Shown here: positions 1 to 64,000 of the stretch, one piece after another
How positions within the stretch are numbered: position 1 is the stretch's first letter
How the letters are laid out: each line of letters starts with the position of its first letter
IMG/VR virus record: IMGVR_UViG_3300020187_000010
Direction: 5' to 3' (one strand)
From: a virus
Length of the DNA: 64,000 nt
Translations under genes and position numbers: made by a program
Notes under the pieces: model-generated
Seen by the model: the letters and a program-made list of their open reading frames with translations, nothing else
Database searches by the model: none
Told to the model about the DNA's origin: nothing

Positions 1-145
1 AACTAGAGGATGCAGAATCCGTTGTCTTGAAGAAAAGACGACCATCATTTGTGTTGATCGCTAATTCGCCAAGTTCTATATTTGATGTAGTCGGGCTCTT
101 GCCCTTAACTGCACTTCTCTTTAATCTAAAAAGTGTATTCGACAT
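1..145 (-). CDS. Tail fibre-type protein, N-terminal part (runs off window start)
   Basis: Manual translation MSNTLFRLKRSAVKGKSPTTSNIELGELAINTNDGRLFFK: the 'KRS..G..P....GELAIN..DG.LF' N-terminal motif typical of phage fibre proteins. Confidence 0.75.
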   Translation of the reverse strand, partial: MSNTLFRLKRSAVKGKSPTTSNIELGELAINTNDGRLFFKTTDSASSS

Positions 146-172
146 TTGTCAACCTTTTCCAATATTGGATAA

Positions 173-192
173 ACCCCCTTATAGAAGGGGGT
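173..192 (-). terminator. Stem-loop ACCCCCTT-ATAG-AAGGGGGT, possible terminator/processing hairpin after the 663-aa gene
   Basis: 8-bp perfect inverted repeat in the intergenic gap; only a short T-run follows on the minus strand. Confidence 0.5.
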
Positions 193-205
193 GATATTCT
201 ATTAT

Positions 206-2197
206 TTAGTATGTTCCACCATCGAGTGTTGCGATAGTCACAAAACCAGATGTAATGGTGAATTGGTCTGAGTCAAAAGACGCAACACCTTTGTTAGTAT
301 AACTTGCAATCTCTGCCGCGAATGTGATAGTATTATCACTGTCTTGTGCAGCACCATAGGTAATGTCCATACCTTCACCGGCAGCGAAGAATGTGTTACC
401 TAGATGGTCTTCGATATATTCACGAAGAACCGTACCATTGCGATAGATCTCACCACCAACATCTAGATCTTTGTTGGTGTTCCACTTGTCTCCTGCAACA
501 GAGTAAGTGATTGTTGCATTTGCACCATTGACCGTAATACCTGCACCATTTGCAGCGGTCGCATCTGCGGCACTATCTGCAAGAACAAGGTTAAGGTCAT
601 TGATCGACATAGTAGTCGAGTTAATGATTGTCTGCGTACCCTGTACAACAAGGTCACCCAGTACAAGAACTTGACCACCGTTAGAGTCTCCACCTTTAGG
701 GTCAAGTACAAGAACCTCGGTAGAACTGTTAGTAGAGATCTTGTTACCATCGATACGAATTGTATCGGTAGTAATACCGGTTAGACCGGTGAGATCTGTA
801 ATAGTCGCACCAAGTGCAACCGTAGTATCACCTATTGTGATGTCATCATTTACTAAATCTGCATTTGCAATAGACGCAGCCTTCAGACTTACGTGACCAT
901 TCGATATATCAAAGTCAGTATCTTCGAAAGATGCAATACCTTTGTTGGCACCATTCGCATCTTCACCTTCGATAGAGATGTTAGTACCTGCATGACCTAC
1001 ATTGATACCTTCTCCACCAAGGATAGATACCATGTGACCAGTAATAGGAACAATACCATCATCAGTTGTGATTTGTTTCACTACCGAAGAATCGAGACTT
1101 ACGTCACCAGAGTTGAGTGTGAAGTCACTCGAATTAAATTTAGCGGTACCCAGTTGTGAATACGATGCGGTTCTTGGTGTAATAGTTACTGTTGCACCTG
1201 CACCAGTTACATCCAGACCCTGTACGCCATTACCGAGGATATTGAAATCATGTCCGATAGGAGTTACAGATCCAGAGTCTGTAGTGATGAGTTTTACTAC
1301 ATCATCCACCAAAGATACTGAACCGGAAGTTACATCAAAGTCATCAGAGAGGAACTGAGCAACACCCTTCGAAGAAGTAGTCGCATCATCAATTGCATAG
1401 TCTACAGTATTTGTAGTTGCGGTATATGTAAGAGTGAGACCATTACCGGTTGCGGTAAATGTCAAGTCCGAGTCAAGTAGACTGATAGGATCTGAGTTGA
1501 CAGTCAAGTTTGTTGCAACGTTCGCAACAGAAGCCGCAGTCAAACGACCTTGTGCATCAACTGTGAAAGTTGGAATCTGTGTGGTAGAACCATATGACCC
1601 AGGCGTTACCGCAGTACTGTCTAAGTCAAAAGTAATTGCATCATCAGTAACAGTAGATGTCAGACCTGTACCACCACCGAATGTCAATATACCGGTAGAA
1701 GTATTGAACGTGTCATTAGTACCGTTATCTGCACCGATAGTAAAAGTGTTGGTAGCAATTTGATCATCTACATATCCTTTGTTCGCAGCATCCGAGTCAT
1801 GGGTAGGAGTCGCAACACCGTGAAGTTGTACGTTTAGAAAATCGACTTCATTACCTTGAGTGTCAATTGTAAGTCCACCAGTTACACTGATAGAACTCCC
1901 ATCAATAATAATGTCATCGACTTTTAAAATATCAAGTTTGCTATCCGCATCAACAATGAGTGCACTATTCGGGGTAACTGTGCCTTTGTCATGGTCGAGC
2001 ATTTGAGTGAAGAATTTACCACCAATAACTTCGTGGTTGACTGCATTACCTGCGATTTCAGTACCAGTACCGATATATAAACGGTCACCACCATTGGAAC
2101 CATTATCGGGCAAGTATGAATATGCTAATTCACCTTGGCCAAGTGTGGACGGATCTCCCGAAGTCCCCGACCGTTTTATTCTTAATAATGATGCCAT
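206..2197 (-). CDS. Tail fibre/virion structural protein (663 aa)
   Basis: N-terminal RIKRSGTSGDPSTLGQGELAYS motif; four KG(V/I)A(S/Q)F...DF....G.VSL-type repeats; VTPGSYGS..IPTFTVDAQGRLT fibre motif; C-terminal LDGGTY. Confidence 0.8.
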   Translation of the reverse strand: MASLLRIKRSGTSGDPSTLGQGELAYSYLPDNGSNGGDRLYIGTGTEIAGNAVNHEVIGGKFFTQMLDHDKGTVTPNSALIVDADSKLDILKVDDIIIDGSSISVTGGLTIDTQGNEVDFLNVQLHGVATPTHDSDAANKGYVDDQIATNTFTIGADNGTNDTFNTSTGILTFGGGTGLTSTVTDDAITFDLDSTAVTPGSYGSTTQIPTFTVDAQGRLTAASVANVATNLTVNSDPISLLDSDLTFTATGNGLTLTYTATTNTVDYAIDDATTSSKGVAQFLSDDFDVTSGSVSLVDDVVKLITTDSGSVTPIGHDFNILGNGVQGLDVTGAGATVTITPRTASYSQLGTAKFNSSDFTLNSGDVSLDSSVVKQITTDDGIVPITGHMVSILGGEGINVGHAGTNISIEGEDANGANKGIASFEDTDFDISNGHVSLKAASIANADLVNDDITIGDTTVALGATITDLTGLTGITTDTIRIDGNKISTNSSTEVLVLDPKGGDSNGGQVLVLGDLVVQGTQTIINSTTMSINDLNLVLADSAADATAANGAGITVNGANATITYSVAGDKWNTNKDLDVGGEIYRNGTVLREYIEDHLGNTFFAAGEGMDITYGAAQDSDNTITFAAEIASYTNKGVASFDSDQFTITSGFVTIATLDGGTY

Positions 2198-2421
2198 TAG
2201 TATTGGCCTCCGTTAACTTCTTGATTGTTTAATTCAGTTTTTGCCTCAAAATTGCCTGTGGATTCACTGAATACTAGAACTGCACCATCCGTAACATTAC
2301 TGGTATCTACACCACCGATATTATTGATATTGCCTGTAGTTGATGTGATACGTCTGATTGGTTTCCCAACAACGACCCTTTTAACTTTAGTTTTTCCTCT
2401 AAGGGATACCGTGACAGCCAT
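2197..2421 (-). CDS. Small virion/fibre adaptor protein (74 aa)
   Basis: Translationally coupled to the next gene; DGAVLV motif and C-terminal NGGQY like the neighbour's DGGTY. Confidence 0.65.
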   Translation of the reverse strand: MAVTVSLRGKTKVKRVVVGKPIRRITSTTGNINNIGGVDTSNVTDGAVLVFSESTGNFEAKTELNNQEVNGGQY

Positions 2422-2425
2422 ATAT

Positions 2426-2785
2426 TTACCTTGTTACCGAAGGTGAGACTTTGATCTTACCCTCTAAAATTCGTTCAATGAGAATATTACCGTCACTATC
2501 ATTGACCGCTAATTCAACGTCATAGACGTAACGTGTTCTGGTATTGAGGGTGTCAGTTTGAGTATTTGTGAGGGATAAAACTGCAATACCATCTGTTGCG
2601 GGTTCGCTAACGATAGTGGTGAAATCTAGGATCTCATCACTGTCAACAGAAGTGTAACTACGTTTCATTTTTGCGTTAACGGTATGTCCAGTCAAGTTTT
2701 TCTTGGAACCGTCAGTTTCCTGAAGGTGCAACTCGATTGCAACGTCTGCGCCTTGATCAATTGTAAAGTCTTCGTAATCTGCCAT
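2426..2785 (-). CDS. Virion structural protein (Ig-like, IDQGAD...YVYDVE...RILEG family)
   Basis: Motifs common in T4-like marine phage fibre-attachment proteins; late promoter upstream; start taken at MADYEDF. Confidence 0.7.
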   Translation of the reverse strand: MADYEDFTIDQGADVAIELHLQETDGSKKNLTGHTVNAKMKRSYTSVDSDEILDFTTIVSEPATDGIAVLSLTNTQTDTLNTRTRYVYDVELAVNDSDGNILIERILEGKIKVSPSVTR

Positions 2786-2822
2786 TCCAGTTCCCATCAA
2801 ACCAAAGTTGTGTCTATGGTTT

Positions 2823-2830
2823 TATTTATA
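2823..2830 (-). promoter_or_regulatory. T4-type late promoter TATAAATA
   Basis: Exact consensus upstream of the 2785 start. Confidence 0.7.
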
Positions 2831-2857
2831 TGTTTTGGAAACTGGAAAACGAGATAT

Positions 2858-3553
2858 TTATTCGTCTGAACTAATTTCTTCGAGTAAATCTTCGCGAAGT
2901 TCAGCGGATAGTTGGGAAGTATCGAAAGTGAAAGATACTGTACATCTCCAACAGTCAGTCTTCGCGGCATGATAGAACAATCTTTCGGGTTCACCGTAAT
3001 GACCAAAGTATGCTGCCTTGCACTGCCACCCTGGCTTATCTTCCATCACCACAACTTCTTTTGATATAGGATCTACATATTCGAATTGACCTTCTCCAGT
3101 TTCCGACCACGTGAAGATCAAATTATACGCTGCTGCATTTGCATTATTGTGCCAAGAGATAAAACCACCGGGCGGATACCATGCGGTTAGTGCATTATTT
3201 TTCACACCCAACCAATTCATAAGTCCTTGATTCATGTGCGCGAGTTCTGCGGTTCTATCTTTTCTTACCGAGGGATGAACCCCGTTATTGAAAAATTCAT
3301 GTCCCTTGCGACCAACACTCATTTCATAACCATACATCTGATCGGGAAATCCTTCGTGTCGGGTTCCTTGATCTAATATTTCTTCCAGATGACCTTTACC
3401 CGCCCAGAAATGTCTATTCCGTGATTCGTGAGAACAACTCTTATGAAATGTTTCCTCGAAGTCAGGGATATCTCTGGTCAAGAAATCTCGATAGGCATTT
3501 AATTTCACCAATAAGTCTTGGTTCATCACCGGAATGTCTTGCATATAACTCAT
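2858..3553 (-). CDS. Putative 2OG-Fe(II) oxygenase/cupin-like protein
   Basis: YPPGGFISWHNN...LIFTWS...FYHAA pattern resembling a double-stranded beta-helix with His ligands. Confidence 0.5.
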   Translation of the reverse strand: MSYMQDIPVMNQDLLVKLNAYRDFLTRDIPDFEETFHKSCSHESRNRHFWAGKGHLEEILDQGTRHEGFPDQMYGYEMSVGRKGHEFFNNGVHPSVRKDRTAELAHMNQGLMNWLGVKNNALTAWYPPGGFISWHNNANAAAYNLIFTWSETGEGQFEYVDPISKEVVVMEDKPGWQCKAAYFGHYGEPERLFYHAAKTDCWRCTVSFTFDTSQLSAELREDLLEEISSDE

Positions 3554-4284
3554 ATAATATATCCGTCCTTATCTAATCCACAGGAATAATGTCTGACAAT
3601 AACTTCACCTTCTGGTCTAGTCCTTGCCCAGTTGAATGCGTTATAATAGTTCCAACGCAAATCATCTTCCAAGATACCATACTTCAGGTCTTTGTATTTA
3701 GGTTCTTTCTCGGTCAACCACCAAAGACTGAACTGATCCCATGACCGAAGACTTTCTATATATCCTTCAGGCCACCAGTCACGATCCATTTGTCTGCGTG
3801 TGAGATCCCACCAATCATCCATGAACTCACGTACAATAGGTTTGGTCATATCGTAAAGTGCAACACCACCACATAGAGTGAACTTGGATGGGCCATCGGG
3901 AGTATCAAAACTTCTTTCGGCATAGACATATTCACGATCATCGGTCAATTCAGAGAATAAGATGTCTTCGTCACGTCTTTCCAATTCATCAAAACAAATG
4001 CGGATATCTTCGTGTTCCACTTCCATATCAACATCGAGGTACATGGTTAGGTCATATGGAGAACGAGCCATACCATCTAGTTTTGCACGGTAGTGGGATG
4101 AACACCATTCAACATTATCAAATAAATCTCGGTGTATTTCTTCGAACATCCACTCTTCGCAGAATAGTGTAATCTTCGCATCTTCGTAATAATCCAGAAT
4201 AGATTCTGCTAGATTGATCGCATACCGATAGAAGTTAATCTTATTCGATGCAACCAACACATAACCTTTAGACTTCTCAGACAT
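3550..4284 (-). CDS. GT-A fold glycosyltransferase
   Basis: SPYDLTMYLDVD (DxD), CGGVALY, WDQFSLW motifs; start taken at MSEKSKG. Confidence 0.75.
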   Translation of the reverse strand: MSEKSKGYVLVASNKINFYRYAINLAESILDYYEDAKITLFCEEWMFEEIHRDLFDNVEWCSSHYRAKLDGMARSPYDLTMYLDVDMEVEHEDIRICFDELERRDEDILFSELTDDREYVYAERSFDTPDGPSKFTLCGGVALYDMTKPIVREFMDDWWDLTRRQMDRDWWPEGYIESLRSWDQFSLWWLTEKEPKYKDLKYGILEDDLRWNYYNAFNWARTRPEGEVIVRHYSCGLDKDGYII

Positions 4285-4732
4285 CTTCCTCAACTCCAAG
4301 TTCTTCTTTTAAAAGCAACATAGCAAAAAGATTCGCTTCTACCTTGGACTTTGCTCGTCTAAGTTTAGACTTGAGTTTTCTGTTCTTAGAGTTTTTAATT
4401 TCTTCGGTTTCGAAGATTTCTAATTTATAGTTAAAGAGTTCTTCTAACTTACGTGCACGTGCGTGTTCCACATCACGTTGTTTATCTTCTTCTTTTTCGG
4501 CAGCTTTACGAATCTTACGGTCTTCGGTATTTCTATCTACAGACTCTTCACCTAAAGCATCAATGACTTCATTGAACAATTCATTTTCACTACCATCCTT
4601 ATTCTTGCGACTCAACATCATTACTTGTCGGGTCTCGCGATCCAGATCATCTTTCATTTCTAGGATACAGTTGAGTTTTTCTTTCTCCTCTGTTTCCCAG
4701 AACGCATTATCCATCCATCTTTTATAACTCAT
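4277..4732 (-). CDS. Hypothetical protein (charged, helical; possible chaperone)
   Basis: 151-aa ORF with GGAG SD; overlaps the downstream GT gene. Confidence 0.7.
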   Translation of the reverse strand: MSYKRWMDNAFWETEEKEKLNCILEMKDDLDRETRQVMMLSRKNKDGSENELFNEVIDALGEESVDRNTEDRKIRKAAEKEEDKQRDVEHARARKLEELFNYKLEIFETEEIKNSKNRKLKSKLRRAKSKVEANLFAMLLLKEELGVEEDV

Positions 4733-4760
4733 TTCAGTTCTCCAATTGTATATTATTTAC

Positions 4761-4789
4761 ATTATACTATATATCAAAAGATTAAGCAA
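4761..4789 (-). promoter_or_regulatory. Sigma70-type promoter TTGCTT-N17-TATAAT for the 4732/4284/3553 genes
   Basis: 17-bp spacer and perfect -10; overlaps the stop of the 1786-aa gene. Confidence 0.55.
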
Positions 4790-7700
4790 CCCTTACGTAC
4801 AAGGTATATGTCTCAATCACTCCTGTTCCGGAATCAACAGTTGTTCCGGTATAATTACCAGTAAAGTTTCTGGCATAATTTCCTGCGAATGTTCTACTAT
4901 AGTTACCCGCAAAACCTCTACTATAATTACCAGTAAAGTCACCTAAGTATGACGAGGTTCTAGTTCTAGTAGAATCTATGGTATATGCTGAATTTCGACT
5001 TCTACTAAAAGTGGATACTCTAGTTCGTGCAGAGGTTCTGACCGAAGTTCTTGAGTAGTCCCCAACAAAAGTTCTACTATAGTTACCAGTAAAGTCTCCG
5101 ACATAATTAGAAGATCGGGTTCTTGCATATTCACCAACAAAGGTTCTATTGTAGTTACCCACAAAGTTACCCGCAAAGTCTGAAGTAGAATCCCGAGTAT
5201 ATTCTCCTACAAAGTTTCTGTTGTAGTTACCAACAAAATCTCCTACGAAAGTCCGGCCATAATTACCACCAAATATTCTTGAGAAGTTACCAGTGTATTC
5301 TCCTACAAAATCAGTCGCACGAGTTCTTGCATATTCTCCCACAAAGTTTCTGTTGTAGTTGCCGACATAGTTACCCGCAAAACCTCTTGCATAGTTACCA
5401 ACAAATCCTCTATTGTAGTTACCGACAAAATTACCCGCGAATGTACTGATACTATTTCTTGTGTATTCCCCAACAAAAGTTCTATTGAAATTGCCGGTAT
5501 AATTACCCCCAAATCCACGATTGTAATTACCTGCGAATGCACGAGCATAGTCACCAATAAAGTTTCCAATAGAGTCGGTTACCCGAGTCCTAGAATAGTT
5601 ACCTGCGAATGCACGAGCATAGTTACCTTCAAATGCACGAGTCGAAGTGCGGAGAGATATACGGGTATAGTTACCAACGAATCCTCTATTATAGTTACCG
5701 ACAAAATTACCTGCGAATGTACTGATACTATTTCTGGTATAGTTTCCGGTAAAGGTTCTACCATAGTCACCAACAAAGTTTCCAATAGAGTCGGTTATAC
5801 GAGTTCTTGCGTAGGCAGATACACGATTACGAATATAAGACGATGCACGAGTACGTATATATGTGGATATTCTACTACGGGTCGATATACGAGTATATTC
5901 ACCAGTATAGTTGCCGGTGTAGTTGCCTGCAAATCCACGAGTATAATCACCAGTGAAATTACCTGCGAACGTGCGAGTATAGTTCGATGACAATGTGAGC
6001 ATATCAGTGATACTAGGACTTGCTGCGTTTGTAGTATCATCTACACGAGGTTCCCAGAACTGTTGATTGGTCGCGGTATCTGTTGAGTAATACAAGTATG
6101 TTCTGTGGTATGCAGTAGTGTTACCACTCCAGACAAAATCATTCTGAGCGGATACAACTTTCTCACCCGCCATATTATAGATACCAGAGTCAGCATGAGC
6201 CGCACCGGTACCAGAACCTTCGGGGAAAACGTGACCGACTACCAAAAACCATTCGTTTTGAGATTCGGTACCATACCACCAACCTCTCGCTTGGAAGTAC
6301 GGATTACTGTTAGATGCACCATTACTTCTGTTCAATACTGTTCCGCCAACACCAAGATAGAATGAACCATTACCAATAACTTTACGTCTTACCCATGTAG
6401 AGAATCTGTATAGTTTGGTTTTATCAACTGAGAAAGCTGAAGTATTCCAACCACCATCTGCATTAGATGTCGCATCTTGATTTGACACATCCCAAACGAT
6501 ATCAGTACCCTTCGGAGAAGTGTCGGAAATACGTGAGTTACCGTCCCCGTTCTGATTATAGTTAGTTGCAGAACCAGTACCAACTGTCCAAGCAGGAAAG
6601 TTCTGCCACAACAAGTTAGATTGATCTGAGTAACGTGTACCAGTTGTACCTACGAACTGAACGATACTATCACGAGTTGATGTACGAGTATACGTAGAAC
6701 TTCTGTTTTGAATACGAGTTCTTGTGTAATTACTAGGTCTACTGCGTGTAGATATTCTAATGTATGCGGATGATCTACTACGTGCCGATATACGAGTATA
6801 TGTGGAGAGACGGCCGCGGGTCGATGGGTTTATTGAAGTGCGAATATATGAAGAATTTCTACTACGGGTCGATATTCTAGTATACGCAGAGATGCGAGTT
6901 CGCGAATAGTCACCTATAAAGTTTCGCGAATAGTTTCCTATGTAGTCTCCGGTATAATATCCAATGCGAGTGTAGTCGCCTATGTAGTCACCTGCATAAG
7001 ATCCAATGCGAGTATAGTCACCCGTAAAGTCACCTGCGTAATATCCAATGCGAGTAAAGTATAATGGAGTTATTCTATTACGAATAGATATGCGAGTATA
7101 GTCTCCGGTATAGTACAATGTGCGAGTATAGTTACCGATGTAATATAGAGTTCGAGTATAGTCGCCTGTATAATACAATGTACGAGTATAGTTACCGGTG
7201 TAATATAGAGTTCGAGTATAGTCGCCCGTAAAGTTACCTATATAATATCCGGTTCGGATATAGGTATCGATTCGATTCGAAGTACGGGTACTTGTTCTAA
7301 TGTACGTACCGGTTCCAATTCTAGTACGTATAGATGTTCTGATATAATATCCGGTCGCAGTTCTGGTTCTCGAAGAATATCTCAGGTAATTCGCAACCCC
7401 CAAATAATCACCGGTATAATACACTGTCTGTTTAACTATTCGAGTATAGTCACCTACATAGTTAACTATTCTATTATAGTTACCTACAAAATTACCAACA
7501 TAATACAATGTACGAGTGTAGTTACCTGTGAAATTACCAATGTAATACAATGTACGAGTGTAGTTACCTGTGAAATCACCTGCATAATATGATGTACGTT
7601 GGTAGTATAATGTAGCAATTCTGTCTCTTATTGATATACGTTGGTAGTTACCAGTCGCAATTCTGGTACGAATATATGTTCCGGTGGCAGTTCTGGTACG

Positions 7701-10142
7701 AATATATGTTCCGGTGGCAGTTCTGGTTCTGATATAGTCACCAGTTGCAATTCTTATACGAGTATAATTTCCGGTATAGTTACCAGTATAGGTCGAATCA
7801 CGAGTATATGTTAAAATTCGACTACTAGTTCGAAGACTCGTTCGGATATAGTTGAGTGTGCGAACTGAAGTTCGAAGACTCGTTCGGATATAGTTGAGTG
7901 TGCGAACTGAAATACGTGTGCTGTTTCTGGTATATGCAGAAGGACGAGTACGGCCATATTCTCCTACGAACCCTCTATTATAATTGCCAGTATAATTGCC
8001 AGCAAACGCACGAGTATAATTTCCGGTATAGTTACCAATGTAGTTTCCGGCAAATGTTCTTTGGTAGTTACCAGTATAGTCGCCAGCAAACGCACGGTTA
8101 TAATTTCCGGTATAGTTACCAGCAAATGATCTACCATAGTCGCCGACATAATTACCGACAAATGTTCTTGCGTAATTACCACCAAAGTTACCGACATATC
8201 CTTGGAATCTGTCGCGAGTATATGTTACCAATGAATTCCGTGAAGAAATACGAGTGTAGTTGGAACCTCTTGTTCTTGCACTAATACGTGTTGATATACG
8301 AGAATAGTTGCCGGTATAGTCACCCGCAAACCCACGTGAATAGTTACCTATAAATGTTCTATTATAATTACCAACAAATGTTCTATTATAGTTACCAACA
8401 TAGTCACCGGTAAAAGTTACAAGTCTATCCCGAACATAATTGGAAACTCGGCCACGAGTGTAGTTACCAATAAAGTCACCGGTAAAGTCTGTTACTCGAT
8501 CACGTGTATATGCGGATATTCTCGTGCGTGTATAATTGCCTGTATAATTACCTGCATAATTAGAAACACGAATTCTTGCGTATGCAGAGATACGAGTACG
8601 GCCGTAGTTACCAACATAGTTACCGGTAAAAGTCGTTAGTTGATCTCTGGTGTATGTGGAGCTTCTAGTTCGGGTATATGCGGAGATACGAGTACGGGTA
8701 CTTATTCTAGAGTATGATGATACTCTGTTACGTGCATAGTTGCCAACAAAGTCGCCAATAAAGGATGTTACTCGATCACGAATATATGCACTGGTACGTG
8801 TTCGCGAATATGTTGATATGCGATTACGTGAGTATGTTCCTGCGTATGCGGATACTCTAGTACGGGAATAATCCCCAACAAAATTACCAATATAGTTTCC
8901 CGAAAACACGGTTGTGTATGTAGATGTTCTGTTACGAGTATATGTACTCAACCTGTTGCGAATACTATTTCTACTGTATGCAGATACTCTTGTTCTAGAA
9001 TAATTGCCTACAAAGTTACCTGTGAAAGTATTGATACTATCTCTGGTATATGCAGAAGATCTATTGCGAACATACTCGCCCACAAAGATTCTAGAGAAAG
9101 TATCAGTACTGTTTCTAGTGAAAGTTGAAGCACGGTTTCTTGTGTACTCACCTACGTAATTACCGACATACTCACCCACATAATCTCTGATATATTGTCC
9201 CGAAAAGTTTCGAGTGTAGTTGCCAATATAATTTCCACCAAAATCTCGGGTGAACGTATTTGTGCTATTACGAGTGTATAGTGAAGTTCTTGTTCTTGCG
9301 TATGCGGATGAACGATCACGAGTATAAGAAGATGCACGAGTACGAACATATGCAAGTTCTGAAGTTGTTCTTTTAGTATTGGTCGCAGTACCTTTTGCGG
9401 CCCAAGTTCCTGCACTTACCGGAGTTCCCTGAGTCGCAGATCTTAATTGGTAAGAACCAATATTACCCACCTTTCCCCTAAGAGTTTTACAGTGTTGTCC
9501 ATAAGTGTAAGTAATCTGGTTAACAGATTGTTCTTGTAATCCACCAAAACTGGCGGCAGAACCTGACCCAATCATACCAATCGGAGACGTGGCTGTCGGT
9601 GCAGTCATTGCATCACGTTGGTAGATATTGTATACTGTAGAAGTTCCGTTACCTAATGTATCTGTGTATACAGCGGGGATAAATGTACCATAGTCCGCAC
9701 TAGGTGCAGAAGAACCGAGGTAAAAGGTGCCTGGATAATCAGATATTGCAATACGTGCATTCAGACGAGTACATAAGGTATCCATATCTACATCAGTAAA
9801 TTCATGAATACCTACATCACCCGAAGTGTTCCAACCAACCGGTCTGTTATAAAAACTACCAGTATAGTTCGCATCATTAGATAGTTGTCTTAGATTAGTC
9901 GTAGTTGTGCCGGAAGTGATAGATGATGCGGGATGGGTACCATCAGGTTCATTGTAGAAAGTATCAACGAAAGAACCAATGATAGTACCACTAGAGAGAT
10001 GCAAGTCTCCCGCAGAAGAACCCGAAGAATTCTTTAGTTGAATACCTGCAAGATAGGCGAGATAGTTCTCTTCCGTAGGAGTCATCTCCTTCAGATCACC
10101 ATTCGTACCTTCTAACTTTAGTGGGATATCAGATGCGGCCAC
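4782..10142 (-). CDS. Giant self-complementary tetrad-repeat fibre protein (1786 aa) with inserted carbohydrate-binding-like domain
   Basis: N-terminal ~264 aa and C-terminal ETYTLYVRVA shared with the paralog at 10191-13277; residues 265-1767 are [YF]xG[ND]/[YF]xRx/RxSx tetrads; globular insert aa 1166-1386; late promoter upstream; sits in the tail module. Confidence 0.85.
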   Translation of the reverse strand: MAASDIPLKLEGTNGDLKEMTPTEENYLAYLAGIQLKNSSGSSAGDLHLSSGTIIGSFVDTFYNEPDGTHPASSITSGTTTTNLRQLSNDANYTGSFYNRPVGWNTSGDVGIHEFTDVDMDTLCTRLNARIAISDYPGTFYLGSSAPSADYGTFIPAVYTDTLGNGTSTVYNIYQRDAMTAPTATSPIGMIGSGSAASFGGLQEQSVNQITYTYGQHCKTLRGKVGNIGSYQLRSATQGTPVSAGTWAAKGTATNTKRTTSELAYVRTRASSYTRDRSSAYARTRTSLYTRNSTNTFTRDFGGNYIGNYTRNFSGQYIRDYVGEYVGNYVGEYTRNRASTFTRNSTDTFSRIFVGEYVRNRSSAYTRDSINTFTGNFVGNYSRTRVSAYSRNSIRNRLSTYTRNRTSTYTTVFSGNYIGNFVGDYSRTRVSAYAGTYSRNRISTYSRTRTSAYIRDRVTSFIGDFVGNYARNRVSSYSRISTRTRISAYTRTRSSTYTRDQLTTFTGNYVGNYGRTRISAYARIRVSNYAGNYTGNYTRTRISAYTRDRVTDFTGDFIGNYTRGRVSNYVRDRLVTFTGDYVGNYNRTFVGNYNRTFIGNYSRGFAGDYTGNYSRISTRISARTRGSNYTRISSRNSLVTYTRDRFQGYVGNFGGNYARTFVGNYVGDYGRSFAGNYTGNYNRAFAGDYTGNYQRTFAGNYIGNYTGNYTRAFAGNYTGNYNRGFVGEYGRTRPSAYTRNSTRISVRTLNYIRTSLRTSVRTLNYIRTSLRTSSRILTYTRDSTYTGNYTGNYTRIRIATGDYIRTRTATGTYIRTRTATGTYIRTRIATGNYQRISIRDRIATLYYQRTSYYAGDFTGNYTRTLYYIGNFTGNYTRTLYYVGNFVGNYNRIVNYVGDYTRIVKQTVYYTGDYLGVANYLRYSSRTRTATGYYIRTSIRTRIGTGTYIRTSTRTSNRIDTYIRTGYYIGNFTGDYTRTLYYTGNYTRTLYYTGDYTRTLYYIGNYTRTLYYTGDYTRISIRNRITPLYFTRIGYYAGDFTGDYTRIGSYAGDYIGDYTRIGYYTGDYIGNYSRNFIGDYSRTRISAYTRISTRSRNSSYIRTSINPSTRGRLSTYTRISARSRSSAYIRISTRSRPSNYTRTRIQNRSSTYTRTSTRDSIVQFVGTTGTRYSDQSNLLWQNFPAWTVGTGSATNYNQNGDGNSRISDTSPKGTDIVWDVSNQDATSNADGGWNTSAFSVDKTKLYRFSTWVRRKVIGNGSFYLGVGGTVLNRSNGASNSNPYFQARGWWYGTESQNEWFLVVGHVFPEGSGTGAAHADSGIYNMAGEKVVSAQNDFVWSGNTTAYHRTYLYYSTDTATNQQFWEPRVDDTTNAASPSITDMLTLSSNYTRTFAGNFTGDYTRGFAGNYTGNYTGEYTRISTRSRISTYIRTRASSYIRNRVSAYARTRITDSIGNFVGDYGRTFTGNYTRNSISTFAGNFVGNYNRGFVGNYTRISLRTSTRAFEGNYARAFAGNYSRTRVTDSIGNFIGDYARAFAGNYNRGFGGNYTGNFNRTFVGEYTRNSISTFAGNFVGNYNRGFVGNYARGFAGNYVGNYNRNFVGEYARTRATDFVGEYTGNFSRIFGGNYGRTFVGDFVGNYNRNFVGEYTRDSTSDFAGNFVGNYNRTFVGEYARTRSSNYVGDFTGNYSRTFVGDYSRTSVRTSARTRVSTFSRSRNSAYTIDSTRTRTSSYLGDFTGNYSRGFAGNYSRTFAGNYARNFTGNYTGTTVDSGTGVIETYTLYVRVA
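4842..9350 (-). repeat. 12-nt (4-aa) period repeat tract with nested 30/42/60-nt tandem duplications, interrupted at 5985-6647
   Basis: Direct reading, e.g. 42-nt tandem at ~7826-7910 and 30-nt tandem at ~7655-7730. Confidence 0.9.
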
Positions 10143-10175
10143 AAATTCACTTCTCTAATTTATTAAACTTATTTC

Positions 10176-10183
10176 TATTTATA
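10176..10183 (-). promoter_or_regulatory. T4-type late promoter TATAAATA
   Basis: Exact consensus ~35 nt upstream of the GTG start at 10142. Confidence 0.75.
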
Positions 10184-10190
10184 AGTTTAT

Positions 10191-13100
10191 TTATGCGGTT
10201 CTTACATACAGAGTATATGTTTCAACTGAGAATGTAGTATCCCTAATAGTCTGACCCACGTAGTCTCCTACAAAGTCTCTGGAATAATTACCGGCAAAGT
10301 TTCTACTATAATTACCGGTATAGTTGCCGCCAAAATCTCTAGTACTTGTTCGAGTAGACTCTCTAGTATATGAAGATCCTCTAGTTCTGGTGTATGTAGA
10401 CCCACGATTTCTTATAAAGTTTGTATTACTTACACGGGTATAGTTGGAGTTTCTATTTCTGGTAAACTCACCAGTATAATCACCGACATAATCCGCAGCA
10501 TAAACTCCAACGTATGTAGATGCTCTTAAAGTTATGTATGACGAAACCCGAGATCTACTGAAAGAATCGAACCTTGTTCTGGCTGATATTCGTGTGAAAT
10601 CTCCGGTATAGTTGCCGCCAAAATCTCTTGTGTAATTACCTGCAAAGTTTCTTGAGTAAGACGATACCCGAGTTCTGATATATGTCGAATAACGATCATT
10701 TAAACTAACTCTGGTAAATAGACCTGCATAATTACCGGTATAGTTACCGGCAAAGTCTCTCGTATATTCACCGGTATAGTTACCAGTATAGAGTGAAACC
10801 CTAGTCCGTATATAATTACTGTTTCTTTCTCGGGTAAAGTCTCTTGCATACTGTCCCGAGAAAGTAGAAGACCTAGTCAGTATATAATTACTGTTTCTTT
10901 CTCGGGTAAAGTCTCTTGAATATTGTCCCGAGAAAGTAGAAGATCTAGATCTTATGTAACTAGAATCTCTATTTCTGGTAAAGTCCCTCGCATATTCTCC
11001 CGCAAAAGTAGAAGATCTAACTCTTATGTAATTCGAATTTCTAGTTCTTTCATAGTTTCTTGAGTATTCGCCAACAAACAATCTATTATAACTTGATACT
11101 CTGGCTCTTTCGAAGTTTCTTGAGTATTCCCCAGCAAACTCTCTAGAATAAGTAGATACCCGAGTCCTAGTAAATTCGCGAGTGAATCCCTGCAAATATG
11201 AACTGACTCTTGTGAAATCACCAATGTATGAAGGAACCGTCCTAGTAGCTATAAAGTCACCGGTATACGTAGCGGGGCCAGCAAAGTAAAGACCACCACC
11301 CGATTTGTCGTATCTGACAGAATTCACAAATCCCGCAAAAGTAGATGTACTGTTACGAGTATATTCTCCTCCCGGCAATCCCAAATAACCAGCACCCACA
11401 AAGTCTCTTGTGTAATCACCAGTATAGTATAAAGTACCTTTTAGGTATTCTGCACGAGCTCGTGTATAATTACTTACTCTAACACCACCATATGTGGATG
11501 TCGAAGTGCGTGTAAAGTTTAATGTTCGAGTGAAGTTGCCAATATATGTTGAGAAACGAGTTCTGCTGAAGTTTCTATTATATGTAGAAATTCTATCTCT
11601 TGTATAGTCACGTGCATATTCACCAACAAAGGCTCTATTATATGCTGAACTTCTATCTCTAGTGAAGTCACGTGCATAGTTACCAATATATGTGGCAGTA
11701 TAATTGCCAGTGTAAGTTGATGACCTAATTCTAGTGAAGTCACGTGAATATTGTCCAGAGAAAAATCTGGAGTAATTGCCAGTGTAAGTTGATGACCTAA
11801 TTCTAGTGAAGTTACGTGCATATTGTCCAGAGAAAAGTCTGGTATAATCGCCAGTGTAATTAGAATTTCTAATTCTAGTGTAGTCACGTGCATATTGTCC
11901 AGAGAAAAATCTGGTGTAATCGCCAGTGTAATTAGAATTTCTACTTACTATTCTTGTTCTGGTATAGGTAGATGTTCTAGCACGTGTCGAGATTCGTGTA
12001 TATTCACCTACATAGTTACCAGCATAGTTGCCAAGAAACATTCTAGTATAGTTGCCGGTAAAGTCTCTGGAATAATTAGATGTACGAGTTCTACCATAAG
12101 CCGATTCCCGAGTCCGTGTGAAGTCTCTGGTATAATTGCCTGTAAATTCACCGGCATATGAACTGATACGTGTCGCTATGAAATCTCTAAAAAAGGTACG
12201 TGAAAAGTTGCGACTGAAGTTACCTGTGTAATTTCCAATATAGTTGCCTGTAAAGTCTCTAGAATAGTCTCCGACAAAAGTTCTACCATAGTCGCCAGTA
12301 AAATCACCGGTATAATTGCCCGTAAATTCTCTGGTATAGTTTCCTATAAATTCTCTGGTGTAATTGCCTGTGAATTCACCGGCATATGAAGTTGTCCCTG
12401 TGCGAGTGTAATCATCAGCGTAAGCCGAAGGTCTAGTTCTCGTGTATAAAGATGCTCGTGTGCGAGTATAGTTCTGTTCACTGACAACACGAATGGTGTT
12501 TGCAGCACTACCTACATTCTTCCAAGTACCACCGACAGGTATACCCTGCGAAGAAGTTCTAAGTTCATATGATCCGACCGCACCATCAATTGCACGTCTG
12601 GTTTTCGCACGTTGACCAATAGTCACTTGAACTTGACGATCTGTTAATGCTTGTAATCCTTCATAAGTACCAGAGGCGCCACTACTTCTCTTCAGTCCCG
12701 CGAGAGTGACCGAAGTTGGAGCAGTCATTGCAGTTCTACGCCATATACTATAGTCATTTACAGTATATGGGTTCCCCGAAGAGTCAGCACGTTGATCATG
12801 CAAAACACTAGGGACTAGAATGTCATAGTCTGCACTAGGTCTGGTCGAAGACAACTTGAGAGAGCCTGGATAGTCAGATAGTGCGATACGACCATTGATA
12901 TCATCGATGAAAGTGTTCAGATCATTATCCGACATTTCATATACATTACTTTCATAATGTCCGACTGGTTTTCTCCAATCACTATCATTCTCTAGTGCGG
13001 TACCATTGATCTGATATAAATTTGTTGTGGTGGTAATAACCGATTGGGCATTATATGGATGAGTTCCAACGGGTTCTGGATAATAGGTATCCGTCAGAGA

Positions 13101-13277
13101 TCCAAGAGACCTATTTCCACTTGCACTGAGCGTAAGAAGCCCTACATCGCTACTGTCCGCAATTGCGTTCTGTAGTCCTGCGAGGTAGGCAACATAATTT
13201 TTCTCGGTTGCATTTATCTGTTGGAGATTACCATTAATGTCTTTTAATTTTAACGGTAATGTCTTATTATCTGACAT
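10191..13277 (-). CDS. Self-complementary tetrad-repeat fibre protein, paralog (1028 aa)
   Basis: LPLKLKDINGNLQQINATEKNYVAYLAG vs IPLKLEGTNGDLKEMTPTEENYLAYLAG; repeats aa 270-1009; C-terminal ETYTLYVRTA. Confidence 0.85.
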   Translation of the reverse strand: MSDNKTLPLKLKDINGNLQQINATEKNYVAYLAGLQNAIADSSDVGLLTLSASGNRSLGSLTDTYYPEPVGTHPYNAQSVITTTTNLYQINGTALENDSDWRKPVGHYESNVYEMSDNDLNTFIDDINGRIALSDYPGSLKLSSTRPSADYDILVPSVLHDQRADSSGNPYTVNDYSIWRRTAMTAPTSVTLAGLKRSSGASGTYEGLQALTDRQVQVTIGQRAKTRRAIDGAVGSYELRTSSQGIPVGGTWKNVGSAANTIRVVSEQNYTRTRASLYTRTRPSAYADDYTRTGTTSYAGEFTGNYTREFIGNYTREFTGNYTGDFTGDYGRTFVGDYSRDFTGNYIGNYTGNFSRNFSRTFFRDFIATRISSYAGEFTGNYTRDFTRTRESAYGRTRTSNYSRDFTGNYTRMFLGNYAGNYVGEYTRISTRARTSTYTRTRIVSRNSNYTGDYTRFFSGQYARDYTRIRNSNYTGDYTRLFSGQYARNFTRIRSSTYTGNYSRFFSGQYSRDFTRIRSSTYTGNYTATYIGNYARDFTRDRSSAYNRAFVGEYARDYTRDRISTYNRNFSRTRFSTYIGNFTRTLNFTRTSTSTYGGVRVSNYTRARAEYLKGTLYYTGDYTRDFVGAGYLGLPGGEYTRNSTSTFAGFVNSVRYDKSGGGLYFAGPATYTGDFIATRTVPSYIGDFTRVSSYLQGFTREFTRTRVSTYSREFAGEYSRNFERARVSSYNRLFVGEYSRNYERTRNSNYIRVRSSTFAGEYARDFTRNRDSSYIRSRSSTFSGQYSRDFTRERNSNYILTRSSTFSGQYARDFTRERNSNYIRTRVSLYTGNYTGEYTRDFAGNYTGNYAGLFTRVSLNDRYSTYIRTRVSSYSRNFAGNYTRDFGGNYTGDFTRISARTRFDSFSRSRVSSYITLRASTYVGVYAADYVGDYTGEFTRNRNSNYTRVSNTNFIRNRGSTYTRTRGSSYTRESTRTSTRDFGGNYTGNYSRNFAGNYSRDFVGDYVGQTIRDTTFSVETYTLYVRTA
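10251..12470 (-). repeat. 4-aa period repeat tract with 72-nt (24-aa) tandem duplications in both halves
   Basis: 72-nt repeats at ~11700-11940 and ~10800-11040. Confidence 0.9.
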
Positions 13278-13291
13278 TCTCTTTCCTACTA

Positions 13292-16200
13292 TTAGTTTAG
13301 AAGAGTACCGTTTTCGTCATAGATTAAGACAGTTCTAGATGCCAGTTCATTTAACGCTTTAACAATACTATCATTATTTATACCTTCAAAGAAGTTGCCT
13401 GGCGCAGAACTGTCAAGTGTATTCAACTGACCAACTCGATTACTCAAGTTTAGAATGTCTGTGTCATTACTTGTGACTCTACCCTTTACGACTTCAATTT
13501 CACCAACCGCACTATCCAGTTGGGTGTGGATCTCATTGATAGCCGGAACAATAAACTTACTTGTTGTATCCAGTGTGGAGATACCTGTTCCTGACATGTT
13601 CGCAGTTGTACCACCGGACTGTATAATGTCCAGATGCGCACGGGTTATAAGTTTCTCGGACTCTATCTCGGTAACTGCACTATCTAGTTGCAAATGAAGT
13701 TCATTGATACCACCCGCAACATCTTGTGCGGTAGTGTCTAGATCTTCGTCAGTGTGGAATGCACGACCATGTATCTCTACCTTAGTTGCATCCATTTCGA
13801 TTGCAAGACCAGTACCAGAATAAATGTCCAGATGATTGCCAGAGTTTCGGAATTCACCAAACTGAACGGTTGCATCTTTAAGGAATACATTACCACCGTC
13901 TGCATCAAGTGTAATATCACCGGAGACATCATACGTCAGATTTCCTACAACATCAACTTCTTGGTTTGTACCAAGGTTATAGGTGAACTTAGTTACACCG
14001 CCATCCTTGAAGAAGATGTCCGCGCCATTCGCGTCAAGTGTAATATCACCTTCTGCATCAAGAAGAATATTTGTTCCTGCATTGATGGTTGCAGTTGTTC
14101 CTGCGGTAGTAGATGTAGATCCACCGGCAGTCTGTACAATACTACCTGTAGTAGTCAGACCATACGAGTCCGCACTATCATTTAATGCACCGATGATAGC
14201 ATTTACTAATGTGCCACCAACAGTAGTAGTTTTGTTTACAGTAATATTCTCTTTTACCGAACCACCAATAGTTAGACTATAACCATTTGTAGTAGTCAAA
14301 GATGCAGAATCACTTACCGATATATTATAATCTCCGGTAACAGTGATGTTGTTTGTTGCACCTAATTGATGACGGATGCGTGTGGATGCACCGTCTTTGA
14401 AGTAAATGTCGTTTCCATCTGCGTCAAGTGTAATATCACCAGAAGCATCGATCAAGTAATTACCATCTGCTGTATGGGTTTGTCCCAATGATGTTGTGGT
14501 CAATGTACCCAAAGTAGTATGAGACATTGCACCACTAGAAGTAACTGAGTAAGTACCACCAGCACTATCAGATTGGTTACCTGATACAGTTTGTGTAAGA
14601 TTACCGTTAACATCTAAAGTGTTTGACGCACCCATTCCATATGAGAAACGAGAAGTACCTGCATCTTTGAAGTCGATGTCTCCACCGTCTGCATCCAGTA
14701 CTATATCACCTGCCACATCGACAGTTAAGTTGCCGGTGGGTACGTCAATCTCTTGATTCGCACCCATAACGAAGTCGAATCTGATCGCCCCATTATCTTT
14801 AAGTGTAACATTACCGCCATTTGCATCAAGGTTAATATCACCCTCAACATCTGCGGTTAGGTTACCACCAGCGGTAAGACCCATGTTTGATTCAGTAACA
14901 AGATTGAACGCACCACCCGCAGTATTCGTCATCGGGCCACGAGTGTCGATATTAATACCGTTAGTCGAAGAGATGTCACGAGTACCAGAAGCACTGTCAG
15001 AGTGATCTCCTGCCACTGTAAGGGTGTTGTTACCCGAAGTAGTAGTAGTGAGTGTACCTGTAACATCTAAAGTATTTGCTGAACCCAGTCCGTAAGCAAA
15101 ACGAGTCGTTCCAGCTTGTTTGAGGTCAATGTCACCACCACCGGCATCCAATACAATATCATTGACAACATCAAAGATCAACGAACCGACAACATCAATC
15201 TCTTGATTCGTACCGAAATTATATGTTACCTTATTGGCACCACCATCTGTTAGATATAGTTGTCCACCATCAGCATCGAGAGTAATATCTCCAGATGCAT
15301 CAACAGTGAAGTTTCCCGCCACATTATGGGTTTGTCCCAATGATGTTGTGGTGAGAGTACCAAGAGTGGTATGAGACATCGCACCAGTTGAGGTGATGTC
15401 ACGAGTACCATTTGCACTGTCTGAGAAGTTGCCTGAGACGGTTTGAGTTAGATTACCTGTAATGTCTAAGGTATTAGATGCACCAAGTCCGTATTCAAAT
15501 CTAGATACTCCACCGTCTTTTAGGTCGATGTTTGCGCCATCTGCGTCTAATATAATATTACCAGACACATCAAGAGTATAATTGCCAGTTACGGCTTCGG
15601 TGTTAGTGGTACCCATCGTATATGCAATACGAGTAACACCACCATCTTTGTATGTAATGTTTGCCCCATCTGCATCGAAGATTATATCACCCGAGATGTC
15701 AAATGTCAAGTTTCCGGTACGAGAAACTGTACCGTCAGTAGCAAAGTCGTACTCTGTGACACCAGCATCTTTGAATGTGACATTACCACCATCAGCATCA
15801 AGGATAATATCTCCGGACGCATCGACAGTGTATGTGGTCGTTTCTATTCTAGTTGCACCGGTAGAGGTAAGAGTTGTATCACCAGATACATCGATATCTA
15901 AGTTAGAAGAAATATCAAGATCAAGGATACCAGTCACACCAACTGTGTTAGTGGTACCTAATGTGAATGCAATACGACTGACCGAATCATCAAGGAAGTT
16001 GATGTTAGATCCACCGGCATCTAAATTAATATCACCTACCGCATCAACGTTGAAGTTTGCACCGACATTGAATTGTACATCAGTACCACTTGCTTGATTA
16101 GTACTGATTAGTAAACGAGTTTGAGTTTCCCCTTGGAGGGCATTTCCCGTAGGATAAATGATTTCACCGGAAGATGCGTCAAACACTCTTTCGATTTCGT

Positions 16201-16333
16201 TGATGGCCATGACCACATCACTATCACCGTGAGTGAGAAGATCCACCGGATCGCCAACATTATAAGAGACAGTGTTGAGGTTGTCTCGCATTATCTTGAA
16301 CGAGTCACTTAGTTTCGTAAATGGTCTTGACAT
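13292..16333 (-). CDS. Acidic repeat-rich tail fibre/virion protein (1013 aa)
   Basis: 11 copies of D[AV]SGDI.LDADG..[VI].[FL]KD.G; several (V/A).AINE[IL] fibre motifs at both ends. Confidence 0.75.
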   Translation of the reverse strand: MSRPFTKLSDSFKIMRDNLNTVSYNVGDPVDLLTHGDSDVVMAINEIERVFDASSGEIIYPTGNALQGETQTRLLISTNQASGTDVQFNVGANFNVDAVGDINLDAGGSNINFLDDSVSRIAFTLGTTNTVGVTGILDLDISSNLDIDVSGDTTLTSTGATRIETTTYTVDASGDIILDADGGNVTFKDAGVTEYDFATDGTVSRTGNLTFDISGDIIFDADGANITYKDGGVTRIAYTMGTTNTEAVTGNYTLDVSGNIILDADGANIDLKDGGVSRFEYGLGASNTLDITGNLTQTVSGNFSDSANGTRDITSTGAMSHTTLGTLTTTSLGQTHNVAGNFTVDASGDITLDADGGQLYLTDGGANKVTYNFGTNQEIDVVGSLIFDVVNDIVLDAGGGDIDLKQAGTTRFAYGLGSANTLDVTGTLTTTTSGNNTLTVAGDHSDSASGTRDISSTNGINIDTRGPMTNTAGGAFNLVTESNMGLTAGGNLTADVEGDINLDANGGNVTLKDNGAIRFDFVMGANQEIDVPTGNLTVDVAGDIVLDADGGDIDFKDAGTSRFSYGMGASNTLDVNGNLTQTVSGNQSDSAGGTYSVTSSGAMSHTTLGTLTTTSLGQTHTADGNYLIDASGDITLDADGNDIYFKDGASTRIRHQLGATNNITVTGDYNISVSDSASLTTTNGYSLTIGGSVKENITVNKTTTVGGTLVNAIIGALNDSADSYGLTTTGSIVQTAGGSTSTTAGTTATINAGTNILLDAEGDITLDANGADIFFKDGGVTKFTYNLGTNQEVDVVGNLTYDVSGDITLDADGGNVFLKDATVQFGEFRNSGNHLDIYSGTGLAIEMDATKVEIHGRAFHTDEDLDTTAQDVAGGINELHLQLDSAVTEIESEKLITRAHLDIIQSGGTTANMSGTGISTLDTTSKFIVPAINEIHTQLDSAVGEIEVVKGRVTSNDTDILNLSNRVGQLNTLDSSAPGNFFEGINNDSIVKALNELASRTVLIYDENGTLLN

Positions 16334-16570
16334 CTATAGTTTCTCTACTAGTTGTGAAAGTAAGGATTTGATATCATGGATATCTGACTCTAGTCTATCA
16401 ACCTTTACTTTAAGATTCTTTTCATCTTGCATCTTTTGTTTACGGAGTTTCTTCTGTTCCCGTGCAAGTTGTATTTCACTTCTATTTATATTAATAATGG
16501 CACCCGACTCTGCATCTCTTGCAAAATCGGGTTCATCTTTTACGTGTACCAACTGTCTCTGTTTTCTCAT
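16334..16570 (-). CDS. Conserved small T4-like phage protein (coiled coil)
   Basis: VKDEPDFARDAESGAIIN...DIKSLLSQL pattern typically found after the DUF4815 gene. Confidence 0.7.
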   Translation of the reverse strand: MRKQRQLVHVKDEPDFARDAESGAIININRSEIQLAREQKKLRKQKMQDEKNLKVKVDRLESDIHDIKSLLSQLVEKL

Positions 16571-16571
16571 A

Positions 16572-19500
16572 TTATACTGCCAGTGATATAATTCTCAAGT
16601 CACGGAATGAAGGTACTTTCGCACTGTTGGTCGATCTCATAACAATCTTAACTTGGAACTGTGTGAATGGTGACATAGTACCACCATCACCACCTACAAG
16701 ATAACGGTATTCACGGAACACGTTCTTGTTAGTATCAACTGGTAGAACGGTTTCAGAATTAACCAGAGTCCATGCAGATCTCTTAATGTCATCACCCGCA
16801 CTTGCGACTTTCCAATAAACTTGGAAGTCTGACTCAGGAGGTCTATTCGCAGCAAGTAAGATCTTCAGTCCAACAGCCTGTTCGGTAAGAGTTGTTATTT
16901 TAGTAACATGTTTTGCAGACTCAGTACCATATAGAGGGTTAGTTTCACCGACATAAGATAATGGTACATTGAAACCATCCGTAGACGAAGAATCTTGTCT
17001 AGAGATCATGTTGTGAATAGTGTTCAACTTACAACGTTGTAAATCAATGACTGGAGACAAGTATGGATTGGTTGTCTTCAATGTTAACTGTACAGTAGCA
17101 GATCTCTCGCCATTGAGTTTACCTGCGGTTGACAGATTCTCGGTGCGTCTGTTAAATAGTGCACGAGGATTTGTGAACTCATTATTCTTCTTGTTCTCAA
17201 TGATGTTATATGAACCATCTTTAACAAATCGAACTTGACTTCCTGCCAATGCGGACTGACTAGTAGTCTTAATCGACATAGTGTAGTTAGTCTCGCCTGG
17301 TTGTTTGATATCAATCTCGGGTCTCAATACTTCGAAGTTCATGTTTCTCTGAGAAGTTACAGAAGAACCACCGAACCACTTACGAGAGGTCGCAGATGAA
17401 GTTGCAGCATAGGTGTAACCAGAGTTATCAAAATCGATAACAGTACGTACCCCATTAACATCTGCACCGGTCAAACCGTTACCAAAGTCAGTTGCAGAGT
17501 CGATACCTCGAATCCAAGTCTTATCACCATCTCTAAGGCCATGACCTTTGAACATAACACGTACTGTGTTAGATCCAGAATCCACTACCAAAGGATCTTT
17601 AGACAAAGATACTGGAGGTATGTTTGCATTCTCAAGGATAGCATTACCAGAGGTTTCAAACTTAGCAACATTGATTCTGTATGAAAGATCTTGACCACTA
17701 GAAGGTTCCCACAATTTAGCATTCTGAGATTTAAAGAATCCACCCAGAGTTGTTTGTTGTGAGATGAACGCTTCGTTAGAGTTCAATTGGTGTTCACCGA
17801 CAGTTGCAACATATACGTTATAGTCCGGATCATTGTTGCCCGGTCTTAGTACGAGTGCATACTCTCCACCCGCAACAAATACCGGATGATCAAATGTAAA
17901 CGTAGTAGCATTCTGCAACATTTGTTTGTTGGTAGATCCTTCTGGAACAAGAGATACTTGACTTGCAGATAATTTCTTAGTTGCAATAATCTTACTTGAA
18001 GACGGAACGCCATTCACAGTAGGTCTCAACTCACAGAATACAGGAGCAGAAGAAGACTTACTTGCAAAGTAAACATCAACAGATGTAATGAATACACCGG
18101 CAATTTGTTTAACCAAGAAGGTCTGCGCGATTGGATCGTTATATTCTAGTCTATTATTGGTATGTCTGTAATTGATACCACCTTTACCCTGTCGAGTAGT
18201 TCTTTCTACTGGAGTTAGGTCGGCATCAGTCACCGCACCGCCCGGAGGAACTGTAGTGTCTGTTACATGATCTACCGGAGTGATTTGGTTGAGATAATTT
18301 ACCTCAGAAGTTTCACCAACATGTTCTGTAGATGATGTGGTATCACCGACCAGAGTAGAATATGTTTCGGTAGATACTACATCTGTAGCAATTTCTGTCG
18401 AGATAACAGATTCAGTCCATACAGTTGAACTTGAAGCAATTGTTCTATCAACATCACTGGTACTGTTACCTACGATTTTAAGTACGCGAGTTACTTCGAC
18501 TTCATCTTCATACTCTTCGAGAACACCTTTAGAGTGGAACATTGCTCTACCATAAGACATTGCAGCACTGAAGTCATTGACATTTACGTCAAGTAATGCA
18601 AACTCACGAGGCCCTGTGTAGAAACGCATTGCTTGGTTGTTAGGTACTTCGAACGAACCAATAATACTACCTTCTGCGTCAGATATAAGGTTGGTCTTAC
18701 CAGAACTATGTTCTTGGGTAGTACGTTGAACACCTTCACCATCTTCAGTACTTTTAGATGCAAGGTAATTGCGTTGAGCCCAAGTACTGAACGTAGTCTG
18801 TTCCCTACAGAAAGAAGATACGTTAGAACCATCAAAGAATGGGAAGTACTGTGTATTAGGACGCAGACCTTCAGCTTTGAATTGAATATCAATCGAACGC
18901 ATGAAAGGAATGACCGATACATCGATAACCTTTTTACCAACTACGTCACGAATAGTAGACTCACTCGCAATACGGTTTACTGTATTGGAAGTTGTTGTTG
19001 TTGTTGTGGTATCCGTAGTAGACTCATACGCATTTTCAGTTTCGATTGTGCGTGTGGTTTCATAAGTAGATGTGTTAACAGTCTTAACTTTATCTCTAGT
19101 TTCGGTAGTAACAACATCCCACATATCAGTGGTAATTTGTTCGGCAGTCCAAGGGTTGTAATAACCATATGAATAAGAACCTGTTCCACCTAAGCCAAAG
19201 TAAGAACCAGACCAGTTACCAGTCCAACCACCCCAATAGTTATGGTTCCACCAAGAATCTATTACTGTACGTGAGATTTCTTCTTCACGTTCACGTGATA
19301 CTTCTACAGTTTCGGTATAAAGAGTTTCAACATCAGTCACATGACCGACTTCAACCCACTCACCGAGAGTTTCGGTTGTCTCGGTACCAATAAGAACAGG
19401 ATCTGAACTATTGTGTGTTATCGAAGTTGCGGTACCACTTACAAATGAAGTTGCAGCATCACCAGCTTCTAGGTCAGAAGGATCTACACCAAACCATTCG

Positions 19501-22454
19501 TTCTCGGAGTTGTTCCAGTTCAATGCGTGTTTGAGGTCAAATTCACTTGAACGACCCACAACAGTTTCACCAATCTTCTGAGTCTCTTTCCAAGAATCAG
19601 TTTCCGGAGAAAGTTCTACACTACCGACAATGGTAGGAACATAGAAAGGTGCGAGGTTTTCTGTACCAGAAGCGAGTTCTTGCGCTTCATATGCAATTTC
19701 GGTATGGTTCAACATAACGAAGTCACCGAATACACCGGTACGTAGTTGACCGACATGATCACTGTCATAGAAAAGATCTGCACAGTCTTCTACAAAAGTA
19801 GGACGTAACAGTTTACCTCTCTTGTCAATCGCAGCACGATATTCAGGAGACTTAGTTTGAGAATGAGAATGTGACTTGAAGTTGTCTACAAAGAATCCAG
19901 ACTTAGCACGATCATTACCCGCAGAATCCAAAACATTCATCATTTTAGTATTCAATTCGAGAAGTGACAATGTAGTCATTTCTTCAAGACGATCAACTTT
20001 CTCTTCTAGTTTGTTGATGTCCTGCATCGTATAACCCTTACGTGGAATAAGAGTTGTTCTCAAATCCTGAGTGTGCATGGTATTAGCATTCAGTCTCAGT
20101 TTATAAAGATCAATACAATCCACAGGAACATCAGGGTATTTCGGACTTAACGAAGAAGAACCGGTGATATAACGAAGTTCACCTTGTTTAGATATTACCA
20201 GACGGTCTGCACGAGGTAAGTAGTATTCGGCATCTGTAGTGATAGTATCAGTAGGTACCGGAAGAGGACAAATTGAACCAGCAGAAAATGAACCAGAACC
20301 ATCAGTTGAAGGACGGAAGTCGATTGCATCACGTAGTGACAGAAGACCACCATCAGGCAATTTCTGGCCAGGAACTTTAAGATAATCCAATTGACCATCA
20401 TAAGAGTTCACAGCATAGAACTGCCCACTTACCGAAGGTTCGAAATACTTATATCGTACAAATACGGATTGATCTGCACTATCAAAACCACCACCAGAAT
20501 AGATTAATCTACTGTCATCTTGGTGAGTAGTACGGTTACCCGCATCGAATAAGAAACTGGTGAATACATCTTCACCATCAGAATCATTAAGAGATACACG
20601 TTGAATACTATAGACATCAGATTTACCGAGAGGAAGGAAATATACACCTGCGCCATCAGAGTCTAATGAAGCAGTTACCACGGTTTCTGTCAGTGTCTTT
20701 GTTTTAACACTTGCGTTAGTTTTTCTTATGAATACAATTGCTTCATATGCAACACCATTCGACAACCCACTGAACAAAATGTCTGTGTTTCCGGATTGGA
20801 TATTTGATGCAACACTTGAAGGTGCAAACTCAGTTGCAGAAGCAACAAGGATATCACTTTCATTAACAAAACGTTCACCAGCATCGGTCAGTGTGATTGT
20901 GTGACTAGTACCAGAAGCCGTAAAGTTGTACTTCTTCATAAATGTCATAGTGACATCAGTGAAAGACTTGGGTCGTCTTAATGGAGTATCAAACAGTAAA
21001 GCATTTTTCTTAGGTTCATGTACAATACTTCCGCCATTACCTGTTACTTGAACAAGGTTTATGTAGTGAGTATTGGTCGAAGATTTAATAGATTTGACAT
21101 CACGTAAACTATAATTATAGTTATCTCGTTGGATGTCGAATAAATGTGCCTTGTATAAAGGTGGTCTCACATAGGTGTATCCACCAGTACGAAGTCCGGT
21201 GGAACCTTCGGTCAATGCACGAATGTGTGCAGTACCGATTGCACTATCTGCACCATCAAAACCCGCATATAATGTCACCTCTTCGCAAGTATCAATATCC
21301 AACATACCAACACCACTATCGAAATAGTAGTAGTTCCCGTAGTCGATACCAATCTGTTCTTCTTCTCTTGCAATAGTGTCTCTTGCTTTAGGAATCGGTA
21401 TATTGCGAGTAGAAGTAGTTGCAGCTCTATATCCATCGATATATGCTGTGCCTGGATCTACCTTCAACATCAATGTAGATGATGCGTTTGTACCATTAGG
21501 TTCTACGCGAAGTTTCCAATACTTCTGGATGAAGTCTCCATTAATCTCTCGGACACGTGTAGCAACGTGATTCCGGACTCTATTGAAACCTTCATCATCA
21601 GATTGTTGATCGACTAATCTACCACCTTCGATACGACCGAAATACACGAAGGTATCTCCGGTCACCATCTGGTCTCGTCTAATCAGTTCTAATCGAATAC
21701 GGTATCTGTCTGCGCCAGGCGAAGCACGGTTAGGAGTTACATTTTGATTGTCATACAGTGCATCAGTATCGGATACTGTTATAATGTCTTGAATAACTTT
21801 AAAACCAATATCTGCTGTCTGGAAATTCTTATACTTATCAAGGAATAGACTCTGTTTAGGACAGAATACAAAGTGTCCTTGAACATAAAATTCTGATTGT
21901 CCAACTTCAACCTGAGAACCATATCCGACTGCCGGATTGGTAGATGTGTTGATTGTTTGAACTGTTAAGTTAATGTTAGACCCGTTGGAGAGTACTTCGC
22001 CAGGCGTAACAAAGGTACTAGTAGTAAGTGGTAGACTAGGACTCTGTGTATTTGGATTGTCCAAGTACTGGACAAAAAGAGTATCAGGGTCACTGTTCAC
22101 AGAAGCAACTGCTTCATAGATCTTGACTTTGATACTCGAATCCGCACCAGTTAACACGACACCCTTCAATGCACTTACAGTATCAAAAGAGTTATTTTGA
22201 TCGTTCTCTATTTTGATGAACGCATAATGGTTGTTAGGTGCAACACCACCAGCTTTAGTAGGAACACCATCCTTTTGGAATATGTTATCAGCAAACCTTT
22301 TAATTTCTTTTTGGATGATGGTCTGCATCTGTGTAAGTTCACGTGCTTGCAATGCACGACCGGCATTGAACAAGATACGTGAGTAATTATCACTATCCGC
22401 GTGATCATCCTTGTAGGTTGATCTGAATGTTTGTTCTGTAAATGTGTTTGGCAT
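16572..22454 (-). CDS. Large virion structural protein, DUF4815/VrlC-like (1960 aa)
   Basis: YKDD...YSRILF..GRALQARELTQMQ N-terminus, PGADRY, YYLPRAD, KSGFFVDNF, DPIAQTF, ITSVDVYF motifs. Confidence 0.85.
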   Translation of the reverse strand: MPNTFTEQTFRSTYKDDHADSDNYSRILFNAGRALQARELTQMQTIIQKEIKRFADNIFQKDGVPTKAGGVAPNNHYAFIKIENDQNNSFDTVSALKGVVLTGADSSIKVKIYEAVASVNSDPDTLFVQYLDNPNTQSPSLPLTTSTFVTPGEVLSNGSNINLTVQTINTSTNPAVGYGSQVEVGQSEFYVQGHFVFCPKQSLFLDKYKNFQTADIGFKVIQDIITVSDTDALYDNQNVTPNRASPGADRYRIRLELIRRDQMVTGDTFVYFGRIEGGRLVDQQSDDEGFNRVRNHVATRVREINGDFIQKYWKLRVEPNGTNASSTLMLKVDPGTAYIDGYRAATTSTRNIPIPKARDTIAREEEQIGIDYGNYYYFDSGVGMLDIDTCEEVTLYAGFDGADSAIGTAHIRALTEGSTGLRTGGYTYVRPPLYKAHLFDIQRDNYNYSLRDVKSIKSSTNTHYINLVQVTGNGGSIVHEPKKNALLFDTPLRRPKSFTDVTMTFMKKYNFTASGTSHTITLTDAGERFVNESDILVASATEFAPSSVASNIQSGNTDILFSGLSNGVAYEAIVFIRKTNASVKTKTLTETVVTASLDSDGAGVYFLPLGKSDVYSIQRVSLNDSDGEDVFTSFLFDAGNRTTHQDDSRLIYSGGGFDSADQSVFVRYKYFEPSVSGQFYAVNSYDGQLDYLKVPGQKLPDGGLLSLRDAIDFRPSTDGSGSFSAGSICPLPVPTDTITTDAEYYLPRADRLVISKQGELRYITGSSSLSPKYPDVPVDCIDLYKLRLNANTMHTQDLRTTLIPRKGYTMQDINKLEEKVDRLEEMTTLSLLELNTKMMNVLDSAGNDRAKSGFFVDNFKSHSHSQTKSPEYRAAIDKRGKLLRPTFVEDCADLFYDSDHVGQLRTGVFGDFVMLNHTEIAYEAQELASGTENLAPFYVPTIVGSVELSPETDSWKETQKIGETVVGRSSEFDLKHALNWNNSENEWFGVDPSDLEAGDAATSFVSGTATSITHNSSDPVLIGTETTETLGEWVEVGHVTDVETLYTETVEVSREREEEISRTVIDSWWNHNYWGGWTGNWSGSYFGLGGTGSYSYGYYNPWTAEQITTDMWDVVTTETRDKVKTVNTSTYETTRTIETENAYESTTDTTTTTTTSNTVNRIASESTIRDVVGKKVIDVSVIPFMRSIDIQFKAEGLRPNTQYFPFFDGSNVSSFCREQTTFSTWAQRNYLASKSTEDGEGVQRTTQEHSSGKTNLISDAEGSIIGSFEVPNNQAMRFYTGPREFALLDVNVNDFSAAMSYGRAMFHSKGVLEEYEDEVEVTRVLKIVGNSTSDVDRTIASSSTVWTESVISTEIATDVVSTETYSTLVGDTTSSTEHVGETSEVNYLNQITPVDHVTDTTVPPGGAVTDADLTPVERTTRQGKGGINYRHTNNRLEYNDPIAQTFLVKQIAGVFITSVDVYFASKSSSAPVFCELRPTVNGVPSSSKIIATKKLSASQVSLVPEGSTNKQMLQNATTFTFDHPVFVAGGEYALVLRPGNNDPDYNVYVATVGEHQLNSNEAFISQQTTLGGFFKSQNAKLWEPSSGQDLSYRINVAKFETSGNAILENANIPPVSLSKDPLVVDSGSNTVRVMFKGHGLRDGDKTWIRGIDSATDFGNGLTGADVNGVRTVIDFDNSGYTYAATSSATSRKWFGGSSVTSQRNMNFEVLRPEIDIKQPGETNYTMSIKTTSQSALAGSQVRFVKDGSYNIIENKKNNEFTNPRALFNRRTENLSTAGKLNGERSATVQLTLKTTNPYLSPVIDLQRCKLNTIHNMISRQDSSSTDGFNVPLSYVGETNPLYGTESAKHVTKITTLTEQAVGLKILLAANRPPESDFQVYWKVASAGDDIKRSAWTLVNSETVLPVDTNKNVFREYRYLVGGDGGTMSPFTQFQVKIVMRSTNSAKVPSFRDLRIISLAV

Positions 22455-22463
22455 TTCTTAATC

Positions 22464-23834
22464 CTAGATAGTAATTACGATTTTCAGGTCTTCGGTTTGA
22501 TCGGTGGATCGCGTTACAGCTGAACGGTTATCAATATATAGTAGATCCCCAGTGTACGGATTAAACTCACCGTCTACTTTACTGGTTATCGAACCGTTAA
22601 TATTTGTGTTACCTACCACCTGAATTTCTTCTGCAACTTGGAAGGAAGTGAATCCAGTTGTTTCGTTTTGATGATACCAGATTGTATCCGAATCATTAGT
22701 GTTGTCGATGATTGCAACTGCGCCAGAAGTAACACCTTGAATCTGAGATTTTTGCACAATAGACTTGACAAATCCTGATCCATCGTGTATAATACTATTA
22801 AGTGCCAGAGCGGAAGTAGATGTAAGTAAAACACCTTCTGCACTATCAACTCTTGGATTGCGTACCAATAACACTTGACGGAATATCTCGTCACCAGTAA
22901 TAAAGTCACCGTTTTCAATACCATCTGGTTTGGAGTTAAACATAACACCATTTGCCTTCAGGTCAATAACAGGATTAGATCCAACACCAGATGCTTGTCC
23001 CAATACAGGACGAACAATACAAGAGTCACCACCACCACCAGAAATTAATACGTTTGCATAGTCGTAACCACTACCAAAGTAAGAGTTGCCCGAGTTACCC
23101 GCAGAGTCGGCCTTGACCTTGATGTCTACGATAGTCTCACCCGCACGTACCGCATAAGCAATCGCACCAGTACCATTACCTACGATACTTACCGAAGGTG
23201 CAGATGTATAACCAGATCCACCATTAGTTACTTTATAACCAACGATTTGTCCTTTTACCGCAGCGTTCTGGACTAGTTGTTGTTGTAGATCTTCGGCAGG
23301 AGAATCCGAGTCGGTTGAACCAACAAATCTTACAGGCATATATGCAGATGACAAAAACTTATCTGCACGTAATGCACCGATAGAGTAAAGGAACTTCCAC
23401 GTGTAACCATCCGCAGTACGGAATGGTGTACCGGTAGTGTTACCAGTAGGTTGGTTGGTAGATAACTGCGAAGAACCATCCTGTTTCTTACCCTGTTCCA
23501 AACAGATGTAAATCTCGTTATTCGAGTTGATTACATAGAAAGGATTCTCGGGGAAACCTACATCGTTATCATCATATGCAGAGTAGATAAGGTTAGCAAC
23601 CCATATTCTACGTGGAATTACATATGAGGCATCTTCGATGAGTTTTGCAGATTGCAAAGAATTTCTTGCCTGTCTGACAGAACGTGAATCATTAGTAGGA
23701 ACAGTCGCAAGATCAGAAGCATTCCAATCTTCGGATCTACCAATGGCCGCATAGTATCTTACAGAAGAAGAGTCCAAGTCCGTAAGAAGATCATCTAAGA
23801 CCTGTTTTTTAAATTGATCGGTAATTACTGGCAT
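22464..23834 (-). CDS. gp8: Baseplate wedge subunit gp8-like
   Basis: YAAIGRSEDW, IPRRIW, FYVINSNNEIYICL, DGYTWKFLY, YIDNR..VTRS.DQTEDLKIVI. Confidence 0.85.
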   Translation of the reverse strand: MPVITDQFKKQVLDDLLTDLDSSSVRYYAAIGRSEDWNASDLATVPTNDSRSVRQARNSLQSAKLIEDASYVIPRRIWVANLIYSAYDDNDVGFPENPFYVINSNNEIYICLEQGKKQDGSSQLSTNQPTGNTTGTPFRTADGYTWKFLYSIGALRADKFLSSAYMPVRFVGSTDSDSPAEDLQQQLVQNAAVKGQIVGYKVTNGGSGYTSAPSVSIVGNGTGAIAYAVRAGETIVDIKVKADSAGNSGNSYFGSGYDYANVLISGGGGDSCIVRPVLGQASGVGSNPVIDLKANGVMFNSKPDGIENGDFITGDEIFRQVLLVRNPRVDSAEGVLLTSTSALALNSIIHDGSGFVKSIVQKSQIQGVTSGAVAIIDNTNDSDTIWYHQNETTGFTSFQVAEEIQVVGNTNINGSITSKVDGEFNPYTGDLLYIDNRSAVTRSTDQTEDLKIVITI

Positions 23835-23847
23835 TTTTTATATATTC

Positions 23848-24849
23848 CTACGAAGTTGTTACGTTATCAGTTTTATTTATCACAATCCACTGAGTCCCAA
23901 ACCACATCAAAGTAACAGATTCGTTCTGTGGTAGTATAAGACTTGCATACGCAGCAAGATTACTTGAAGTTTCGTTAATAGTTTGTGTACCCGCACCTTT
24001 ATTAACAAGATATTTAACTTCACCATTTAGTCCAGATGTACCACTCGCTAAACTGTGTGCACCGGTAGTACTATTGGTGAATAATGTTATTGGTGAATTT
24101 GCACTTACAGTACCACCACCTGTCGAAATACCCTGTGTTTTTAATACAAGTTTAGAGTCAACTTTAACTCCACCATTACCCGAACCCTTGAGTGATAGTG
24201 CGGAGTTTGGTTCACCCGCAGCTTGCACTATTGCAGGTACGCTAGTGGGGGAGTTACCAATTCGAATAAAGTTTGTTGCAGAACCGGAGTCTTGGAATTG
24301 TATTAATTCGTTACCCGCACTATCAAGAATCTCTTTACCGATAACCGGAGAGTTAAGAGTAGGATTCTGAAGTGTCTTGTTCTTTAATATTGCGGTGTGG
24401 TCATTAAATACAAAAGTATCTGCCGCACCCAACAGTGGTAATGTAATTGTTCTATTCGCAGCCAACTCATTCACTGCAACCACATATCTGTGATTCGATG
24501 AAGTGTCATTAATCTGTGGGGTAGTCAAAATAGGACTTAGTAAAGTCTTGTTAGACAATGTTTGTGTTGCAGAGTCCATAACCAATGCACCAGAATAGTT
24601 CGGTATTGTAACCGTGTTATCTGCTGTTGGGTTAGCGACTTGCAAACGAGTCTCAAAATTGTTCTCGACAGATCCTTCGAATATAATACCCGAAGAGTCA
24701 AAGTCGATCAACGCCATCAGAGATGCACCATCTCCAAGTTTGCTGTAGATCTCTTGGAAGTTTTGTTCAATCTTCAACGATGCAGTACGAAGTGTATCAC
24801 CCGTACCATCGTTCGCGATTGTGCCTCTGTTTAATACTTGTCTAGTCAT
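23848..24849 (-). CDS. Baseplate protein with T4 gp9/gp10-type N-terminus
   Basis: MTRQVLNRGTIANDGTGDTLRTASLKIEQNFQEIY; TLSNKTL repeats. Confidence 0.8.
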   Translation of the reverse strand: MTRQVLNRGTIANDGTGDTLRTASLKIEQNFQEIYSKLGDGASLMALIDFDSSGIIFEGSVENNFETRLQVANPTADNTVTIPNYSGALVMDSATQTLSNKTLLSPILTTPQINDTSSNHRYVVAVNELAANRTITLPLLGAADTFVFNDHTAILKNKTLQNPTLNSPVIGKEILDSAGNELIQFQDSGSATNFIRIGNSPTSVPAIVQAAGEPNSALSLKGSGNGGVKVDSKLVLKTQGISTGGGTVSANSPITLFTNSTTGAHSLASGTSGLNGEVKYLVNKGAGTQTINETSSNLAAYASLILPQNESVTLMWFGTQWIVINKTDNVTTS

Positions 24850-24877
24850 TCTCTTTTTACCTAAAGATTATATGTTC

Positions 24878-24885
24878 TATTTATA
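24878..24885 (-). promoter_or_regulatory. T4-type late promoter TATAAATA
   Basis: Exact consensus upstream of 24849. Confidence 0.7.
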
Positions 24886-25995
24886 CTAATAATTGTTATC
24901 TATTACTTCACGGAGAGAAATTTCTCCATCAGAATCTCCGACCGGAGTCTGGAATAGATTATTATCAGAATCTATACGAGAAACCTGTGGGTTCCACGTG
25001 AAGGTTTCTTGATCTATACTTTCTGTAGATGATAAATCGAATCCAGAGTAAGTAGTTGAACCGTCACTATCATCATCCAACGTTGGGGAATCAGGCGTGA
25101 GGTATTCACCAAGACTTGAATACAGTCTATCGAGGTTATCGATTGTAAGATCTTGCACGTCATTCAGGTCATTACCCATAGGTATACCCAGATACAATTC
25201 ACTTGAGTCTCTGGCCAGGCCTGCACTACTACCCATATTTGTTCGGAACTTCAAAGTTCCTCCTTCATCGGTCGCACCAAAGTCGAATAGTGCGGTATGT
25301 TGTTGGAAACCAAGTGGTGATAATCCACCAATACCTTCCAATACAATCGGTGGTTTGATTGCTTCGCCCGGATCATACTGTAACTGATCTATTGATGCAG
25401 TACCTACGATTTGAGTGAGACCACCAAGGTACATACCGGCAGGATGCACCATGAGTTTATATGCATCACGCCATTGCGCAAGAGAAAGTTCTGATCTAAT
25501 CTGTATTGCGTAGGTTTGATATAGTTTATTGTCAGTAAGGTACCTTGCACTCTCTGCACCAACCTTAGACTCATTCAACTTGAATATGTATTGTTTTGTG
25601 TAAACAACATCTGGTTCAATGTCAAAGAAAGTTTTAAAGAATTGTCGAATACTGTATCTAGTACCTTTGGCACGATACAGATAACTTGAGTATTTTACTG
25701 CGGTTCTTTTATCAACAAACCCTTGAAAGTAATTCTGACCTAACAGATACTCATCTTCAAAATAAGTAAGAAGATCCAAATCTGTTTGTGACACATCTCG
25801 CGTCTCGAACATGTTGTTCAAAAAACGAGTCAACGAATCTTCTTGATTCTCAAAGTCAAAGTAGGCCTTGATGAAACTTACAAACTTAGGATACTCTGCA
25901 AGGATATGCGAAGGTAAGACGGACTCGATCTGATCCGCTCTCAGATTGATGTCACGTCTTGTAGTATCTTTATGTGTTTTATCGAATATTGACAT
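24886..25995 (-). CDS. Baseplate wedge protein, gp7-like (short)
   Basis: LP..I..EYPKFVSFIKAYFDF, YRAKGT..SI..FFK, HPAG motifs; lies between gp6 and gp8/gp9. Confidence 0.7.
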   Translation of the reverse strand: MSIFDKTHKDTTRRDINLRADQIESVLPSHILAEYPKFVSFIKAYFDFENQEDSLTRFLNNMFETRDVSQTDLDLLTYFEDEYLLGQNYFQGFVDKRTAVKYSSYLYRAKGTRYSIRQFFKTFFDIEPDVVYTKQYIFKLNESKVGAESARYLTDNKLYQTYAIQIRSELSLAQWRDAYKLMVHPAGMYLGGLTQIVGTASIDQLQYDPGEAIKPPIVLEGIGGLSPLGFQQHTALFDFGATDEGGTLKFRTNMGSSAGLARDSSELYLGIPMGNDLNDVQDLTIDNLDRLYSSLGEYLTPDSPTLDDDSDGSTTYSGFDLSSTESIDQETFTWNPQVSRIDSDNNLFQTPVGDSDGEISLREVIDNNY

Positions 25996-27842
25996 TAGTT
26001 ACTCGCTGTGGTACGTAAACCTTTCGCACTTAATCTCGTATTATCATAATCTAGAATGTATTCTCTCTGTGGTACTATAGCACTTGCGTTAGCAGGAGTA
26101 CATGAAAGTTTGATCAACTTCGATTCGTCCGACTTAAATCCTACAAGATTGATGATACCAGAACCGGATTCGTAGAAACCGATGTTGTCGGACTTCACGT
26201 CACCTGTACCAACATCAATGATCTGGAGTTTGTTTGTGGTCAGAAGATTTCTAATCTTACAGTTTAATGATTGTCCACCAAAGGTACGTTTGAACGTAGA
26301 AGATTCTATAATGAAGTTCACATCATCCGGATTGGCGATAGGAGAAGGAAAACTAAATTTGAAATCCTGTTCTACACCAGCCGAAGGCGTGAAACGTTGT
26401 TGCATCTTCACATCTGCGCGAGATGATAGAATAGCAGGACTCACGTCATCCACCAAAGTCAATAAGTTAGACCTACGGAATGCCTGTCCAAACTTACCGG
26501 TATTGGTCGAGAAGTAATCTAGCATTACACCTTTAACTTGTTCTTGAAGTGCATTGATCGACAAGTTAGTATAGTCCGGATTGTATTGGAAGAAGACATT
26601 GGTTTCGACAAAAGTCTCTACCGGATCAGTAAATTGTAATCCAAACGAAGCAATAGAAAGTTGATCGACCAACACTCTGATATCGTCTTTAGTGATATCT
26701 TCTAGGGATTGTGTAACATCCCCTTTGAATTTTATTGACAGGAAAGTCTGACCATATTCTGGTTGAAGATTGTCTTCTCCACCCCATGCGATAATGTCTT
26801 CGATCAATGCACCATATGAACGTAACACCAAGTTAGCATAGTCAACGTGTGTTACCATTCTATTCTGTGTTGCATATCGGAATGGCGCATTTCGTCTAAT
26901 AGAATCCAATGTTTCTTTATTAGTACCACCAACAGATCTATTGACTGTTGATACTACAGGTAATCTTTGTAGACCACTACCACTAGTCGGTTCGGTCACT
27001 TCTACCGTATTAAGGGGTTCGAATAATCGTCCACCATTTGCATTCGCACCATCTACCGAGAGATACTCAACTGTGATCTTTGCACCAGCTTTAGGTACCG
27101 CACCAAGTGTGGAACCATTACCAAAGGTTAACTCATAGTAACCATTTGGTGCTTCCTTTAGAATGTATGCAGGAGTGGTTGCAGTTATATTAGTTGCGGT
27201 TTCTAGATTGACATAAGTGGTAAAGTCATCCGAAGTCGAACTCTCGTATATCTTAACTACCGCAGTCGCACGGTCAAGGTTAAGATCGGGAATGATGTAC
27301 ATAGTTTCTTCTGCATCTTCCCCTGCAAAGAAAGTTTTAGTCTTTGCAACACCTTCGTAAATAGGGATACTGGTAGAACCCGACAGTGTTGTGAACTGGA
27401 AGAAGTTGTTACCATCATTAGTAGCCTGAATCAATTCCTGAGTCTGGAATGTATAAGACGCATCATCAATAGCTGCGGTAAACTTATATCCAGATGCAAT
27501 CTGTAGAGTTTCGGGTACATCTGATTGATCGATACCAATGTTGAAAGACATGTTGATATTTGCTTGTGCCGCAGTTTTTGACTGTGGTACATAACCCAGT
27601 GTCTCTGCGTGTGATACGACCGAAGATCTCAACTGTGCAGTATTCAAGAATGATTCATTCAATGCCATATTTGCAGTGAGACCATTCAAATGCGTATTGT
27701 AAGCCAATACATCCAATAGATTAGATATACCAGACGCTTCGAAGTCATAGTCCGAAAACTCCGACTGTTGTTTTAAATATGTCTTTAGATTGTTTTTGAT
27801 TGCATCAAAATCTAAAGATGAGGAGTTAATAGTCGTTGCCAT
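25995..27842 (-). CDS. gp6: Baseplate wedge subunit gp6
   Basis: LDFDAIKNNLK.YL..QSEFSDYDFEASG...LLDVLAYNTH; QNRMVT..DY; AWGGEDN. Confidence 0.93.
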   Translation of the reverse strand: MATTINSSSLDFDAIKNNLKTYLKQQSEFSDYDFEASGISNLLDVLAYNTHLNGLTANMALNESFLNTAQLRSSVVSHAETLGYVPQSKTAAQANINMSFNIGIDQSDVPETLQIASGYKFTAAIDDASYTFQTQELIQATNDGNNFFQFTTLSGSTSIPIYEGVAKTKTFFAGEDAEETMYIIPDLNLDRATAVVKIYESSTSDDFTTYVNLETATNITATTPAYILKEAPNGYYELTFGNGSTLGAVPKAGAKITVEYLSVDGANANGGRLFEPLNTVEVTEPTSGSGLQRLPVVSTVNRSVGGTNKETLDSIRRNAPFRYATQNRMVTHVDYANLVLRSYGALIEDIIAWGGEDNLQPEYGQTFLSIKFKGDVTQSLEDITKDDIRVLVDQLSIASFGLQFTDPVETFVETNVFFQYNPDYTNLSINALQEQVKGVMLDYFSTNTGKFGQAFRRSNLLTLVDDVSPAILSSRADVKMQQRFTPSAGVEQDFKFSFPSPIANPDDVNFIIESSTFKRTFGGQSLNCKIRNLLTTNKLQIIDVGTGDVKSDNIGFYESGSGIINLVGFKSDESKLIKLSCTPANASAIVPQREYILDYDNTRLSAKGLRTTASN

Positions 27843-28291
27843 TATCGTAACCTATTCAGTCTGGTTGTAAATTCTACGGATTGACTAGAATTTACGATGT
27901 TAAAAATTATCGTAAGTGTAACACTGTTTCCGTTCTCATCTACTTCGGGAATTACTTGTAGAGTTTCGGAATTTATTCTTGGTTCGAAAACACGAATATT
28001 CTGTATAATCGCATTCTGCATTTGATTGATTGTGCCTTGATCCATCAACTCAAAAAGATAACTATTGAGGTTCGCACCAAAGTATGGAGAAAAAGGTTTC
28101 TCGGTGCGGTTGGTCATCAATAAGTTTTTCAAAGATTGTGTGACAGATGATACCGCAGTTTTCTTATACACGTCACCGGCACCCTTCGCTGCAAACGAAA
28201 GGTCAATGTCGATATACTCATTGTTCGATGTCGATTTGACAGTTGAAAAGTTTCCTAATCCCCCGTCTTCTATAGAAAATGCTCTAGCCAT
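27842..28291 (-). CDS. gp25: Baseplate wedge subunit gp25
   Basis: YIDIDLSF, SLKNLLMT..TEKPF.P.FG, FEPRI; upstream of gp6. Confidence 0.9.
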   Translation of the reverse strand: MARAFSIEDGGLGNFSTVKSTSNNEYIDIDLSFAAKGAGDVYKKTAVSSVTQSLKNLLMTNRTEKPFSPYFGANLNSYLFELMDQGTINQMQNAIIQNIRVFEPRINSETLQVIPEVDENGNSVTLTIIFNIVNSSQSVEFTTRLNRLR

Positions 28292-28317
28292 TTGTCTTTC
28301 CTAAAATATTATAGTTC

Positions 28318-28325
28318 TATTTATA
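28318..28325 (-). promoter_or_regulatory. T4-type late promoter TATAAATA
   Basis: Exact consensus upstream of gp25. Confidence 0.7.
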
Positions 28326-28938
28326 CATCTTCGAGAACTTCTACCAACTCATTCTTTGCAAAAAGTATTCCGTTGTATCTTGTTTCCAATTCATTTTTAT
28401 AGTATAACTTCCAAGTAATTCCATCTACCTTTGGCATTACGACTGTTACTTGTGCATTGAGTTTTCCTGTTGGATCCCACTTATCATATTCTAGAATAAG
28501 TTTATCGTATCCAACATAGTCCTTGATATACTCAGCAAGATCGAATGTTCTTTCATAATCGATCTCACCCTTCTCATCAACTACTTTGTAACTTACCATT
28601 TGACCGTCTTGTTTTAGAAGATTTTCTCCTGCAACTGTTTCTAGAGGGCCACCACGATAAACCCCTTCCGATACAATAAGACGCACATCTTTGAACATGT
28701 CAATGTTTCCATTGATTCTACGGAACAACTCTGCGTGTAGATAGAGATTGTATGCAAGTTGTTGTCTATCATTAGGACTGTTTTGATATTTGTCTATGGT
28801 CGATAAACTACATGGGTTTCCTTTACTGCCAAGAAACTTAGAGACTGATACTCCAGGCGCAAGTTTAGTGAACGAAGTAATATCCTTCGCATCAACTAAA
28901 GCTGGATTGTATTTCTGATCTGGTACAATTGTTATCAT
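28321..28938 (-). CDS. Hypothetical baseplate-region protein
   Basis: 205-aa ORF coupled (ATGA) to the gp5 C-terminal gene. Confidence 0.7.
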   Translation of the reverse strand: MITIVPDQKYNPALVDAKDITSFTKLAPGVSVSKFLGSKGNPCSLSTIDKYQNSPNDRQQLAYNLYLHAELFRRINGNIDMFKDVRLIVSEGVYRGGPLETVAGENLLKQDGQMVSYKVVDEKGEIDYERTFDLAEYIKDYVGYDKLILEYDKWDPTGKLNAQVTVVMPKVDGITWKLYYKNELETRYNGILFAKNELVEVLEDV

Positions 28939-30371
28939 TTGAATCTTTTACCTCTATTCTTCACGGAGTTACCAAGTGGAGTATAACCAAATCTTGGAGA
29001 TGTTTCTTTCTTGGCAATACGTCCTACCTTCGGAGGTAAAGGATTTTCCCAGTCGGATGCAATCATACCATTCTTTATCAGTGCATCGGGGAATGAGATA
29101 CCTTTCTCGTTCACGATTGTTCTGTTCGCTTCGTCTCGCATGGTAGATCGAATTTCATTTATAGTGGGTTCTTTTTCAAACAGTCCCGCATAGTCATCAC
29201 GTAACAGTATATGATTGCGTATTGCATCTTTACTATCAATTGATATTGCACGTATAGACAAATGTCCATCTGACAGAAGACCTGCAACTGCATCTGTCTT
29301 AGGTATTGGTTTCAGTGGAGATAAAGATTCCATATTCTTAGGCACATCAGGCGCCCCTCCGGAGGGTTGTCCACCTTTCTCCTTGGATGCAAGTTGCGCA
29401 GTCTTCGCATTCTCTGCTTTATGCGCATACTTGGATTTGATTGCTTCGAGTGCCTGTCCATGGAAAGAACCATAGAATGATGCACCCGAAGTAAATGGTA
29501 CCGCACCTTGTGGCCCCATGTAAACAGGGCCAGTGAACTCGACTTGTTCCCCTCCAATCGCACCTTTCATACCAAGTACTGATATTTCAGTTGCAGAGAT
29601 ATTACCCTGCAATGCAGTCATCACAAATTCTTCTTCGGCAGATACATGGAAACGATTACCGGTGAACATTTCAATCTCAGCACCTACGTTATTTTTCCAA
29701 TGACCTTTGATGGTACCATAACAGTTACCCAAAACAATATCTGATTTGTGTTCGACTGTCTTGTTTACCGCAGTACCTTTAGTTGTATAATTGGTGTTCA
29801 GTCCTACCGTTGTGGTGTTGTTCTTACGTATCTCGGTGTTGGTATTGCCATCAACGTTGACATTGTAATCACCCCCAACATTGACATTATAGTCACCTGT
29901 CACTTCAAGGTTGAGGTTTCCATTATACACCAACTTACCGTTACCTTCAACAATGACAGTTTGGTCACCACCAGTAACCTCGACCTTGTTATTGACCGCA
30001 GAGATGACCACAGACCCGTCTGCGCGGACTTCTACACCCGCACCCTTACGGTGTTTGATAAGAATACGTTCACCGCCAGGCGTGTCATCATACGAGATGA
30101 TATGACCCGATGCGGTTTCTTTTACTTGGTTGAACGGGAAACGAGAAGGTTCTTGGTCTTCGAGATCCAAGTCTGTTCCTTCGGTACCACCACCAAGATA
30201 AAGATTCTCTACTTTGAGACCACGTGCAGATCTATTTAATGAAGACCCATAATGATATTCCCTTTTGGGAAATTCTCCAGTAGGATCTTGGAAACCATCA
30301 ATTGGAACACCTTCGGTATTTTCAATTGCAGGATTGTCACCTATCGTTTTTTTATTTGTTGTAGTTGTCAT
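28935..30371 (-). CDS. gp5: Baseplate hub/needle protein, gp5 C-terminal part (beta-helix)
   Basis: FPFNQVKETASGHIISYDDTPGGERI..H..G..E motif and V.G(D/N)Y...V.G beta-helix repeats. Confidence 0.8.
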   Translation of the reverse strand: MTTTTNKKTIGDNPAIENTEGVPIDGFQDPTGEFPKREYHYGSSLNRSARGLKVENLYLGGGTEGTDLDLEDQEPSRFPFNQVKETASGHIISYDDTPGGERILIKHRKGAGVEVRADGSVVISAVNNKVEVTGGDQTVIVEGNGKLVYNGNLNLEVTGDYNVNVGGDYNVNVDGNTNTEIRKNNTTTVGLNTNYTTKGTAVNKTVEHKSDIVLGNCYGTIKGHWKNNVGAEIEMFTGNRFHVSAEEEFVMTALQGNISATEISVLGMKGAIGGEQVEFTGPVYMGPQGAVPFTSGASFYGSFHGQALEAIKSKYAHKAENAKTAQLASKEKGGQPSGGAPDVPKNMESLSPLKPIPKTDAVAGLLSDGHLSIRAISIDSKDAIRNHILLRDDYAGLFEKEPTINEIRSTMRDEANRTIVNEKGISFPDALIKNGMIASDWENPLPPKVGRIAKKETSPRFGYTPLGNSVKNRGKRFK

Positions 30372-32329
30372 ACGGCCTTCTTCAGTTTCAGACCATTTCG
30401 GTCTAATGATGTTTCTGTCAATGGATCTGCGTAAACAGTCTTCTTACCAAACTTGTTCTCAACAAAAGATATAACATCAAAGTACGGATCTTGAGATGAG
30501 ATGTCAATGTCATTGTGACCGAGAACTTGACCGCCCGGAACTATCTGGTAGAATATTTCTAGAATATTTTCTAGTGTCTTCATCTGAGATATAGTGAATG
30601 AACTCGCGGACAAATTCAATAAAGGATTGTCAGCTTCGGTCGCGACATTCACACCACCTACCAAACACACATCAATACAGTTAAACTTGTGGCGGTTGAT
30701 GTCACTTGCATCCGCAACATTATCTAAGGGTAGTCCACGTTGAAGTGTTCCGTCACGTCTAATGACCAGATGGTATTGGATACCAACATGTCCTGCTTCG
30801 TTGTGTCTTAGTTGAATCTCTTCTGCACCAATGTTTGCATTCGTGTAGGTTTCACTTGCATGAATTACAACCTCGGATATCTGTCGAGTCATTTTAACAA
30901 ACTCTAATCCAAGTTCTTCTTTAGAGTCTATGTAAGAAAATTCTCTAATATACCCTGCGGAATATCTTTTAGAGAGTTCCAATAGATCCAAATCTTCGGT
31001 GAAGAATTCACCCGCTTCGGAGACAACACTTCCTGCTATTGTAGTATCTACTTGACTAAGTGCATTCTCAATCTTAACAGACTGATTTTTAAAGTTTTGT
31101 AATTCGGTCTCGGATATTCCGGCAGCTCTTGCTTTACTCTGAACCTTGAGATTAAATTCTTCAACATTATTAGCATCTGTGCCTCTAATTATTGTTTTTA
31201 ATTCTGGAGATAATGTTTTATCTTTCAGTGTCAGTGCTTTGGTTGCTTTGGTGAGATTGATATCCCCGCCAGTCATGACATCGTTCATGATACCAGAGAG
31301 GAAATCTTTATCGAGTTCTTCACCTGCACCGAACAGTCCCGTAAGAATACCGCCGACCGAACCAGTCAAATCTTCGAATAGATCTTGTGCAGTACCAAAT
31401 CCTAAGTTTATATCAGAAGAAACATTGTTAACAAGATCTGTTACCGCACTTCCGATACTACTTGTAATAGCACTGAACCCATCCGAGATTATACCTTTTG
31501 CTTCATTGAGTCCAGTCTCTAATGCGGAAGTCAGTGATCCTGTCGCTGTCGCAGATGCGTTGGCAATAGTATTACCGACACCTTCGACTGCGGATACCGC
31601 ACTTGCAACTTCATCTAGTAAACCACCACTCTTTGACTTATTGGCAACTTCATCCAATTTACTCTGTACGTTCCCTATACCTTCGGTTATAGAAGCACCC
31701 AATTCATCACCACCGGCTTTGGCTTCGGATGCTGTTGTCTTGATCGAACTCAATAACGTACCTTTTCTTTCGGACGCATCTTCGATTGCACCGGCAAGTT
31801 CATCAAGTGCAGAACCACCCAATGAAACGATAGTGATACTTTCTACAGGCGGAATGATTCCTGTCAATGATTTTGTAATCTCGGGAACAGTACTCGGTGA
31901 GTTTTCTCCGGTCTGTACTACGGTAGGTACTAATTCACCATCAACCAATTGTGTTATTGGATTACCTGCGGAATCTTCGGTAGGGAGTCCGCTCCCATCT
32001 AAGACGAATTCTTCTACCTGAGTGGCTACATTTGTCACCGTGACAATAGGAACGCCCACATCAGTTATCATATCAGATGGATCTGTATTAGGGTATACTC
32101 CCGCAGTAGGAAGTACTTGGGACAATGAACCTGTGGTATCAGTTTTTGAATTGTTGTCTAAACTTTTGAATCCGTTCACATCAACTTCTACATTCTTACC
32201 GAGTATAGTTGATGAATTCAGTATATTCGCATCCTGAGACTTTACGACCTGTTGATTAAGGACATTTAAGTTTGCGGTTGATGTGACCTTTGCTTTGAGA
32301 CCGTCATTAAGTGTTTGGAGACTAGACAT
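30368..32329 (-). CDS. Virion protein with C-terminal N-acetylmuramoyl-L-alanine amidase (Amidase_2) domain
   Basis: VVIHAS..., YHLVIRRDG, DVCLVGG, FT..QMKTL, LGHNDI...DPYFDV; long Ala/Ser/Gly-rich N-terminus. Confidence 0.8.
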   Translation of the reverse strand: MSSLQTLNDGLKAKVTSTANLNVLNQQVVKSQDANILNSSTILGKNVEVDVNGFKSLDNNSKTDTTGSLSQVLPTAGVYPNTDPSDMITDVGVPIVTVTNVATQVEEFVLDGSGLPTEDSAGNPITQLVDGELVPTVVQTGENSPSTVPEITKSLTGIIPPVESITIVSLGGSALDELAGAIEDASERKGTLLSSIKTTASEAKAGGDELGASITEGIGNVQSKLDEVANKSKSGGLLDEVASAVSAVEGVGNTIANASATATGSLTSALETGLNEAKGIISDGFSAITSSIGSAVTDLVNNVSSDINLGFGTAQDLFEDLTGSVGGILTGLFGAGEELDKDFLSGIMNDVMTGGDINLTKATKALTLKDKTLSPELKTIIRGTDANNVEEFNLKVQSKARAAGISETELQNFKNQSVKIENALSQVDTTIAGSVVSEAGEFFTEDLDLLELSKRYSAGYIREFSYIDSKEELGLEFVKMTRQISEVVIHASETYTNANIGAEEIQLRHNEAGHVGIQYHLVIRRDGTLQRGLPLDNVADASDINRHKFNCIDVCLVGGVNVATEADNPLLNLSASSFTISQMKTLENILEIFYQIVPGGQVLGHNDIDISSQDPYFDVISFVENKFGKKTVYADPLTETSLDRNGLKLKKAV

Positions 32330-32331
32330 TT

Positions 32332-33201
32332 CTATACCTTCTTATTCGCATATATTTCATATACTCTTTTTACTTCGCTGTTGTAATCATCTTGAATAGG
32401 AGCATAATGACGACCTATAATATTACCCAAAGATCTTGGTTTGGATTTATCAATAACATCAGAATTCAAAATGCGAATGTTTGCATCTACGTGAGTAGTA
32501 TTTAGTTCATATGATATGAATGCCAATTGTGTACTGAAATGCCACCATTCATTACTGAATGCCTTCAGGCGAGTGAATCTAACACCACTCCAACCCATCA
32601 GTCCGGTACCGCCGATATTTGTATATGTGGTATCAAAAGAACTGTTAATACGTGAGATCGCACCCACAATCGCACAAGCTTGTTTGATACTGTATCCGGT
32701 AGAAAGAAAGAATTTGACAGCAATGTCTCTACGCAACTTCGAAGTAAACTCATCAGGAGTTTCATCTCTAAGTTCATTCTTCAATGCTTCCGAAGACTCA
32801 TCAATAGAACCTGTTGATTGATTATAGAACTCTTGGTCTGGACTTATTCTCTCAATCAAACTGTCGTATGCAACTTGTTTTTGAATCGAGGTAGGATATT
32901 CTGTACGGGGTAGTGAACCGATCACGATAGGAACTTGTGACTCGGTACCATCCATAAACATACCAAAGACAAAAGAACCCGCCTCAAGTCTTGGAGTAGA
33001 ACCCAATCCAGACACACCACCCTCAGTGGTAGGTAATACTACCTGCGCCCATGGGAGATCATTCTGTCTCACTTCACGGGTAGATGGGTTGTGAATACCA
33101 TGGATACGTACACGCACACGACCCTCCAACCCATAAGGTGGAGTGGTATCGATCACGTCAGCAACAAACCAACGAACCTTATCACCGTAGTAATTAATCA
33201 A
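32332..33201 (-). CDS. gp5 N-terminal OB-fold fused to a (probably degenerate) phage tail lysozyme domain
   Basis: WFVADV...GRVRVRIHGIH...DLPWAQV...VFGMFMDG..Q.P.VIGSL; then GYSIKQACAIVG...GLMGWSG.RF..L...QLAFISYEL. Confidence 0.8.
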   Translation of the reverse strand: MINYYGDKVRWFVADVIDTTPPYGLEGRVRVRIHGIHNPSTREVRQNDLPWAQVVLPTTEGGVSGLGSTPRLEAGSFVFGMFMDGTESQVPIVIGSLPRTEYPTSIQKQVAYDSLIERISPDQEFYNQSTGSIDESSEALKNELRDETPDEFTSKLRRDIAVKFFLSTGYSIKQACAIVGAISRINSSFDTTYTNIGGTGLMGWSGVRFTRLKAFSNEWWHFSTQLAFISYELNTTHVDANIRILNSDVIDKSKPRSLGNIIGRHYAPIQDDYNSEVKRVYEIYANKKV

Positions 33202-34552
33202 TGTTCGGCCCCTTCTCTAGTTTGAATACCGTCATTGCAACATCATGTCGAGTATCTCTAAAGGTATGTCTTGTATTGTAAATAAGAAAGTCACCACTCT
33301 TCAATTGATCGAGTTGATCAGGACTCTCTGGATTATTGTCATCGTTCAAAACATTGATACGAATCTTATCACCTACCGAACCACCCGATGCAATGAATCC
33401 TGGCCCAGGCACCGTAACATCCATCATATTTTTGAATATAACGTTTCGGAATGCGAGGTTCTCAATCTTCTTGAGAAACATACTAGGACTCACTTCGTCA
33501 TGGATACTTTTCTTATCGTTATAAACACCCCGAGATACTACACTATGGAATATCTTTGCATTGGTATTATGTAGGTGATCTCCTTCGATGTTCACATCTG
33601 CAATATCAGGTGTTTTGTATGATGCGTCATAGACATTCTGTTTCGCATAATTTATAAGTCCTTTCTCACTAGATTTCAATAATAGAGATTCTAGACTAAA
33701 GTGTTGCGCAGTTGTTCGACCATTGCTAATATCTGTCACGGTATACAATGAACCTATACCACCCGACATAAGTTGATTGAGTGTGTTTTGTAACTTACTG
33801 GTTTTCATCGTCTGTACTTGGAAGTATTGCATAGTAGTATCACCACCTTCTTCTTGTGCCTGTGTGTTAGCAGGAGAGAAGATGAAAGGAATCTTTTTAT
33901 TCCATGCGGGTTGTTGCAACATAACATCCAGACTTGCAAGTCTTAGGTTTTGATCGTGGATAGACGCATATAAAAAGAATGGCATACCCAAATCTGTAGT
34001 TGCTTTATTAGTCAACCAAGTTGCAGCCTCAAGGGGGTGCATGTATGGGATGATGCCTTTAAAGTTACTCTGGACAGTTTCTCCCGAATAAGAAAGATCG
34101 ACACTCTTACCACATTCGTTCTGACACAGTTTTACTATTTCAGTACCCAAGTTATCTCGTATTGCACGTGAAATGTTTTTGGTCTTACTCACGAATGCAT
34201 GTTCATCCATAAAACTGAACACGTATAACGAGGAGTTGCCTGAGTTAGAAGACTTGATAATGTTGTCGATACCGGTCAATAAGAAAGAACGATCCATAAC
34301 AACTTCTTCGGATTCGGTCTTACTCATTTCACTCAACATTTTGATATGGAGTCTGTCTGTTCCACTAAAACCCAAACTATCAAATACCCCTTGGTCATCA
34401 GATATTACGACTTGACCACTGATATATGGTTTGTCTAGATTCTCAAAGAACACCAACTCCACGATCAGAGAACGAACATCGACAATGAAATCCGATAACC
34501 TGTCCGAAGTTATCTCGGCAACTTGATATTTAAATTGGGATTGTCTTTGCAT
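33194..34552 (-). CDS. Baseplate hub protein (gp27-like position)
   Basis: FENLDKPYISG..VISD, IIPYMHPL, FFLY, SGDFLIYNTRHTF; lies between gp53 and gp5. Confidence 0.6.
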   Translation of the reverse strand: MQRQSQFKYQVAEITSDRLSDFIVDVRSLIVELVFFENLDKPYISGQVVISDDQGVFDSLGFSGTDRLHIKMLSEMSKTESEEVVMDRSFLLTGIDNIIKSSNSGNSSLYVFSFMDEHAFVSKTKNISRAIRDNLGTEIVKLCQNECGKSVDLSYSGETVQSNFKGIIPYMHPLEAATWLTNKATTDLGMPFFLYASIHDQNLRLASLDVMLQQPAWNKKIPFIFSPANTQAQEEGGDTTMQYFQVQTMKTSKLQNTLNQLMSGGIGSLYTVTDISNGRTTAQHFSLESLLLKSSEKGLINYAKQNVYDASYKTPDIADVNIEGDHLHNTNAKIFHSVVSRGVYNDKKSIHDEVSPSMFLKKIENLAFRNVIFKNMMDVTVPGPGFIASGGSVGDKIRINVLNDDNNPESPDQLDQLKSGDFLIYNTRHTFRDTRHDVAMTVFKLEKGPNID

Positions 34553-35616
34553 TATTGACCCATGAGTTCAGAAAACTCATTAACAATACCCTTTATAGAA
34601 TCGGGTTTGATGAGTTTGATTTGACGGAGACTTTCATTAACATTCGTTAGATAGTCTTTCATGGTAACTTCGACAGCACCCACCGGTTTGGATTGTGTGA
34701 GGGGATCGATATCAATCCAGTTACCATCAACATCTTCGTAGTGATGCGTCCCCAAATACTGAGGTTGTTCACCATATACCAACATTGATGTCGAAGTGCC
34801 CGCAGGATTGGTATATGACAACTCTTCTCCGGTTTGAAAAGATCCATCAGTCAAGTTCTTGGTATTAATATAATACGTCAACTTATATTCTGAAGTAGGA
34901 TCGAATGCGACATTGGTGATGGTTGCTTTTCTCTCGAAAGGATCTAATGTTATTTCATACGAAGATAATTGTAAACCATCTTTCAATAACACCCATGTAA
35001 GGGGTTGAGTAAAGGTTTCTGCCCCTAATGCATCTGTCCTCTCTAGGTTTATAATACCATTAGAGTCCGGAGTCACAACCTCTTCACGTACTTCCGAAGT
35101 CAATACAACATTGATAGTATCGATAATAAACGTTCCGAGTGATAGATCTCGTTTGATGATCTGTCCTCTGGTACCGGATACGTTACCCGTTACGATAGCA
35201 CCAACTTCAAATTGATCCGGTGCGGTACCTATAATTTTAGTACGATAGATTGGTTGGTTGTCATCATCATAGTAATCAATAACATCTTCTTGTTGCAACT
35301 GTACCGTCACCATTCGGTGTGGGTATCTTTTCTGTGCAGCACTATGGACTTCAGATAATGTCAATGGCCAACCGCCTTCTCGGATATGATCATTCACGAG
35401 AAAGAATGTCCAGTAATAATCCGTAGTGCCATATAAACGAAAGGATGTTTGATCTGGTCTTTCGTTGACAGGTATGGTATAATCAGAAAGAAATAGATCG
35501 CGTGACTTTATCTGATCAATCATATCAACATATTGTGTTAGATTGGTCGCGACAGAAAGAGAAGTCTCGTCACCAAACCGATAAAGTGTTGGTCTGAAGT
35601 TATAGAAATATGACAT
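34552..35616 (-). CDS. gp53: Baseplate wedge subunit gp53
   Basis: YFYNF, ERPDQTSFRLYGTTDYYWTFFLVN, WPL, HHYE, NESLRQIKLIKP. Confidence 0.88.
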   Translation of the reverse strand: MSYFYNFRPTLYRFGDETSLSVATNLTQYVDMIDQIKSRDLFLSDYTIPVNERPDQTSFRLYGTTDYYWTFFLVNDHIREGGWPLTLSEVHSAAQKRYPHRMVTVQLQQEDVIDYYDDDNQPIYRTKIIGTAPDQFEVGAIVTGNVSGTRGQIIKRDLSLGTFIIDTINVVLTSEVREEVVTPDSNGIINLERTDALGAETFTQPLTWVLLKDGLQLSSYEITLDPFERKATITNVAFDPTSEYKLTYYINTKNLTDGSFQTGEELSYTNPAGTSTSMLVYGEQPQYLGTHHYEDVDGNWIDIDPLTQSKPVGAVEVTMKDYLTNVNESLRQIKLIKPDSIKGIVNEFSELMGQ

Positions 35617-36758
35617 TAGAAACCTCCTTCAGATACGTCTTTGCGTACTAGTGCTTTCGTCTCTTGGAAACTCAAGGTCATGTCAACTTCCATGAAGTTA
35701 CCATCCTCGTGCATTGCCATTTGAGATGAGTTGAACGTTGTAGATACATCACGGAGATAACAGGGTTTGATCTTAGCAAGGCCTGGAATCTTTCTTCCGT
35801 CATATTCGAATTCTATATTAAACTTGTTGGGGAATTTATAACCCAGTGATATTGGATTAGGTGCGCCAATATCAGCGGTGATCTCATCAGGATATAATTC
35901 AGTTCGCAACAGTCTTATAATTTCATTGATCTCTCTTGCTTCACTTGCGGATCTTGCGATCATCTTAAACGCAAATGCAAACTCACGAATGTTTGGTTGT
36001 TTGAACAAAACCCGTGAATTGGGGTTGAGTGTAACACCACCTGCGAGTTTTGAAACTGCTTGTGCCTCTGCACCAAAAGAACCAAACTTAGATGCGAGTT
36101 GTACACCTGCAAGTTTCGCAAGATCTGTATTGTCGCCCGAAGTGAGATTACTTACAAATGAACCCAAACCTTTAACCATAGATGATGCGAACCCAAGACC
36201 CGCTTCCATAGTTGCGCCAGTAGCACCAAGATCGAAGTTCTCGTATGTTACATTGTCACGGAACGATAGTCCCATGGGGAGATATAAACTAATAGAACTA
36301 GTAGTTATGGGAATACTCTCTTTGGTAGAATTGGATTGTTTCTCAAGTCCTTCATATGATCTTATCTGTTCTATCAGTTCTTTTTCTTTCTGTAGAAGTT
36401 GTTGCTTTTCTAACTCTTCAGAACCAGTAAAGAAACTACCTTCAATTTCTTCATTCAATTCTTTAACTCTACCTTTAAGAGCTTCAAGATCACCTTTCAA
36501 CTTCTTTGTCTGTGCAGAAAATACATTGACATTACTTGTGCCGGTGGATTTGTCTTCATTCACACTGAAAATGACCCGTGCCTTGTAATCGGTATCGTCT
36601 ATTGGGTACCTGAGTTGTCTAACACTCCCTTCACCGCCCACAGTTTCTCCGACTGGTACTGCCGGTGGTTGTTGTTTTGCACCACCACCAGCGGCAAGTC
36701 TAATCTGTTCCGGAGTGAGTTTGTCTCCGACCTTTACGTCATATATATTATCAGGCAT
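35616..36758 (-). CDS. gp48: Baseplate tail-tube cap gp48
   Basis: LRYP, ISLYLP, NPN..VLF..P..REFAF.FKMIARS..EA, FPNKF.I, LSFQE. Confidence 0.8.
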   Translation of the reverse strand: MPDNIYDVKVGDKLTPEQIRLAAGGGAKQQPPAVPVGETVGGEGSVRQLRYPIDDTDYKARVIFSVNEDKSTGTSNVNVFSAQTKKLKGDLEALKGRVKELNEEIEGSFFTGSEELEKQQLLQKEKELIEQIRSYEGLEKQSNSTKESIPITTSSISLYLPMGLSFRDNVTYENFDLGATGATMEAGLGFASSMVKGLGSFVSNLTSGDNTDLAKLAGVQLASKFGSFGAEAQAVSKLAGGVTLNPNSRVLFKQPNIREFAFAFKMIARSASEAREINEIIRLLRTELYPDEITADIGAPNPISLGYKFPNKFNIEFEYDGRKIPGLAKIKPCYLRDVSTTFNSSQMAMHEDGNFMEVDMTLSFQETKALVRKDVSEGGF

Positions 36759-36802
36759 TTATCCGATCCATAAATAGGTTAAAATCTTTAAAACTTTAAA
36801 AC

Positions 36803-36810
36803 TATTTATA
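36803..36810 (-). promoter_or_regulatory. T4-type late promoter TATAAATA (gp48 operon); divergent CATAAATA at 36769-36776 on + for gp4
   Basis: Consensus in the divergent intergenic region. Confidence 0.65.
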
Positions 36811-37316
36811 TGAAAACTTACAAAGGAAAATACAAAATCCGGAATGAATCCAAGTATCTTGGTGATCCCAAGAATGTGGTGTATCGTTCGGGATGGGAAA
36901 AGGCTGTCATGATATGGTGTGACGACAATCCCAATGTGGTTGGTTGGGTAAGTGAAGAAGTTATTATACCATATATTTGCGAGACTGACAAGCGTCCCCA
37001 TCGTTATTTCATGGACTTTATGGTCAAGTACAAGGATGGACGCACTGTACTGATCGAAGTCAAACCGCATAAAGAGACAATCAAACCCAAGACCGGACAA
37101 GGAAGACCTCGAAGACAAGTACTTAGTGAAACATTGACATATATTAAAAACATAAGTAAGTGGACAGCGACCGAGAAGTATGTTGCGGATAGAGGTTGGC
37201 ACTTTGAAATATGGGACGAACATAAACTAAGGGCCATGGGAATTTTACCCAAACCATTAGGAAAGAAACCAATTAAACCATTGAAGAAAATGAAACCGTA
37301 TAAGAGAAAGAAGTGA
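36810..37316 (+). CDS. gp4: Head completion protein gp4 (TnsA-like nuclease fold)
   Basis: YKGKY...N..KY.GDP..VVYRSGWE, W.SEE..IPY, HRYFMDF, LIEVKP, N..KW. Confidence 0.92.
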   Translation: MKTYKGKYKIRNESKYLGDPKNVVYRSGWEKAVMIWCDDNPNVVGWVSEEVIIPYICETDKRPHRYFMDFMVKYKDGRTVLIEVKPHKETIKPKTGQGRPRRQVLSETLTYIKNISKWTATEKYVADRGWHFEIWDEHKLRAMGILPKPLGKKPIKPLKKMKPYKRKK

Positions 37317-37915
37317 TTAACAAGAAAGTATATTTTATAGGAATGAACAAGATTGCAACCACGTCATTCCACGAGTTATTTAAAGCATCAGGATACCGGT
37401 CATGGCATTATTCCTGCATGGACGAATTTACTGGGGAACCGTTGGTACTCGCACAACAGATGGGACAGAATGTTGATGAAAATAAATATGTGATGAAAAG
37501 TATTGATCATGCACAGGTCTATAGTGATTTGTTTTTCCATCGTGATTATGCGTGGGTAGATGGCGTCAAGTGGTTCGACAAACTCTACAATAATAATCCA
37601 AATGCTTATTTTATATTGCAGACTCGTGATATGGAAGACTGGTTGGACAGTAAACGTAGACACAAGGACGGTGATTATATGAGACGTTGTTGTGAATATC
37701 ATGACCTAGAGCCAGATGAGATGTTAGAATGGTTCCGCAATGATCGAGAAGAACATGAAGATAATGTTCGTTCTTTTTTTACAAACAAGAAGTATGCAAA
37801 TTTCCTTGAATGGAACCTCAATACCGACCACATATCGAAGTTGATCAATTTCGTCAAACCAGACTTTATACTCAAAGAAAAAGATTGGGGGCGTCATGGC
37901 AAACTATATAAATAA
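37313..37915 (+). CDS. Sulfotransferase family protein
   Basis: KVYFIGMNKIATTSFHELF PAPS-binding-like loop; FILQTRD.EDWLDS. Confidence 0.75.
   Translation: MINKKVYFIGMNKIATTSFHELFKASGYRSWHYSCMDEFTGEPLVLAQQMGQNVDENKYVMKSIDHAQVYSDLFFHRDYAWVDGVKWFDKLYNNNPNAYFILQTRDMEDWLDSKRRHKDGDYMRRCCEYHDLEPDEMLEWFRNDREEHEDNVRSFFTNKKYANFLEWNLNTDHISKLINFVKPDFILKEKDWGRHGKLYK
37907..37914 (+). promoter_or_regulatory. T4-type late promoter TATAAATA
   Basis: Exact consensus upstream of gp2. Confidence 0.7.
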
Positions 37916-37941
37916 AGACATGGATTTTAACAGGAAGACAC

Positions 37942-38526
37942 ATGTCTGACATATTCAATAGATTAGAACGACAGGCATTCCGTGCGGGTATTACACCTCG
38001 GACGAAGGAAAGTCGTGCGTGGTTTCTGAAGAAAGCACAGAATATGCGGGGTATCAATCGAGAGTCTTTGATGAAGGAAGAACCCATCAAGGCAAGATCT
38101 AAACAGATCATTGGTGGTATGTTCATGTTTACCTATGATCCTAAACATAAAGACAAACTACCATACTATGATGCATTTCCATTGGTGATTGTTCTTGGGC
38201 CTGCGAAGGGTGGATTCTTAGGATTGAATCTACACTATCTACCACCCAAGTTGAGGATGCAGTTCTTTGCGAACATCATGGATATCCAAGGTAGTAAGTT
38301 GAGTGAAGATGATAAGTTTTCTTTGACATATAGAATGTTAAAGAAATCTTCGAATCTGAGATACTTCAAACCATGTGTTAAACATTATTTGAATTCTCAG
38401 GTCACCAGTCGTTTTGCGGAAGTACCTGCACCAGAATGGGAGATTGCAATCTTTCTGCCAACCGCACAGTTCCGCAAACGAAACAGTTATAAGGTTCATT
38501 ACGATAGTAGGCAGATGATACGATGA
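37942..38526 (+). CDS. gp2: DNA end protector protein gp2
   Basis: MFMFTYDPKHKDKLPYYDAFPLV, GFLGLNLHYLP, KPCVKHYL, LPTAQF. Confidence 0.92.
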   Translation: MSDIFNRLERQAFRAGITPRTKESRAWFLKKAQNMRGINRESLMKEEPIKARSKQIIGGMFMFTYDPKHKDKLPYYDAFPLVIVLGPAKGGFLGLNLHYLPPKLRMQFFANIMDIQGSKLSEDDKFSLTYRMLKKSSNLRYFKPCVKHYLNSQVTSRFAEVPAPEWEIAIFLPTAQFRKRNSYKVHYDSRQMIR

Positions 38527-39251
38527 GTGCAGGATTTTCAATCGAAGACCTAAAGGGTCAAATAGGTGGTTCAGGTGGACTTGCGAAAGCAAACCAGTTC
38601 ATGGTTCAACTACCCCAACTAGAGAATTTCAGAGTAGATGCGAGAGAGTTGAATTTATTCTGTACGGTCGCTGCATTACCTGGCCGACAGATCATGAGTT
38701 TAGATCATGCGATTGGTACAACCAACCGAAAGATTGCGAATGGATATGCAACAACAGATCTGACATTGACTTTTCTGGTTGCGAACAATCACATCATTCG
38801 TCAGTACTTCGAAGCGTGGCAGAATGAAGCACACGATCAGGTAAATCGAACTGTGGGTTATTTCGAAGACTACACTAAAACAGTTCAGATTTCTACTATG
38901 GAAAGAGGTCTTAGATTAAGTATTGTTAAGAAACAATTAGGATTTGTAGATAAGGTACCGAGTTTCTTAAAGAATCGATTACCAAAGATAGGCCCTTTTG
39001 ATCTTTCTCAAGGAGAACTTGATCTTGGTGGTTCCTTTTCTATGAAGACTACATATACATGTAACCTGTTGGAATGTTATCCAACATCATTGACTGATCA
39101 AACATTGGGTAATGGTGAAGAAGGTGTTATGGAATTGAGTGTACAATTGTCGTATACTGATTGGGAAAGTGTGGTCGGTGACTACACTAAAGAAGGTGAA
39201 GATATTGCACGTGGTGCGGTAAGCGGAGTCTTTGCAAAATTATTTGGTTAA
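38523..39251 (+). CDS. Tail tube initiator/tube-like protein (gp54/gp19 family)
   Basis: GGLAKANQF.V, C..A.LPGR, LTLTF, YFEAWQ, ECYPTSL, VQLSY. Confidence 0.75.
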   Translation: MSAGFSIEDLKGQIGGSGGLAKANQFMVQLPQLENFRVDARELNLFCTVAALPGRQIMSLDHAIGTTNRKIANGYATTDLTLTFLVANNHIIRQYFEAWQNEAHDQVNRTVGYFEDYTKTVQISTMERGLRLSIVKKQLGFVDKVPSFLKNRLPKIGPFDLSQGELDLGGSFSMKTTYTCNLLECYPTSLTDQTLGNGEEGVMELSVQLSYTDWESVVGDYTKEGEDIARGAVSGVFAKLFG

Positions 39252-39266
39252 TTATTGGAGAATATA

Positions 39267-39974
39267 ATGGCATTACCTAAGTTAAACTCGACACCACAAT
39301 ATAGTTGTGTTATCCCTTCAACCAAAGAGACGATTAAATATCGTCCCTATTTGGTGAAAGAAGAAAAGATTCTAATGATCGCATTCGAGACCGGAGATCA
39401 GAAGGCTGCATTAAATGCAATCATCAATACTCTCCAAGCCTGTATCGAAGGTGAAGTTGGAGTAGCAGACTTAACAACATTTGATGTTGAGTATTTGTTC
39501 ACCCAAGTCAGATCAAGATCTGTTGGTGAGAATGCGAAGATTTTAGTCCCATGTGGTTCGTGTGGACATAAGAATGAAATTGATATTGAGTTATCAAACA
39601 TCGAGATCGTGTATCCCGAGAACTTTAATTCCCGAATCGAGATCACAGATCAGGTTGCGGTAGAGATGAAGTATCCTTCATATTCAGATGTACTGTCTAT
39701 GAATTTCGAGAGTGATCAGACCGAGATGGGTATGCAGATTCTTGCTCAATCCATCGATGCGATCTTGACCGAAGACGAAAGAATTTCCACGAAGGATGTG
39801 GGTAACAAAGAAGTGATGGACTTCATTGAGTCTATGACATCTGACCAATTTAAAAAGATGTCTGATTTCTTAGAGTCGATACCTTCATTGAAGAAAGAGA
39901 TTAAACAACCTTGTTTGGATTGTGGAGAAACAATCGAACGAACATTGCAAGGGATTAGCGATTTTTTATCATAA
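39267..39974 (+). CDS. gp26: Baseplate hub assembly protein gp26
   Basis: MALPKL..P.Y...IPST...IKYRPYLVKEEKIL, FDVEYLF.QVRSRSVGE, two CxxC. Confidence 0.9.
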   Translation: MALPKLNSTPQYSCVIPSTKETIKYRPYLVKEEKILMIAFETGDQKAALNAIINTLQACIEGEVGVADLTTFDVEYLFTQVRSRSVGENAKILVPCGSCGHKNEIDIELSNIEIVYPENFNSRIEITDQVAVEMKYPSYSDVLSMNFESDQTEMGMQILAQSIDAILTEDERISTKDVGNKEVMDFIESMTSDQFKKMSDFLESIPSLKKEIKQPCLDCGETIERTLQGISDFLS

Positions 39975-40162
39975 ACCTTTCTCACGATAATTTGGTCAAT
40001 CATTATAAGACCAACTTTTCGTTGATGCAACATCATCATTATAGTCTAGGTGAGTTAGATATGATGATGCCGTGGGAAAGGGAGATTTACGTTAGTATGT
40101 TAATTGATTATGTGAAGGAAGAAAACGACCGTATAAAACAAGAACAACAAAGAAATGGATAA
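39959..40162 (+). CDS. gp51: gp51-like baseplate hub assembly protein (not in ORF track; first ATG at 40025; probably reached by -1 frameshift from gp26)
   Basis: -1 frame reads INLSHDNLVNHYKTNFSLMQHHHYSLGELDMMMPWEREIYVSMLIDYVKEEN. Confidence 0.8.
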   Translation, partial: RFFIINLSHDNLVNHYKTNFSLMQHHHYSLGELDMMMPWEREIYVSMLIDYVKEENDRIKQEQQRNG

Positions 40163-40168
40163 ACCAAA

Positions 40169-42346
40169 ATGGCAGAACAGAACTTAGGTAACGCGATAGA
40201 ACTCCTTAGAACGGAGAACGCAAAGCAATCCGCAGACCAAGTACAGTCTACAGATCAGATCAATAAGAACATTGAAAAGTTCCTAAAGGGTCTGGCTGCC
40301 ATGGCGGGTGACAAAGAAGAAGAGAGACGCGACAAGAAGAAAGATAAACCAGAAGGCGCTGTAGGGTTTAAGAAATCTGATATCACCGGTGGTTTCGGAT
40401 TGGCTGGAATGGTCGGTGGTATTCTTGCAGCAGTTACAGGATTTGCGGTAGGTGTAGTAGATGCCTTCAAACGACTCCTGAGTAACTTGATTCCTAAGTC
40501 TATCAAGAATGCATTTAAGAATTTGAGTAATGCATTTAAGGCAGGAACGAATGGTGTTAAGGGTCTGTCTAAAGCTGCGAATGGCGCTTTCCGATCACTC
40601 AACACTATAGAAAAGGGTATTCGTGCATTAGGTGTTGGATTCCAGTTTGCAGTCGATAAGTTAAAATCTGCGGGTAAATTAATCCAAGGCGGTTTCCTCA
40701 AAACAGTTAATGGGATTAAGAGTGCTATACTTTTCCTCGCCAAACCTTTCATTGCAATCAACAAGGCATTTAGTGGGGCACAAGGTGGTATTGGTTTCCT
40801 TTCAAAAGCAAGTGCAACCATAGGAGAATTCTTTAAGGGTATTGGAACCAAGATTAAAGGTTTCACTGACCTGTTCGGTAAGTCAGGATTCCTCGGTAAA
40901 ATCTTTAATGTGTTCCGAGCACTAGGAACCAAGATTCCTGTTATCGGTCAGATCATCGCTGGTGTGATGGCAATCTTCGATGGTTTCGGTGACGCGGCCA
41001 AAGAGGTTGGTGGTTTCGGTAGTAAAATAATCAGATTCCTTACTTCTGGAATAGGTACATTCTTTGGTGTAGTGATTGGTGGTATCGGAGATCTTGTCAA
41101 GTGGGCTGTGAGTAAACTTGCGGGTTTATTTGGTCTTGATAAAGTAAGTGCATTTCTAGACTCGTTTTCATTCGAAGAAATAATCATTGATATGTTCGAT
41201 AGTCTTGGTACTATGTTGATTGATGCTAAAGACTTTGTAGTTGGTGCCTTTACCGGTGGGTTCGACAATTTCATGTCTAAATTACCAACTATGATTAAAA
41301 CTGTTCTTGACTATACAATATTTGCGATACCCACTCTTTTGTCCAAAGCTGCACAATTTATTGGTGATGCGCTTGGTTTTGATATGAGTATGTTAGATGG
41401 TTTCAGTCCAACACAATATTTAATAGATATGATGGCATCTGTCACAAAAGTTGTTTCAGATTCATTTAACTGGATCGTTGATAAAGTTACCAACTTTGAT
41501 TTTGGTGCAGCACTAGGTGCAGCACTTGATTGGGGTCATGAGATGATGATGAAATTAAAAGGCATCATCGCAGGTATTTTACCAGACGCAGATTCATGGG
41601 CAGGTAAACTGATTCCAGATGCGGTCTATGATTATGTGAATGAAGCTCCACCTAAACCAGTAGAGAAAGCAAAGGAAGAACCAGTCGCACAAATGGATTT
41701 GGGTGAAGATGCGCCTGGCGCATTGACTCAAAAAGACGTTATCGGTATTAGTGCAGAAGAACAAGCATCCAACGTTGTATCACTCGAAGCTGCACGTGCC
41801 GGAGATACTTCAGTTGGTGATGACCTAGACTCGATATCTGTCACTCCCAAGGAGATGAATGAGGTAACTAAACAGTTCATCAAAGATATGGAAGATCCCC
41901 AATGGATGGCTGAGGCAGCGGAAAAACGCAAGAAGCGTGAAGAAGACTTCGCAAAAATGGAAGAGGGATCTAAGAAGGCACGACTATCCAGAGAAGAAAA
42001 ACTTGCTGTCATGAAAGAAAAACGTGATGCAAGGATGTTGGAAAGAGAAAACAAATACCGCGCAATGAAAGAGTCCGGTATGAAGGACGGCGAGAAACTT
42101 TCAGCCGACCAATTAGGACAGGTTGATCGTAGTCTCGAAAGAATTGAAGCAATCAAAAAGTATCGTGGTGTGGATGTTGATAATATGTCTAGAGAGAATG
42201 CACGTTCTAGTGGTGGAAACGCAGTCACAGTAGTTGCACCATCTTCACAGAACGTGACAAACAATACCAATCAAAGTACTGCTGCGATTATGTCACAGAA
42301 TCAACCGACAGTTGATCAGAACGATAGGACTTATGCTGTAGCATAA
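40169..42346 (+). CDS. Tape-measure/baseplate hub protein (gp29-like)
   Basis: 725 aa with long Gly/Ala/Phe/Lys amphipathic helical stretches; follows gp26/gp51; C-terminal VVAP..N.TNN motif. Confidence 0.65.
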   Translation: MAEQNLGNAIELLRTENAKQSADQVQSTDQINKNIEKFLKGLAAMAGDKEEERRDKKKDKPEGAVGFKKSDITGGFGLAGMVGGILAAVTGFAVGVVDAFKRLLSNLIPKSIKNAFKNLSNAFKAGTNGVKGLSKAANGAFRSLNTIEKGIRALGVGFQFAVDKLKSAGKLIQGGFLKTVNGIKSAILFLAKPFIAINKAFSGAQGGIGFLSKASATIGEFFKGIGTKIKGFTDLFGKSGFLGKIFNVFRALGTKIPVIGQIIAGVMAIFDGFGDAAKEVGGFGSKIIRFLTSGIGTFFGVVIGGIGDLVKWAVSKLAGLFGLDKVSAFLDSFSFEEIIIDMFDSLGTMLIDAKDFVVGAFTGGFDNFMSKLPTMIKTVLDYTIFAIPTLLSKAAQFIGDALGFDMSMLDGFSPTQYLIDMMASVTKVVSDSFNWIVDKVTNFDFGAALGAALDWGHEMMMKLKGIIAGILPDADSWAGKLIPDAVYDYVNEAPPKPVEKAKEEPVAQMDLGEDAPGALTQKDVIGISAEEQASNVVSLEAARAGDTSVGDDLDSISVTPKEMNEVTKQFIKDMEDPQWMAEAAEKRKKREEDFAKMEEGSKKARLSREEKLAVMKEKRDARMLERENKYRAMKESGMKDGEKLSADQLGQVDRSLERIEAIKKYRGVDVDNMSRENARSSGGNAVTVVAPSSQNVTNNTNQSTAAIMSQNQPTVDQNDRTYAVA

Positions 42347-42370
42347 AAAAAGGGGGACTTGCGTCCCCCC
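42344..42370 (-). terminator. Rho-independent terminator of gp32 (GGGGGAC-GCAA-GTCCCCC + T-run)
   Basis: GC stem, GNRA loop and T7 on the minus strand, between convergent genes. Confidence 0.85.
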
Positions 42371-42376
42371 GTGTTA

Positions 42377-43297
42377 CTAGTCTTCTTGTGCCATCTGCGC
42401 AAAGTAAGATAGTGTGTCATCTTCCTCCGCGACAGCACCTACCGTTGGTGCAGGAGCAGAAACAATCTCAGGTTGTGGTGCAGAACGTCCAACGTTCGCT
42501 TCCGCAGTCTGAGTTAATGCTTCATTACGGATGGTGGTGTTAGCACCTACCGCAGTACCCAATACCAATTCCAGACGTGACTCTAATTCCTGATAGGTTT
42601 TAAAGTTAGCAGGATCTACGAACTCACCCAAGTCATACTGTTGATTATAAGTGGCTTCGAGTTTAGTCTCGTCCGACTCATACAATGCAGAAGTGGACTT
42701 GAACTCCGACTTATCATAGTTACGGTAACCCGCAACATTACGAATCTTCAGTTCGAAGTCAGCACCATTCCAAAAATCAAATGGGTTGATAGGAGTTTCG
42801 CCAGGGAATTGTGGTTGCATCAGATCCATGATTTTGTCAAAGATCTTCTTACCAAACTCATAGTAAAATACTTTACCATTGTTCGATGGGTTTGCAGGAT
42901 CGTTTACCACAAGTATATTAGACACGTAGTGAAGACGGCGCTTCTGTTTACGTGCAGTTTCTTTGTCATCTTCGATACCCGAGTTCCACAGACGTGAATT
43001 CAGTTCGGATACAGGATCCTTCTGACCGATGGTAGTCAACGATTTCTCGATGTACCATTGACCTTGAGGGCCTTTGAATCCGTGATCCCAATATCGTACC
43101 CAAGGCATATCTTGACCTTCCATTGCAGGAAGGAAACGGACTACTGCGTAACCATTGCCGTTATCATCAACGGTTGGTTTCCACTTACGTTCGTCATCGT
43201 ACTTATTGGTTTTGGTGTTAGTACCAGATGCTTCTTGAGCGGCAGATACTAATTTAGAAATGTCGGTAGAACGACTTTTTAGGTTTGCAAAAGACAT
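42377..43297 (-). CDS. gp32: Single-stranded DNA-binding protein gp32
   Basis: DERKWKP..D..GNGYAVVRFLP, WYIEKSLTTIG..DPV, GKKIFDKI, PFDFW.GADF.LKIR.V.GYRNYDKSEF, acidic tail. Confidence 0.95.
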   Translation of the reverse strand: MSFANLKSRSTDISKLVSAAQEASGTNTKTNKYDDERKWKPTVDDNGNGYAVVRFLPAMEGQDMPWVRYWDHGFKGPQGQWYIEKSLTTIGQKDPVSELNSRLWNSGIEDDKETARKQKRRLHYVSNILVVNDPANPSNNGKVFYYEFGKKIFDKIMDLMQPQFPGETPINPFDFWNGADFELKIRNVAGYRNYDKSEFKSTSALYESDETKLEATYNQQYDLGEFVDPANFKTYQELESRLELVLGTAVGANTTIRNEALTQTAEANVGRSAPQPEIVSAPAPTVGAVAEEDDTLSYFAQMAQED

Positions 43298-43386
43298 ATG
43301 TTTTCTCCAGTATGTTCAGCGTTTTCAGTTTATTTACAGTTTTTTTACACAGCGTATTTTCAAATGTTTCTTGATTGTACCATAGT

Positions 43387-43415
43387 ATTCTAACCTATTT
43401 ATACACATAAGTCAA
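43387..43415 (-). promoter_or_regulatory. Dual promoter for gp32: sigma70-type TTGACT-N17-TAGAAT with an embedded late TATAAATA (43396-43403)
   Basis: Both consensus elements read directly. Confidence 0.65.
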
Positions 43416-43423
43416 GTGTTATT

Positions 43424-43696
43424 TTAAACATCCAGAGAATTAGTTTTCTCTAGGAAGTTCAAATTCATCGCCTCGGTTTCAAGACAATCTATAATTGAAG
43501 GCGTCAAGTACTTCTTAACATCTTCAACTTCCATGTTATTCTTCTCGCACATATGAACAATAGAGTCCATATAGTTAAGTCCGGAACTACGTACCGTCCT
43601 CTCCACCATCTTCGAGAACCTCTTCTTGTTCATGAAGTTTTCGCTTGTGTTCGTCTCTTCGGTACTCAGATTCGGTACCGTAAATTCTATCGTCAT
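43424..43696 (-). CDS. gp33: Late promoter transcription co-activator gp33
   Basis: FSKMVE..V....NYMDSIVHMCEKNNMEVEDV.KYLT..I...LETEAMNLNFL; upstream of gp32; true start may be MNKKRF. Confidence 0.85.
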   Translation of the reverse strand: MTIEFTVPNLSTEETNTSENFMNKKRFSKMVERTVRSSGLNYMDSIVHMCEKNNMEVEDVKKYLTPSIIDCLETEAMNLNFLEKTNSLDV

Positions 43697-44150
43697 TCTC
43701 TTTCATCTCCTCGGTGTATTCACCGATATCTTTATAAAACCATCCCACAACTCTCTTGGGACGACCACTAGGAAAGTATGCAATAGCATGAACGACAGTA
43801 CCCATCTTACCTTCTCGATGTCTTCCATAACGTGCATCTAACCAGATACTAGAGTCGAGATACCTTTTCAGGTTTCCGAGATATACCTCTAGTGTCTGAT
43901 ACTCATGTCTTTCCTTAGAATCCTTCGATAGTCGTTGTGCCTTCTTGGATCGAAGTTCCACACCTATCTCTTTGACCCACTCGCGAACCTTTCTCCAATG
44001 TATCGGACTATCATCATCCATATCCAATAACAAAGGATGTACAGATTTTGAACCATCATGACCACGAGCCTCTCGTGCTTTTGCGAGTCTTTCACTCGCA
44101 GCGGCACGTTGGGCATCAGACATTGGTTTACGTTTGCGTTTTACTACCAT
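43587..44150 (-). CDS. Hypothetical protein
   Basis: 187-aa ORF; KRKPMSDAQRAAASERLAKAR N-terminus seen in T4-like phages. Confidence 0.7.
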   Translation of the reverse strand: MVVKRKRKPMSDAQRAAASERLAKAREARGHDGSKSVHPLLLDMDDDSPIHWRKVREWVKEIGVELRSKKAQRLSKDSKERHEYQTLEVYLGNLKRYLDSSIWLDARYGRHREGKMGTVVHAIAYFPSGRPKRVVGWFYKDIGEYTEEMKENDDRIYGTESEYRRDEHKRKLHEQEEVLEDGGEDGT

Positions 44151-44482
44151 GCTTCACACCGATATTCTACAAGGTTTTCAGTACGGAAAGATCTCCAGTC
44201 ATTCACTTCGGTATCGAATAGAACAACTAGTTCTTCATTACTCTTGCGTTCCTTACCTTCTTCGGGTACCTTGTCTAACGGAATATGTTCGGAACTCAAA
44301 GTACCAATCATATTACGAAGATCACCATTCACCTTCTTGAACTGTAGGTGCACGATACCCTCTTTCAAAGCATCAACTATTCCTTGCTTCTTCAATTCGA
44401 GCGACTGCTTCTTCATCATCTCCGGTGTTAGTTCGTTCACTGCTTGTTCCATTATCATCTCCTGACCCTGAGGCCTCTTCAT
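44144..44482 (-). CDS. SH3/WYL-like protein (DUF2693-like)
   Basis: LKEGIVHLQFKKVNGDLRNMIGTL...VLFDTEVNDWRSFR; start uncertain. Confidence 0.7.
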   Translation of the reverse strand: MKRPQGQEMIMEQAVNELTPEMMKKQSLELKKQGIVDALKEGIVHLQFKKVNGDLRNMIGTLSSEHIPLDKVPEEGKERKSNEELVVLFDTEVNDWRSFRTENLVEYRCEAW

Positions 44483-44693
44483 GTAGTTGTTTTACCCAAT
44501 CATCACCTTCATCAAAGTAAACGATTAATCGTTCGTTTGCAATGATAAGATCTTCGATGTTTTTTAACTCACTTTCATCAGCACCATCTTTAATACGTTC
44601 TTGGACGTAAATGATGTTATTGACATAAGTGTCTTTCAGAATACGTTTAGTTACTTCTACGTCTTCTTTGAACTGCTTTTCCGTGTAGGACAT
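44373..44693 (-). CDS. Hypothetical protein
   Basis: 106-aa ORF with AGGAG SD. Confidence 0.6.
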   Translation of the reverse strand: MSYTEKQFKEDVEVTKRILKDTYVNNIIYVQERIKDGADESELKNIEDLIIANERLIVYFDEGDDWVKQLHEEASGSGDDNGTSSERTNTGDDEEAVARIEEARNS

Positions 44694-44809
44694 AACGGGT
44701 CTTCTCCTTCAATTTTATTAATTTCTTGTTCATGCAGAACTTGCATTCTTCGTGATCTTCTTTGACTCTGTAATCTTTGTTGCGCAGATCTGAGTTTAAG
44801 ATATCTCAT
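44657..44809 (-). CDS. Small basic hypothetical protein (50 aa)
   Basis: Manual translation MRYLKLRSAQQRLQSQRRSRRMQ...; directly below a consensus promoter. Confidence 0.35.
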   Translation of the reverse strand: MRYLKLRSAQQRLQSQRRSRRMQVLHEQEINKIEGEDPLCPTRKSSSKKT

Positions 44810-44819
44810 TTGTTTAGAC

Positions 44820-44848
44820 ATTATATATCATTTCCTTACCACTGTCAA
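44820..44848 (-). promoter_or_regulatory. Perfect sigma70 promoter TTGACA-N17-TATAAT
   Basis: Exact consensus and spacing. Confidence 0.8.
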
Positions 44849-44959
44849 GTTAAATTTACCACTTTTTTACATTCATTCAGTCTACGAATACTCGACATCA
44901 CTCCATATAGGTCATCCTCATTGTCTACACTAAACGCCAACCAAAATATTAACATCACT

Positions 44960-45505
44960 CTAAGGAGATACAAACCAAGTTGGTGTCTCGCGTTTTGTCC
45001 ATTTGGCAAAGTACTTTTTCTCCTGTACATAGTAGGTACGGTATCCGTCAACTACACTATCTCTTTTACATTCGTCAGGCATACACTGTGGCATAACTGA
45101 CTCATAGGCGGTCTGTTTGATGTTCTTAGGCGCAAACCATAACATACCGGATAGTTTGTCGTAGGTCGCATGAACACGTCCATACCGGTGTTCATACTCC
45201 TTTGCAGTGGCCTTGAAGTGTTTGTATAACCAACGATAGTTCTTATCGTTCTCGCGACACCAGATGTTAGATGGGTGGTTGACATGAGATGCCTTGTACA
45301 ACAACTCCTCACGTGCAGATTCTGTAACCCTCCACCGTTTGATTTTACTACCGTTCTTGGTCTTGTCCAAATACAACTCACCATCCAGTACACGATGTGC
45401 GGTAGACAGTAGTTGACCATATTCGATAACCATCTTGACTACATGTTTGTCACACATCAACTGTGCAGCTTTCACAGGATCATCATCTAATCGAAATACA
45501 TTCAT
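44960..45505 (-). CDS. Pyrimidine-dimer DNA glycosylase/DenV-family-like protein
   Basis: MNVF.LD.DP..AA...CDKHVVKM..E..QLLSTAHR.LDG, H.NHPSNIW, YR.YY. Confidence 0.75.
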   Translation of the reverse strand: MNVFRLDDDPVKAAQLMCDKHVVKMVIEYGQLLSTAHRVLDGELYLDKTKNGSKIKRWRVTESAREELLYKASHVNHPSNIWCRENDKNYRWLYKHFKATAKEYEHRYGRVHATYDKLSGMLWFAPKNIKQTAYESVMPQCMPDECKRDSVVDGYRTYYVQEKKYFAKWTKRETPTWFVSP

Positions 45506-45801
45506 TAATCAAAGTCCTCACAATCCCAAACACAAGAAACGATATTCTCTACATTAATAATGGGCAATTTTAATTCCGTGGCGATTTGAATGGTGGTATA
45601 TCCATCTTCGTACATACCAATAACATTTGATACAACCGTACTTGCACTATCATAAAAATCATCATCAAGGTTCCAACGTCCACCGGTACGTCTCTCTTCT
45701 TTCTTACGGTCAACCATAACCGCAGACTTGTTGAAACGTTTAGCGAACTTAGCGACAGGATTGGAGGTCTTACCCAATCCATGTTTCTTTTTATTCGTCA
45801 T
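45505..45801 (-). CDS. Hypothetical protein
   Basis: NPVAKFAKRFNKS...DRKK motif; purine-rich SD. Confidence 0.6.
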   Translation of the reverse strand: MTNKKKHGLGKTSNPVAKFAKRFNKSAVMVDRKKEERRTGGRWNLDDDFYDSASTVVSNVIGMYEDGYTTIQIATELKLPIINVENIVSCVWDCEDFD

Positions 45802-45887
45802 TTCCTTTCCCCTTTACCTCCCACCATACTACCATAAGTAAACAGAATATGGCAAGAGAAATAATATCAGAAAAAAGAAACTCACCA

Positions 45888-46247
45888 CTAATCATTGTTA
45901 TACAACCCATAGTAAGTCTTACCAAAGATGCGGTATGCTTCTTTGTCTTTCACAACGTAGACTTCACGGAGACGACCAACATAACCAACACGAACAACCG
46001 TGTCGTAATCGATAGTTCCGTCACGCATCATCATGCGGAGGATCAAGTCATACTTCAAACCAATTGCGGAATTCAAAAGTTCACCAACTTTATATTTTTC
46101 ACGACCGAGTTGGATCTCTTTGTCAACGACAGGGCGTTCACCAAGTGCGTGAGAGACTTTCATATCACAAGTCAAGTCCATTCCCATGAACATAGAACGT
46201 TCACCAGTAGAACCGTACACAACATTACAAGTATATTGATTAAACAT
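45888..46247 (-). CDS. Hypothetical protein
   Basis: 119-aa ORF, TAATG-coupled, GAGG SD. Confidence 0.6.
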   Translation of the reverse strand: MFNQYTCNVVYGSTGERSMFMGMDLTCDMKVSHALGERPVVDKEIQLGREKYKVGELLNSAIGLKYDLILRMMMRDGTIDYDTVVRVGYVGRLREVYVVKDKEAYRIFGKTYYGLYNND

Positions 46248-46414
46248 TATTTATCTTCCTCTTCAATTTTATTACCATAGTAGTCGTTTTTACCTTCACG
46301 CATACCTTTTCGAATTTCGTCTCTTTCATACATCGCAGCGAGAGAACCACTGACCAAAAACACCGCAAAAATAACTACCAACAACCAAGTTAGTATATTA
46401 GTTAACAATTCCAT
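46247..46414 (-). CDS. Small membrane protein
   Basis: MELLTNILTWLLVVIFAVFLVSG hydrophobic segment; GGAGG SD. Confidence 0.6.
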   Translation of the reverse strand: MELLTNILTWLLVVIFAVFLVSGSLAAMYERDEIRKGMREGKNDYYGNKIEEEDK

Positions 46415-46557
46415 TACTTCACCTCCACCTGATCGACCCAAGCAACATCACGTTCAAGATAAGTATGTCTGTAGTTAAGGGCATCGACCATAGTGTCGAA
46501 CATCTTACAGTTTATTAACTGGTCATTAACAACGTTTCTCAATACATATTTAATCAT
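46414..46557 (-). CDS. Small early hypothetical protein (47 aa)
   Basis: Manual translation MIKYVLRNVVNDQLINCKMF...; directly below a promoter cassette; TAATG coupling. Confidence 0.55.
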   Translation of the reverse strand: MIKYVLRNVVNDQLINCKMFDTMVDALNYRHTYLERDVAWVDQVEVK

Positions 46558-46563
46558 AACTTT

Positions 46564-46662
46564 CTCTCTCATCTCAATAGGGTACTATTATCTCATTATT
46601 AGAACAAGAATGCAACACTTATTTCACTTATTTTTAGAACATTTTGTTATAAGCATATAACT
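46564..46662 (-). promoter_or_regulatory. Early promoter cassette copy 1 (near-palindrome + TTGCAT-N17-GATAAT + conserved leader)
   Basis: Shares 28-nt and 32-nt blocks with the copy at 46871-46959. Confidence 0.7.
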
Positions 46663-46867
46663 CATCGTTTGGTATCGTTTGGTAGAGGAAAGAGAAAATG
46701 TTGTCAGTCTCTTGTGAAGTATTGGCTGCATCGACAACTACCATGTCAACGTTATCATTGTCATACCAATCCATCTTGTTGGTGAAGCGGTCTGCAACAC
46801 GATTGAAGTAGAACACGTGAGTATCATCAGTCTTGGCGTAATTGAATATTCTGTCTTTCATAATCAT
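46634..46867 (-). CDS. Early hypothetical protein
   Basis: ORF between two promoter cassettes; start taken after the GAGAGAG leader. Confidence 0.6.
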   Translation of the reverse strand: MIMKDRIFNYAKTDDTHVFYFNRVADRFTNKMDWYDNDNVDMVVVDAANTSQETDNIFSFLYQTIPNDELYAYNKMF

Positions 46868-46870
46868 CTT

Positions 46871-46959
46871 CTCTCTCATCTCAATAGGGTACTATTATAC
46901 CACCACTCTATGTATCACACAACCCCTTTTTTAGAACATTTTGTTATATGCATATAACT
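46871..46959 (-). promoter_or_regulatory. Early promoter cassette copy 2 (palindrome GTTATATGCATATAAC + TTGTGT-N17-TATAAT, extended -10)
   Basis: Direct repeat of copy 1. Confidence 0.7.
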
Positions 46960-47019
46960 TTTTCGAATATGGAACGAGAGTGGGATACTATATTGGGTAG
47001 GTGAACCCACCCCTTGGTA

Positions 47020-47202
47020 CTATAATCCAATGAGACCCCACCCATGATTCGCTATAGCATTGAGGATGATAAAGATACAAGTCGCCATATGAGTACACCA
47101 CCACACAGTCCTAATGCCAGCAACAGTATTAGCTTGGGTATCAGTTTCTCCGACCTTTTCACCTAGACTCTTCGCCCATATTCTCCACCACTTATGTATC
47201 AT
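47020..47202 (-). CDS. Small conserved phage membrane protein
   Basis: WRIWAKSLGEK...D..A..VA.IRT motif plus hydrophobic C-terminus. Confidence 0.6.
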   Translation of the reverse strand: MIHKWWRIWAKSLGEKVGETDTQANTVAGIRTVWWCTHMATCIFIILNAIANHGWGLIGL

Positions 47203-47479
47203 ACAAACCCAAATATTGGTCAACTCTACTTATTACTTCTAAGTTAAACTCCGCTACATCACGTTCACTAAGCAACTTTTCTTTCTGTGCTTGGATGCCA
47301 ATACCTATTTTATTATAATCATTAATGACGCATTCATACTTACCACCACGCCACATCTCTTCAACAACACATGCTTCACACGCATCATGTAGGTTATCAT
47401 AAACACCGACTACGTAGGAGTGATTTTCTCTATCACCCCAACGTAATGCTTCAACTACATAATATTCGGTCATCTTCAT
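47192..47479 (-). CDS. Hypothetical protein
   Basis: YYVVEALRWGDRENHSYVVGVY...RGGKY. Confidence 0.65.
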   Translation of the reverse strand: MKMTEYYVVEALRWGDRENHSYVVGVYDNLHDACEACVVEEMWRGGKYECVINDYNKIGIGIQAQKEKLLSERDVAEFNLEVISRVDQYLGLYDT

Positions 47480-47668
47480 TTAACCTTCTCTCAAGAATTG
47501 CCTAACAACAATCTGGTTCTGCACTACTTCTTTCATGTAGCTGTAGTTGGGATGATTCTTATAGAGGGTCTCGAACTGTTCCATGATAGTTTCGTTTGTT
47601 GCACCCATGTAGACCAACGGGTCTACGAACTCTTGAACTTCTAATACTAACGTACTCATTGCAGACAT
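47480..47668 (-). CDS. Hypothetical protein
   Basis: 62-aa ORF with GAGG SD below a sigma70 promoter. Confidence 0.6.
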   Translation of the reverse strand: MSAMSTLVLEVQEFVDPLVYMGATNETIMEQFETLYKNHPNYSYMKEVVQNQIVVRQFLREG

Positions 47669-47694
47669 AATACTTTCCTCAGTTATCTTAGATA

Positions 47695-47733
47695 ATTATA
47701 TAGTATTTCTGTAGGTAAGGCAACATATAAATA
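47695..47733. promoter_or_regulatory. Divergent promoters: TTGCCT-N17-TATAAT (minus, 47695-47723) and late TATAAATA (plus, 47726-47733)
   Basis: Consensus matches between divergent genes. Confidence 0.6.
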
Positions 47734-47761
47734 AAAGAAAATGAAAAATAAAGGTATAAAT

Positions 47762-48025
47762 ATGAGTGACGACATTTTTGATTTCGGTTTCACTATAGTT
47801 GACGAGGATGAACTGGATGCGGTTCAAGAGGCGCAGACAGCTGCCAATGAAAATTCTACGACTGTTAGCGAACTCGAAAAACGTTTAGACAATCTGTTCA
47901 ATGCGGTACAACCTCTACTAAACAACTTGAAACAGAATCCCCAGAAAGATTATATTCTGTGGCCTAATCGTCTTGAGAAAATAGAACAATTCGAAGACCA
48001 TATACAAAACATTTATAAAGGGTAA
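47762..48025 (+). CDS. Conserved T4-like hypothetical protein
   Basis: FDFGFT.VDE.EL...PLLNNL..NP.KDYI.WPNR. Confidence 0.75.
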   Translation: MSDDIFDFGFTIVDEDELDAVQEAQTAANENSTTVSELEKRLDNLFNAVQPLLNNLKQNPQKDYILWPNRLEKIEQFEDHIQNIYKG

Positions 48026-48028
48026 CCC

Positions 48029-48904
48029 ATGTATTATAGGACAGCAAACGAGCTCGTTATCAATTCACCTAGAGTGAACAGTACATCTATGAGTAGATAT
48101 ATTCACCGTGACATGAAAAAGGATGTGTGGGGTAGACTCAACTTTCTGATAGGGGGCGAAGTTAGAAAAAACGATCTGAACCTGAGATGGCATGACGCGG
48201 ATGCAAATACTGTCAATGACGTGTTTAACTATGTCCCTATGATATTAAACTATATCGCACTAAAGGGTTACCGTAAGATACTGTTTGTCGGTCATTACAA
48301 TTCGGCACAGACTAGTTGGACATTCCAACGTGGTAGTGATCGCCAGATACATAAGACTCCTTCAGTGAAGTCTCTCGAAGATACTATGGTAGATCCTAAT
48401 GTATGGACACAGTTTATTCCCATTGTTAAGATGGAATACAAATATAACATAGAAATGCATACTGTAGTACCAACCGAACTCAGACATAGAAAATTGATGC
48501 ACTCTTTATATAAAAGATATGAAATCGATTTGATACCGGCAGATAAACAATACAAAGGTGGCCAAGAAACCCTTGGACTAACACCACCACCAGATACATC
48601 ATATGATTGTGTTATACTTGCAGGTGTTCCTAAAGAGACCGAAGATACTGCTTTCACTTATCATCATGTGAAATCAGTATTCGCACCGTACTGTGATGAA
48701 TCTTTTGATATAATAGATATCAATTATCAAGACCCAGACAAAGCAAAGTATATTGAAGGCGCGATAGAAGAGAATAGTGAATGGTTGAATCAGGTGTTTG
48801 TGAACCGTTCTATTTGGGACAGTAAGTTCAGAGAAATGTCAGAAGAGGATCGTGCCATTGAATATTCGATACTCAATGACATGATCCGGTGTCACAAAGG
48901 TTAG
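48029..48904 (+). CDS. Hypothetical protein (291 aa)
   Basis: Long ORF directly following the previous gene. Confidence 0.7.
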   Translation: MYYRTANELVINSPRVNSTSMSRYIHRDMKKDVWGRLNFLIGGEVRKNDLNLRWHDADANTVNDVFNYVPMILNYIALKGYRKILFVGHYNSAQTSWTFQRGSDRQIHKTPSVKSLEDTMVDPNVWTQFIPIVKMEYKYNIEMHTVVPTELRHRKLMHSLYKRYEIDLIPADKQYKGGQETLGLTPPPDTSYDCVILAGVPKETEDTAFTYHHVKSVFAPYCDESFDIIDINYQDPDKAKYIEGAIEENSEWLNQVFVNRSIWDSKFREMSEEDRAIEYSILNDMIRCHKG

Positions 48905-49773
48905 TTCCAGTCTACGTTCTTAGGTACATAACCTGCGATCTTAGAACGAATCTCTTTATCTAATTTGTCAACGGGAGTAGGTGGTTTACCTGCTCTCTTG
49001 ACATAGAAGTAGTTTGCGTCTTTGACGTATGAACCACCCTTACCAGACTTCGCCAGATTCGCATCTACACCAACTTTGTTGAATGCGAATACGATATCCC
49101 CATCCATATACTTCTTGAGTTTGTTACCCATGTTGATGATATCACCCATAGTGTTAGCTGCACCACGGTGAGTGTTAACAAGAATCTCGGTAGGTACAAC
49201 ACGTGCACGTTTCGCATTCTGTGCCTTCGCAACTTCGATATCATTCACAACCCATACGATATGGATGTTCTTTTTATCGTAACCTAACTTAGACGCATCG
49301 TTCGCAACCTTCTCCAACTTAGACAATTCCTTGAAGGTCATGTCGAAGATGATGTTTGGTTTACGATCAGCAGGCGCGGTCAATACTGAACGATAGAATA
49401 ACTTCTCTTTGTTCTTATCAGTCTTTAGATAGATACCAATGATTTCGTGTAGTTTCTCTACATTCTTAGGATCTTTCAGGTTCTGTGACAATTTAAAAAT
49501 ATCCACACCGAGTTCATCCATGACTCGTTTCTGGATCGCAGGTGTCTTAGCTGCAAGTTTCTTCAACTCATCCACATCGAAAGTCTTTCCTTCGATACCT
49601 ACCAGATTACTCAGAATGAATCCTTTACCAGAACCCGCACCACCGGCCATGATAACAATGTTACCAAACTTAGGGTATGCTTTACCACCAAAGGTAATGA
49701 GTTTTTCAAGTAACGCTTCCGATTCTTCTGAAAGGAAGGTCTCTTCTTTTAAGAATGTGTTAAAAGATTGCAT
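48901..49773 (-). CDS. P-loop kinase/NTPase (AAA_33/zeta-like) with capsid-targeting-like leader
   Basis: IMAGGAGSGKG Walker A, IIFDMT, NAKRARVVP lid; N-terminus MQSFNTFLKEE. Confidence 0.75.
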   Translation of the reverse strand: MQSFNTFLKEETFLSEESEALLEKLITFGGKAYPKFGNIVIMAGGAGSGKGFILSNLVGIEGKTFDVDELKKLAAKTPAIQKRVMDELGVDIFKLSQNLKDPKNVEKLHEIIGIYLKTDKNKEKLFYRSVLTAPADRKPNIIFDMTFKELSKLEKVANDASKLGYDKKNIHIVWVVNDIEVAKAQNAKRARVVPTEILVNTHRGAANTMGDIINMGNKLKKYMDGDIVFAFNKVGVDANLAKSGKGGSYVKDANYFYVKRAGKPPTPVDKLDKEIRSKIAGYVPKNVDWN

Positions 49774-49807
49774 TTAAATTATGTTCCCGAATGTTATTTT
49801 ATAAGTG

Positions 49808-49815
49808 TATTTATA
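49808..49815 (-). promoter_or_regulatory. T4-type late promoter TATAAATA
   Basis: Exact consensus upstream of the kinase. Confidence 0.65.
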
Positions 49816-49959
49816 CAAAACAGGCAATCAAGAATGCAACACCACACCAAATAAGTACGTTGGGTCGGAACTCCCAAACAGTTTTAAAATCAACACAAGT
49901 GTACTTTATAAACTCACCGAACTTTTTACTGATTTCTATCACATCATCTATACTAGGCA

Positions 49960-50589
49960 TTATTTTTTCTCCACAACTATTTTGACATTATCCCCTACAG
50001 GGAATTTCAGTTTACTATGACTATGATACAGGAAAAACGTGGTCTTGTCAAACTCTTCGAACATCTTTGTCCAAATAGGTCTCCAGTTATTTGCGAGACG
50101 ATGTGTGTTCTGTGAACTTCGATCTGATTCTAATAACAAGTCAGTATAACTACGGAGACTTGTATCGAACATGGAATCGAATCCGTAGATGTGGACTTCA
50201 GTCGCCTTCTGTACACGACATGCGTAGTCTACTGCCATATGACCACACGAGTAATTTGTCGCAGCCTGTGCTTCGTTCTGTCCTTGTAGTTTCGCATAAG
50301 ACGGGATATGTGTGTGCATTGCCTTGATCTTCTGCGCATACTTCAGATAGAATGCGGGTTGCATTTCCATCCAGTGACGTGGACGGGTACCCAATATCCA
50401 ATCATACATATCCAATTTGATATGACCATTGGCGAGTGCTAACATCATCTTATAGTCAACCATACAAGTAGCGAACACTTCATTGTTCGGAATCTCGAAT
50501 GGGGGCATATTGCAGATCAGGAGTTTACCTTCGGTACCTCTTTCGAACCGAAAGGCATTATCACCATTGCCTAAGATATTCCATCTCAT
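49960..50589 (-). CDS. Glycosyltransferase-like protein (DUF115/GT29-like motifs)
   Basis: ILGNG, ICN, YSCGHMA, VHIYGFD. Confidence 0.5.
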   Translation of the reverse strand: MRWNILGNGDNAFRFERGTEGKLLICNMPPFEIPNNEVFATCMVDYKMMLALANGHIKLDMYDWILGTRPRHWMEMQPAFYLKYAQKIKAMHTHIPSYAKLQGQNEAQAATNYSCGHMAVDYACRVQKATEVHIYGFDSMFDTSLRSYTDLLLESDRSSQNTHRLANNWRPIWTKMFEEFDKTTFFLYHSHSKLKFPVGDNVKIVVEKK

Positions 50590-51014
50590 GCTTCGAATCC
50601 ATGTTCTTCAATTAATATTTTACGATTACGCAAATGTTCATCTTCGATATCATCCTTGGATTGTCCGTGGTACGCAACCGCAAGATGGTCTCGAATCATA
50701 ATCTCATTAACGGTCATTTGTCGGTCGGTTTTTGCGTCATAGACGAGGAACTCTCCGAGGATTCGGCCGTACTTTCCTTTACTGTCGAGTCTTGTACGGA
50801 GGACAGATGTTTCTCCCAGTGACTCCGCAAGGAATCTGGAGGCGAGTTTACCAAACTTTTTCTCGATAGGGTCACGAGTACGAGACTCGGGAGTATCAAT
50901 ACCGTATAGGCGAATACGCTGATTAGCATAAATGATACCGAAACCAAGATCAATATCGACATCCACAGTATCACCATCAACAACTCTAACAATTTTGCAA
51001 GAATATTCATACAT
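50586..51014 (-). CDS. Thermonuclease (SNase family)
   Basis: RVVDGDTVDVDIDLGF, RIRLYGIDTPESRT, GKYGRILG. Confidence 0.9.
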   Translation of the reverse strand: MYEYSCKIVRVVDGDTVDVDIDLGFGIIYANQRIRLYGIDTPESRTRDPIEKKFGKLASRFLAESLGETSVLRTRLDSKGKYGRILGEFLVYDAKTDRQMTVNEIMIRDHLAVAYHGQSKDDIEDEHLRNRKILIEEHGFEA

Positions 51015-51211
51015 TAAAAGTACCTCTCCAAAATCTCTAACTGTTCATGGTAGTCCGCAATGATCTTCAACTCGTGTTCTATCGCTTCCATCACATCAGG
51101 ATGTTCACCAATACCGGTAGGATTGGCCAAGTAAACTTCCACGTTCATTTTATGTTTGTTAATCTTACCCACCGCATGGGATGTCAACGACTCAATTATC
51201 TGTTTTCTCAT
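51014..51211 (-). CDS. Conserved small phage protein
   Basis: H..G.I.KH..NVEVYL.NP.GIGEHPD. Confidence 0.7.
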   Translation of the reverse strand: MRKQIIESLTSHAVGKINKHKMNVEVYLANPTGIGEHPDVMEAIEHELKIIADYHEQLEILERYF

Positions 51212-51608
51212 TCTCTACAACCTCTGGTTCATCTGTATTCATAGTGCGATAGTATATCACAACTTCCTTCAGTTGATTTATATATCGTTTTATTTCCTGC
51301 ATGTTATATGCCATCAACTCATAATCACCTACCGACATTGCAACAAAGACTAATTGTCCTTCGTGTCGTTTCGCAATATCTTCTAGAAAAGTGTCAATGT
51401 TCTTGTCACTGACCACATACCACCGAGGATCTTTGAGGTCAATCTGTCTAGGCATTGGGGGATGGATAATAGGAACCTTTATCTCTACCGTCTTAATCTC
51501 TACTGGTATAGGTTCTGGTACTTTACCCCAGTTACCTAGTGTTGTACAACCACTACTTATCAGTGTTATCAATAACAGCAGTGTCGTTTTCGATACTGTC
51601 GAATACAT
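51192..51608 (-). CDS. o-spanin (Rz1-like lipoprotein)
   Basis: Lipobox LISSGC after a hydrophobic stretch; Pro-rich; overlaps the upstream i-spanin. Confidence 0.7.
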   Translation of the reverse strand: MYSTVSKTTLLLLITLISSGCTTLGNWGKVPEPIPVEIKTVEIKVPIIHPPMPRQIDLKDPRWYVVSDKNIDTFLEDIAKRHEGQLVFVAMSVGDYELMAYNMQEIKRYINQLKEVVIYYRTMNTDEPEVVENEKTDN

Positions 51609-51948
51609 CTTTAGTTCCTCGGTTGATTCTTGTTTCTATCAGAGTCGGTTTTGCAGCTGCAAGTCGTGATAGGTTATGTCGTGCAAAGATTGCAAGGTAT
51701 CGTTTAGACTCTGCCTCAATCTCTGCATTACGAGAGGACATCGCATTCAATGCTTCGGAAGTCTTCTGTAGGTTATTCTGTAACGCTTCTATCGTCTTTA
51801 CTTGTTCTTGTTCACGTAACTCTTGTGCCGCAAGAAGTACCTGTTGTTGTACAACTTGACCCAACAAAGGTTTGTGTATGAACTGATAGAATCCTGCAAA
51901 CGTGATACCCATACAAAGTATCACTCCTAATAATATTTTACTGAACAT
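51553..51948 (-). CDS. i-spanin (Rz-like)
   Basis: N-terminal TM helix followed by a coiled coil; AAAKP.LIE.RIN. Confidence 0.7.
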   Translation of the reverse strand: MFSKILLGVILCMGITFAGFYQFIHKPLLGQVVQQQVLLAAQELREQEQVKTIEALQNNLQKTSEALNAMSSRNAEIEAESKRYLAIFARHNLSRLAAAKPTLIETRINRGTKDVFDSIENDTAVIDNTDK

Positions 51949-52654
51949 CGTGCCACGCCTTCTTTATATACGGTAAGTATTCCAATTCGTGTGGTTTTGG
52001 TTTACCACCACAATCCACAATCTTACAACCACTTGGAATATATTTAGGGAATATCCAATTACCCAAAACCTTACTACCAAGATGAAACTTCAGGTTGAGT
52101 TTGAGGTTTTGATTGAACTCTTCGTCCATATAGTAGATCTCAGAGTAACCGCCTGGTTTCCATTCTTCGAGTAGACGACCTGTCCATACTTGGTCACCCC
52201 CATCATAGTCAAACAGTCTCCAACTATCCAAGTTGAACAACTCCCAAACTTCCTGCATCTTACCACTTTTCAGAACCATCATCGAAGAACTGAACTTGTT
52301 ATTTTTCCAACCAATAGCATCGGATACACATGCGACCTTAACAACTTCACTCTCTAGGGCAAGGATTGCCTCTCGTATCTCGTCATCAAAGTTCTTTATC
52401 AATACAGTGTCAATATCAAGATAGACAGCATATCCATCATAGAATGAATCATATGCTTTCATCTTATTCCACCAACCTTTACCTGCACCAAAAGGTGGTT
52501 CGATGGTATTTGCGATATCCGAAATCTCATCTGGTCGGTCGGTGATGCACCACGCCTCCACTTTGTAACCACTCAACTCTTTGAATCGAGTGATCAACTT
52601 ACGTGCGTATACCATTGGGTATTGATCTGTACATACAGTAATTAAGTTAATCAT
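51938..52654 (-). CDS. Glycosyltransferase (GT-A, GT8-like)
   Basis: GWWNKM, YLDIDTV (DxD), FSSSMM, GGDQ, GKPKP; start at MINLITV. Confidence 0.8.
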   Translation of the reverse strand: MINLITVCTDQYPMVYARKLITRFKELSGYKVEAWCITDRPDEISDIANTIEPPFGAGKGWWNKMKAYDSFYDGYAVYLDIDTVLIKNFDDEIREAILALESEVVKVACVSDAIGWKNNKFSSSMMVLKSGKMQEVWELFNLDSWRLFDYDGGDQVWTGRLLEEWKPGGYSEIYYMDEEFNQNLKLNLKFHLGSKVLGNWIFPKYIPSGCKIVDCGGKPKPHELEYLPYIKKAWHDVQ

Positions 52655-53304
52655 GCGTCTACCAAGTGTATCCCTTTTCCATAGTTGTGTTTTGCTAAAC
52701 AACCCTGTTGATTCTGAATAGTACTGAAAGAATCATCGACCACTACAGGCCATGGGTAATACTCTTCTAACCAAGGGAAGTTCATTATATTAAGATAGAT
52801 GTCTGTGGGTCGAGAATAGTCAGAGACCTTTTCTAGAAACTCTTCTGCACCAGAAGGTCTGACAATATAAGAGTGTGCACCCTTAAAGTAATCTGCCTGT
52901 ACTAACGGAGACGTACCTAGTGTCATCGGTGTCTTAAACTTACCGTAACTAGGTTGTCCAATTGTCACACACTTATGGAATCCAAACAATACCGGAACAC
53001 GACCAGTGAATATTGCATCGTGTTCTAATATCATCACATCTTGTTTGGTCTCGACTGAATACTTCCATAGTGACATATGTGAAAGGAAACACGCAAGTGC
53101 ATTCTCGGTCTTGGAATAACCGCCCTGAAACATATGAACCTGAAGACCCGCATCCTTGACCATAGACTCGAAGTCTGGATGTCTAGGTGTTACTGCATAC
53201 CACTTCTCAACTTTGATACCGTATCGTTTGGCACTTGCAATACACCTATCCGCAGCTTGTTGGGATAGGTGATTGTCTTCAATCGTAATAACGAAAGACT
53301 TCAC
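52651..53304 (-). CDS. Glycosyltransferase family 25
   Basis: ACFLSHMSLW, ILEHDA, GAHSYIV.P.GA, PTD. Confidence 0.8.
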   Translation of the reverse strand: MKSFVITIEDNHLSQQAADRCIASAKRYGIKVEKWYAVTPRHPDFESMVKDAGLQVHMFQGGYSKTENALACFLSHMSLWKYSVETKQDVMILEHDAIFTGRVPVLFGFHKCVTIGQPSYGKFKTPMTLGTSPLVQADYFKGAHSYIVRPSGAEEFLEKVSDYSRPTDIYLNIMNFPWLEEYYPWPVVVDDSFSTIQNQQGCLAKHNYGKGIHLVDA

Positions 53305-53574
53305 TTATCCGTCCACTTTCAACCGGATAAATTCGTACTTAATAATCGCCATCTTCTTACCATCAATCTCTACTGGCATTGCTTCTGACCAATTACAATA
53401 TACCTTATCACCTGCTGCAATCTCTTTCTTATTTGCAACTTCTAGTCCCATCGCAACAACACGAGCAGGTTTATTACCTGTCGTAATATCTGCGGAAAGA
53501 ATCAGTCCACCGGCAGTAGTTGTTTCTTTTGCATCATCTTCTGTCAATAAAACATTATCGTGTAAAACTTTCAT
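53305..53574 (-). CDS. groES: GroES-like co-chaperonin
   Basis: MKVLHDNVL....E.TTAGGLIL...ARVVAMG...GDKV. Confidence 0.85.
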   Translation of the reverse strand: MKVLHDNVLLTEDDAKETTTAGGLILSADITTGNKPARVVAMGLEVANKKEIAAGDKVYCNWSEAMPVEIDGKKMAIIKYEFIRLKVDG

Positions 53575-53579
53575 TCAAA

Positions 53580-54293
53580 TCACCTTGTTGTTGTAGATAC
53601 AGTTCCCTGCACCTTAGTATAATATGGATACACCACTCGTATCCAAGGAAATAATTCACGACACATATACGCATCGTTGGGCCACATTCCATATTCCTTG
53701 ACCTTCTCAAGTAACATAGATGCGCCATCTGGTTCTATATAGTATGCACTGTTACCTGCAATACCTTGGGGAGACATCTCGCCCGGATCGTTAATACGTG
53801 GTGCGGGTTGGACATCTGGTGTAGAAGCAACGATCTGGTGAAACAATCCTGCTCGTCTTGTCGCACCTCTAGGATCATTCAACCCAACCAGTTTATATCC
53901 TTCCACGTCACTGACATCAAACTTTCGAGTCATGAGGGCATCCGATTCAAATATAATTATAGGTTCGTTGATAGTCAGACATAGATCCCATAGACGCATA
54001 TGACTGATCGAACATGCCTCTTTTTTCTCTTGATTCGATGCGAGATACGCAGTCTTCATTATACCAGTCCGCAAATCCATGTGGTTTTCCGAAGGATCTT
54101 TGGGCCAGTTCCATCTATAGTTAGAAGTATTGAAAGACGTGAACTCTCGTTCTAGGTGAGACTGTATCGTCTTCGGTACAGTTCCCTCGAAGATGTTCAG
54201 ATCGATATCACTTTCGGTCTTGACGATACTCTCAGACAACCTCTCAACTGACTTCTCTTGTCCATCAATTCTTATCACATATGCTTTAATCAT
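53580..54293 (-). CDS. Glycosyltransferase family 25
   Basis: KAYVI, ACSISHMRLW, IFESDA, GNSAYYI.P.GA, PND. Confidence 0.8.
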   Translation of the reverse strand: MIKAYVIRIDGQEKSVERLSESIVKTESDIDLNIFEGTVPKTIQSHLEREFTSFNTSNYRWNWPKDPSENHMDLRTGIMKTAYLASNQEKKEACSISHMRLWDLCLTINEPIIIFESDALMTRKFDVSDVEGYKLVGLNDPRGATRRAGLFHQIVASTPDVQPAPRINDPGEMSPQGIAGNSAYYIEPDGASMLLEKVKEYGMWPNDAYMCRELFPWIRVVYPYYTKVQGTVSTTTR

Positions 54294-54859
54294 TTTCTTT
54301 TACACACCACTACTCTACTTGAACCATGTTTAGCTGTCACGGTGAAGGCGACAACCTCTTCGAATCCTAAGTCATCTATAATCCCCAGAAACTCACCTTT
54401 ACTTATCTGTAGGGGATCCATGCGAGATGAAACATTGTTGTCCCCAACCATCAACTCCACACAAAGAATACCTTCCTCGGTCAGTTGATCTGTCCATGTC
54501 TTCAAACACTTTTCTGGATAGTAAGAATGATCGAATGAGTTAGAGTACAATATATCAAACTTACCAACCCACTCTTCCTTTCTTTCATGAAAATCCCACT
54601 CAAACATATTAGAAAATTCATTCGCTGTCGGAGATATGTCGGTTCCTGTCACAGTCGCATCAGGGAAATACTTAATAAACCATTCAACTTCTCTACCATT
54701 ACGTGCACCGTGACACAATATATTCTTACTGTTGGGGTACATCTCGCACACCTTTTCAACAGTACTTTCACTACACCAGACAGCGTGTAACTTTTGTTTG
54801 TTCGCTGCTATCTGTAGTTTTCGATACTCTTCGTAATTTTCATAATCATACAACTTCAT
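54290..54859 (-). CDS. Class I SAM-dependent methyltransferase
   Basis: ILCHGARNGRE, GTDIS, DFH, FDILYSNSFDHS. Confidence 0.75.
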   Translation of the reverse strand: MKLYDYENYEEYRKLQIAANKQKLHAVWCSESTVEKVCEMYPNSKNILCHGARNGREVEWFIKYFPDATVTGTDISPTANEFSNMFEWDFHERKEEWVGKFDILYSNSFDHSYYPEKCLKTWTDQLTEEGILCVELMVGDNNVSSRMDPLQISKGEFLGIIDDLGFEEVVAFTVTAKHGSSRVVVCKRK

Positions 54860-55650
54860 ATCTTCTTCATCAACTCTTCTACGTTCTCACCTTGATTTGG
54901 TAACAAGTCTTTTAGAAAGAAGTGTACAAAGTGACAATCTTCAATCTTAGTGTTTGCACCATATAAACCATTCCACACATGACTCATCTTCTTGGTGGGT
55001 ACATCATACTTCTTAATAAAGTAGTTGAGTAAAGTCTGGTCAGTTGACCACTTCCATGGCCCCAATCCATCAACAAAGTCCTTGAACTCCATACGAGTAA
55101 TAAACTGTTTTGCGGTCTGACCATTCAAGTATGGTTTGAAGTTCTTACAGTTTAACACAATCATACCCATGTTGGCAAACTCATATCCAAGTGAGTTGGG
55201 AAAGAAATTTGCTACGTTGTAGTTTTGCAATTGTTCGTACTGCATACGAGAGTAGTTTTGAATCTTCTGTTTGTACTTGTCGGTGATAGGCATCTCACGT
55301 TCAATCACTGCACCGAATGCATCCTCTGTACCAAAGTCTTCGAAGATGTTTGGTGCGTCTGGTCGAATGTAGATGTCTGCATCAATGATTGCAATCTGGT
55401 CATACTCATCAAGTAAGTCAAATGCATTCTCTTTCTCATAGATAGGTAGAAACCCACCATGTTTCTGCCAACTCTCGGTACTACGGTTACTTGTGAAAGG
55501 GTCTGGTTTGACCTTGAGGATAGGTGTACGTTGAATACGATGTTCGACACCATGACGGGTTGCGTACTCTGCAACACTTTCGATACATTTCGCATACAAC
55601 TTAGAATCTATCTGTTTTCCCAGACAAACCTGATATATCAGTCTTTTCAC
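54856..55650 (-). CDS. Glycosyltransferase (GT8-like)
   Basis: IAIIDADIYI, NMGMIV, DQTLLNY, WN, FVHF. Confidence 0.8.
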   Translation of the reverse strand: MKRLIYQVCLGKQIDSKLYAKCIESVAEYATRHGVEHRIQRTPILKVKPDPFTSNRSTESWQKHGGFLPIYEKENAFDLLDEYDQIAIIDADIYIRPDAPNIFEDFGTEDAFGAVIEREMPITDKYKQKIQNYSRMQYEQLQNYNVANFFPNSLGYEFANMGMIVLNCKNFKPYLNGQTAKQFITRMEFKDFVDGLGPWKWSTDQTLLNYFIKKYDVPTKKMSHVWNGLYGANTKIEDCHFVHFFLKDLLPNQGENVEELMKKI

Positions 55651-55835
55651 AACTCATCCTCATATGCCAACATGGACACAATGGATGACCTTATAATGGC
55701 TTCGATTCGTTCATTGAGAGTATCATAGAATATGAACATCTCAGAATCTTTGCGTTTATTATAGTCGTCCATTGGGTACCCAGTCAAGGTGAGTTCTGCG
55801 CCAGTACGATAGTGTTTGAATGTTATGTTATACAT
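55647..55835 (-). CDS. Hypothetical protein
   Basis: 62-aa ORF coupled to the downstream gene. Confidence 0.55.
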   Translation of the reverse strand: MYNITFKHYRTGAELTLTGYPMDDYNKRKDSEMFIFYDTLNERIEAIIRSSIVSMLAYEDEL

Positions 55836-55838
55836 TGT

Positions 55839-56477
55839 CTAACTCTTGTTATGTTTGGTCGTAAATCCGACAGAATAATCTTTTATATGTGAACACTTGT
55901 CATAATGAAAGTATCCATGCGCCTTACACACTTCCCAGATCCAACCATCAGAGTTGACTCTAATACGATCCTCGCTTATTCTTATTAACACCTTTGCAAC
56001 ATCTGGTGTTATATAATATGCACCACCCGCAAGAGATGTACGTCTCTCCTTGTGTATGTCTGGAGGATCATGAGCCAAACACGCCATAGGTTTAGTGTAT
56101 ATTGAAGGTTGAATATTCATAACCAATTCAATATCATGTTCACACACTATCATAGGAGTGTCAGTATCAATACATTTTTTCCAAAGATAGTAATGACCGT
56201 ACCACACACACTTTTCAGAGACAGTGAACATTACACCATCCGGAGTGCTTTTACTATGTTTGTTCCCAAAGAGCAAATCAAAATGATCTTTGTAAGTCTC
56301 GGGTGTAACACCTTCGAAAAAATTAACATCGAACCCAGCTTTCAACCAAGAAGGTAATGCAAGTTTTCTATAGTAATCGGAGATGGGATTCCCACTCATC
56401 ACGATCATCCATACCGGTGGTTTAGAGTCATTCAAACTAAACGTTCCTATAATCATTAAGATCGAAAGAAGTTCCAA
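55839..56477 (-). CDS. Glycosyltransferase family 25-like (true start probably ~56435)
   Basis: FEGVTP, CVWYGHYYLWKKC, VCEHD, AYYITP.VA, NSD. Confidence 0.7.
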   Translation of the reverse strand: MELLSILMIIGTFSLNDSKPPVWMIVMSGNPISDYYRKLALPSWLKAGFDVNFFEGVTPETYKDHFDLLFGNKHSKSTPDGVMFTVSEKCVWYGHYYLWKKCIDTDTPMIVCEHDIELVMNIQPSIYTKPMACLAHDPPDIHKERRTSLAGGAYYITPDVAKVLIRISEDRIRVNSDGWIWEVCKAHGYFHYDKCSHIKDYSVGFTTKHNKS

Positions 56478-57444
56478 TCATTTTCATTTCTGATCTTGAG
56501 TTATTAGTATACACCAATGTCTCCGGAGTGTCAAGTAGAAAATCACAATCTCTACAATAATCCGTGTATTCTCCAGTTCTATGAGACTCGCGTAGTGCAG
56601 AGTACTCTTCACCTCGAATAATTTCTTCTATCGTATTGACGGATGTATGTCCGAGAACTGCTTCTTCATCCCGACCAAGTACTTGACAGCACGGATGAAC
56701 TGCACCCCGATGACCATCCACCCCACCAGCACGGATAACAACGTCAGGAGAAAAAGGACGACCACAAGTTTTGACATTACCAGTTCTAGCATTTGTTTCA
56801 CCTATATCATATGCACCAGACCAGTTGTGCATTTTCCAGATCTCGGTCTTACAACCAAGTTCTTCTACTAAGGCCTTGTACTGTTCTAGTTCTTGTTCAA
56901 TATTATTATTGTCTGTAATCAGGTGGTATGTCTCCACAACACAATCCGACCCAGACTCCTTTACATAATCCATCATTTCTTTTACATGTTTCTTGATCAA
57001 CTCATAATTACTACCCCGAGTGTTATTCATCCACTCTTGATACTTCTCTGGTGTAGAACCAACAAAAGAGAATCGGAAGAAGTCCAATCCTGCGTCCACA
57101 CAGTCCTTCATGAATTGACCATGCATACGAAAACCATTAGAGAAGATGACTGCTTTTGCATCATACCTCTTAACGATTTTTATATATTCTGGTAGGTTAC
57201 GATTCATGGTTGCTTCACCCGAACCATCTAGGTTGACAACATTCAGTCCATGTCGTGCACAGTCTTGAACATTATCTTCGAACTCGATCAGTGACATCTT
57301 GGTTAAGAAACCTTTGTGTCTACCTCCGGTACGTTTATCTTGAGGACACATTGTGCAATCAAAATTACAGCCGCCCTGTACTTCAATTACCGCTCTGTCT
57401 ATGTTTATTTCTTTCACTGAAAAATCCTCTCGCTTTAGTTTCAT
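56437..57444 (-). CDS. Radical SAM protein with SPASM/twitch domain
   Basis: CNFDCTMC motif, GSGEA, C.RPF...V.PCC...C..C. Confidence 0.88.
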   Translation of the reverse strand: MKLKREDFSVKEINIDRAVIEVQGGCNFDCTMCPQDKRTGGRHKGFLTKMSLIEFEDNVQDCARHGLNVVNLDGSGEATMNRNLPEYIKIVKRYDAKAVIFSNGFRMHGQFMKDCVDAGLDFFRFSFVGSTPEKYQEWMNNTRGSNYELIKKHVKEMMDYVKESGSDCVVETYHLITDNNNIEQELEQYKALVEELGCKTEIWKMHNWSGAYDIGETNARTGNVKTCGRPFSPDVVIRAGGVDGHRGAVHPCCQVLGRDEEAVLGHTSVNTIEEIIRGEEYSALRESHRTGEYTDYCRDCDFLLDTPETLVYTNNSRSEMKMIGTSFDLNDYRNV

Positions 57445-58273
57445 GTTCTATTGCTTTTCTCTTGGTGTTACCTAACATCTCAGGGATATTATTCACCCAC
57501 CAAAATATATTCATTTCTTCATTTTCATCGTGTGTAGTTCGTACACAATGAGGCGTATGATAACGTGTTATACCCTCATTACTTATAACTATCGTAGGTC
57601 TATATAAGTTACGAGCAATGTAATGCCACATACCATCATAACATATGACTTGACGACACGTAGAGATATGATAGAGTGCTTCCGAAACAGGAGTTCTATA
57701 GGTCAATTCTGTTATATGTAATCCCGCCGCAACCAACTGATTTATTATAACATCCCATTTGTCATTTGTCAACTGTCTTTTCCATGTTTTTGGAGTTTCT
57801 GCATTAAACAGCGGTCTCCATATAACAATCTTATTATTGTCAACTTTTCGGAATGCATCCTTCCGGAATATCCAATCACTGTTGGGAATATCTCCTCCTA
57901 CCTCATCCGAATACTTTCCACTCTGAAACCAAAACCTATTCTTCTTGGGTCGGTTTATGGCCATGACTCTGAGACTACCATCGTCCTCTCTGGTAACATC
58001 ATCGTTATATCTCCAATCACTGTAACGTGTCCGTTCATTATACACGTGTATGACCGTCACATCATCCTTTCTATGATAGAAGTTATGGATGTACTCTAGT
58101 CTCTCTATGATTGTTTCTGGATCTTCGAAGTGGTGTAGATGGTCTTCTTCATGTTCCCAATGAAACTCTAAAGTAACTTTCTTGTTTTCTTTGTAAGAAA
58201 AGTTATGGGCACAATTAAGTGCCCACATGAAATCACCAACTCCTGGCGTACCTCGCCAAGTAATAAGTTCCAT
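57383..58273 (-). CDS. Glycosyltransferase-like protein (GT9/GT-B-like)
   Basis: GTPGVGDFMW N-terminal motif; KTWKR; ICYDGMWHYIA....PTIV. Confidence 0.55.
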   Translation of the reverse strand: MELITWRGTPGVGDFMWALNCAHNFSYKENKKVTLEFHWEHEEDHLHHFEDPETIIERLEYIHNFYHRKDDVTVIHVYNERTRYSDWRYNDDVTREDDGSLRVMAINRPKKNRFWFQSGKYSDEVGGDIPNSDWIFRKDAFRKVDNNKIVIWRPLFNAETPKTWKRQLTNDKWDVIINQLVAAGLHITELTYRTPVSEALYHISTCRQVICYDGMWHYIARNLYRPTIVISNEGITRYHTPHCVRTTHDENEEMNIFWWVNNIPEMLGNTKRKAIEHETKARGFFSERNKHRQSGN

Positions 58274-58626
58274 TACTTATTCTTGTTACCGACTGCTTCC
58301 TTCGCATAGAACGCTGCAACAATCGCGGCAACAGATACAAAGTAAGTAGGTGCCATAGAACCTAACGTATTTGCTGCTTGGTCTAATCCTATCAAGGATG
58401 CCAGTACTACAGCGAAGGGATAAAGTAACATTCCGCCAAGTGCAAACCATGCCATGTTACGTTGTGCATCACGCATTGCATCTGCGTCTTCAAGTTCCTT
58501 TCGTTTGAACTCTAAGTGCATCTGTAGTTCTTGTTCGGTAATGTGACCATCACCGTCCGCATCAGCTCCCGCTAAAAACCCATCACTGTCTGCGGTAAGT
58601 TGTACCTTCTTTTTTTCTTCTGACAT
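58273..58626 (-). CDS. Small two-TM membrane protein with EF-hand-like loop (possible holin)
   Basis: DADGDGHITEQE followed by two hydrophobic helices. Confidence 0.55.
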   Translation of the reverse strand: MSEEKKKVQLTADSDGFLAGADADGDGHITEQELQMHLEFKRKELEDADAMRDAQRNMAWFALGGMLLYPFAVVLASLIGLDQAANTLGSMAPTYFVSVAAIVAAFYAKEAVGNKNK

Positions 58627-58640
58627 TTTATTCTCCTAGT

Positions 58641-59141
58641 TTAATGTTCGTGTAATTCACTACCATGTATGTCCCAATTAAAACCGATAACAAGTTTCTT
58701 ACTATCGGTTATCATAGGACTTCTGTGGGGTAACATCGAAGGGAATACTACAAGATCCCCTTCTTCCAAATCTATTGGTGTTCCTAATAATTGTGTTCCG
58801 TTTTCCGGATCTTCTAATACTACTTGAAGGACACCGGACATGTTCGCACCTTCATGGGTGTGCCAGTTGAAGTCTGCACCATGTTCACTATATTCTGCAA
58901 ACCACATATTACCTATGCGTATGTCGGTACACTTCCAACTAGACATGTAGTCCTCTAGACTTGACCGCACAGCATTCTCGAATACTTCCCAATACAAAGG
59001 TTTTGCATCAACCTTGTAATCAGAATGAGACATGTTAGCATATTCACATACGTTGTTATCTTTTATCATTTCGATAGCAAGTAATATCTTGTCCTGAACA
59101 CTTTCCCAATCATCAATTTTATATTTGCGTATATACTGCAT
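58641..59141 (-). CDS. 2OG-Fe(II) oxygenase
   Basis: WFAEY...NWHTH...SGV...EGDLVVFPSMLPHRS...IGFN. Confidence 0.8.
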   Translation of the reverse strand: MQYIRKYKIDDWESVQDKILLAIEMIKDNNVCEYANMSHSDYKVDAKPLYWEVFENAVRSSLEDYMSSWKCTDIRIGNMWFAEYSEHGADFNWHTHEGANMSGVLQVVLEDPENGTQLLGTPIDLEEGDLVVFPSMLPHRSPMITDSKKLVIGFNWDIHGSELHEH

Positions 59142-60637
59142 TAGAATACTTTCACTCCGTACTTCTGTTCCCACAATTCTGCGTCATGTTCATCGTTGAC
59201 CATAGGTCTTCCGCGAATGTTCAATGAGGTATTTAGTAACATCGGAACTCCGGTTCTTCGGTGATACTCTTCGATGATCTTACGGAATATAGACGGACAA
59301 TCTTTCTTGACTATTTGTACACGTGCGGTACCGTCTACATGAGTGACTGACGTATAAGGATGTTTTGCTATAGAGGTGTATTGCATGTACTCATTCATTG
59401 GGCCCGAGAAGTATTCTTCTGCATACTCTTCTAGTATTGCGGGTGCGAATGGACGATACTTCTGTCTACGTTTGATTGTGTTGACCGTATCCTTTACGTC
59501 AAACCTCACATCCGCGATCAAAGACCTGTTACCCAGTGCACGTGGGCCAAACTCCGCTTTACCGTTCGCCAGACCACACACATGATGTTCTAAGAGGTGA
59601 TCGACCACTTCCTGTACATTGACCTCCCTATCTATGTTGTAACCAGAATATGGAGACCAAATCAGTTGATCCTTCCCAGTTTCCTTTGCCCATGTCATTG
59701 CAGCAGTACCGAGACTCGAACCAGAGTCAGTTGGTGCAACTGCGATATGTACTTGACCCTCAAACAGTTCGTGTATCATTGAATTGGTAACAACATTCTG
59801 TGCACAACCACCAGAGTACACTAACTTGTTTCCGTGTTGTTTTGCAATATGCATGATCTGCATAATACCATACTCTGCAAACTTTTGAATACCGGCTGCG
59901 AAATCTTTATCTCCGTACTGTCCCAAGAAGTCGATTAGTTTATTTCGCATCTTACCAAATCCTACGAAACTCTTACTCTTAGGATTATCCATTAGTTCGG
60001 ATGTACCAATCTCTGGTGCAAGGTCTGGTGTCTCTTCCCACCAATCGATTAACCATTGTACCATGTCTGGAGGTGCAGTACCGTATGAAGACAGTCCCAT
60101 GACGACATACTCGTCCTCAAGTGGACGTAAACCCAACGTTTTTGTTGCACTCGTGTAGACTAGTCCAATAGACTTGGGGTAATGCCATTCTTTGATTAGG
60201 TTGAAGTTGTGGTCGTAGATGACCGCAGTTTGATATTCGCCTGCACCATCGATAGACACCATAACAGTATCTTCTTTGTCTTTCCAAGGGCGGGTGTAGA
60301 ATGCGGTTGCGCAATGTGATATGTGATGTTCGTGGAAGTTGTCATAGACAAGACTTTCACCGATTGGTATTTCTTCGTGTGTAGAAATATCTCTTTGGAG
60401 TGTTCTGCCCTTTAAACCTCGATAAGTATCTCGGTATTTTTCTCGAAGTGCATAGTCTTCATAGAATGATACATGATCGTTGTCGTTAACATATTCCCAG
60501 AGACTTTCGGGAATGATAGGGTCGTTCTTCCTCTTAGAAAAACGTTCGGCCTGTGAAGCGAACTCCACAGTACCGTCCTTGTTTATAATTGATAGTGCTG
60601 CATCGTGATAATACTCACTGAAACCAACGTAACGCAT
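59141..60637 (-). CDS. Carbamoyltransferase (NodU/CmcH family)
   Basis: HDAA, HHISH, IDGAGE, GGCAQN, EFGPRALGNRS, RPFAP, HVDGTARVQ, NTSLN. Confidence 0.92.
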   Translation of the reverse strand: MRYVGFSEYYHDAALSIINKDGTVEFASQAERFSKRKNDPIIPESLWEYVNDNDHVSFYEDYALREKYRDTYRGLKGRTLQRDISTHEEIPIGESLVYDNFHEHHISHCATAFYTRPWKDKEDTVMVSIDGAGEYQTAVIYDHNFNLIKEWHYPKSIGLVYTSATKTLGLRPLEDEYVVMGLSSYGTAPPDMVQWLIDWWEETPDLAPEIGTSELMDNPKSKSFVGFGKMRNKLIDFLGQYGDKDFAAGIQKFAEYGIMQIMHIAKQHGNKLVYSGGCAQNVVTNSMIHELFEGQVHIAVAPTDSGSSLGTAAMTWAKETGKDQLIWSPYSGYNIDREVNVQEVVDHLLEHHVCGLANGKAEFGPRALGNRSLIADVRFDVKDTVNTIKRRQKYRPFAPAILEEYAEEYFSGPMNEYMQYTSIAKHPYTSVTHVDGTARVQIVKKDCPSIFRKIIEEYHRRTGVPMLLNTSLNIRGRPMVNDEHDAELWEQKYGVKVF

Positions 60638-60678
60638 AAATATACCTCATAGATTGTATGAGGATATTTAGTCACATT

Positions 60679-61260
60679 TTAACCAACCAGTTTTTCGTAG
60701 ATCTCTTTCCAGTTCTTCACGCAAGGGATAGTTGGGTGGTTCATGTTGAAACCATGTTCCATCAACACACTCTCTAGACCAAGTTCAACACCCAGTTCGG
60801 CATTCTCAGTCTTATCTTCTACCCACAGACATTCGGTGTCACGGTAAGGTTCTAAGGCTTCGTCTTTGTCATCACCACAACCAAGGATAACGAACTTCTC
60901 GAACAAAGTCTCACCGAACAACTTCTGAAGATTTAGGATACGCAACTTCTGCGCATTAGGATTGTCACTCAGACTAGTAATCGCATGGAACACATAACCA
61001 TGTTCTTCGTGCAACTTCTTCATGTAATGCATTGCATCACGTAGTGGGGGAAGGAACCCGACATGGGCACTCTCGTTAAACATACGGACTAACATCTTAC
61101 CTGTCGCCTTGTCAATACCATAGGCTTCACTGACATCATAGACTAGGTTTGTTGGGTCAGCTAACTTGTGACCGTGTTCGTTCATCCAGATATCGAATGC
61201 GTAGAACCAGTTAAGAACTACACCATCGATGTCTGTCAATATTACATTTTCTTTATTCAC
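60679..61260 (-). CDS. HAD-family 5'(3')-nucleotidase-like protein (T4 30.2-like)
   Basis: ILTDIDGVVLNW, ITSL, K, WVEDK. Confidence 0.85.
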   Translation of the reverse strand: MNKENVILTDIDGVVLNWFYAFDIWMNEHGHKLADPTNLVYDVSEAYGIDKATGKMLVRMFNESAHVGFLPPLRDAMHYMKKLHEEHGYVFHAITSLSDNPNAQKLRILNLQKLFGETLFEKFVILGCGDDKDEALEPYRDTECLWVEDKTENAELGVELGLESVLMEHGFNMNHPTIPCVKNWKEIYEKLVG

Positions 61261-61445
61261 TTTACTTCCTTACTTTCTAAATAATCAATAGTTTCGATAA
61301 ATTCTTCAAGAACTTCGGGATATCTCACACCTAGAGTTCTCATCATAGATTCTAGGTAACCGATTGTATAATTTGGATTATCGTTATCCTTACGAATCAG
61401 TTCAATCATCTTTACAACAATGGCACCAGTTTCTACATAATTCAT
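61257..61445 (-). CDS. Hypothetical protein
   Basis: GAGG SD below promoter; NYTIGYLESM. Confidence 0.6.
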   Translation of the reverse strand: MNYVETGAIVVKMIELIRKDNDNPNYTIGYLESMMRTLGVRYPEVLEEFIETIDYLESKEVK

Positions 61446-61454
61446 AATAAACAC

Positions 61455-61515
61455 CTCTCTCTCTCAATTAGGTACCCATTATCTCATAGTTAAAACAAGA
61501 TGTCAACACTTATTT
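61455..61515 (-). promoter_or_regulatory. Early promoter cassette copy 3 (TTGACA-N17-GATAAT with the same leader style)
   Basis: AAATAAGTGTTG...ATGAGATAAT..GTACC..ATTGAGA shared with 46564-46625. Confidence 0.75.
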
Positions 61516-62338
61516 ACATTTGTTTTGGTGATAGTCGGAATTTGTTTGAGTGATAGTGGTCTAGCATGAGGATCTTCCATCCTCCGCCAGTATAGTGACA
61601 GAACTTCGCCTTCTCGAAGAACTCTTCTTCTGTGGCGTAGTGGGGGGAATCATTCCATGTCTGGTCTATGGTGACCAGATCGAAGTCGTGTTGCATCAAC
61701 TGACCAGAGATGTATGGTTGATCATTCATTACAGACATATGGAATTCGGGTTTAGCGTAGAACCATTCTTTCCAAGGCATAAACAACTCACGTGCACGTA
61801 GACGTGCCTCGCGTGTCCATACAACCACACCGGTATTCAGTATGGTAATTTTGGATGGTCGGCTAGGTGGCATAGAAGGCACGACCGGAATGCCGTGCAT
61901 CTGGAACTTGTTTACAAAGTCGAGATAGGTACTTTGTTTATAATCCCAAGAGTTATATCCACCACCATCAGCGGTGACGATATCACTCTCAAGTACACCG
62001 AAAACATCTCCGTCTTCACATATGTCGAAGATGTTTTCATCGGTGTTTACTACTATGTCGGTATCGGCAAAGAGTACCTTGTCGTACTTGTCGAACATCG
62101 GGTCGTAGATTACACGCAAACATTCAAATAGTATTGCAGTAGAATGGTCGTCTTTACAATACACCGCTTCATCGGAATAGTGATAATCCGCATCTACGTG
62201 ATCTGCGTACTGTAAGAATGAATTGCGAGATATATCCGCACACTCTCGATACACTTGACTTCTCTTTCTACCTTCGATATCACCACGTTCATCAACCTTG
62301 TCGTTGACGATCATGTATTGAAAAATCGCGTTTCTCAT
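61514..62338 (-). CDS. Glycosyltransferase (GT8-like)
   Basis: VLFADTDIVV, NTGVV, NDQP, WN, FCHYTG. Confidence 0.8.
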   Translation of the reverse strand: MRNAIFQYMIVNDKVDERGDIEGRKRSQVYRECADISRNSFLQYADHVDADYHYSDEAVYCKDDHSTAILFECLRVIYDPMFDKYDKVLFADTDIVVNTDENIFDICEDGDVFGVLESDIVTADGGGYNSWDYKQSTYLDFVNKFQMHGIPVVPSMPPSRPSKITILNTGVVVWTREARLRARELFMPWKEWFYAKPEFHMSVMNDQPYISGQLMQHDFDLVTIDQTWNDSPHYATEEEFFEKAKFCHYTGGGWKILMLDHYHSNKFRLSPKQM

Positions 62339-62438
62339 TATCTCTCACTTTTCGTGTATCAGAGTTCCCATTCAAGGTCATCTGTTTATGTTTATTACGT
62401 TTCTTGTTTCTACTATCGTGACGACTGTACTTGGCCAT
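62292..62438 (-). CDS. Small basic hypothetical protein (48 aa)
   Basis: Manual translation MAKYSRHDSRNKKRNKHK...; fills the gap after lysozyme. Confidence 0.45.
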   Translation of the reverse strand: MAKYSRHDSRNKKRNKHKQMTLNGNSDTRKVRDNEKRDFSIHDRQRQG

Positions 62439-62447
62439 ACTAATTAC

Positions 62448-62894
62448 TTATACGTTCTCTAAGGTTACCATTAGTCTTTCTGCACGGTTTGTAACCTGTC
62501 GATGCCAGAGACTATCACGTCCCTCTACACCTGCACGTTTCCAATCACCTTCTGCAATTGCACCATTGAAGTTCTTGAACTTACTCAAACGAGTACGTCC
62601 CATATTGAACATCATATTAACAAGTACACCTTGTACTTCGTCTGGTAAGTCGTCAAAAGACCCTTGTCCGTATAAAGCGTGACACTCTGATATTGCTGTA
62701 TTGAGGTCGTTGTCAAAACACTCTGCGACTCTTTCTTCGCTGATTGAGGTTCCGACTGGTTGTCCATGTTCTGGATCGGTTTCGAGTACGAGATGGCCGA
62801 CACCAAAGGTTGGATAGCCAAGGTGGTCGTTATAGATTTCATACTTGACTCCTTCGTCCACTTTTAATGTTTCGAATACTTCTTGTCTGTTCAT
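62448..62894 (-). CDS. e: Phage lysozyme (T4 e-like, GH24)
   Basis: LKVDEG...IYNDHLGYPTFGVGH catalytic E-D-T; VNMMFNMG; W.RQV..RAERL. Confidence 0.9.
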   Translation of the reverse strand: MNRQEVFETLKVDEGVKYEIYNDHLGYPTFGVGHLVLETDPEHGQPVGTSISEERVAECFDNDLNTAISECHALYGQGSFDDLPDEVQGVLVNMMFNMGRTRLSKFKNFNGAIAEGDWKRAGVEGRDSLWHRQVTNRAERLMVTLENV

Positions 62895-63574
62895 TTCTTT
62901 TCCTCTATTAGTTCTTTAGTCATTATATAGTCTCGCACGAAGTCCGAACGTACTATATCTGCCCATGTAAATTCTACTACAGTGAAGTTCTTCATCAACT
63001 CAAGTATCTCGATAAACTTCACGATACCTTTCCTATCACCTTCTTTTACGAAGTCTGATTGATAATAATCACCACAGAATATGATCCGACAATTCTGACC
63101 AACTCTAGTAATGATACTATCTAATTCATGGAATGTCAAGTTCTGCATCTCATCCACTATGATAACTGCATCGTTGATTGTAGTTCCACGAATATGTGAC
63201 GTTGATATAAAATCGACCGTCTTGTTCTCCGAAAGTTTTCGGTATGCTTCCGGATCATCGAATAGTTCCGCGCATATTGATTTGTAGGGTGCGGTATATG
63301 CATCCATCTTCTCTTCTAGAGTTCCTGGCAAGAATCCAATCTCTCGGGTAGGTACAATAGACCTACAGATAACTACAGATGAAAACTGGTTACCTTTATC
63401 AAGTACAGTCTCTAGTCCAAGATACAGTGCACTAAAAGTTTTACCCGTCCCCGCAGATCCATTCAGTACCAAGTGCGAACCAGACTTGTAGGCAGAGAAC
63501 ACTTGTTCTTGGCCAGTAGTCATTGGATCGACTGTCAAAAGATGATCGATCTTTAACGTTTGTGGTTTTTGCAT
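62891..63574 (-). CDS. phoH: PhoH-like ATPase
   Basis: GSAGTGKT, IGFLPG, RGTT, IVDEMQN, GD..QSD, DIVRS. Confidence 0.93.
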   Translation of the reverse strand: MQKPQTLKIDHLLTVDPMTTGQEQVFSAYKSGSHLVLNGSAGTGKTFSALYLGLETVLDKGNQFSSVVICRSIVPTREIGFLPGTLEEKMDAYTAPYKSICAELFDDPEAYRKLSENKTVDFISTSHIRGTTINDAVIIVDEMQNLTFHELDSIITRVGQNCRIIFCGDYYQSDFVKEGDRKGIVKFIEILELMKNFTVVEFTWADIVRSDFVRDYIMTKELIEEKK

Positions 63575-63582
63575 TAAGTTCT

Positions 63583-63819
63583 CTATGTTTTGATGTTGTT
63601 ATCTTTACCCGCACCTTTCTTAATGTTGCCTAGGTGTTCTTGCCAATCGCTACCAGCCATTGTCAATGCGGATTTGACTCCCGATGTTAAACCGGGCGCT
63701 TTAGTGAAACATCTATTTAGATGGGGGTTATCTTTTCGGTAGTCATCGTACTCTGATATTTTCATCATGACTTCGATTACTTCACCGGTCTCATTATCTT
63801 TAAATTCATATATTGGCAT
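63583..63819 (-). CDS. FmdB-like zinc-ribbon-type regulatory protein (Cys-less)
   Basis: MPIYEFKDNETGEV.E. Confidence 0.65.
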   Translation of the reverse strand: MPIYEFKDNETGEVIEVMMKISEYDDYRKDNPHLNRCFTKAPGLTSGVKSALTMAGSDWQEHLGNIKKGAGKDNNIKT

Positions 63820-63843
63820 AATTTATTATTGTTTTCCATACGA

Positions 63844-63863
63844 CACCCCCCGAGTGGGGGGTG
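63844..63863. other. GC-rich hairpin CACCCCCC-GAGT-GGGGGGTG
   Basis: 8-bp perfect inverted repeat; no clear U-tract. Confidence 0.6.
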
Positions 63864-63884
63864 AAGAGATACGGATCACCTTCC

Positions 63885-64000
63885 TTATTGAGTCGTTAGT
63901 TGTTCAACAATAGTTTGATTGAGATACTCTTGTTTCTTTGCTAGTTTATAAACCAAGTTATCTCTTCCTTTCTTCTTCATTCGTTGGATATAATAATCCA
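63885..64000 (-). CDS. Hypothetical protein, C-terminal part (enters from window end)
   Basis: Open frame DYYIQRMKKKGRDNLVYKLAKKQEYLNQTIVEQLTTQ*. Confidence 0.55.
   Translation of the reverse strand, partial: DYYIQRMKKKGRDNLVYKLAKKQEYLNQTIVEQLTTQ

Follow-up and report, generated by a model that had tools for sequence, protein, structure and literature searches.

How does a very long chain assembled from a few kinds of similar short units settle on a single way to fold? The question is raised by P0001, the 1786-residue product of an open reading frame with a GTG start in a 64,000-nucleotide stretch of viral DNA (IMG/VR record IMGVR_UViG_3300020187_000010), hereafter the window. The original prediction was that two arms of this protein are mutually complementary and form one giant antiparallel hairpin. 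The gene lies in a T4-like baseplate/fibre module containing baseplate wedge, hub, and fibre-chaperone genes, and the N-terminus of P0001 can be aligned to its tandem paralog and to a protein of phage C48C1. We infer that P0001 serves a marine T4-like myophage as a tail fibre. A Pfam search covering the full-length protein, its insert, and the neighbouring genes returned no family for the fibre, and a phmmer search of P0001 against all PDB chains gave no match at E ≤ 1, neither to gp37 nor to any other solved fibre. The features are collected in Table 1.

Table 1. Parts of the P0001 gene and its tandem paralog, by position in the window
Feature	Residues	Positions	Strand	Remarks
Whole P0001 gene	1-1786	4782..10142	minus	putative tail-fibre protein of the fold-back family
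N-terminal globular domain	1-264	9351..10142	minus	presumed baseplate anchor
Outbound arm	265-902	7437..9350	minus	638 residues in tetrad units
Turn	903-908	7419..7436	minus	VKQTVY; pairing register up to 904/906, apex Q905
Return arm, tip-proximal	909-1165	6648..7418	minus	pairs with 645-901 (sum 1810)
Lateral globular insert	1166-1386	5985..6647	minus	221 residues; without counterpart on the outbound arm
Return arm, base-proximal	1387-1767	4842..5984	minus	pairs with 265-644 (sum 2031)
C-terminal tail	1768-1786 and stop codon	4782..4841	minus	ends in ETYTLYVRVA
30-nt tandem array, outbound arm		7651..7770	minus	4 copies; repeat families D13, D8
30-nt tandem array, return arm		7093..7242	minus	partner of 7651-7770; repeat family D8
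Tandem paralog	1028 residues; arms 272-570/708-1006	10191..13277	minus	N-terminal domain, tetrad arms, and C-terminal motif as in P0001

The shaft of P0001 is built from units of four residues, [YF]xG[NDE], [YF]xRx, or units starting with Arg or Ser, with 6-residue units scattered among the tetrads near the tip. This parse reproduces the three kinds of unit first proposed, and the coordinates given for the shaft (residues 265-1767, nt 4842-9350) and for the turn (residues 903-908, nt 7419-7436) are exact. Each arm is 638 residues long once the 221-residue insert is removed, as had been claimed. Residues 265-902 were aligned in reverse with 909-1165 plus 1387-1767, leaving out 1166-1386, under the rule that YxR faces YxR or a Gly unit faces an Arg/Ser unit. 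This rule is obeyed in 127 of 159 unit pairs, comprising 44 R/R, 42 S/G, and 41 G/S pairs; there are no S/S pairs and just 5 G/G pairs. Over the first 121 pairs, 109 obey the rule, which upholds the predicted agreement, although the deviations number 12 rather than about 10. Displacing the arms by 1 to 12 tetrads in either direction lowers the score from 127 to 28-60, and 20000 global shuffles average 44.4 (sd 5.4) and never exceed 69. A single register thus stands out, as the original prediction anticipated. When the S/G labels are shuffled only within blocks of 6-40 tetrads, the scores are 91-109 (maximum 121). Because these local shuffles also score below the observed value, the match exceeds what periodicity or block composition would give.

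Such a match could be structurally meaningless, arising from an ancient inverted duplication, composition gradients, or repeat periodicity. Gradients of this kind are present: Arg/Ser units are denser in the N-terminal half, Gly units are denser toward the C-terminal end, and the GC skew changes sign within the gene. However, the local shuffles preserve block composition and still fall well under 127. In addition, the DNA of the gene contains no inverted repeat beyond a single 22-nt pair, and when arm 1 is translated in antisense and compared with arm 2 the scores are 47-58, the same as for shuffled controls. An inverted DNA repeat or an antisense origin was rejected on these grounds. The arms are complementary rather than identical, and the pattern is upheld in diverged relatives with different unit orders, which makes a meaningless pattern scarcely credible.

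The pairing was also recovered in a blind scan of every anti-diagonal, in which the arms were not given beforehand. Two segments are outstanding, 267-643/1388-1764 with a score of 178 and 645-891/919-1165 with a score of 137, whereas the next-best anti-diagonal reaches 47. The two segments have residue sums of 2031 and 1810; the gap between them is zero on the outbound side, and the difference of 221 equals the length of the insert. The insert is therefore confined to the return arm, where it had been placed. At the turn, the register continues up to residues 904/906, leaving Q905 as the apex. The blind scan and the offset scores agree on an antiparallel constraint (i + j constant) in one unique register, the arrangement originally inferred.

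A parallel beta-helix or solenoid shaft, of the triple beta-helix type of T4 gp5C and gp12, would make the reverse match incidental. P0001 is similar to these proteins in having a short Gly-Asn/Asp repeat in a baseplate-associated fibrous protein, and the way an extended stretch follows Gly-Asn/Asp is reminiscent of the gp5 beta-helix octapeptide (PMC3004832). Low-confidence local strands, short and spaced at periods of 10 and 14, also appear near the tip in an AlphaFold2 model made without an alignment; for the tip-centred residues 645-1165 its mean pLDDT is 29.5 and the model is unusable. A triple beta-helix, however, requires parallel chains in register and repeats strictly every 8 residues, whereas P0001 is irregular and antiparallel. 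Units of one type recur at spacings of 8, 12, or 16 residues, so there is no constant period, and parallel diagonals, scored in the same way, peak at 50 versus 178 for the antiparallel ones. A solenoid gives no reason for i + j to remain constant over 638 pairs, nor for the compensating changes seen in relatives. We therefore consider a solenoid very unlikely.

At the level of single residues, pair correlation is found at unit positions 1 and 3 only and peaks, with z = 28 and 39, in the register that sets these two opposite each other; at positions 2 and 4, z is about 1. Position 1 opposite position 3, and vice versa, is also the arrangement of the residue pairs named in the original prediction. 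The most frequent facing residues are Tyr-Arg (95), Gly-Arg (41), Phe-Ser (35), and Gly-Ser (29). Simple volume complementarity was dropped as the code, since Tyr and Arg are both large and Gly and Ser are both small. Within a Gly unit, the choice of Phe or Tyr predicts whether the partner is RxS or SxR (p = 3.5e-8); this refinement could partly stem from the place of the unit within a run of like units. The 30-nt tandem arrays of the two arms lie opposite one another at sum 1810, at residues 792-831 and 968-1017. Together the arms (1276 residues) contain 185 Arg, 0 Lys, and 59 Asp/Glu residues, and neither His nor Cys. A compact bundle would not usually bear the resulting net charge of +126, which counts against the proposed fold.

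The insert, residues 1166-1386, is probably a carbohydrate-binding-like beta-domain, judging from its sequence relatives. It resembles virion structural proteins of Vibrio phages and shares 48% identity with residues 595-801 of P0090, a multi-LamG protein whose three PF13385 (Laminin_G_3, concanavalin-A-like lectin) domains lie outside the segment similar to the insert. The Atlas places the insert with viral clusters and gives a lead to CBM_4_9 at 0.93. A Pfam search with residues 1155-1386 gave no match at E ≤ 1.

If the two arms pair, relatives should be complementary to themselves even where their unit orders differ. In the tandem paralog, the rule is obeyed in 57 of 76 unit pairs versus 23.9 ± 3.8 in shuffles. 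The C48C1 protein (3347 residues) is likewise self-complementary, with inserts in the return arm or at the tip, as are about 30 metagenomic relatives of 436-1786 residues. For the family as a whole, an end-anchored register was defined as a residue sum minus protein length of 234-270 (245 in P0001). The best anti-diagonal falls at this register in 31 of 176 complete relatives versus 3.9 expected, at lengths of 436-1786 residues. When arms were compared with arms, the own partner ranked first in 12 of 19 proteins. Each self-complementary relative has its own unit order, and the arms therefore change in a compensating way. Independent variation of the two arms was not seen; each relative is complementary to itself.

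Covariation across homologs, the approach suggested in the original prediction, gives a mixed outcome. Anchored across the family, it peaks weakly and broadly where the register is expected, with a mean corrected mutual information of 0.061 at a-b = 5 versus ≤ 0.02 far away, which lends modest support to the pairing. A code-agnostic test, phase-conditioned mutual information, is at chance over the family (13/112 versus 11 expected), although it detects pairing in P0001, P0194, and the tandem paralog. The pairing is thus demonstrated only for the subfamily that uses the Tyr/Phe-Gly-Arg-Ser alphabet; other members use different alphabets, such as FxGT/FETT and VRDVN/PQPQN. Raw residue mutual information looks enriched at the anchored register in 47/123 cases, yet, being dominated by the 4-residue phase, it fails on P0001 and was discarded.

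The ends of the protein are more widely conserved. The N-terminal domain of about 260 residues is found in 330 clusters at 50% identity (E ≤ 1e-3), 146 of them at E ≤ 1e-30, and among 50,697 records of cultured phages the family is represented by C48C1 only. All 176 complete relatives (362-3118 residues) share this domain together with an ETYTLYVR-type motif at the very end, which in P0001 reads ...IETYTLYVRVA. An AlphaFold model of the 436-residue relative P0183, made with an alignment, has an N-terminal domain with pLDDT above 90 and confident long strands at 260-286 and 406-434 that flank the hairpin, the middle of which stays below 50. The terminal strand is one long strand (pLDDT 84-97), and structural alignment of the P0183 domain runs from residue 43 to residue 436, i.e., to the last residue of the protein. 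This alignment suggests that the ETYTLYVR strand belongs to the N-terminal domain and would close the loop. The N-terminal domain weakly resembles beta-prism/MABP-type (MACPF C-terminal) folds, with VIA Z scores of 7.1, 6.8, and 5.9 over 115-123 residues, all under the VIA caution line of 8, and the Atlas points weakly to Gp10_C. For the P0183 model, Foldseek returned no PDB match at E ≤ 0.001.

Tail fibres are usually trimers, and the pairing could be real but formed between chains, either in a head-to-tail antiparallel dimer without a turn or in a domain-swapped trimer, where the outbound arm of one chain would pair with a neighbouring chain's return arm. A constant i + j suits an antiparallel homo-oligomer equally well, and the monomer model of P0183 cannot separate a swapped terminal strand from the protein's own. 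An ESMFold2 complex of two chains, 541-644 and 1387-1490, scores 0.00 and speaks neither for nor against the pairing. A head-to-tail dimer, however, would give the rod an anchor domain at each end and enclose the tip modules halfway along it, whereas relatives carry a globular domain precisely where the chain turns, the place where a receptor-binding module at the distal tip would lie. The pairing also reaches an apex of 1-3 residues. A swapped trimer would remain a fold-back fibre. Taken together, pairing between chains appears unlikely, and pairing within one chain is the likelier reading.

No fibre described as folding back or as self-complementary emerged from a search of the literature. 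A partial likeness is to the receptor-binding needle tip of the T4 long tail fibre protein gp37, reportedly described by Bartual et al. in 2010 (PDB 2XGF), which is about 15 nm long. In both, the chain of a T4-like phage fibre would run to a distal tip and back, so that both ends of the segment are proximal. In contrast, the arms of P0001 are ~10 times longer, lack His and Cys, follow an aperiodic code, and have no sequence match to a solved structure. Exposed antiparallel ribbons with a knob at the tip are also known from bovine ultralong CDR-H3 antibodies, which have a two-stranded beta-ribbon stalk, and Merkel and Regan reportedly described cross-strand aromatic-glycine pairing in 1998 as "aromatic rescue of glycine". 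Like these systems, P0001 would have a ribbon in which aromatics alternate along one face and glycine is faced by aromatic or long side chains; the CDR-H3 stalk, however, has ~10-15 residues per strand and no register code, versus 638 residues in each arm of P0001. In the gp37 needle, HxH motifs that bind seven iron ions hold the trimer together (PMC6957217). Since the P0001 arms have no His, these defining metal sites are absent. The proposed likeness to the gp37 tip thus extends to topology, with the chain reversal at the tip read from sequence, but not to the HxH sites. A conceptual parallel is an RNA or DNA stem-loop: there too a pairing alphabet and an aperiodic order leave a single register, bulges and duplications are matched between the arms, and changes between relatives compensate one another. 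In P0001, however, the alphabet would consist of side-chain pairs on one face of the peptide, and the nucleic acids themselves are not complementary.

Our analysis allows a fold to be proposed for P0001. It is likely a baseplate-anchored fibre whose shaft forms by antiparallel fold-back, with the register fixed by aperiodic unit order and a carbohydrate-binding-like domain carried in the return arm. The chain would exit the 264-residue N-terminal domain, extend 638 residues outward, reverse at residues 903-908, and return 638 residues antiparallel alongside itself, with the last strand, ETYTLYVR, rejoining the N-terminal domain. The arms probably adopt a beta-ribbon geometry, and the coded residues would be in direct contact across them. 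One hairpin may stand by itself or several may form a bundle, as in the six-stranded trimeric needle first proposed. The code would be carried by positions 1 and 3, which would share one face, with Tyr opposite Arg, Phe opposite Ser, and Gly opposite Arg or Ser. Because the three unit types follow one another aperiodically, one register alone satisfies the rule. A slip of at least one unit would oppose Gly to Gly, Arg/Ser to Arg/Ser, or one aromatic to another; such slips break the rule, so the unit order would lock the register of a very long structure of low complexity. The pairing would tolerate spliced-in globular modules, in the return arm of P0001 and at the tip in relatives.

Whether these proteins constitute a new fibrous class is, in our judgment, evenly balanced. 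Such a class would be a register-coded antiparallel ribbon, ~200 nm long in P0001 and possibly >300 nm in C48C1, with a Tyr-Arg/Phe-Ser/Gly-Arg/Ser alphabet. It would evolve like a stem, through substitutions that compensate each other and duplications mirrored in the two arms, and its receptor-binding domains could be inserted at the tip or into the returning strand. Should the inferred structure hold, it would add a design to the coiled coil, collagen, beta-helix, and beta-spiral, one in which an aperiodic code sets the register. The register of the fold could then be read straight from the sequence, and the compensating changes would be a protein counterpart to RNA covariation analysis. The design also suggests a scaffold whose length could be programmed and into which domains could be inserted with the shaft left undisturbed. 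For marine T4-like phages, the 330 clusters at 50% identity define a large family of putative host-recognition fibres without a Pfam entry.

From residue 265 onward, the proposed fold-back fiber protein P0001 is composed of four-residue units of three kinds: aromatic-x-Gly-Asn/Asp/Glu (G), aromatic-x-Arg-x (R), and units that start with Arg or Ser (S). The original prediction proposed this parse, which the unit assignment bears out, together with an outbound arm (aa 265-902), a turn (903-908), a return arm (909-1767), and an insert (1166-1386), all of whose coordinates are exact. When the units of 265-902 were aligned to those of 909-1165 and 1387-1767 read in reverse order, the pairs obtained were R/R 44, S/G 42, G/S 41, G/G 5, and S/S 0. 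The predicted rule, under which YxR units face each other and Gly units face Arg/Ser-starting units, is thus satisfied by 127 of 159 pairs overall and by 109 of the first 121, for which about 10 deviations had been claimed. The proposed comparison with false registers came out as anticipated: just 28-60 pairs satisfy the rule at offsets of ±1 to ±12 units, and 20000 global shuffles give a mean of 44.4 (sd 5.4, maximum 69). Shuffling the S and G labels inside blocks of 6-40 units gives means of 91-109 and a maximum of 121.

The arms were also recovered by a scan that did not presuppose them, in which every anti-diagonal of whole P0001 was rewarded for an aromatic residue or Gly facing Arg/Ser and penalized for like facing like. 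The two best segments, 267-643/1388-1764 and 645-891/919-1165, score 178 and 137, respectively, and the third scores 47. Facing positions sum to 2031 in the first segment and 1810 in the second, and the difference of 221 is exactly the length of block 1166-1386, for which the outbound arm offers no partner. Parallel diagonals scored identically reach a maximum of 50. A parallel β-helix shaft fails as an explanation, because the period is irregular and the constraint runs in the wrong direction.

The correlation between facing residues is restricted to unit positions 1 and 3 (z ~1 at positions 2 and 4) and is strongest for position 1 opposite the partner's position 3 and vice versa (z = 28 and 39). 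Tyr-Arg is the commonest pair in this register (95), followed by Gly-Arg (41), Phe-Ser (35), and Gly-Ser (29), with Gly-aromatic pairs (17) as the chief exceptions. The coding residues thus share one face of an extended chain, as cross-strand neighbors in an antiparallel ribbon would; this ribbon geometry is inferred from the sequence. RxS units face Phe-type Gly units and SxR units face Tyr-type ones (Fisher p = 3.5e-8), a refinement that may be due in part to a unit's place within a run of like units. Near the tip, pairing persists through 10- and 14-residue repeats, where small residues (Ala-Thr-Gly) lie opposite Tyr-Tyr-Leu, and it extends to 904/906, flanking Gln905.

A non-structural origin of the reverse match was examined at the DNA level. 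The gene contains many direct repeats and one inverted pair of 22 nt, which is at chance level. When arm 1 was translated in its three antisense frames, comparison with arm 2 gave scores of 47-58, against 45-57 for shuffled controls; compared in the same sense, the two arms score 1077. The inverted-repeat search and the antisense scores rule out a nucleic acid palindrome as the source, and repeat misassembly cannot yield exactly equal arms in register over 1276 residues. A non-structural origin thus fails, contradicted by these DNA tests, the local shuffles, and conservation. A perfect 42-nt duplication (7827-7910; aa 745-772) lies opposite a 42-nt array (6943-7101) with copies 60-83% identical, and a 30-nt array of four copies (7651-7770) lies opposite one of five (7093-7242) on the other arm. 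Such facing arrays suggest that changes in arm length are fixed only if both arms change. The GC skew flips sign within the gene, from -0.14 (4001-6000) to +0.04 (6001-8000); this flip mirrors the Gly-rich (GGN) base-proximal return arm and is not a replication feature.

The upstream paralog shares the N-terminal domain and C-terminal motif (...SVETYTLYVRTA) of P0001, and 57 of its 76 unit pairs satisfy the rule (shuffles, 23.9 ± 3.8). Searches with whole P0001 and with its N-terminal domain recovered a family of 330 metagenomic clusters at 50% identity. All 176 complete members (362-3118 aa) terminate in ETYTLYVR plus two residues; the motif ETYTLYVR[TIV][AS] is near-invariant at the extreme C-terminus, and the region back to the N-terminal domain varies. 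In 31 of the 176, with 3.9 expected by chance, the best anti-diagonal pairs the first residues after the N-terminal domain with the last ones before the terminal motif (sum of facing positions minus length, 234-270); these members span 436 to 1786 aa. Unit orders vary between self-complementary relatives, and when all outbound arms were compared with all return arms, the top score went to an outbound arm's own partner in 12 of 19 proteins, mostly by a 2-3-fold margin. These results agree with the expectation that the arms of homologs do not vary independently; judged from sequence, they undergo compensating change in the sense of an RNA stem. Members with other alphabets look complementary by eye (FxGT versus FETT, VRDVN versus PQPQN). 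An alphabet-free pairing test across the family gave chance level, so pairing is claimed for the Tyr/Phe-Gly-Arg-Ser subfamily only. In the virus record nearest to the window, a gene with an identical N-terminal domain (G001:C1:80404-84826, L002) is cut by the contig end. Assemblers evidently often break in repeats of this kind, so that truncated copies of family members are numerous in databases.

An AlphaFold2 model of P0183, a 436-aa metagenomic relative, was built with an alignment of 54 members. Its N-terminal domain has pLDDT above 90, strands 260-286 and 406-434 are long and confident and form the two feet of a predicted hairpin, and the hairpin middle falls below 50. The first and last aligned residues in a structural alignment of the domain are 43 and 436, the latter being the final residue of P0183, suggesting that the terminal strand forms part of the N-terminal domain in the model. 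Should residues 1 to 260 and the final dozen belong to a single domain, the intervening chain must be an out-and-back excursion, an argument that would hold family-wide without reliance on the pairing code. The domain weakly resembles β-prism/MABP-type folds (Z 5.9-7.1), and a language-model lead to Gp10_C is weak.

The insert is shared with Vibrio phage virion proteins, shows 48% identity to part of a multi-LamG protein, and has a lead to carbohydrate-binding modules. Judged by sequence, it probably serves as a receptor-binding knob on the side of the shaft, ~257 residues from the tip. The homolog in cultured phage C48C1 has an inner hairpin of 417 residues surrounding a small tip domain. Its return arm jumps 359 residues at the homolog of the insert, with an outbound gap of zero, and its other globular inserts (at least four) are likewise confined to the return arm. 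It also carries a tandem duplication in which the last ~60 residues of a lectin-like domain and the following units (~aa 2016-2075) recur at 2083-2157. In further family members, a globular domain sits precisely at the turn.

P0001 matches no Pfam family, has only a marginal PHROG match, and has no sequence relative among solved structures. The surrounding genes assign it to a T4-like myophage tail module. C48C1 (Kyanoviridae) is the closest cultured relative (wedge protein, 41% identity), followed by Pelagibacter and Methylophilales myophages. The single baseplate module holds two separate gp5-like hub/spike genes. The three small genes downstream of the fiber gene, which have no match in Pfam or PHROG, are candidates for assembly factors or fiber accessories; their counterparts follow the C48C1 homolog in unchanged order and sizes. 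The 663-aa protein, whose gene adjoins that of the chaperone, gives no fold-back signal, has a repeat different from the P0001 units, and is probably a second, conventional fiber.

Positions of the fiber gene, its relatives, and neighboring tail genes
Feature	Position	Strand	Description
Proposed fold-back fiber gene (P0001)	4782..10142	minus	one ORF, GTG start, 1786 aa
C-terminal motif of P0001	4785-4814		aa 1777-1786
Tandem paralog, next gene upstream	10191-13277	minus	1028 aa; arms 272-570/708-1006; non-repeat tip region of 137 aa
gp5/VgrG-like spike	13292-16333	minus	1013 aa; DUF2345 and gp5 C-terminal match
1960-aa protein	16572-22454	minus	phrog_358 and phrog_877, function unknown; between spike and wedge genes
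Baseplate wedge subunits	22464-27842		tail module
Second hub/lysozyme gene, gp5-like	28935-30371	minus	478 aa; matches hub plus lysozyme
Tape-measure-like protein and tube cap	beyond wedge genes		
151-, 249-, and 231-aa genes	2858-4732	minus	immediately downstream of fiber gene
LtfC-like fiber chaperone	2426-2800	minus	
663-aa protein	206-2197	minus	phrog_15769; Thr/Gly/Asp-rich repeat of ~70 residues
C48C1 homolog	L001:5439-15482 (OQ984149)		3347 aa; annotated hypothetical

The nearest described system is the T4 gp37 needle, in which the chain likewise comes back from the tip. The gp37 needle is short and iron-clamped through HxH motifs. It is unrelated to P0001 in sequence, and the P0001 arms lack such metal sites, containing Arg 185, Asp/Glu 59, and no Lys, His, Cys, Met, or Trp. 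Literature searches found no paper on a fiber with a pairing code. Pairing between chains also fits the statistics. A head-to-tail dimer is hard to reconcile with domains mounted at the tip and with only one anchor end, and a swapped trimer would be a variant of the fold-back idea. In a folded-back chain, the aperiodic order of the three unit types would lock the register and so protect a repetitive chain of this length from the many mispairings otherwise open to it. The true register satisfies about 80% of units, a figure that drops to 18-39% after a slip of any size, which would set Gly against Gly (voids), Arg against Arg (like charges), or aromatic against aromatic (clashes). Folding could start either at the turn or by the clasp of the N-terminal domain with the terminal strand, and the shaft is predicted to reach ~200 nm if its strands are fully extended. 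We rate P0001 as a phage tail fiber with a fold-back shaft, and we give even odds that it represents a new class of fibrous fold.

Follow-up and report, generated by a model that had tools for sequence, protein, structure and literature searches.

A jelly-roll domain of carbohydrate-binding-module type looped out of one arm of a putative fold-back phage fiber

Fold-back needle fibers and carbohydrate-binding decorations are both known features of phage tails. In the needle of T4 gp37 (domains D10-D11, PDB 2XGF), the chain runs out to the tip and back, and the collar domain D10 is assembled from residues 811-881 and 1010-1026, which lie far apart in the sequence (PMC6957217; PMC12028318). In siphophages, the "evolved Dit," Tal and the major tail protein can carry a carbohydrate-binding module in a loop of the load-bearing structural tail protein, whose own fold is left intact, and a module of the evolved-Dit type is an accessory, lower-affinity adhesin beside the main receptor-binding protein (PMC7291167). 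Here we describe a 221-residue insert, a real feature related to both of these known kinds, in a repeat protein encoded in a 64,000-nucleotide stretch of viral DNA (IMG/VR virus record IMGVR_UViG_3300020187_000010), hereafter the window. We consider it probable that the protein is a fold-back fiber from whose return arm a jelly-roll of carbohydrate-binding-module (CBM) type bulges, and that this domain is an exchangeable lateral glycan adhesin.

The open reading frame occupies positions 4782-10142 of the minus strand, starts with GTG and encodes 1786 aa ending in ...ETYTLYVRVA. It adjoins a baseplate-hub gene at 13292-16333 (phrog_430, DUF2345), and in the genome of phage C48C1 the fiber homolog lies among annotated tail-fiber and chaperone genes. 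A megablast search of phage records with the fiber gene gave no match. The N-terminal domain, found at 45-99% identity in 17 viral contigs, had no match in Pfam, PHROG or NCBIfam; it and the conserved C-terminal YTLYVR(V/T)A occur together in all members. The parts are as follows, the arms being named for the path that we propose for the chain.

4782..10142, minus strand: whole fiber gene; N-terminal domain and C-terminal YTLYVR(V/T)A common to homologs
9360..10142, minus strand: N-terminal domain outside the repeats, aa 1-261, presumably the base or attachment end
7440..9359, minus strand: outgoing arm, aa 262-901, period-4 repeats without a break
8199..8210, minus strand: R645-F646-Q647-G648 of the outgoing arm, facing the insertion point
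7419..7439, minus strand: tip turn, aa 902-908, IVKQTVY, the center of i+j = 1810
6648..7418, minus strand: distal part of the return arm, aa 909-1165, pairing with aa 901-645
5985..6647, minus strand: insert of 221 aa, aa 1166-1386, with N-linker TTGTRYSDQSNLL, beta-sandwich core and a C-linker with a short helix (SITDML)
6033..6623, minus strand: jelly-roll core, aa 1174-1370 (model residues 15-211), aligning with all of CBM4-2 (residues 1-167)
4848..5984, minus strand: proximal part of the return arm, aa 1387-1765, pairing with aa 644-266
4782..4847, minus strand: C-terminal cap, aa 1766-1786, ...GVIETYTLYVRVA, plus stop codon, kept in all full-length homologs
10191..13277, minus strand: 1028-aa paralog with similar arms and no arm insert, an in-genome control with 303 ungapped mirror pairs (z 8.7 versus shuffles)

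Each repeat unit of the arms has four residues, with an aromatic residue or Arg at position 1 and Arg, Gly or Ser at position 3. A repeat mask leaves aa 1155-1382 as the sole long non-repeat gap within 1276 residues of such repeats. An earlier note, made from the sequence alone, had placed the insert at 5985-6647; these coordinates hold, as do its quoted motifs (DGGWNT at 1229, FWEPRVD at 1362), and the segment lies between F1163-V1164-G1165 and N1387-Y1388. The note had also put the insert "inside a single tetrad." The register does continue, running without a break over aa 258-730 and aa 1379-1753 and shifting across the insert by +1, which is 221 mod 4; the placement within one unit hinges on the choice of ends, which can be drawn only to plus or minus 4 residues. 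For that reason residue-level register is not a strong test of the insert model, and the equality of arm lengths is. In the fold-back alignment described below the insert is off-center, separated from the tip by 253 pairs and from the base by 390; the earlier estimate was about 255 residues from the tip. Its junction faces aa 644-649, which include the R645-F646-Q647-G648 noted before as atypical, and here the outgoing arm changes from Arg/Ser-type to Gly-type units. We considered this motif as a docking site opposite the insert and rejected it: RFQG is not conserved in P0003, a 1043-aa homolog, or in C48C1, and at the junction the switch of repeat type alone recurs.

Mirror pairing of the two arms was assessed with a training-free scan of mutual information between residue classes and the reversed chain. 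For aa 930-1165 the information peaked at i+j = 1810/1808 (z of about 7, 433 offsets), and for aa 1387-1765 at 2029/2031, the top 2 of 747 offsets. Pairing therefore continues on both sides of the insert, as had been claimed, and the difference between the two offsets is exactly 221, the length of the insert. Anticorrelation of Gly density, likewise training-free, gave offsets 1809-1811 and 2030. A fold-back alignment returned 643 pairs with a single gap at aa 1162-1382 and the tip at 902-908; its scoring matrix was trained on the 1786-aa protein itself, which makes this result circular for that protein. An origin of the mirror pattern in a DNA-level palindrome was ruled out, the only inverted repeats found being two short chance ones. 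The insert thus serves, as the earlier note proposed, as an internal control of the hairpin model: the offset jumps by exactly its length, and the arm lengths match once it is removed. At the sequence level, and at that level only, the arms run out and back antiparallel in the manner of gp37, which suggests that the fiber forms a physical hairpin. Structure prediction returned no arm structure. AlphaFold2, run on the whole of P0003 with a small alignment, gave a mean pLDDT of 37.4 and a pTM of 0.29; the arms came out as coil, and the 12-residue tandem repeats formed a meander of low confidence. A complex of three copies of aa 1138-1414 (the domain with 28-residue flanks, supplied with an alignment) and three copies of the facing aa 617-672 scored 0.00, with the partner below pLDDT 50.

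Homologous fibers provide the comparison for which the earlier note had asked, namely fibers that lack the insert or carry other domains elsewhere. Five homologs are insert-free, and all five align without gaps and with equal arms of 590-775 pairs; none of the five has the unequal arms that had been named as evidence against the model. In three other insert-bearing fibers the arms are equal only after removal of the inserts, and altogether arm lengths balance in more than 10 proteins of 742-3347 aa only with inserts removed. The largest, the 3347-aa homolog of phage C48C1, carries the same domain together with four further globular bulges, none of them on the outgoing arm. Its fold-back alignment comprises 1042 pairs, with an unbroken outgoing arm and five gaps that are the five globular inserts, spaced 71-284 pairs apart along the proximal shaft (z = 36 versus block shuffles). 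In P0003 the return arm has a gap of 230 residues at 63 pairs from the tip, and this gap is the same domain (z 6.8). In L005, from a near-identical phage, the insert is 233 aa and the offset jump is 233; its distal arms are each 15 residues longer, and balance is kept. The C48C1 homolog, P0003, the five insert-free homologs, L005 and the paralog all lay outside the training of the fold-back matrix, and reversal of block order removed most of the excess score. In one variant of P0003 the length differs by 24 residues on one arm and by 48 on the other, which means that the balance of the arms is not strict, unless tandem repeats were collapsed in the assemblies. Since long insert-free homologs exist, the domain is dispensable for building the fiber, a result with no bearing on what the domain binds. 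A literature search found no paper that mentions phage C48C1.

The insert by itself was modeled with AlphaFold2 as a confident beta-sandwich (pLDDT 90.2, pTM 0.88). Its best matches by VIA are the jelly-rolls CBM4-2, CBM16, CBM22 and CBM61 (Z 12.3, rmsd 2.8 Å, 150-152 of 167 residues), and Foldseek aligned it with CBM4/16/22-type modules at E 1e-5 and a target TM-score of 0.68-0.70. Other structural matches include the C-terminal domain of the Klebsiella phage K2-2 tailspike and the phi812 baseplate; a viral structure library returned a tail family protein, tip attachment protein J and CenC-like carbohydrate-binding domains. The language-model lead of a protein atlas was CBM_4_9, at 0.93. The jelly-roll of CBM-like type that had been suggested from the Trp/Tyr pattern is thus borne out, with CBM4/16/22/61 and phage tail, fiber and tailspike domains at the top of the matches, and the predicted model supports assignment to the CBM fold class (CBM4/16/22/61 group). 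Cyclases, MAM domains and lectin-like inhibitors also match this fold at Z 11-12, and sharing a jelly-roll is no proof that a sugar is bound. With the insert as query, there was no match in Pfam at E <= 1, none in PHROGs or NCBIfam, and none in a single-sequence search of the PDB. A PDB profile search matched only LamG, pentraxin and toxin-receptor-binding domains, and these matches came from a LamG domain that follows in alignment rows of about 440 aa, not from the insert. Similarly, the Laminin_G_3 and pentaxin families that many relatives carry lie elsewhere in those relatives, and our first guess of a LamG/ConA-like identity was therefore dropped in favor of the CBM4/16/22 group. Invariant across the family are W1217, D1229-G-G1231, R1246, N1280, Y1282, W1298, R1347 and P1365.

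Adjacent N- and C-termini had been expected of the insert, and distant ones held to count against the looped-out reading. At its ends the model has isolated beta-bridges at residues 12/17 and 229, a weak hint of adjacency. Coevolution couplings that would link the ends are likewise weak, and they may be gap artifacts, since they fall in gap-prone terminal columns (24-227, rank 81 of 26,106; also 21-226 and 24-228). A literature search on the positions of CBM4 termini found no usable statement. The linkers, of 13 and 18 residues, could bridge a gap, and distance between termini is a lenient criterion.

The domain occurs in 1530 sequence clusters, at N-terminal, middle or C-terminal positions or in tandem. 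Many of these are phage tail proteins, and the family is also common among marine Bacteroidota, in surface proteins. A virion protein of Vibrio jumbo phages has it as the C-terminal domain, and the gene for this protein lies beside those for the distal subunits of long tail fibers. Between near-identical phages it is the most variable part of the fiber. Compared with L005, the DNA is 98-100% identical outside aa 690-1400; identity falls to 81-94% in the distal arms and further to 56-79% in the domain, and protein identity over aa 1251-1350 is 52-56%. Among phages whose N-terminal domains are 99% identical, domain alleles share 61-69%, with differences and indels concentrated in loops; the allele in the window is 70% identical to that of the distant fiber P0003, versus 61-69% to its near-identical relatives. 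A search for alleles by exact flank patterns yielded three viral contigs, one duplicate copy and one further metagenome contig of 5 kb, whose allele is about 69% identical to that of the window (domain plus flanks).

These observations suggest the following arrangement. The chain would run out along about 640 residues of four-residue repeats, turn at aa 902-908 and return along the complementary arm, so that its N- and C-termini would meet at the base of the shaft. Such a shaft would resemble the out-and-back needle of T4 gp37 on a larger scale, and would probably be trimeric. The return strand would leave it between G1165 and N1387, at the off-center position given above, to form a CBM4/16/22-type jelly-roll of about 200 residues on its 13- and 18-residue linkers. 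It would re-enter at the next repeat position, and shaft pairing would for that reason go on as though nothing had been inserted. Projecting to the side, the three domains of a trimer would make a bead on the fiber. The domain most likely binds a glycan of the host surface and would thereby give the phage a second attachment point, lateral and open to exchange with other phages. We infer the physical hairpin, the trimer, the sideways display and the glycan binding. A side-mounted adhesin is consistent with the data, in that its expected fold is present, no other part of the fiber is as diverged between near-identical phages, the loops of the domain vary and its relatives sit in phage tail-fiber and tail-tip proteins; variability between near-identical phages makes it a probably swappable one. 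More tentatively, and with the odds about balanced or slightly adverse, fibers of this kind might be a general display scaffold. A hairpin shaft would then take arbitrary globular cargo as return-arm bulges while pairing is kept; a fiber could bear a tip domain and, along its side, anything from one bead to five or more. The distal shaft and bead could be exchanged as one mid-gene patch, with the two ends of the chain still fixed at the base.

A lateral adhesin is not the only use to which such a bulge could be put. Bulges might be structural nodes that set the register of long degenerate arms, clamp the trimer or dock a folded-away fiber to the capsid, the tail or a neighboring fiber. The five bulges of C48C1, 71-284 pairs apart, do look like regular bracing, all bulges are on one arm, and a jelly-roll alone does not establish sugar binding. 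However, bulge-free fibers of 590-775 pairs indicate that bulges are unneeded for register or assembly. Moreover, a node should be conserved, yet the domain is the most diverged segment, variable in its loops, between near-identical phages, and its counterpart in Vibrio jumbo phages occupies the free C-terminus of a virion protein whose gene is among those for tail fibers. We regard a structural node as unlikely. Far less probable, to the point that we give it very little weight, is a small glycan-degrading or -modifying jelly-roll, for example a lyase or GH16-like hydrolase, that would clear capsule or slime around the fiber. Jelly-roll folds do host enzymes, and conserved Asp, His and Arg are present (D1229, H1304, R1246, R1347), but the structures that match best are binding modules without catalytic activity, aligned from end to end, and no catalytic family was matched by sequence. 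Known phage depolymerases are mostly beta-helix tailspikes.

The hairpin itself could be questioned. A linear (parallel trimeric) beaded fiber would have no fold-back at all, the mirror pattern arising from, e.g., antiparallel packing between chains or fibers. Indeed, no structure prediction gave a hairpin (whole P0003, pLDDT 37), and the shafts of T4 gp34 and gp37 are linear strings of small domains (PMC6957217). Mirror complementarity in proteins outside the training set (z 36, 8.7 and 6.8), most of whose excess is lost on block-order reversal, argues the other way, as does the balance of arms that appears in more than 10 proteins only with inserts removed. The co-occurrence of the C-terminal YTLYVR(V/T)A with the N-terminal domain in all members also speaks against a linear fiber, and antiparallel packing between chains would leave the domain a one-sided bulge anyway. 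We consider a linear fiber improbable, more so than a structural node, and retain the fold-back fiber with a side-mounted adhesin as the preferred reading.

If this reading is correct, receptor-binding modules can be mounted as lateral beads off one strand of a fold-back shaft, and not at the fiber tip alone. Such modules would be recognizable by a rule that needs sequence only, a bulge showing up as a gap where the two arms are mirror-aligned. This rule already finds five cargo domains in C48C1, a phage in culture, and one hypervariable cassette in a T4-like marine phage that is uncultured. It also brings out a large domain family (more than 1500 clusters), with a predicted carbohydrate-binding fold and common in phage tail proteins, that has no Pfam, NCBIfam or PHROG profile. 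A scaffold that takes whole-domain insertions at defined points would be useful for work on the host range of marine phages, and the bulge is an internal ruler that backs the hairpin model.

Compared with known systems, the insert resembles CBM4/16/22/61 (Pfam CBM_4_9, PF02018) in being a jelly-roll of the same size and topology. It differs in its extra N- and C-terminal linkers and C-terminal helix, and there is no profile match at E <= 1, with identity at just 8-13%. A true homolog of the domain is found in the 1042-aa "virion structural protein" of Vibrio jumbo phages (for example F86 and 6E35.1a; 33-39% identity, E 1e-23 to 1e-30); in that carrier the domain is terminal, not inserted, and there are no four-residue repeat arms. 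The shaft shares with the gp37 needle, whose tip is similar to that of Bizionia phage protein C24 (PDB 6OV6), an out-and-back logic, which here is deduced from mirror-complementary arms and a conserved C-terminal strand; neither gp37 nor C24 matched the fiber in sequence. gp37 is the trimeric fiber of a T4-like phage; the protein here likewise belongs to a T4-like phage and would probably be trimeric. In contrast to the roughly 70 residues per arm of the gp37 needle, the arms here have about 640 residues of four-residue repeats. The gp37 needle binds seven iron ions on His motifs, whereas the arms here lack His (no His, Cys or Trp in 1276 arm residues) and no HxH motif occurs in the whole protein. 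Moreover, the binding site of gp37 is at the tip, and here a globular domain is looped from the side of one arm. The scaffold of the evolved Dit is the galectin-like domain of the distal tail protein in phages of Gram-positive hosts, and the module it carries is usually of the BppA fold; here a repeat fiber arm of a marine T4-like phage, with a gp5-type hub next to it, is the scaffold, and the module is CBM4/16/22-like. As in the evolved Dit, a binding-module fold is inserted within the structural protein, not appended to it, and the host pattern continues on both sides, as it does also in P0003, L005 and C48C1.

The fibre gene is located in the tail module of the window. It encodes a 1786-aa protein in which residue n begins at window position 10142-3(n-1), and on this numbering the coordinates that the earlier note gave for the insert are correct. 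The features of the gene, its product and its neighbours are as follows.

4782-10142, minus strand: fibre ORF, 1786 aa
5985-6647, minus strand: insert, aa 1166-1386
N-terminal 261 aa of the fibre protein: non-repeat domain
about 1276 residues of the fibre protein: four-residue repeats, with Tyr/Phe/Arg at position 1 and Arg/Gly/Ser at position 3
aa 1155-1382: single long non-repeat interruption of the repeats, by repeat mask
C-terminal end of the fibre protein: conserved, ...ETYTLYVRVA
10191-13277: paralogue with the same repeats, 1028 aa
13292-16333: baseplate hub, gp5/DUF2345-type
2858-4732, minus strand: three small overlapping ORFs (151, 249 and 231 aa), directly downstream of the fibre gene

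The ~1276 repeat residues contain no His, Cys or Trp. At the thresholds applied, neither Pfam nor PHROG has a match to the three downstream ORFs; small genes syntenic with them also follow the fibre homologue of the cultured relative, phage C48C1 (Kyanoviridae), and this homologue has annotated tail-fibre and fibre-chaperone genes on either side.

The repeats fall into an outgoing arm (aa 262-901) and a return arm (aa 909-1765), and a mirror relation between them, position i against S-i, was tested independently of the pairing rules used in the earlier note. For aa 930-1165, the mutual information of residue classes peaks at S = 1810/1808 (0.73, versus a mean of 0.37 and sd of 0.05 over 433 offsets). 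For aa 1387-1765, S = 2029/2031 rank as the top two of 747 offsets, so that the pairing offset jumps by exactly 221 across the insert. Gly-density anticorrelation between the arms, a cruder measure, gives S = 1809-1811 and 2030, and the two halves of the post-insert arm each give 2030 separately. Gly-type stretches ([YF]xG[NDE]) always lie opposite Arg/Ser-type stretches, with switch points coinciding over all 640 positions, and the insert sits at one of these switch points. In the proposed antiparallel structure, large residues would oppose small ones on the conserved face (Arg/Gly, Tyr/Arg, Ser/Phe), and like residues would meet on the opposite face (Val-Val, Asn-Asn). No inverted repeat was found at the DNA level, and the mirror pattern is thus a property of the protein.

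Fold-back alignment, with a scoring matrix trained on this same protein, pairs 643 positions, leaves one gap (aa 1162-1382) and places the turn at 902-908. The insert, flanked by F1163-V1164-G1165 and N1387-Y1388, has its junction opposite aa 644-649, which includes R645-F646-Q647-G648, the segment that had been proposed to face it. The repeat register holds over about 470 residues ahead of the central region and, beyond the insert, over about 375, with a +1 shift across the insert (221 mod 4). The earlier note had the domain looped out within a single tetrad with register kept: pairing does resume, at an offset of +221, but the single-tetrad placement depends on where the boundaries are drawn. 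Since these are uncertain by ~4 residues, we place weight on arm balance and not on residue-level register.

Arm balance extends to the relatives, as scored with the pair-score matrix trained on the window fibre. Five viral-contig homologues that do not carry the domain have 775, 608, 606, 590 and 615 ungapped pairs, the equal arms expected from the earlier note, and the in-genome paralogue has 303 (z 8.7). The claim that the arms match only once the insert is removed holds for insert-bearing homologues as well. P0003, a 1043-aa metagenomic protein with an N-terminal domain only 37% identical to that of the window, carries the domain as a 230-residue return-arm gap, 63 pairs from the tip (z 6.8). 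The 3347-aa C48C1 homologue aligns over 1042 pairs, with an uninterrupted outgoing arm (261-1302), a tip at 1303-1363 and five return-arm gaps (1808-2122, 2407-2559, 2640-2801, 2885-3054 and 3126-3252) that coincide with globular segments; its fold-back score of 573 compares with 222 +/- 10 when the arms are block-shuffled (z 36). All seven bulges seen (7/7) are on the return arm. P0207 and P0210 have large tip domains.

The C48C1 homologue (L001:2553-12596, OQ984149) has five globular bulges and a 61-aa tip domain. Its first gap holds the homologous domain and, in addition, a second tandem copy of a 75-aa segment (KTRHRSYLYY... to ...NFSGQY) that runs from the last part of the carbohydrate-binding-type domain into the first repeats; the duplication is either real or an assembly artefact. 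P0215 and P0217 are 100% identical to P0003 except that whole 12-residue tandem units are deleted at two places, unequally between the arms (24 aa at 422-445 in the outgoing arm, 48 aa at 945-992 in the return arm); either arm balance can absorb a difference of ~24 residues, or the repeats are collapsed in short-read assemblies. P0211 and P0212 (1396 and 1477 aa) have the family N- and C-terminal ends, but the best partner of a repeat block is the adjacent one (A with B, enclosing a globular tip), and two blocks further along seem complementary to themselves; instead of one long hairpin, each protein may be a string of shorter hairpins with globular domains between them. The truncated P0208 (1798 aa) carries a ~700-aa insertion of a Laminin_G_3 domain and FG-GAP-like repeats inside the N-terminal domain, not an arm. 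P0209 (1758 aa), with the same N-terminal domain, an ETYTLYVRIA end and a Tyr/Gly/Pro-rich middle without the period-4 pattern, has an almost nil mirror score (57 pairs) and is a family member with another kind of shaft.

The insert has no profile match in Pfam, PHROG or NCBIfam and no sequence match in the PDB. Its AlphaFold2 model, built with 66 homologues, is a confident all-beta sandwich (pLDDT 90.2, pTM 0.88) that Foldseek and VIA-align group with the CBM4-2, CBM16, CBM22 and CBM61 jelly-rolls, in line with the CBM-like jelly-roll suggested in the earlier note. The best structural match has Z 12.3 and rmsd 2.8 A over 150-152 of 167 residues, model residues 15-211 being aligned to CBM4-2 residues 1-167. 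Further matches are the tailspike of Klebsiella phage K2-2 (its C-terminal domain) and a chain of the phi812 baseplate. The top matches in a viral structure library are a tail family protein, tip attachment protein J, tail fibres and "CenC-like carbohydrate-binding" proteins, and the protein atlas lead is CBM_4_9 (0.93). A LamG/ConA-like identity was rejected because the LamG/pentraxin families listed on many relatives sit in neighbouring domains.

Bearing on the adjacent termini expected in the earlier note, the model shows isolated beta-bridges that involve residues 12/17 (aa 1171/1176) and 229 (aa 1388); whatever their spacing, a 13-residue N-linker and an 18-residue C-linker would permit re-entry at the next repeat position. 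Mean-field coevolution over 218 domain sequences finds the evident pairings between strands; N-to-C linker couplings are weak (24-227 ranks 81 of 26,106). The domain family comprises 1530 clusters at E <= 1e-3, with placements at the N-terminus of ~440-aa proteins, in tandem copies, and in marine Bacteroidota surface and RHS-type proteins. In Vibrio jumbo phages, it forms the C-terminal domain of a virion protein encoded beside the long-tail-fibre distal subunits. Dozens of clusters of the ~440-aa metagenomic proteins (P0073-P0206) have the insert-type domain followed by a Laminin_G_3 domain.

The insert is hypervariable between alleles. Three near-identical viral contigs have N-terminal domains 99% identical to that of the window, and yet their inserts are only 61% (L005, L003) or 69% (L004) identical and are 231-233 aa long, versus 221. 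DNA identity between the window and L005 is distributed as follows.

aa 1-690 and 1400-1786: 98-100%
distal arms: 81-94%
insert domain: 56-79%

The divergence (56-94% inside, 98-100% outside) forms one contiguous mid-gene patch, window 5940-8075 (aa 690-1400) against L005:10001-15481, spanning the distal parts of both arms and the insert. The distal arms of L005 are each 15 residues longer, keeping the balance. If the protein folds back, its distal end is encoded mid-gene, and one such patch would replace the distal shaft plus bead and leave the anchored ends untouched. Substitutions and indels in the insert concentrate in inter-strand loops, with family-invariant residues unchanged. The window allele is 70% identical to that of the distant P0003, closer than to those of its near-identical relatives, which points to exchange of insert alleles as a cassette. 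This sequence pattern is as expected of a host-recognition module and, together with the long bulge-free fibres, argues against a purely architectural role.

AlphaFold2 on whole P0003 gave an unusable model (pLDDT 37), and a physical hairpin is proposed here from sequence statistics. The arms would form a long antiparallel beta structure, probably trimeric and six-stranded by analogy with T4 gp37, roughly 160-210 nm long at 2.5-3.3 A per residue. The insert would project sideways ~390 pairs from the base of the 643-pair shaft, where it would probably bind a host glycan as an accessory adhesin, by analogy with the "evolved Dit" modules.

Fold-back needles are already known from T4 gp37 (2XGF) and Bizionia phage C24 (6OV6) (PMC12028318), and domain D10 of gp37 is built from residues 811-881 and 1010-1026 (PMC6957217). 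Carbohydrate-binding modules inserted in tail proteins are also known (PMC7291167). A fibre atlas paper (PMC12143355) mentions needle tips, but a search of it gave no instance of "hairpin," "fold back" or "antiparallel" and nothing on domains inserted in the fibre shaft. The novelty lies in the combination, in which a CBM4/16/22-like module, of a family without a library model, is looped from one strand of a putative repeat hairpin, in a fibre with as many as five different bulges among its relatives. The T4 gp37 needle is roughly nine times shorter than the putative hairpin of the window and has His-metal sites, which the latter lacks. As a proposed accessory adhesin, the insert has a parallel in the "evolved Dit" of siphophages, whose inserted carbohydrate-binding modules share their host with the main receptor-binding protein and bind it with lower affinity (PMC7291167).

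Follow-up and report, generated by a model that had tools for sequence, protein, structure and literature searches.

A tetrad pairing code suggestive of a very long antiparallel beta hairpin stalk in a tail-module protein family of an uncultured aquatic T4-like myovirus

The DNA analyzed here is a stretch of 64,000 nt (the window) from a viral record in IMG/VR (IMGVR_UViG_3300020187_000010), and the source phage is an uncultured aquatic T4-like myovirus. Its gp6 homolog is 41% identical to that of Phage C48C1 and ~32% identical to those of Pelagibacter, Methylophilales, and Synechococcus myoviruses, and because of these values a cyanophage label is withheld. The gene of main interest encodes a 1028-aa protein (P0001) and sits in the tail module, after gp6-, gp8-, and gp5-like baseplate genes. 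The same strand carries, upstream of it, wedge genes (gp6-like, gp8-like, and others) and genes for a DUF4815 protein of 1960 aa and a gp5-like hub protein of 1013 aa, the latter, neighboring gene having a gp5-type beta-helix signal. Three conserved downstream genes gave no match in Pfam, PHROGs, or the PDB. The features of the locus, with the basis on which each was delimited, are as follows:

4782..10142, minus strand: gene for the large paralog (1786 aa), of the same architecture as P0001 and directly downstream of the P0001 gene; two antiparallel diagonals in self-comparison.
10191..13277, minus strand: gene for the small paralog P0001 (1028 aa/codons, stop codon included in the span); open reading frame list and translation.
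12471..13277, minus strand: N-terminal globular base domain, aa 1-269; AlphaFold2 pLDDT ~90, common to 316 clusters (50% identity).
11523..12470, minus strand: arm A, aa 270-585, 79 tetrads leading outward; one tetrad phase throughout.
11211..11522, minus strand: irregular tip, aa 586-689 (104 residues), Gly/aromatic-rich and without tetrad phase; loss of phase.
10251..11210, minus strand: arm B, aa 690-1009, 80 tetrads leading back, the reverse-order class complement of arm A; tetrad pairing and residue pairs at i+j=1278.
10194..10250, minus strand: aa 1010-1028, C-terminal strand with the family motif ETYTLYVRTA at its end, predicted to close the base; pLDDT 84-96.
11655..11942, minus strand: four 24-aa units (72 nt each) in tandem within arm A, aa 446-541; direct repeat family D6, with 83-94% nucleotide identity among the first three units.
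10755..11042, minus strand: four 24-aa units in tandem within arm B (aa 746-841), mirroring the position of those in arm A; 72-82% nucleotide identity among the first three units.

A phmmer search with the N-terminal domain (aa 1-269) against 1.84 billion representatives retrieved the 316 clusters at E<=1e-3, 128 of them at E<=1e-30. Of the 112 full-length representatives, nearly all have an ETYTLYVR-type ending and period-4 aromatic units at both ends; the C-terminal motif [YF]x[LM][YW]V[RK], located two to three residues from the end, is present in these representatives and in P0001. Phage C48C1 is the sole record with a member among the 50,697 deposited phage records. P0001 has no Pfam match at E<=0.1 and belongs to no PHROG family, a PDB sequence search with the N-domain profile gave no match, and in the ESM Atlas the N-domain fell only among viral clusters without names. 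A globular domain inserted in the large paralog gave a sub-threshold CBM_4_9 lead (0.89) in the same atlas. The overall design was not found in family libraries, among solved structures, or in the literature searched on T4-like and cyanophage fibers, tetrapeptide-repeat fibers, and Arg-Tyr ladders.

The arms of P0001 are built from tetrads with Tyr, Phe, or Arg at position 1 and Arg, Gly, or Ser at position 3. They contain no Lys, 16-17% Arg, and ~21% Tyr plus Phe, and have net charges of +25 (arm A) and +27 (arm B); the three His residues of the 1028-residue protein all lie in the N-domain and none in the arms. No collagen-like signature is present in P0001 (no run of at least four G-x-x triplets), the period being 4. 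The original prediction held that the two arms pair without gaps starting from Y270 and Q1009, and both anchors are correctly placed (codon Y270 starts at nt 12470, and codon Q1009 ends at nt 10251). For scoring, tetrads were classed by positions 1 and 3 as [YF]xRx, [YF]xGx, or RxSx, a strict rule was applied under which RxSx pairs with [YF]xGx and [YF]xRx pairs with [YF]xRx, and tetrad 270+4k was set against tetrad 1006-4k. The strict rule is obeyed by 49 of the 80 tetrad pairs, compared with 22.4 +/- 3.7 when arm B is shuffled (maximum 39; 0 of 100,000 shuffles reached 49), a result that, with the single phase running through both arms, bears out the gap-free pairing. When the reverse alignment was carried out over 162 registers (81 antiparallel and 81 parallel), the anchored register was the single self-complementarity peak (z ~7), the runner-up reaching 31/78. 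SxRx units also face [YF]xGx, and with these counted the self pairing in the anchored register is 53/79 for each of the two paralogs. The exceptions had been described as a handful; the five that were named are real, but the count was too low, as P0001 contains 15 violations (about a fifth of the tetrad pairs) and 16 unclassified tetrads. A non-canonical patch occupies aa 342-378 and 898-934, and regular pairing stops at about 578/698. The windowed "extent" heuristic halts at local patches of violations, and such a halt does not signify a loss of register.

At the residue level (i+j=1278), three combinations account for 122 of the 158 same-face pairs, namely aromatic:Arg (65), Arg:Gly (27), and aromatic:Ser (30); only 4 pairs are Arg:Arg and none is aromatic:aromatic, and a shift by one unit raises the number of Arg:Arg pairs to 20-21. 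Phe accompanies Gly and faces Arg-x-Ser units, and Tyr-x-Arg faces Tyr-x-Arg. Mutual information between the arms, calculated from 298 tetrad pairs of five proteins with differing unit orders, amounts to 0.46-0.73 bits (z 20-37) on positions 1 and 3 (A3xB1, 0.73; A1xB3, 0.65; A1xB1, 0.58; A3xB3, 0.46 bits) and is weak on positions 2 and 4. A residue sum of 1278 scores best in the P0001 subfamily and a sum of 1276 in the broad family, and from sequence the exact register cannot be fixed more closely than ~1276-1278. The pairing also extends to the 24-aa tandem units, those of arm A pairing with those of arm B; the class order of the arm B units (S-R-S-G-R-R) is the reverse complement of that of the arm A units (S-G-R-G-R-R).

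A DNA-level palindrome was considered as the source of the mirror pattern and was ruled out by the absence of inverted repeats in the P0001 gene, the DNA of which contains many direct repeats; the arm complementarity is a signal at the protein level. The mirror pattern could also be a historical by-product, left by an ancient inverted duplication or by a low-complexity compositional artifact, in arms that make no contact with each other. Repeats drawn from three classes do give a high background (30/74 at a six-tetrad shift), but the register peak is unique, the gene lacks inverted DNA repeats, and under the genetic code, codons for FxGx do not yield RxSx when reverse-complemented. In addition, the recent compensatory indels described below, which occurred in several lineages, would need ongoing joint selection on both arms. 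A by-product of history is thus close to refuted as an explanation and is considered highly improbable.

The tetrad order of P0001 was said to differ from that of the large paralog, and the cross-comparison agrees: arm A of one paralog scored against arm B of the other gives 18/79 and 24/79 in the anchored register, at the chance values of 20.5 +/- 3.5 and 22.3 +/- 3.8 and well below self pairing. Over all registers, the cross-paralog maxima are 31 and 36, compared with self maxima of 53 and 69. The further suggestion that the distinct codes serve to stop the paralogs from mis-pairing is only compatible with these data, since chance cross scores are expected of any two unrelated stems. Partial cross-compatibility between the paralogs is seen only in the 20 tetrads nearest the base (8/20 and 12/20).

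The strongest evidence for a physical hairpin comes from compensatory change. The closest comparison involves P0001 and a relative on contigs L002-L005 with a 98% identical N-domain, in which the protein is 39 residues longer. The relative (L002) has 20 additional aa between tetrads 526|530 and another 20 between tetrads 746|750, sites that pair with each other, and the inserted tetrad classes (GRRSR and RGRRS) are complementary; the remaining difference of one residue lies in the tip. The 60-nt arm A insertion co-occurs as a variant in contigs from four public runs. The large paralog and its L005 counterpart differ by 14 aa in each arm, with complementary unit types. Two other lineages add one case each: between L031 and L015 both arms differ at their base by 36 aa, with R/S/T-type tetrads lying opposite [YF]xGx tetrads, and L017 and L021 (88% identical) show a net gain of 24 aa in each arm, bringing the number of independent matched indel pairs to four. 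Differences without a match fall in the tip or consist of whole globular domains (e.g., the 118-aa insert of L032 and the 221-aa insert of the large paralog).

The lengths of these indels also bear on the shape of the protein. The arms might be packed in a compact repetitive fold (e.g., a solenoid with rungs contributed by both arms), making the protein much shorter than ~100 nm; structure prediction failed on the stalk and so leaves its conformation open to a compact fold, and the 24-aa tandem super-repeats present in both arms could be read as solenoid turns. However, the matched indels of 20, 14, 36, and 24 residues have no fixed unit in common and hence provide no common turn length of the sort that a fixed-period solenoid needs, whereas a ladder would tolerate any matched length. 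A compact fold is accordingly considered quite improbable, and an extended antiparallel ladder remains the preferred reading.

Covariation between the two ends of the arms was also assessed without reference to the tetrad rule, using only the two terminal anchors to align 78 members with <50% mutual identity and calculating APC-corrected mutual information for columns 252-293 versus columns 986-1026. This rule-free signal peaks on antidiagonals 1274-1278, the top pair being 266:1012, and the best antidiagonal averages 0.088, whereas row shuffles give 0.021 +/- 0.004 and no parallel diagonal exceeds 0.020. The antiparallel covariation continues to ~70-90 residues from the base. When tetrad words of the 78 proteins were pooled for mutual information, sampling bias dominated, and the measure was discarded.

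Among complete close homologs from IMG/VR contigs, the anchored register was the best of all registers in eight proteins of 944 to 2032 aa. The pattern recurs with differing tetrad orders in both paralog types, the small ones measuring 944, 955, and 1067 aa and the large ones 1615-2032 aa, and the anchored diagonal is absent from open reading frames truncated at contig ends. Two antiparallel diagonals appear in the large paralog of the window; they are displaced from each other by exactly 221 residues, which equals the length of the globular domain inserted in this protein. Antiparallel anchored complementarity of this type is found in the subfamily using the RS/G/R code, and distant members have other pair types within the same architecture (e.g., like-with-like FxGT and FE[ST]x units in P0015; a basic arm opposite an acidic arm in P0016). 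The 3347-aa member of Phage C48C1 has no single anchored diagonal, its short self-complementary repeats giving many diagonals. Arm lengths in the broad family, for which equality had been anticipated, correlate weakly when measured with a crude periodicity-based estimate (r = 0.43). Taken together, the anchored register, the matched indels, and the rule-free covariation give good sequence support to the original idea of a family of variable-length hairpins in which both arms change together; the fiber role of these hairpins is putative.

Structural models are informative for the base of the protein. AlphaFold2 run on full-length P0001 with a 16-sequence alignment produced a confident model of the base only, comprising the N-domain and the last 20 residues, in which predicted strands E252-275 and E1001-1026 lie opposite each other, with extents that fit i+j=1278 (252+1026=1278). 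The repeats received a pLDDT of ~25 in the full-length model, a tip construct (aa 490-786 alone, 297 residues) received 28, and three copies of the same segment yielded no verdict from ESMFold2 (score 0.00). Foldseek searches against the PDB and BFVD returned nothing at E<=0.001. VIA-align gave only weak beta-prism-like matches (Z 5.3-6.3), and because these alignments run to residue 1028, the N-terminal base domain seems to include the C-terminal strand. The failed stalk predictions bear on the hairpin model neither way; the stalk is without support from any structural model, and the proposed hairpin draws on sequence evidence.

The sequence signals constrain which arm segments adjoin, not whether they belong to the same chain. 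The arms could thus be antiparallel but paired between the subunits of a parallel oligomer, arm A lying against arm B of a neighbor, in an interwoven arrangement like that of the T4 gp37 needle. Phage fibers are usually trimers. There is a precedent in the gp37 needle itself, in which the chain twists round a neighboring chain before turning back (PMC9603124). Nothing speaks directly against pairing between subunits, and the confident AlphaFold2 monomer base, with its C-terminal strand on residues 252-275 of the same chain, slightly favors pairing within the chain, at least at the base. Inter-subunit pairing is considered unlikely, although less so than either a compact fold or a historical by-product.

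Given the complementarity, covariation, compensatory indels, and tail-module gene context demonstrated here, it is likely that P0001 is a fiber-like structural protein that folds back on itself into a very long antiparallel beta hairpin stalk. The N-terminal 270-residue domain and the last ~20 residues would form one globular base, with the ~740 residues between them making an excursion from it. The chain would go out for 79 tetrads, turn in the 104-residue irregular tip, and return beside itself as an antiparallel beta ladder in which residue i lies opposite approximately residue 1276-1278 minus i. An extended ladder rises ~3.3-3.4 Angstrom per residue, a value that would make the stalk ~100 nm long. 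The code would be read on one face of the ladder, at tetrad positions 1 and 3, with Arg opposite an aromatic ring or Gly, Phe opposite Ser, and Arg:Arg contacts rare; physically, it probably relies on side chains packing across the strands, Arg against aromatic rings and large residues against small ones. Because the three tetrad classes follow one another aperiodically, an otherwise slippery repeat would have a unique register, and the stalk would change in length through indels retained only if a matching complementary piece is added to, or lost from, the partner arm. The inferred parts of this model are the beta conformation, the pairing within one chain, the presence of P0001 in the virion, its state of oligomerization, and the tip's part in binding.

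A more general proposal, for which the balance tips only slightly in favor, is that these proteins are sequence-addressed beta "stem-loops" of a kind with no described precedent. A three-letter tetrad code (YxRx/YxRx; FxGx/RxSx or SxRx), acting through Arg-aromatic and large-small packing, would fix the strand register in a ribbon of two strands and hundreds of residues, with matched insertions tuning its length, domains bulging out of one arm while the remainder stays undisturbed, and co-expressed paralogs being orthogonal. Such a natural, evolvable code could be put to direct use in protein design.

The irregular Gly/aromatic sequence quoted for the center of the hairpin (aa 628-668, nt 11274-11395) does lie within the range assigned to it. 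The P0001 tip is 90% identical in the close relative L002 and is absent from homologs with 70-83% identical N-domains, where unrelated small globular domains replace it. These swapped-in domains sit at the symmetry center set by the conserved termini. Tip swapping at the symmetry center fits a distal binding module, and the tip is a plausible candidate for a receptor-binding end.

The closest described analog is the T4 gp37 needle, the distal tip of the long tail fiber (domains D10-D11). In the needle, each chain leaves the knob, reaches the tip, and doubles back, which places both termini at one end and makes the turn the receptor-binding end (PMC9603124). P0001 would likewise have an out-and-back chain with its termini at one end, a likeness that derives from covariation and the AlphaFold2 model of the base, not from a structure of the stalk. 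The two differ in size, the gp37 needle being ~20 nm long with ~215 residues in all and an interwoven trimer, compared with ~320 residues per arm in P0001 and ~640 in the large paralog. The needle is reportedly held together by iron ions at His-x-His motifs lining its axis, and no His-x-His motif occurs in P0001. No similarity of P0001 to gp37 was detected with Pfam, PHROG, or the N-domain profile against the PDB, and in the literature searched no tetrad code or evolution by compensatory indels is described for gp37.

Triple beta-helix and beta-spiral shafts (e.g., the C-terminal domain of T4 gp5, gp12, and the adenovirus fiber) offer a second comparison, as they are also beta-rich, repetitive, elongated virion appendages whose genes lie in blocks of this type. 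In such shafts all chains are parallel and the repeat length is fixed at 8 or ~15 residues, whereas the P0001 signal is antiparallel and no fixed unit underlies its matched indels. In Pfam, P0001 matched neither Gp5_trimer_C, DUF2345, nor related profiles at E<=0.1. By analogy only, the design resembles an RNA stem-loop, with antiparallel complementary arms, a small pairing alphabet, a central loop, bulges, and compensatory evolution. Unlike an RNA stem-loop, it is made of protein, uses four-residue words in three classes (R:R, G:S, S:G), and probably relies on side-chain packing instead of hydrogen-bonded bases.

If the hairpin model is true, it would add a fiber architecture to those of the coiled coil, collagen, the triple beta-helix, and the beta-spiral, and P0001 would be a rare protein whose long-range contacts are legible from one sequence and can be checked by compensatory indels, as in RNA stems. 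It would also explain how appendages of 650 to >2000 residues, together with swaps of their distal domains, arise from one gene design in uncultured marine and estuarine T4-like phages, and would provide a natural rule set for designing long register-specific beta ribbons. The P0001 repeats, with their pLDDT of ~25, would likewise mark a blind spot of present structure predictors. Near-identical DNA was found in marine and estuary metagenome runs from several studies, and contigs from RNA libraries, which DNA carry-over may account for, span most of the P0001 gene.

Two family paralogs lie in tandem in many related phages (loci L015-L048), with length pairs that include 650+764, 849+1183, 870+1135, 717+867, 820+773, and 703+769 aa, and the second paralog frequently ends in ...YTLYQRTA at its C-terminus. 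Arm length also varies within populations. A 60-nt insertion at window 11647-11687, corresponding to the arm A variant of the close relative L002, occurs alongside the window's form in contigs from four runs, two from DNA and two from RNA libraries; length variants thus coexist in natural populations.

Two family proteins contain inserted domains, and the stalk of the 1028-aa hairpin protein contains a patch of non-canonical pairs:

L032 protein aa 581-698: 118-aa globular domain inserted into the return arm, identified by comparison with L033
Window 5985-6647: 221-aa inserted domain, aa 1166-1386 of the large paralog
Window 11874-12254 (aa 342-468 region) and 10476-10586: non-canonical patch, aa 342-378 opposite aa 898-934 of the 1028-aa protein

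The family members L032 (820 aa) and L033 (703 aa) are 94% identical and differ by the single globular insert, whose sequence (W/Y-rich, with 'NG..VY' and 'GG..Y.RG') is similar to the tip domains of P0157 and L008s; judging from this similarity, one small domain seems usable as either a tip or a side bulge. In a language-model comparison the 221-aa domain resembles, with a sub-threshold score of 0.89, a cluster with the carbohydrate-binding module CBM_4_9 in 56% of its members; this provides a lead only. The patch (FSRT/RAST, FFRD/YITL, FIAT/RVSS, RISS/FSRS, plus G:G) is kept in L002 and could be a stalk hinge or binding site.

The only deposited phage genome with a family member is that of Phage C48C1:

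L001 11992-22035: 3347-aa family member

No single anchored diagonal was seen in this protein; its short 12-aa repeats are self-complementary, follow one another over long stretches and give many equivalent registers.

Further genes of interest in the window all lie on the minus strand:

13292-16333, minus: gene with a gp5-type beta-helix signal (1013 aa), directly upstream of the hairpin genes
28935-30371, minus: second gene with a gp5-type beta-helix signal
2858-4732, minus: three small ORFs (151, 249, and 231 aa), immediately downstream of both hairpin genes

The signals in the first two genes are DUF2345 and Gp5_trimer_C. The three small genes had no match in Pfam, PHROG, or PDB, and their products are candidate assembly or attachment factors. 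Their order is kept beside hairpin family members at ~30 loci, with identity down to 34-49%, and among these relatives their conservation often exceeds that of the fibre genes (e.g., 85% identity for orf249 versus 60% for the fibre N-domain at L008).
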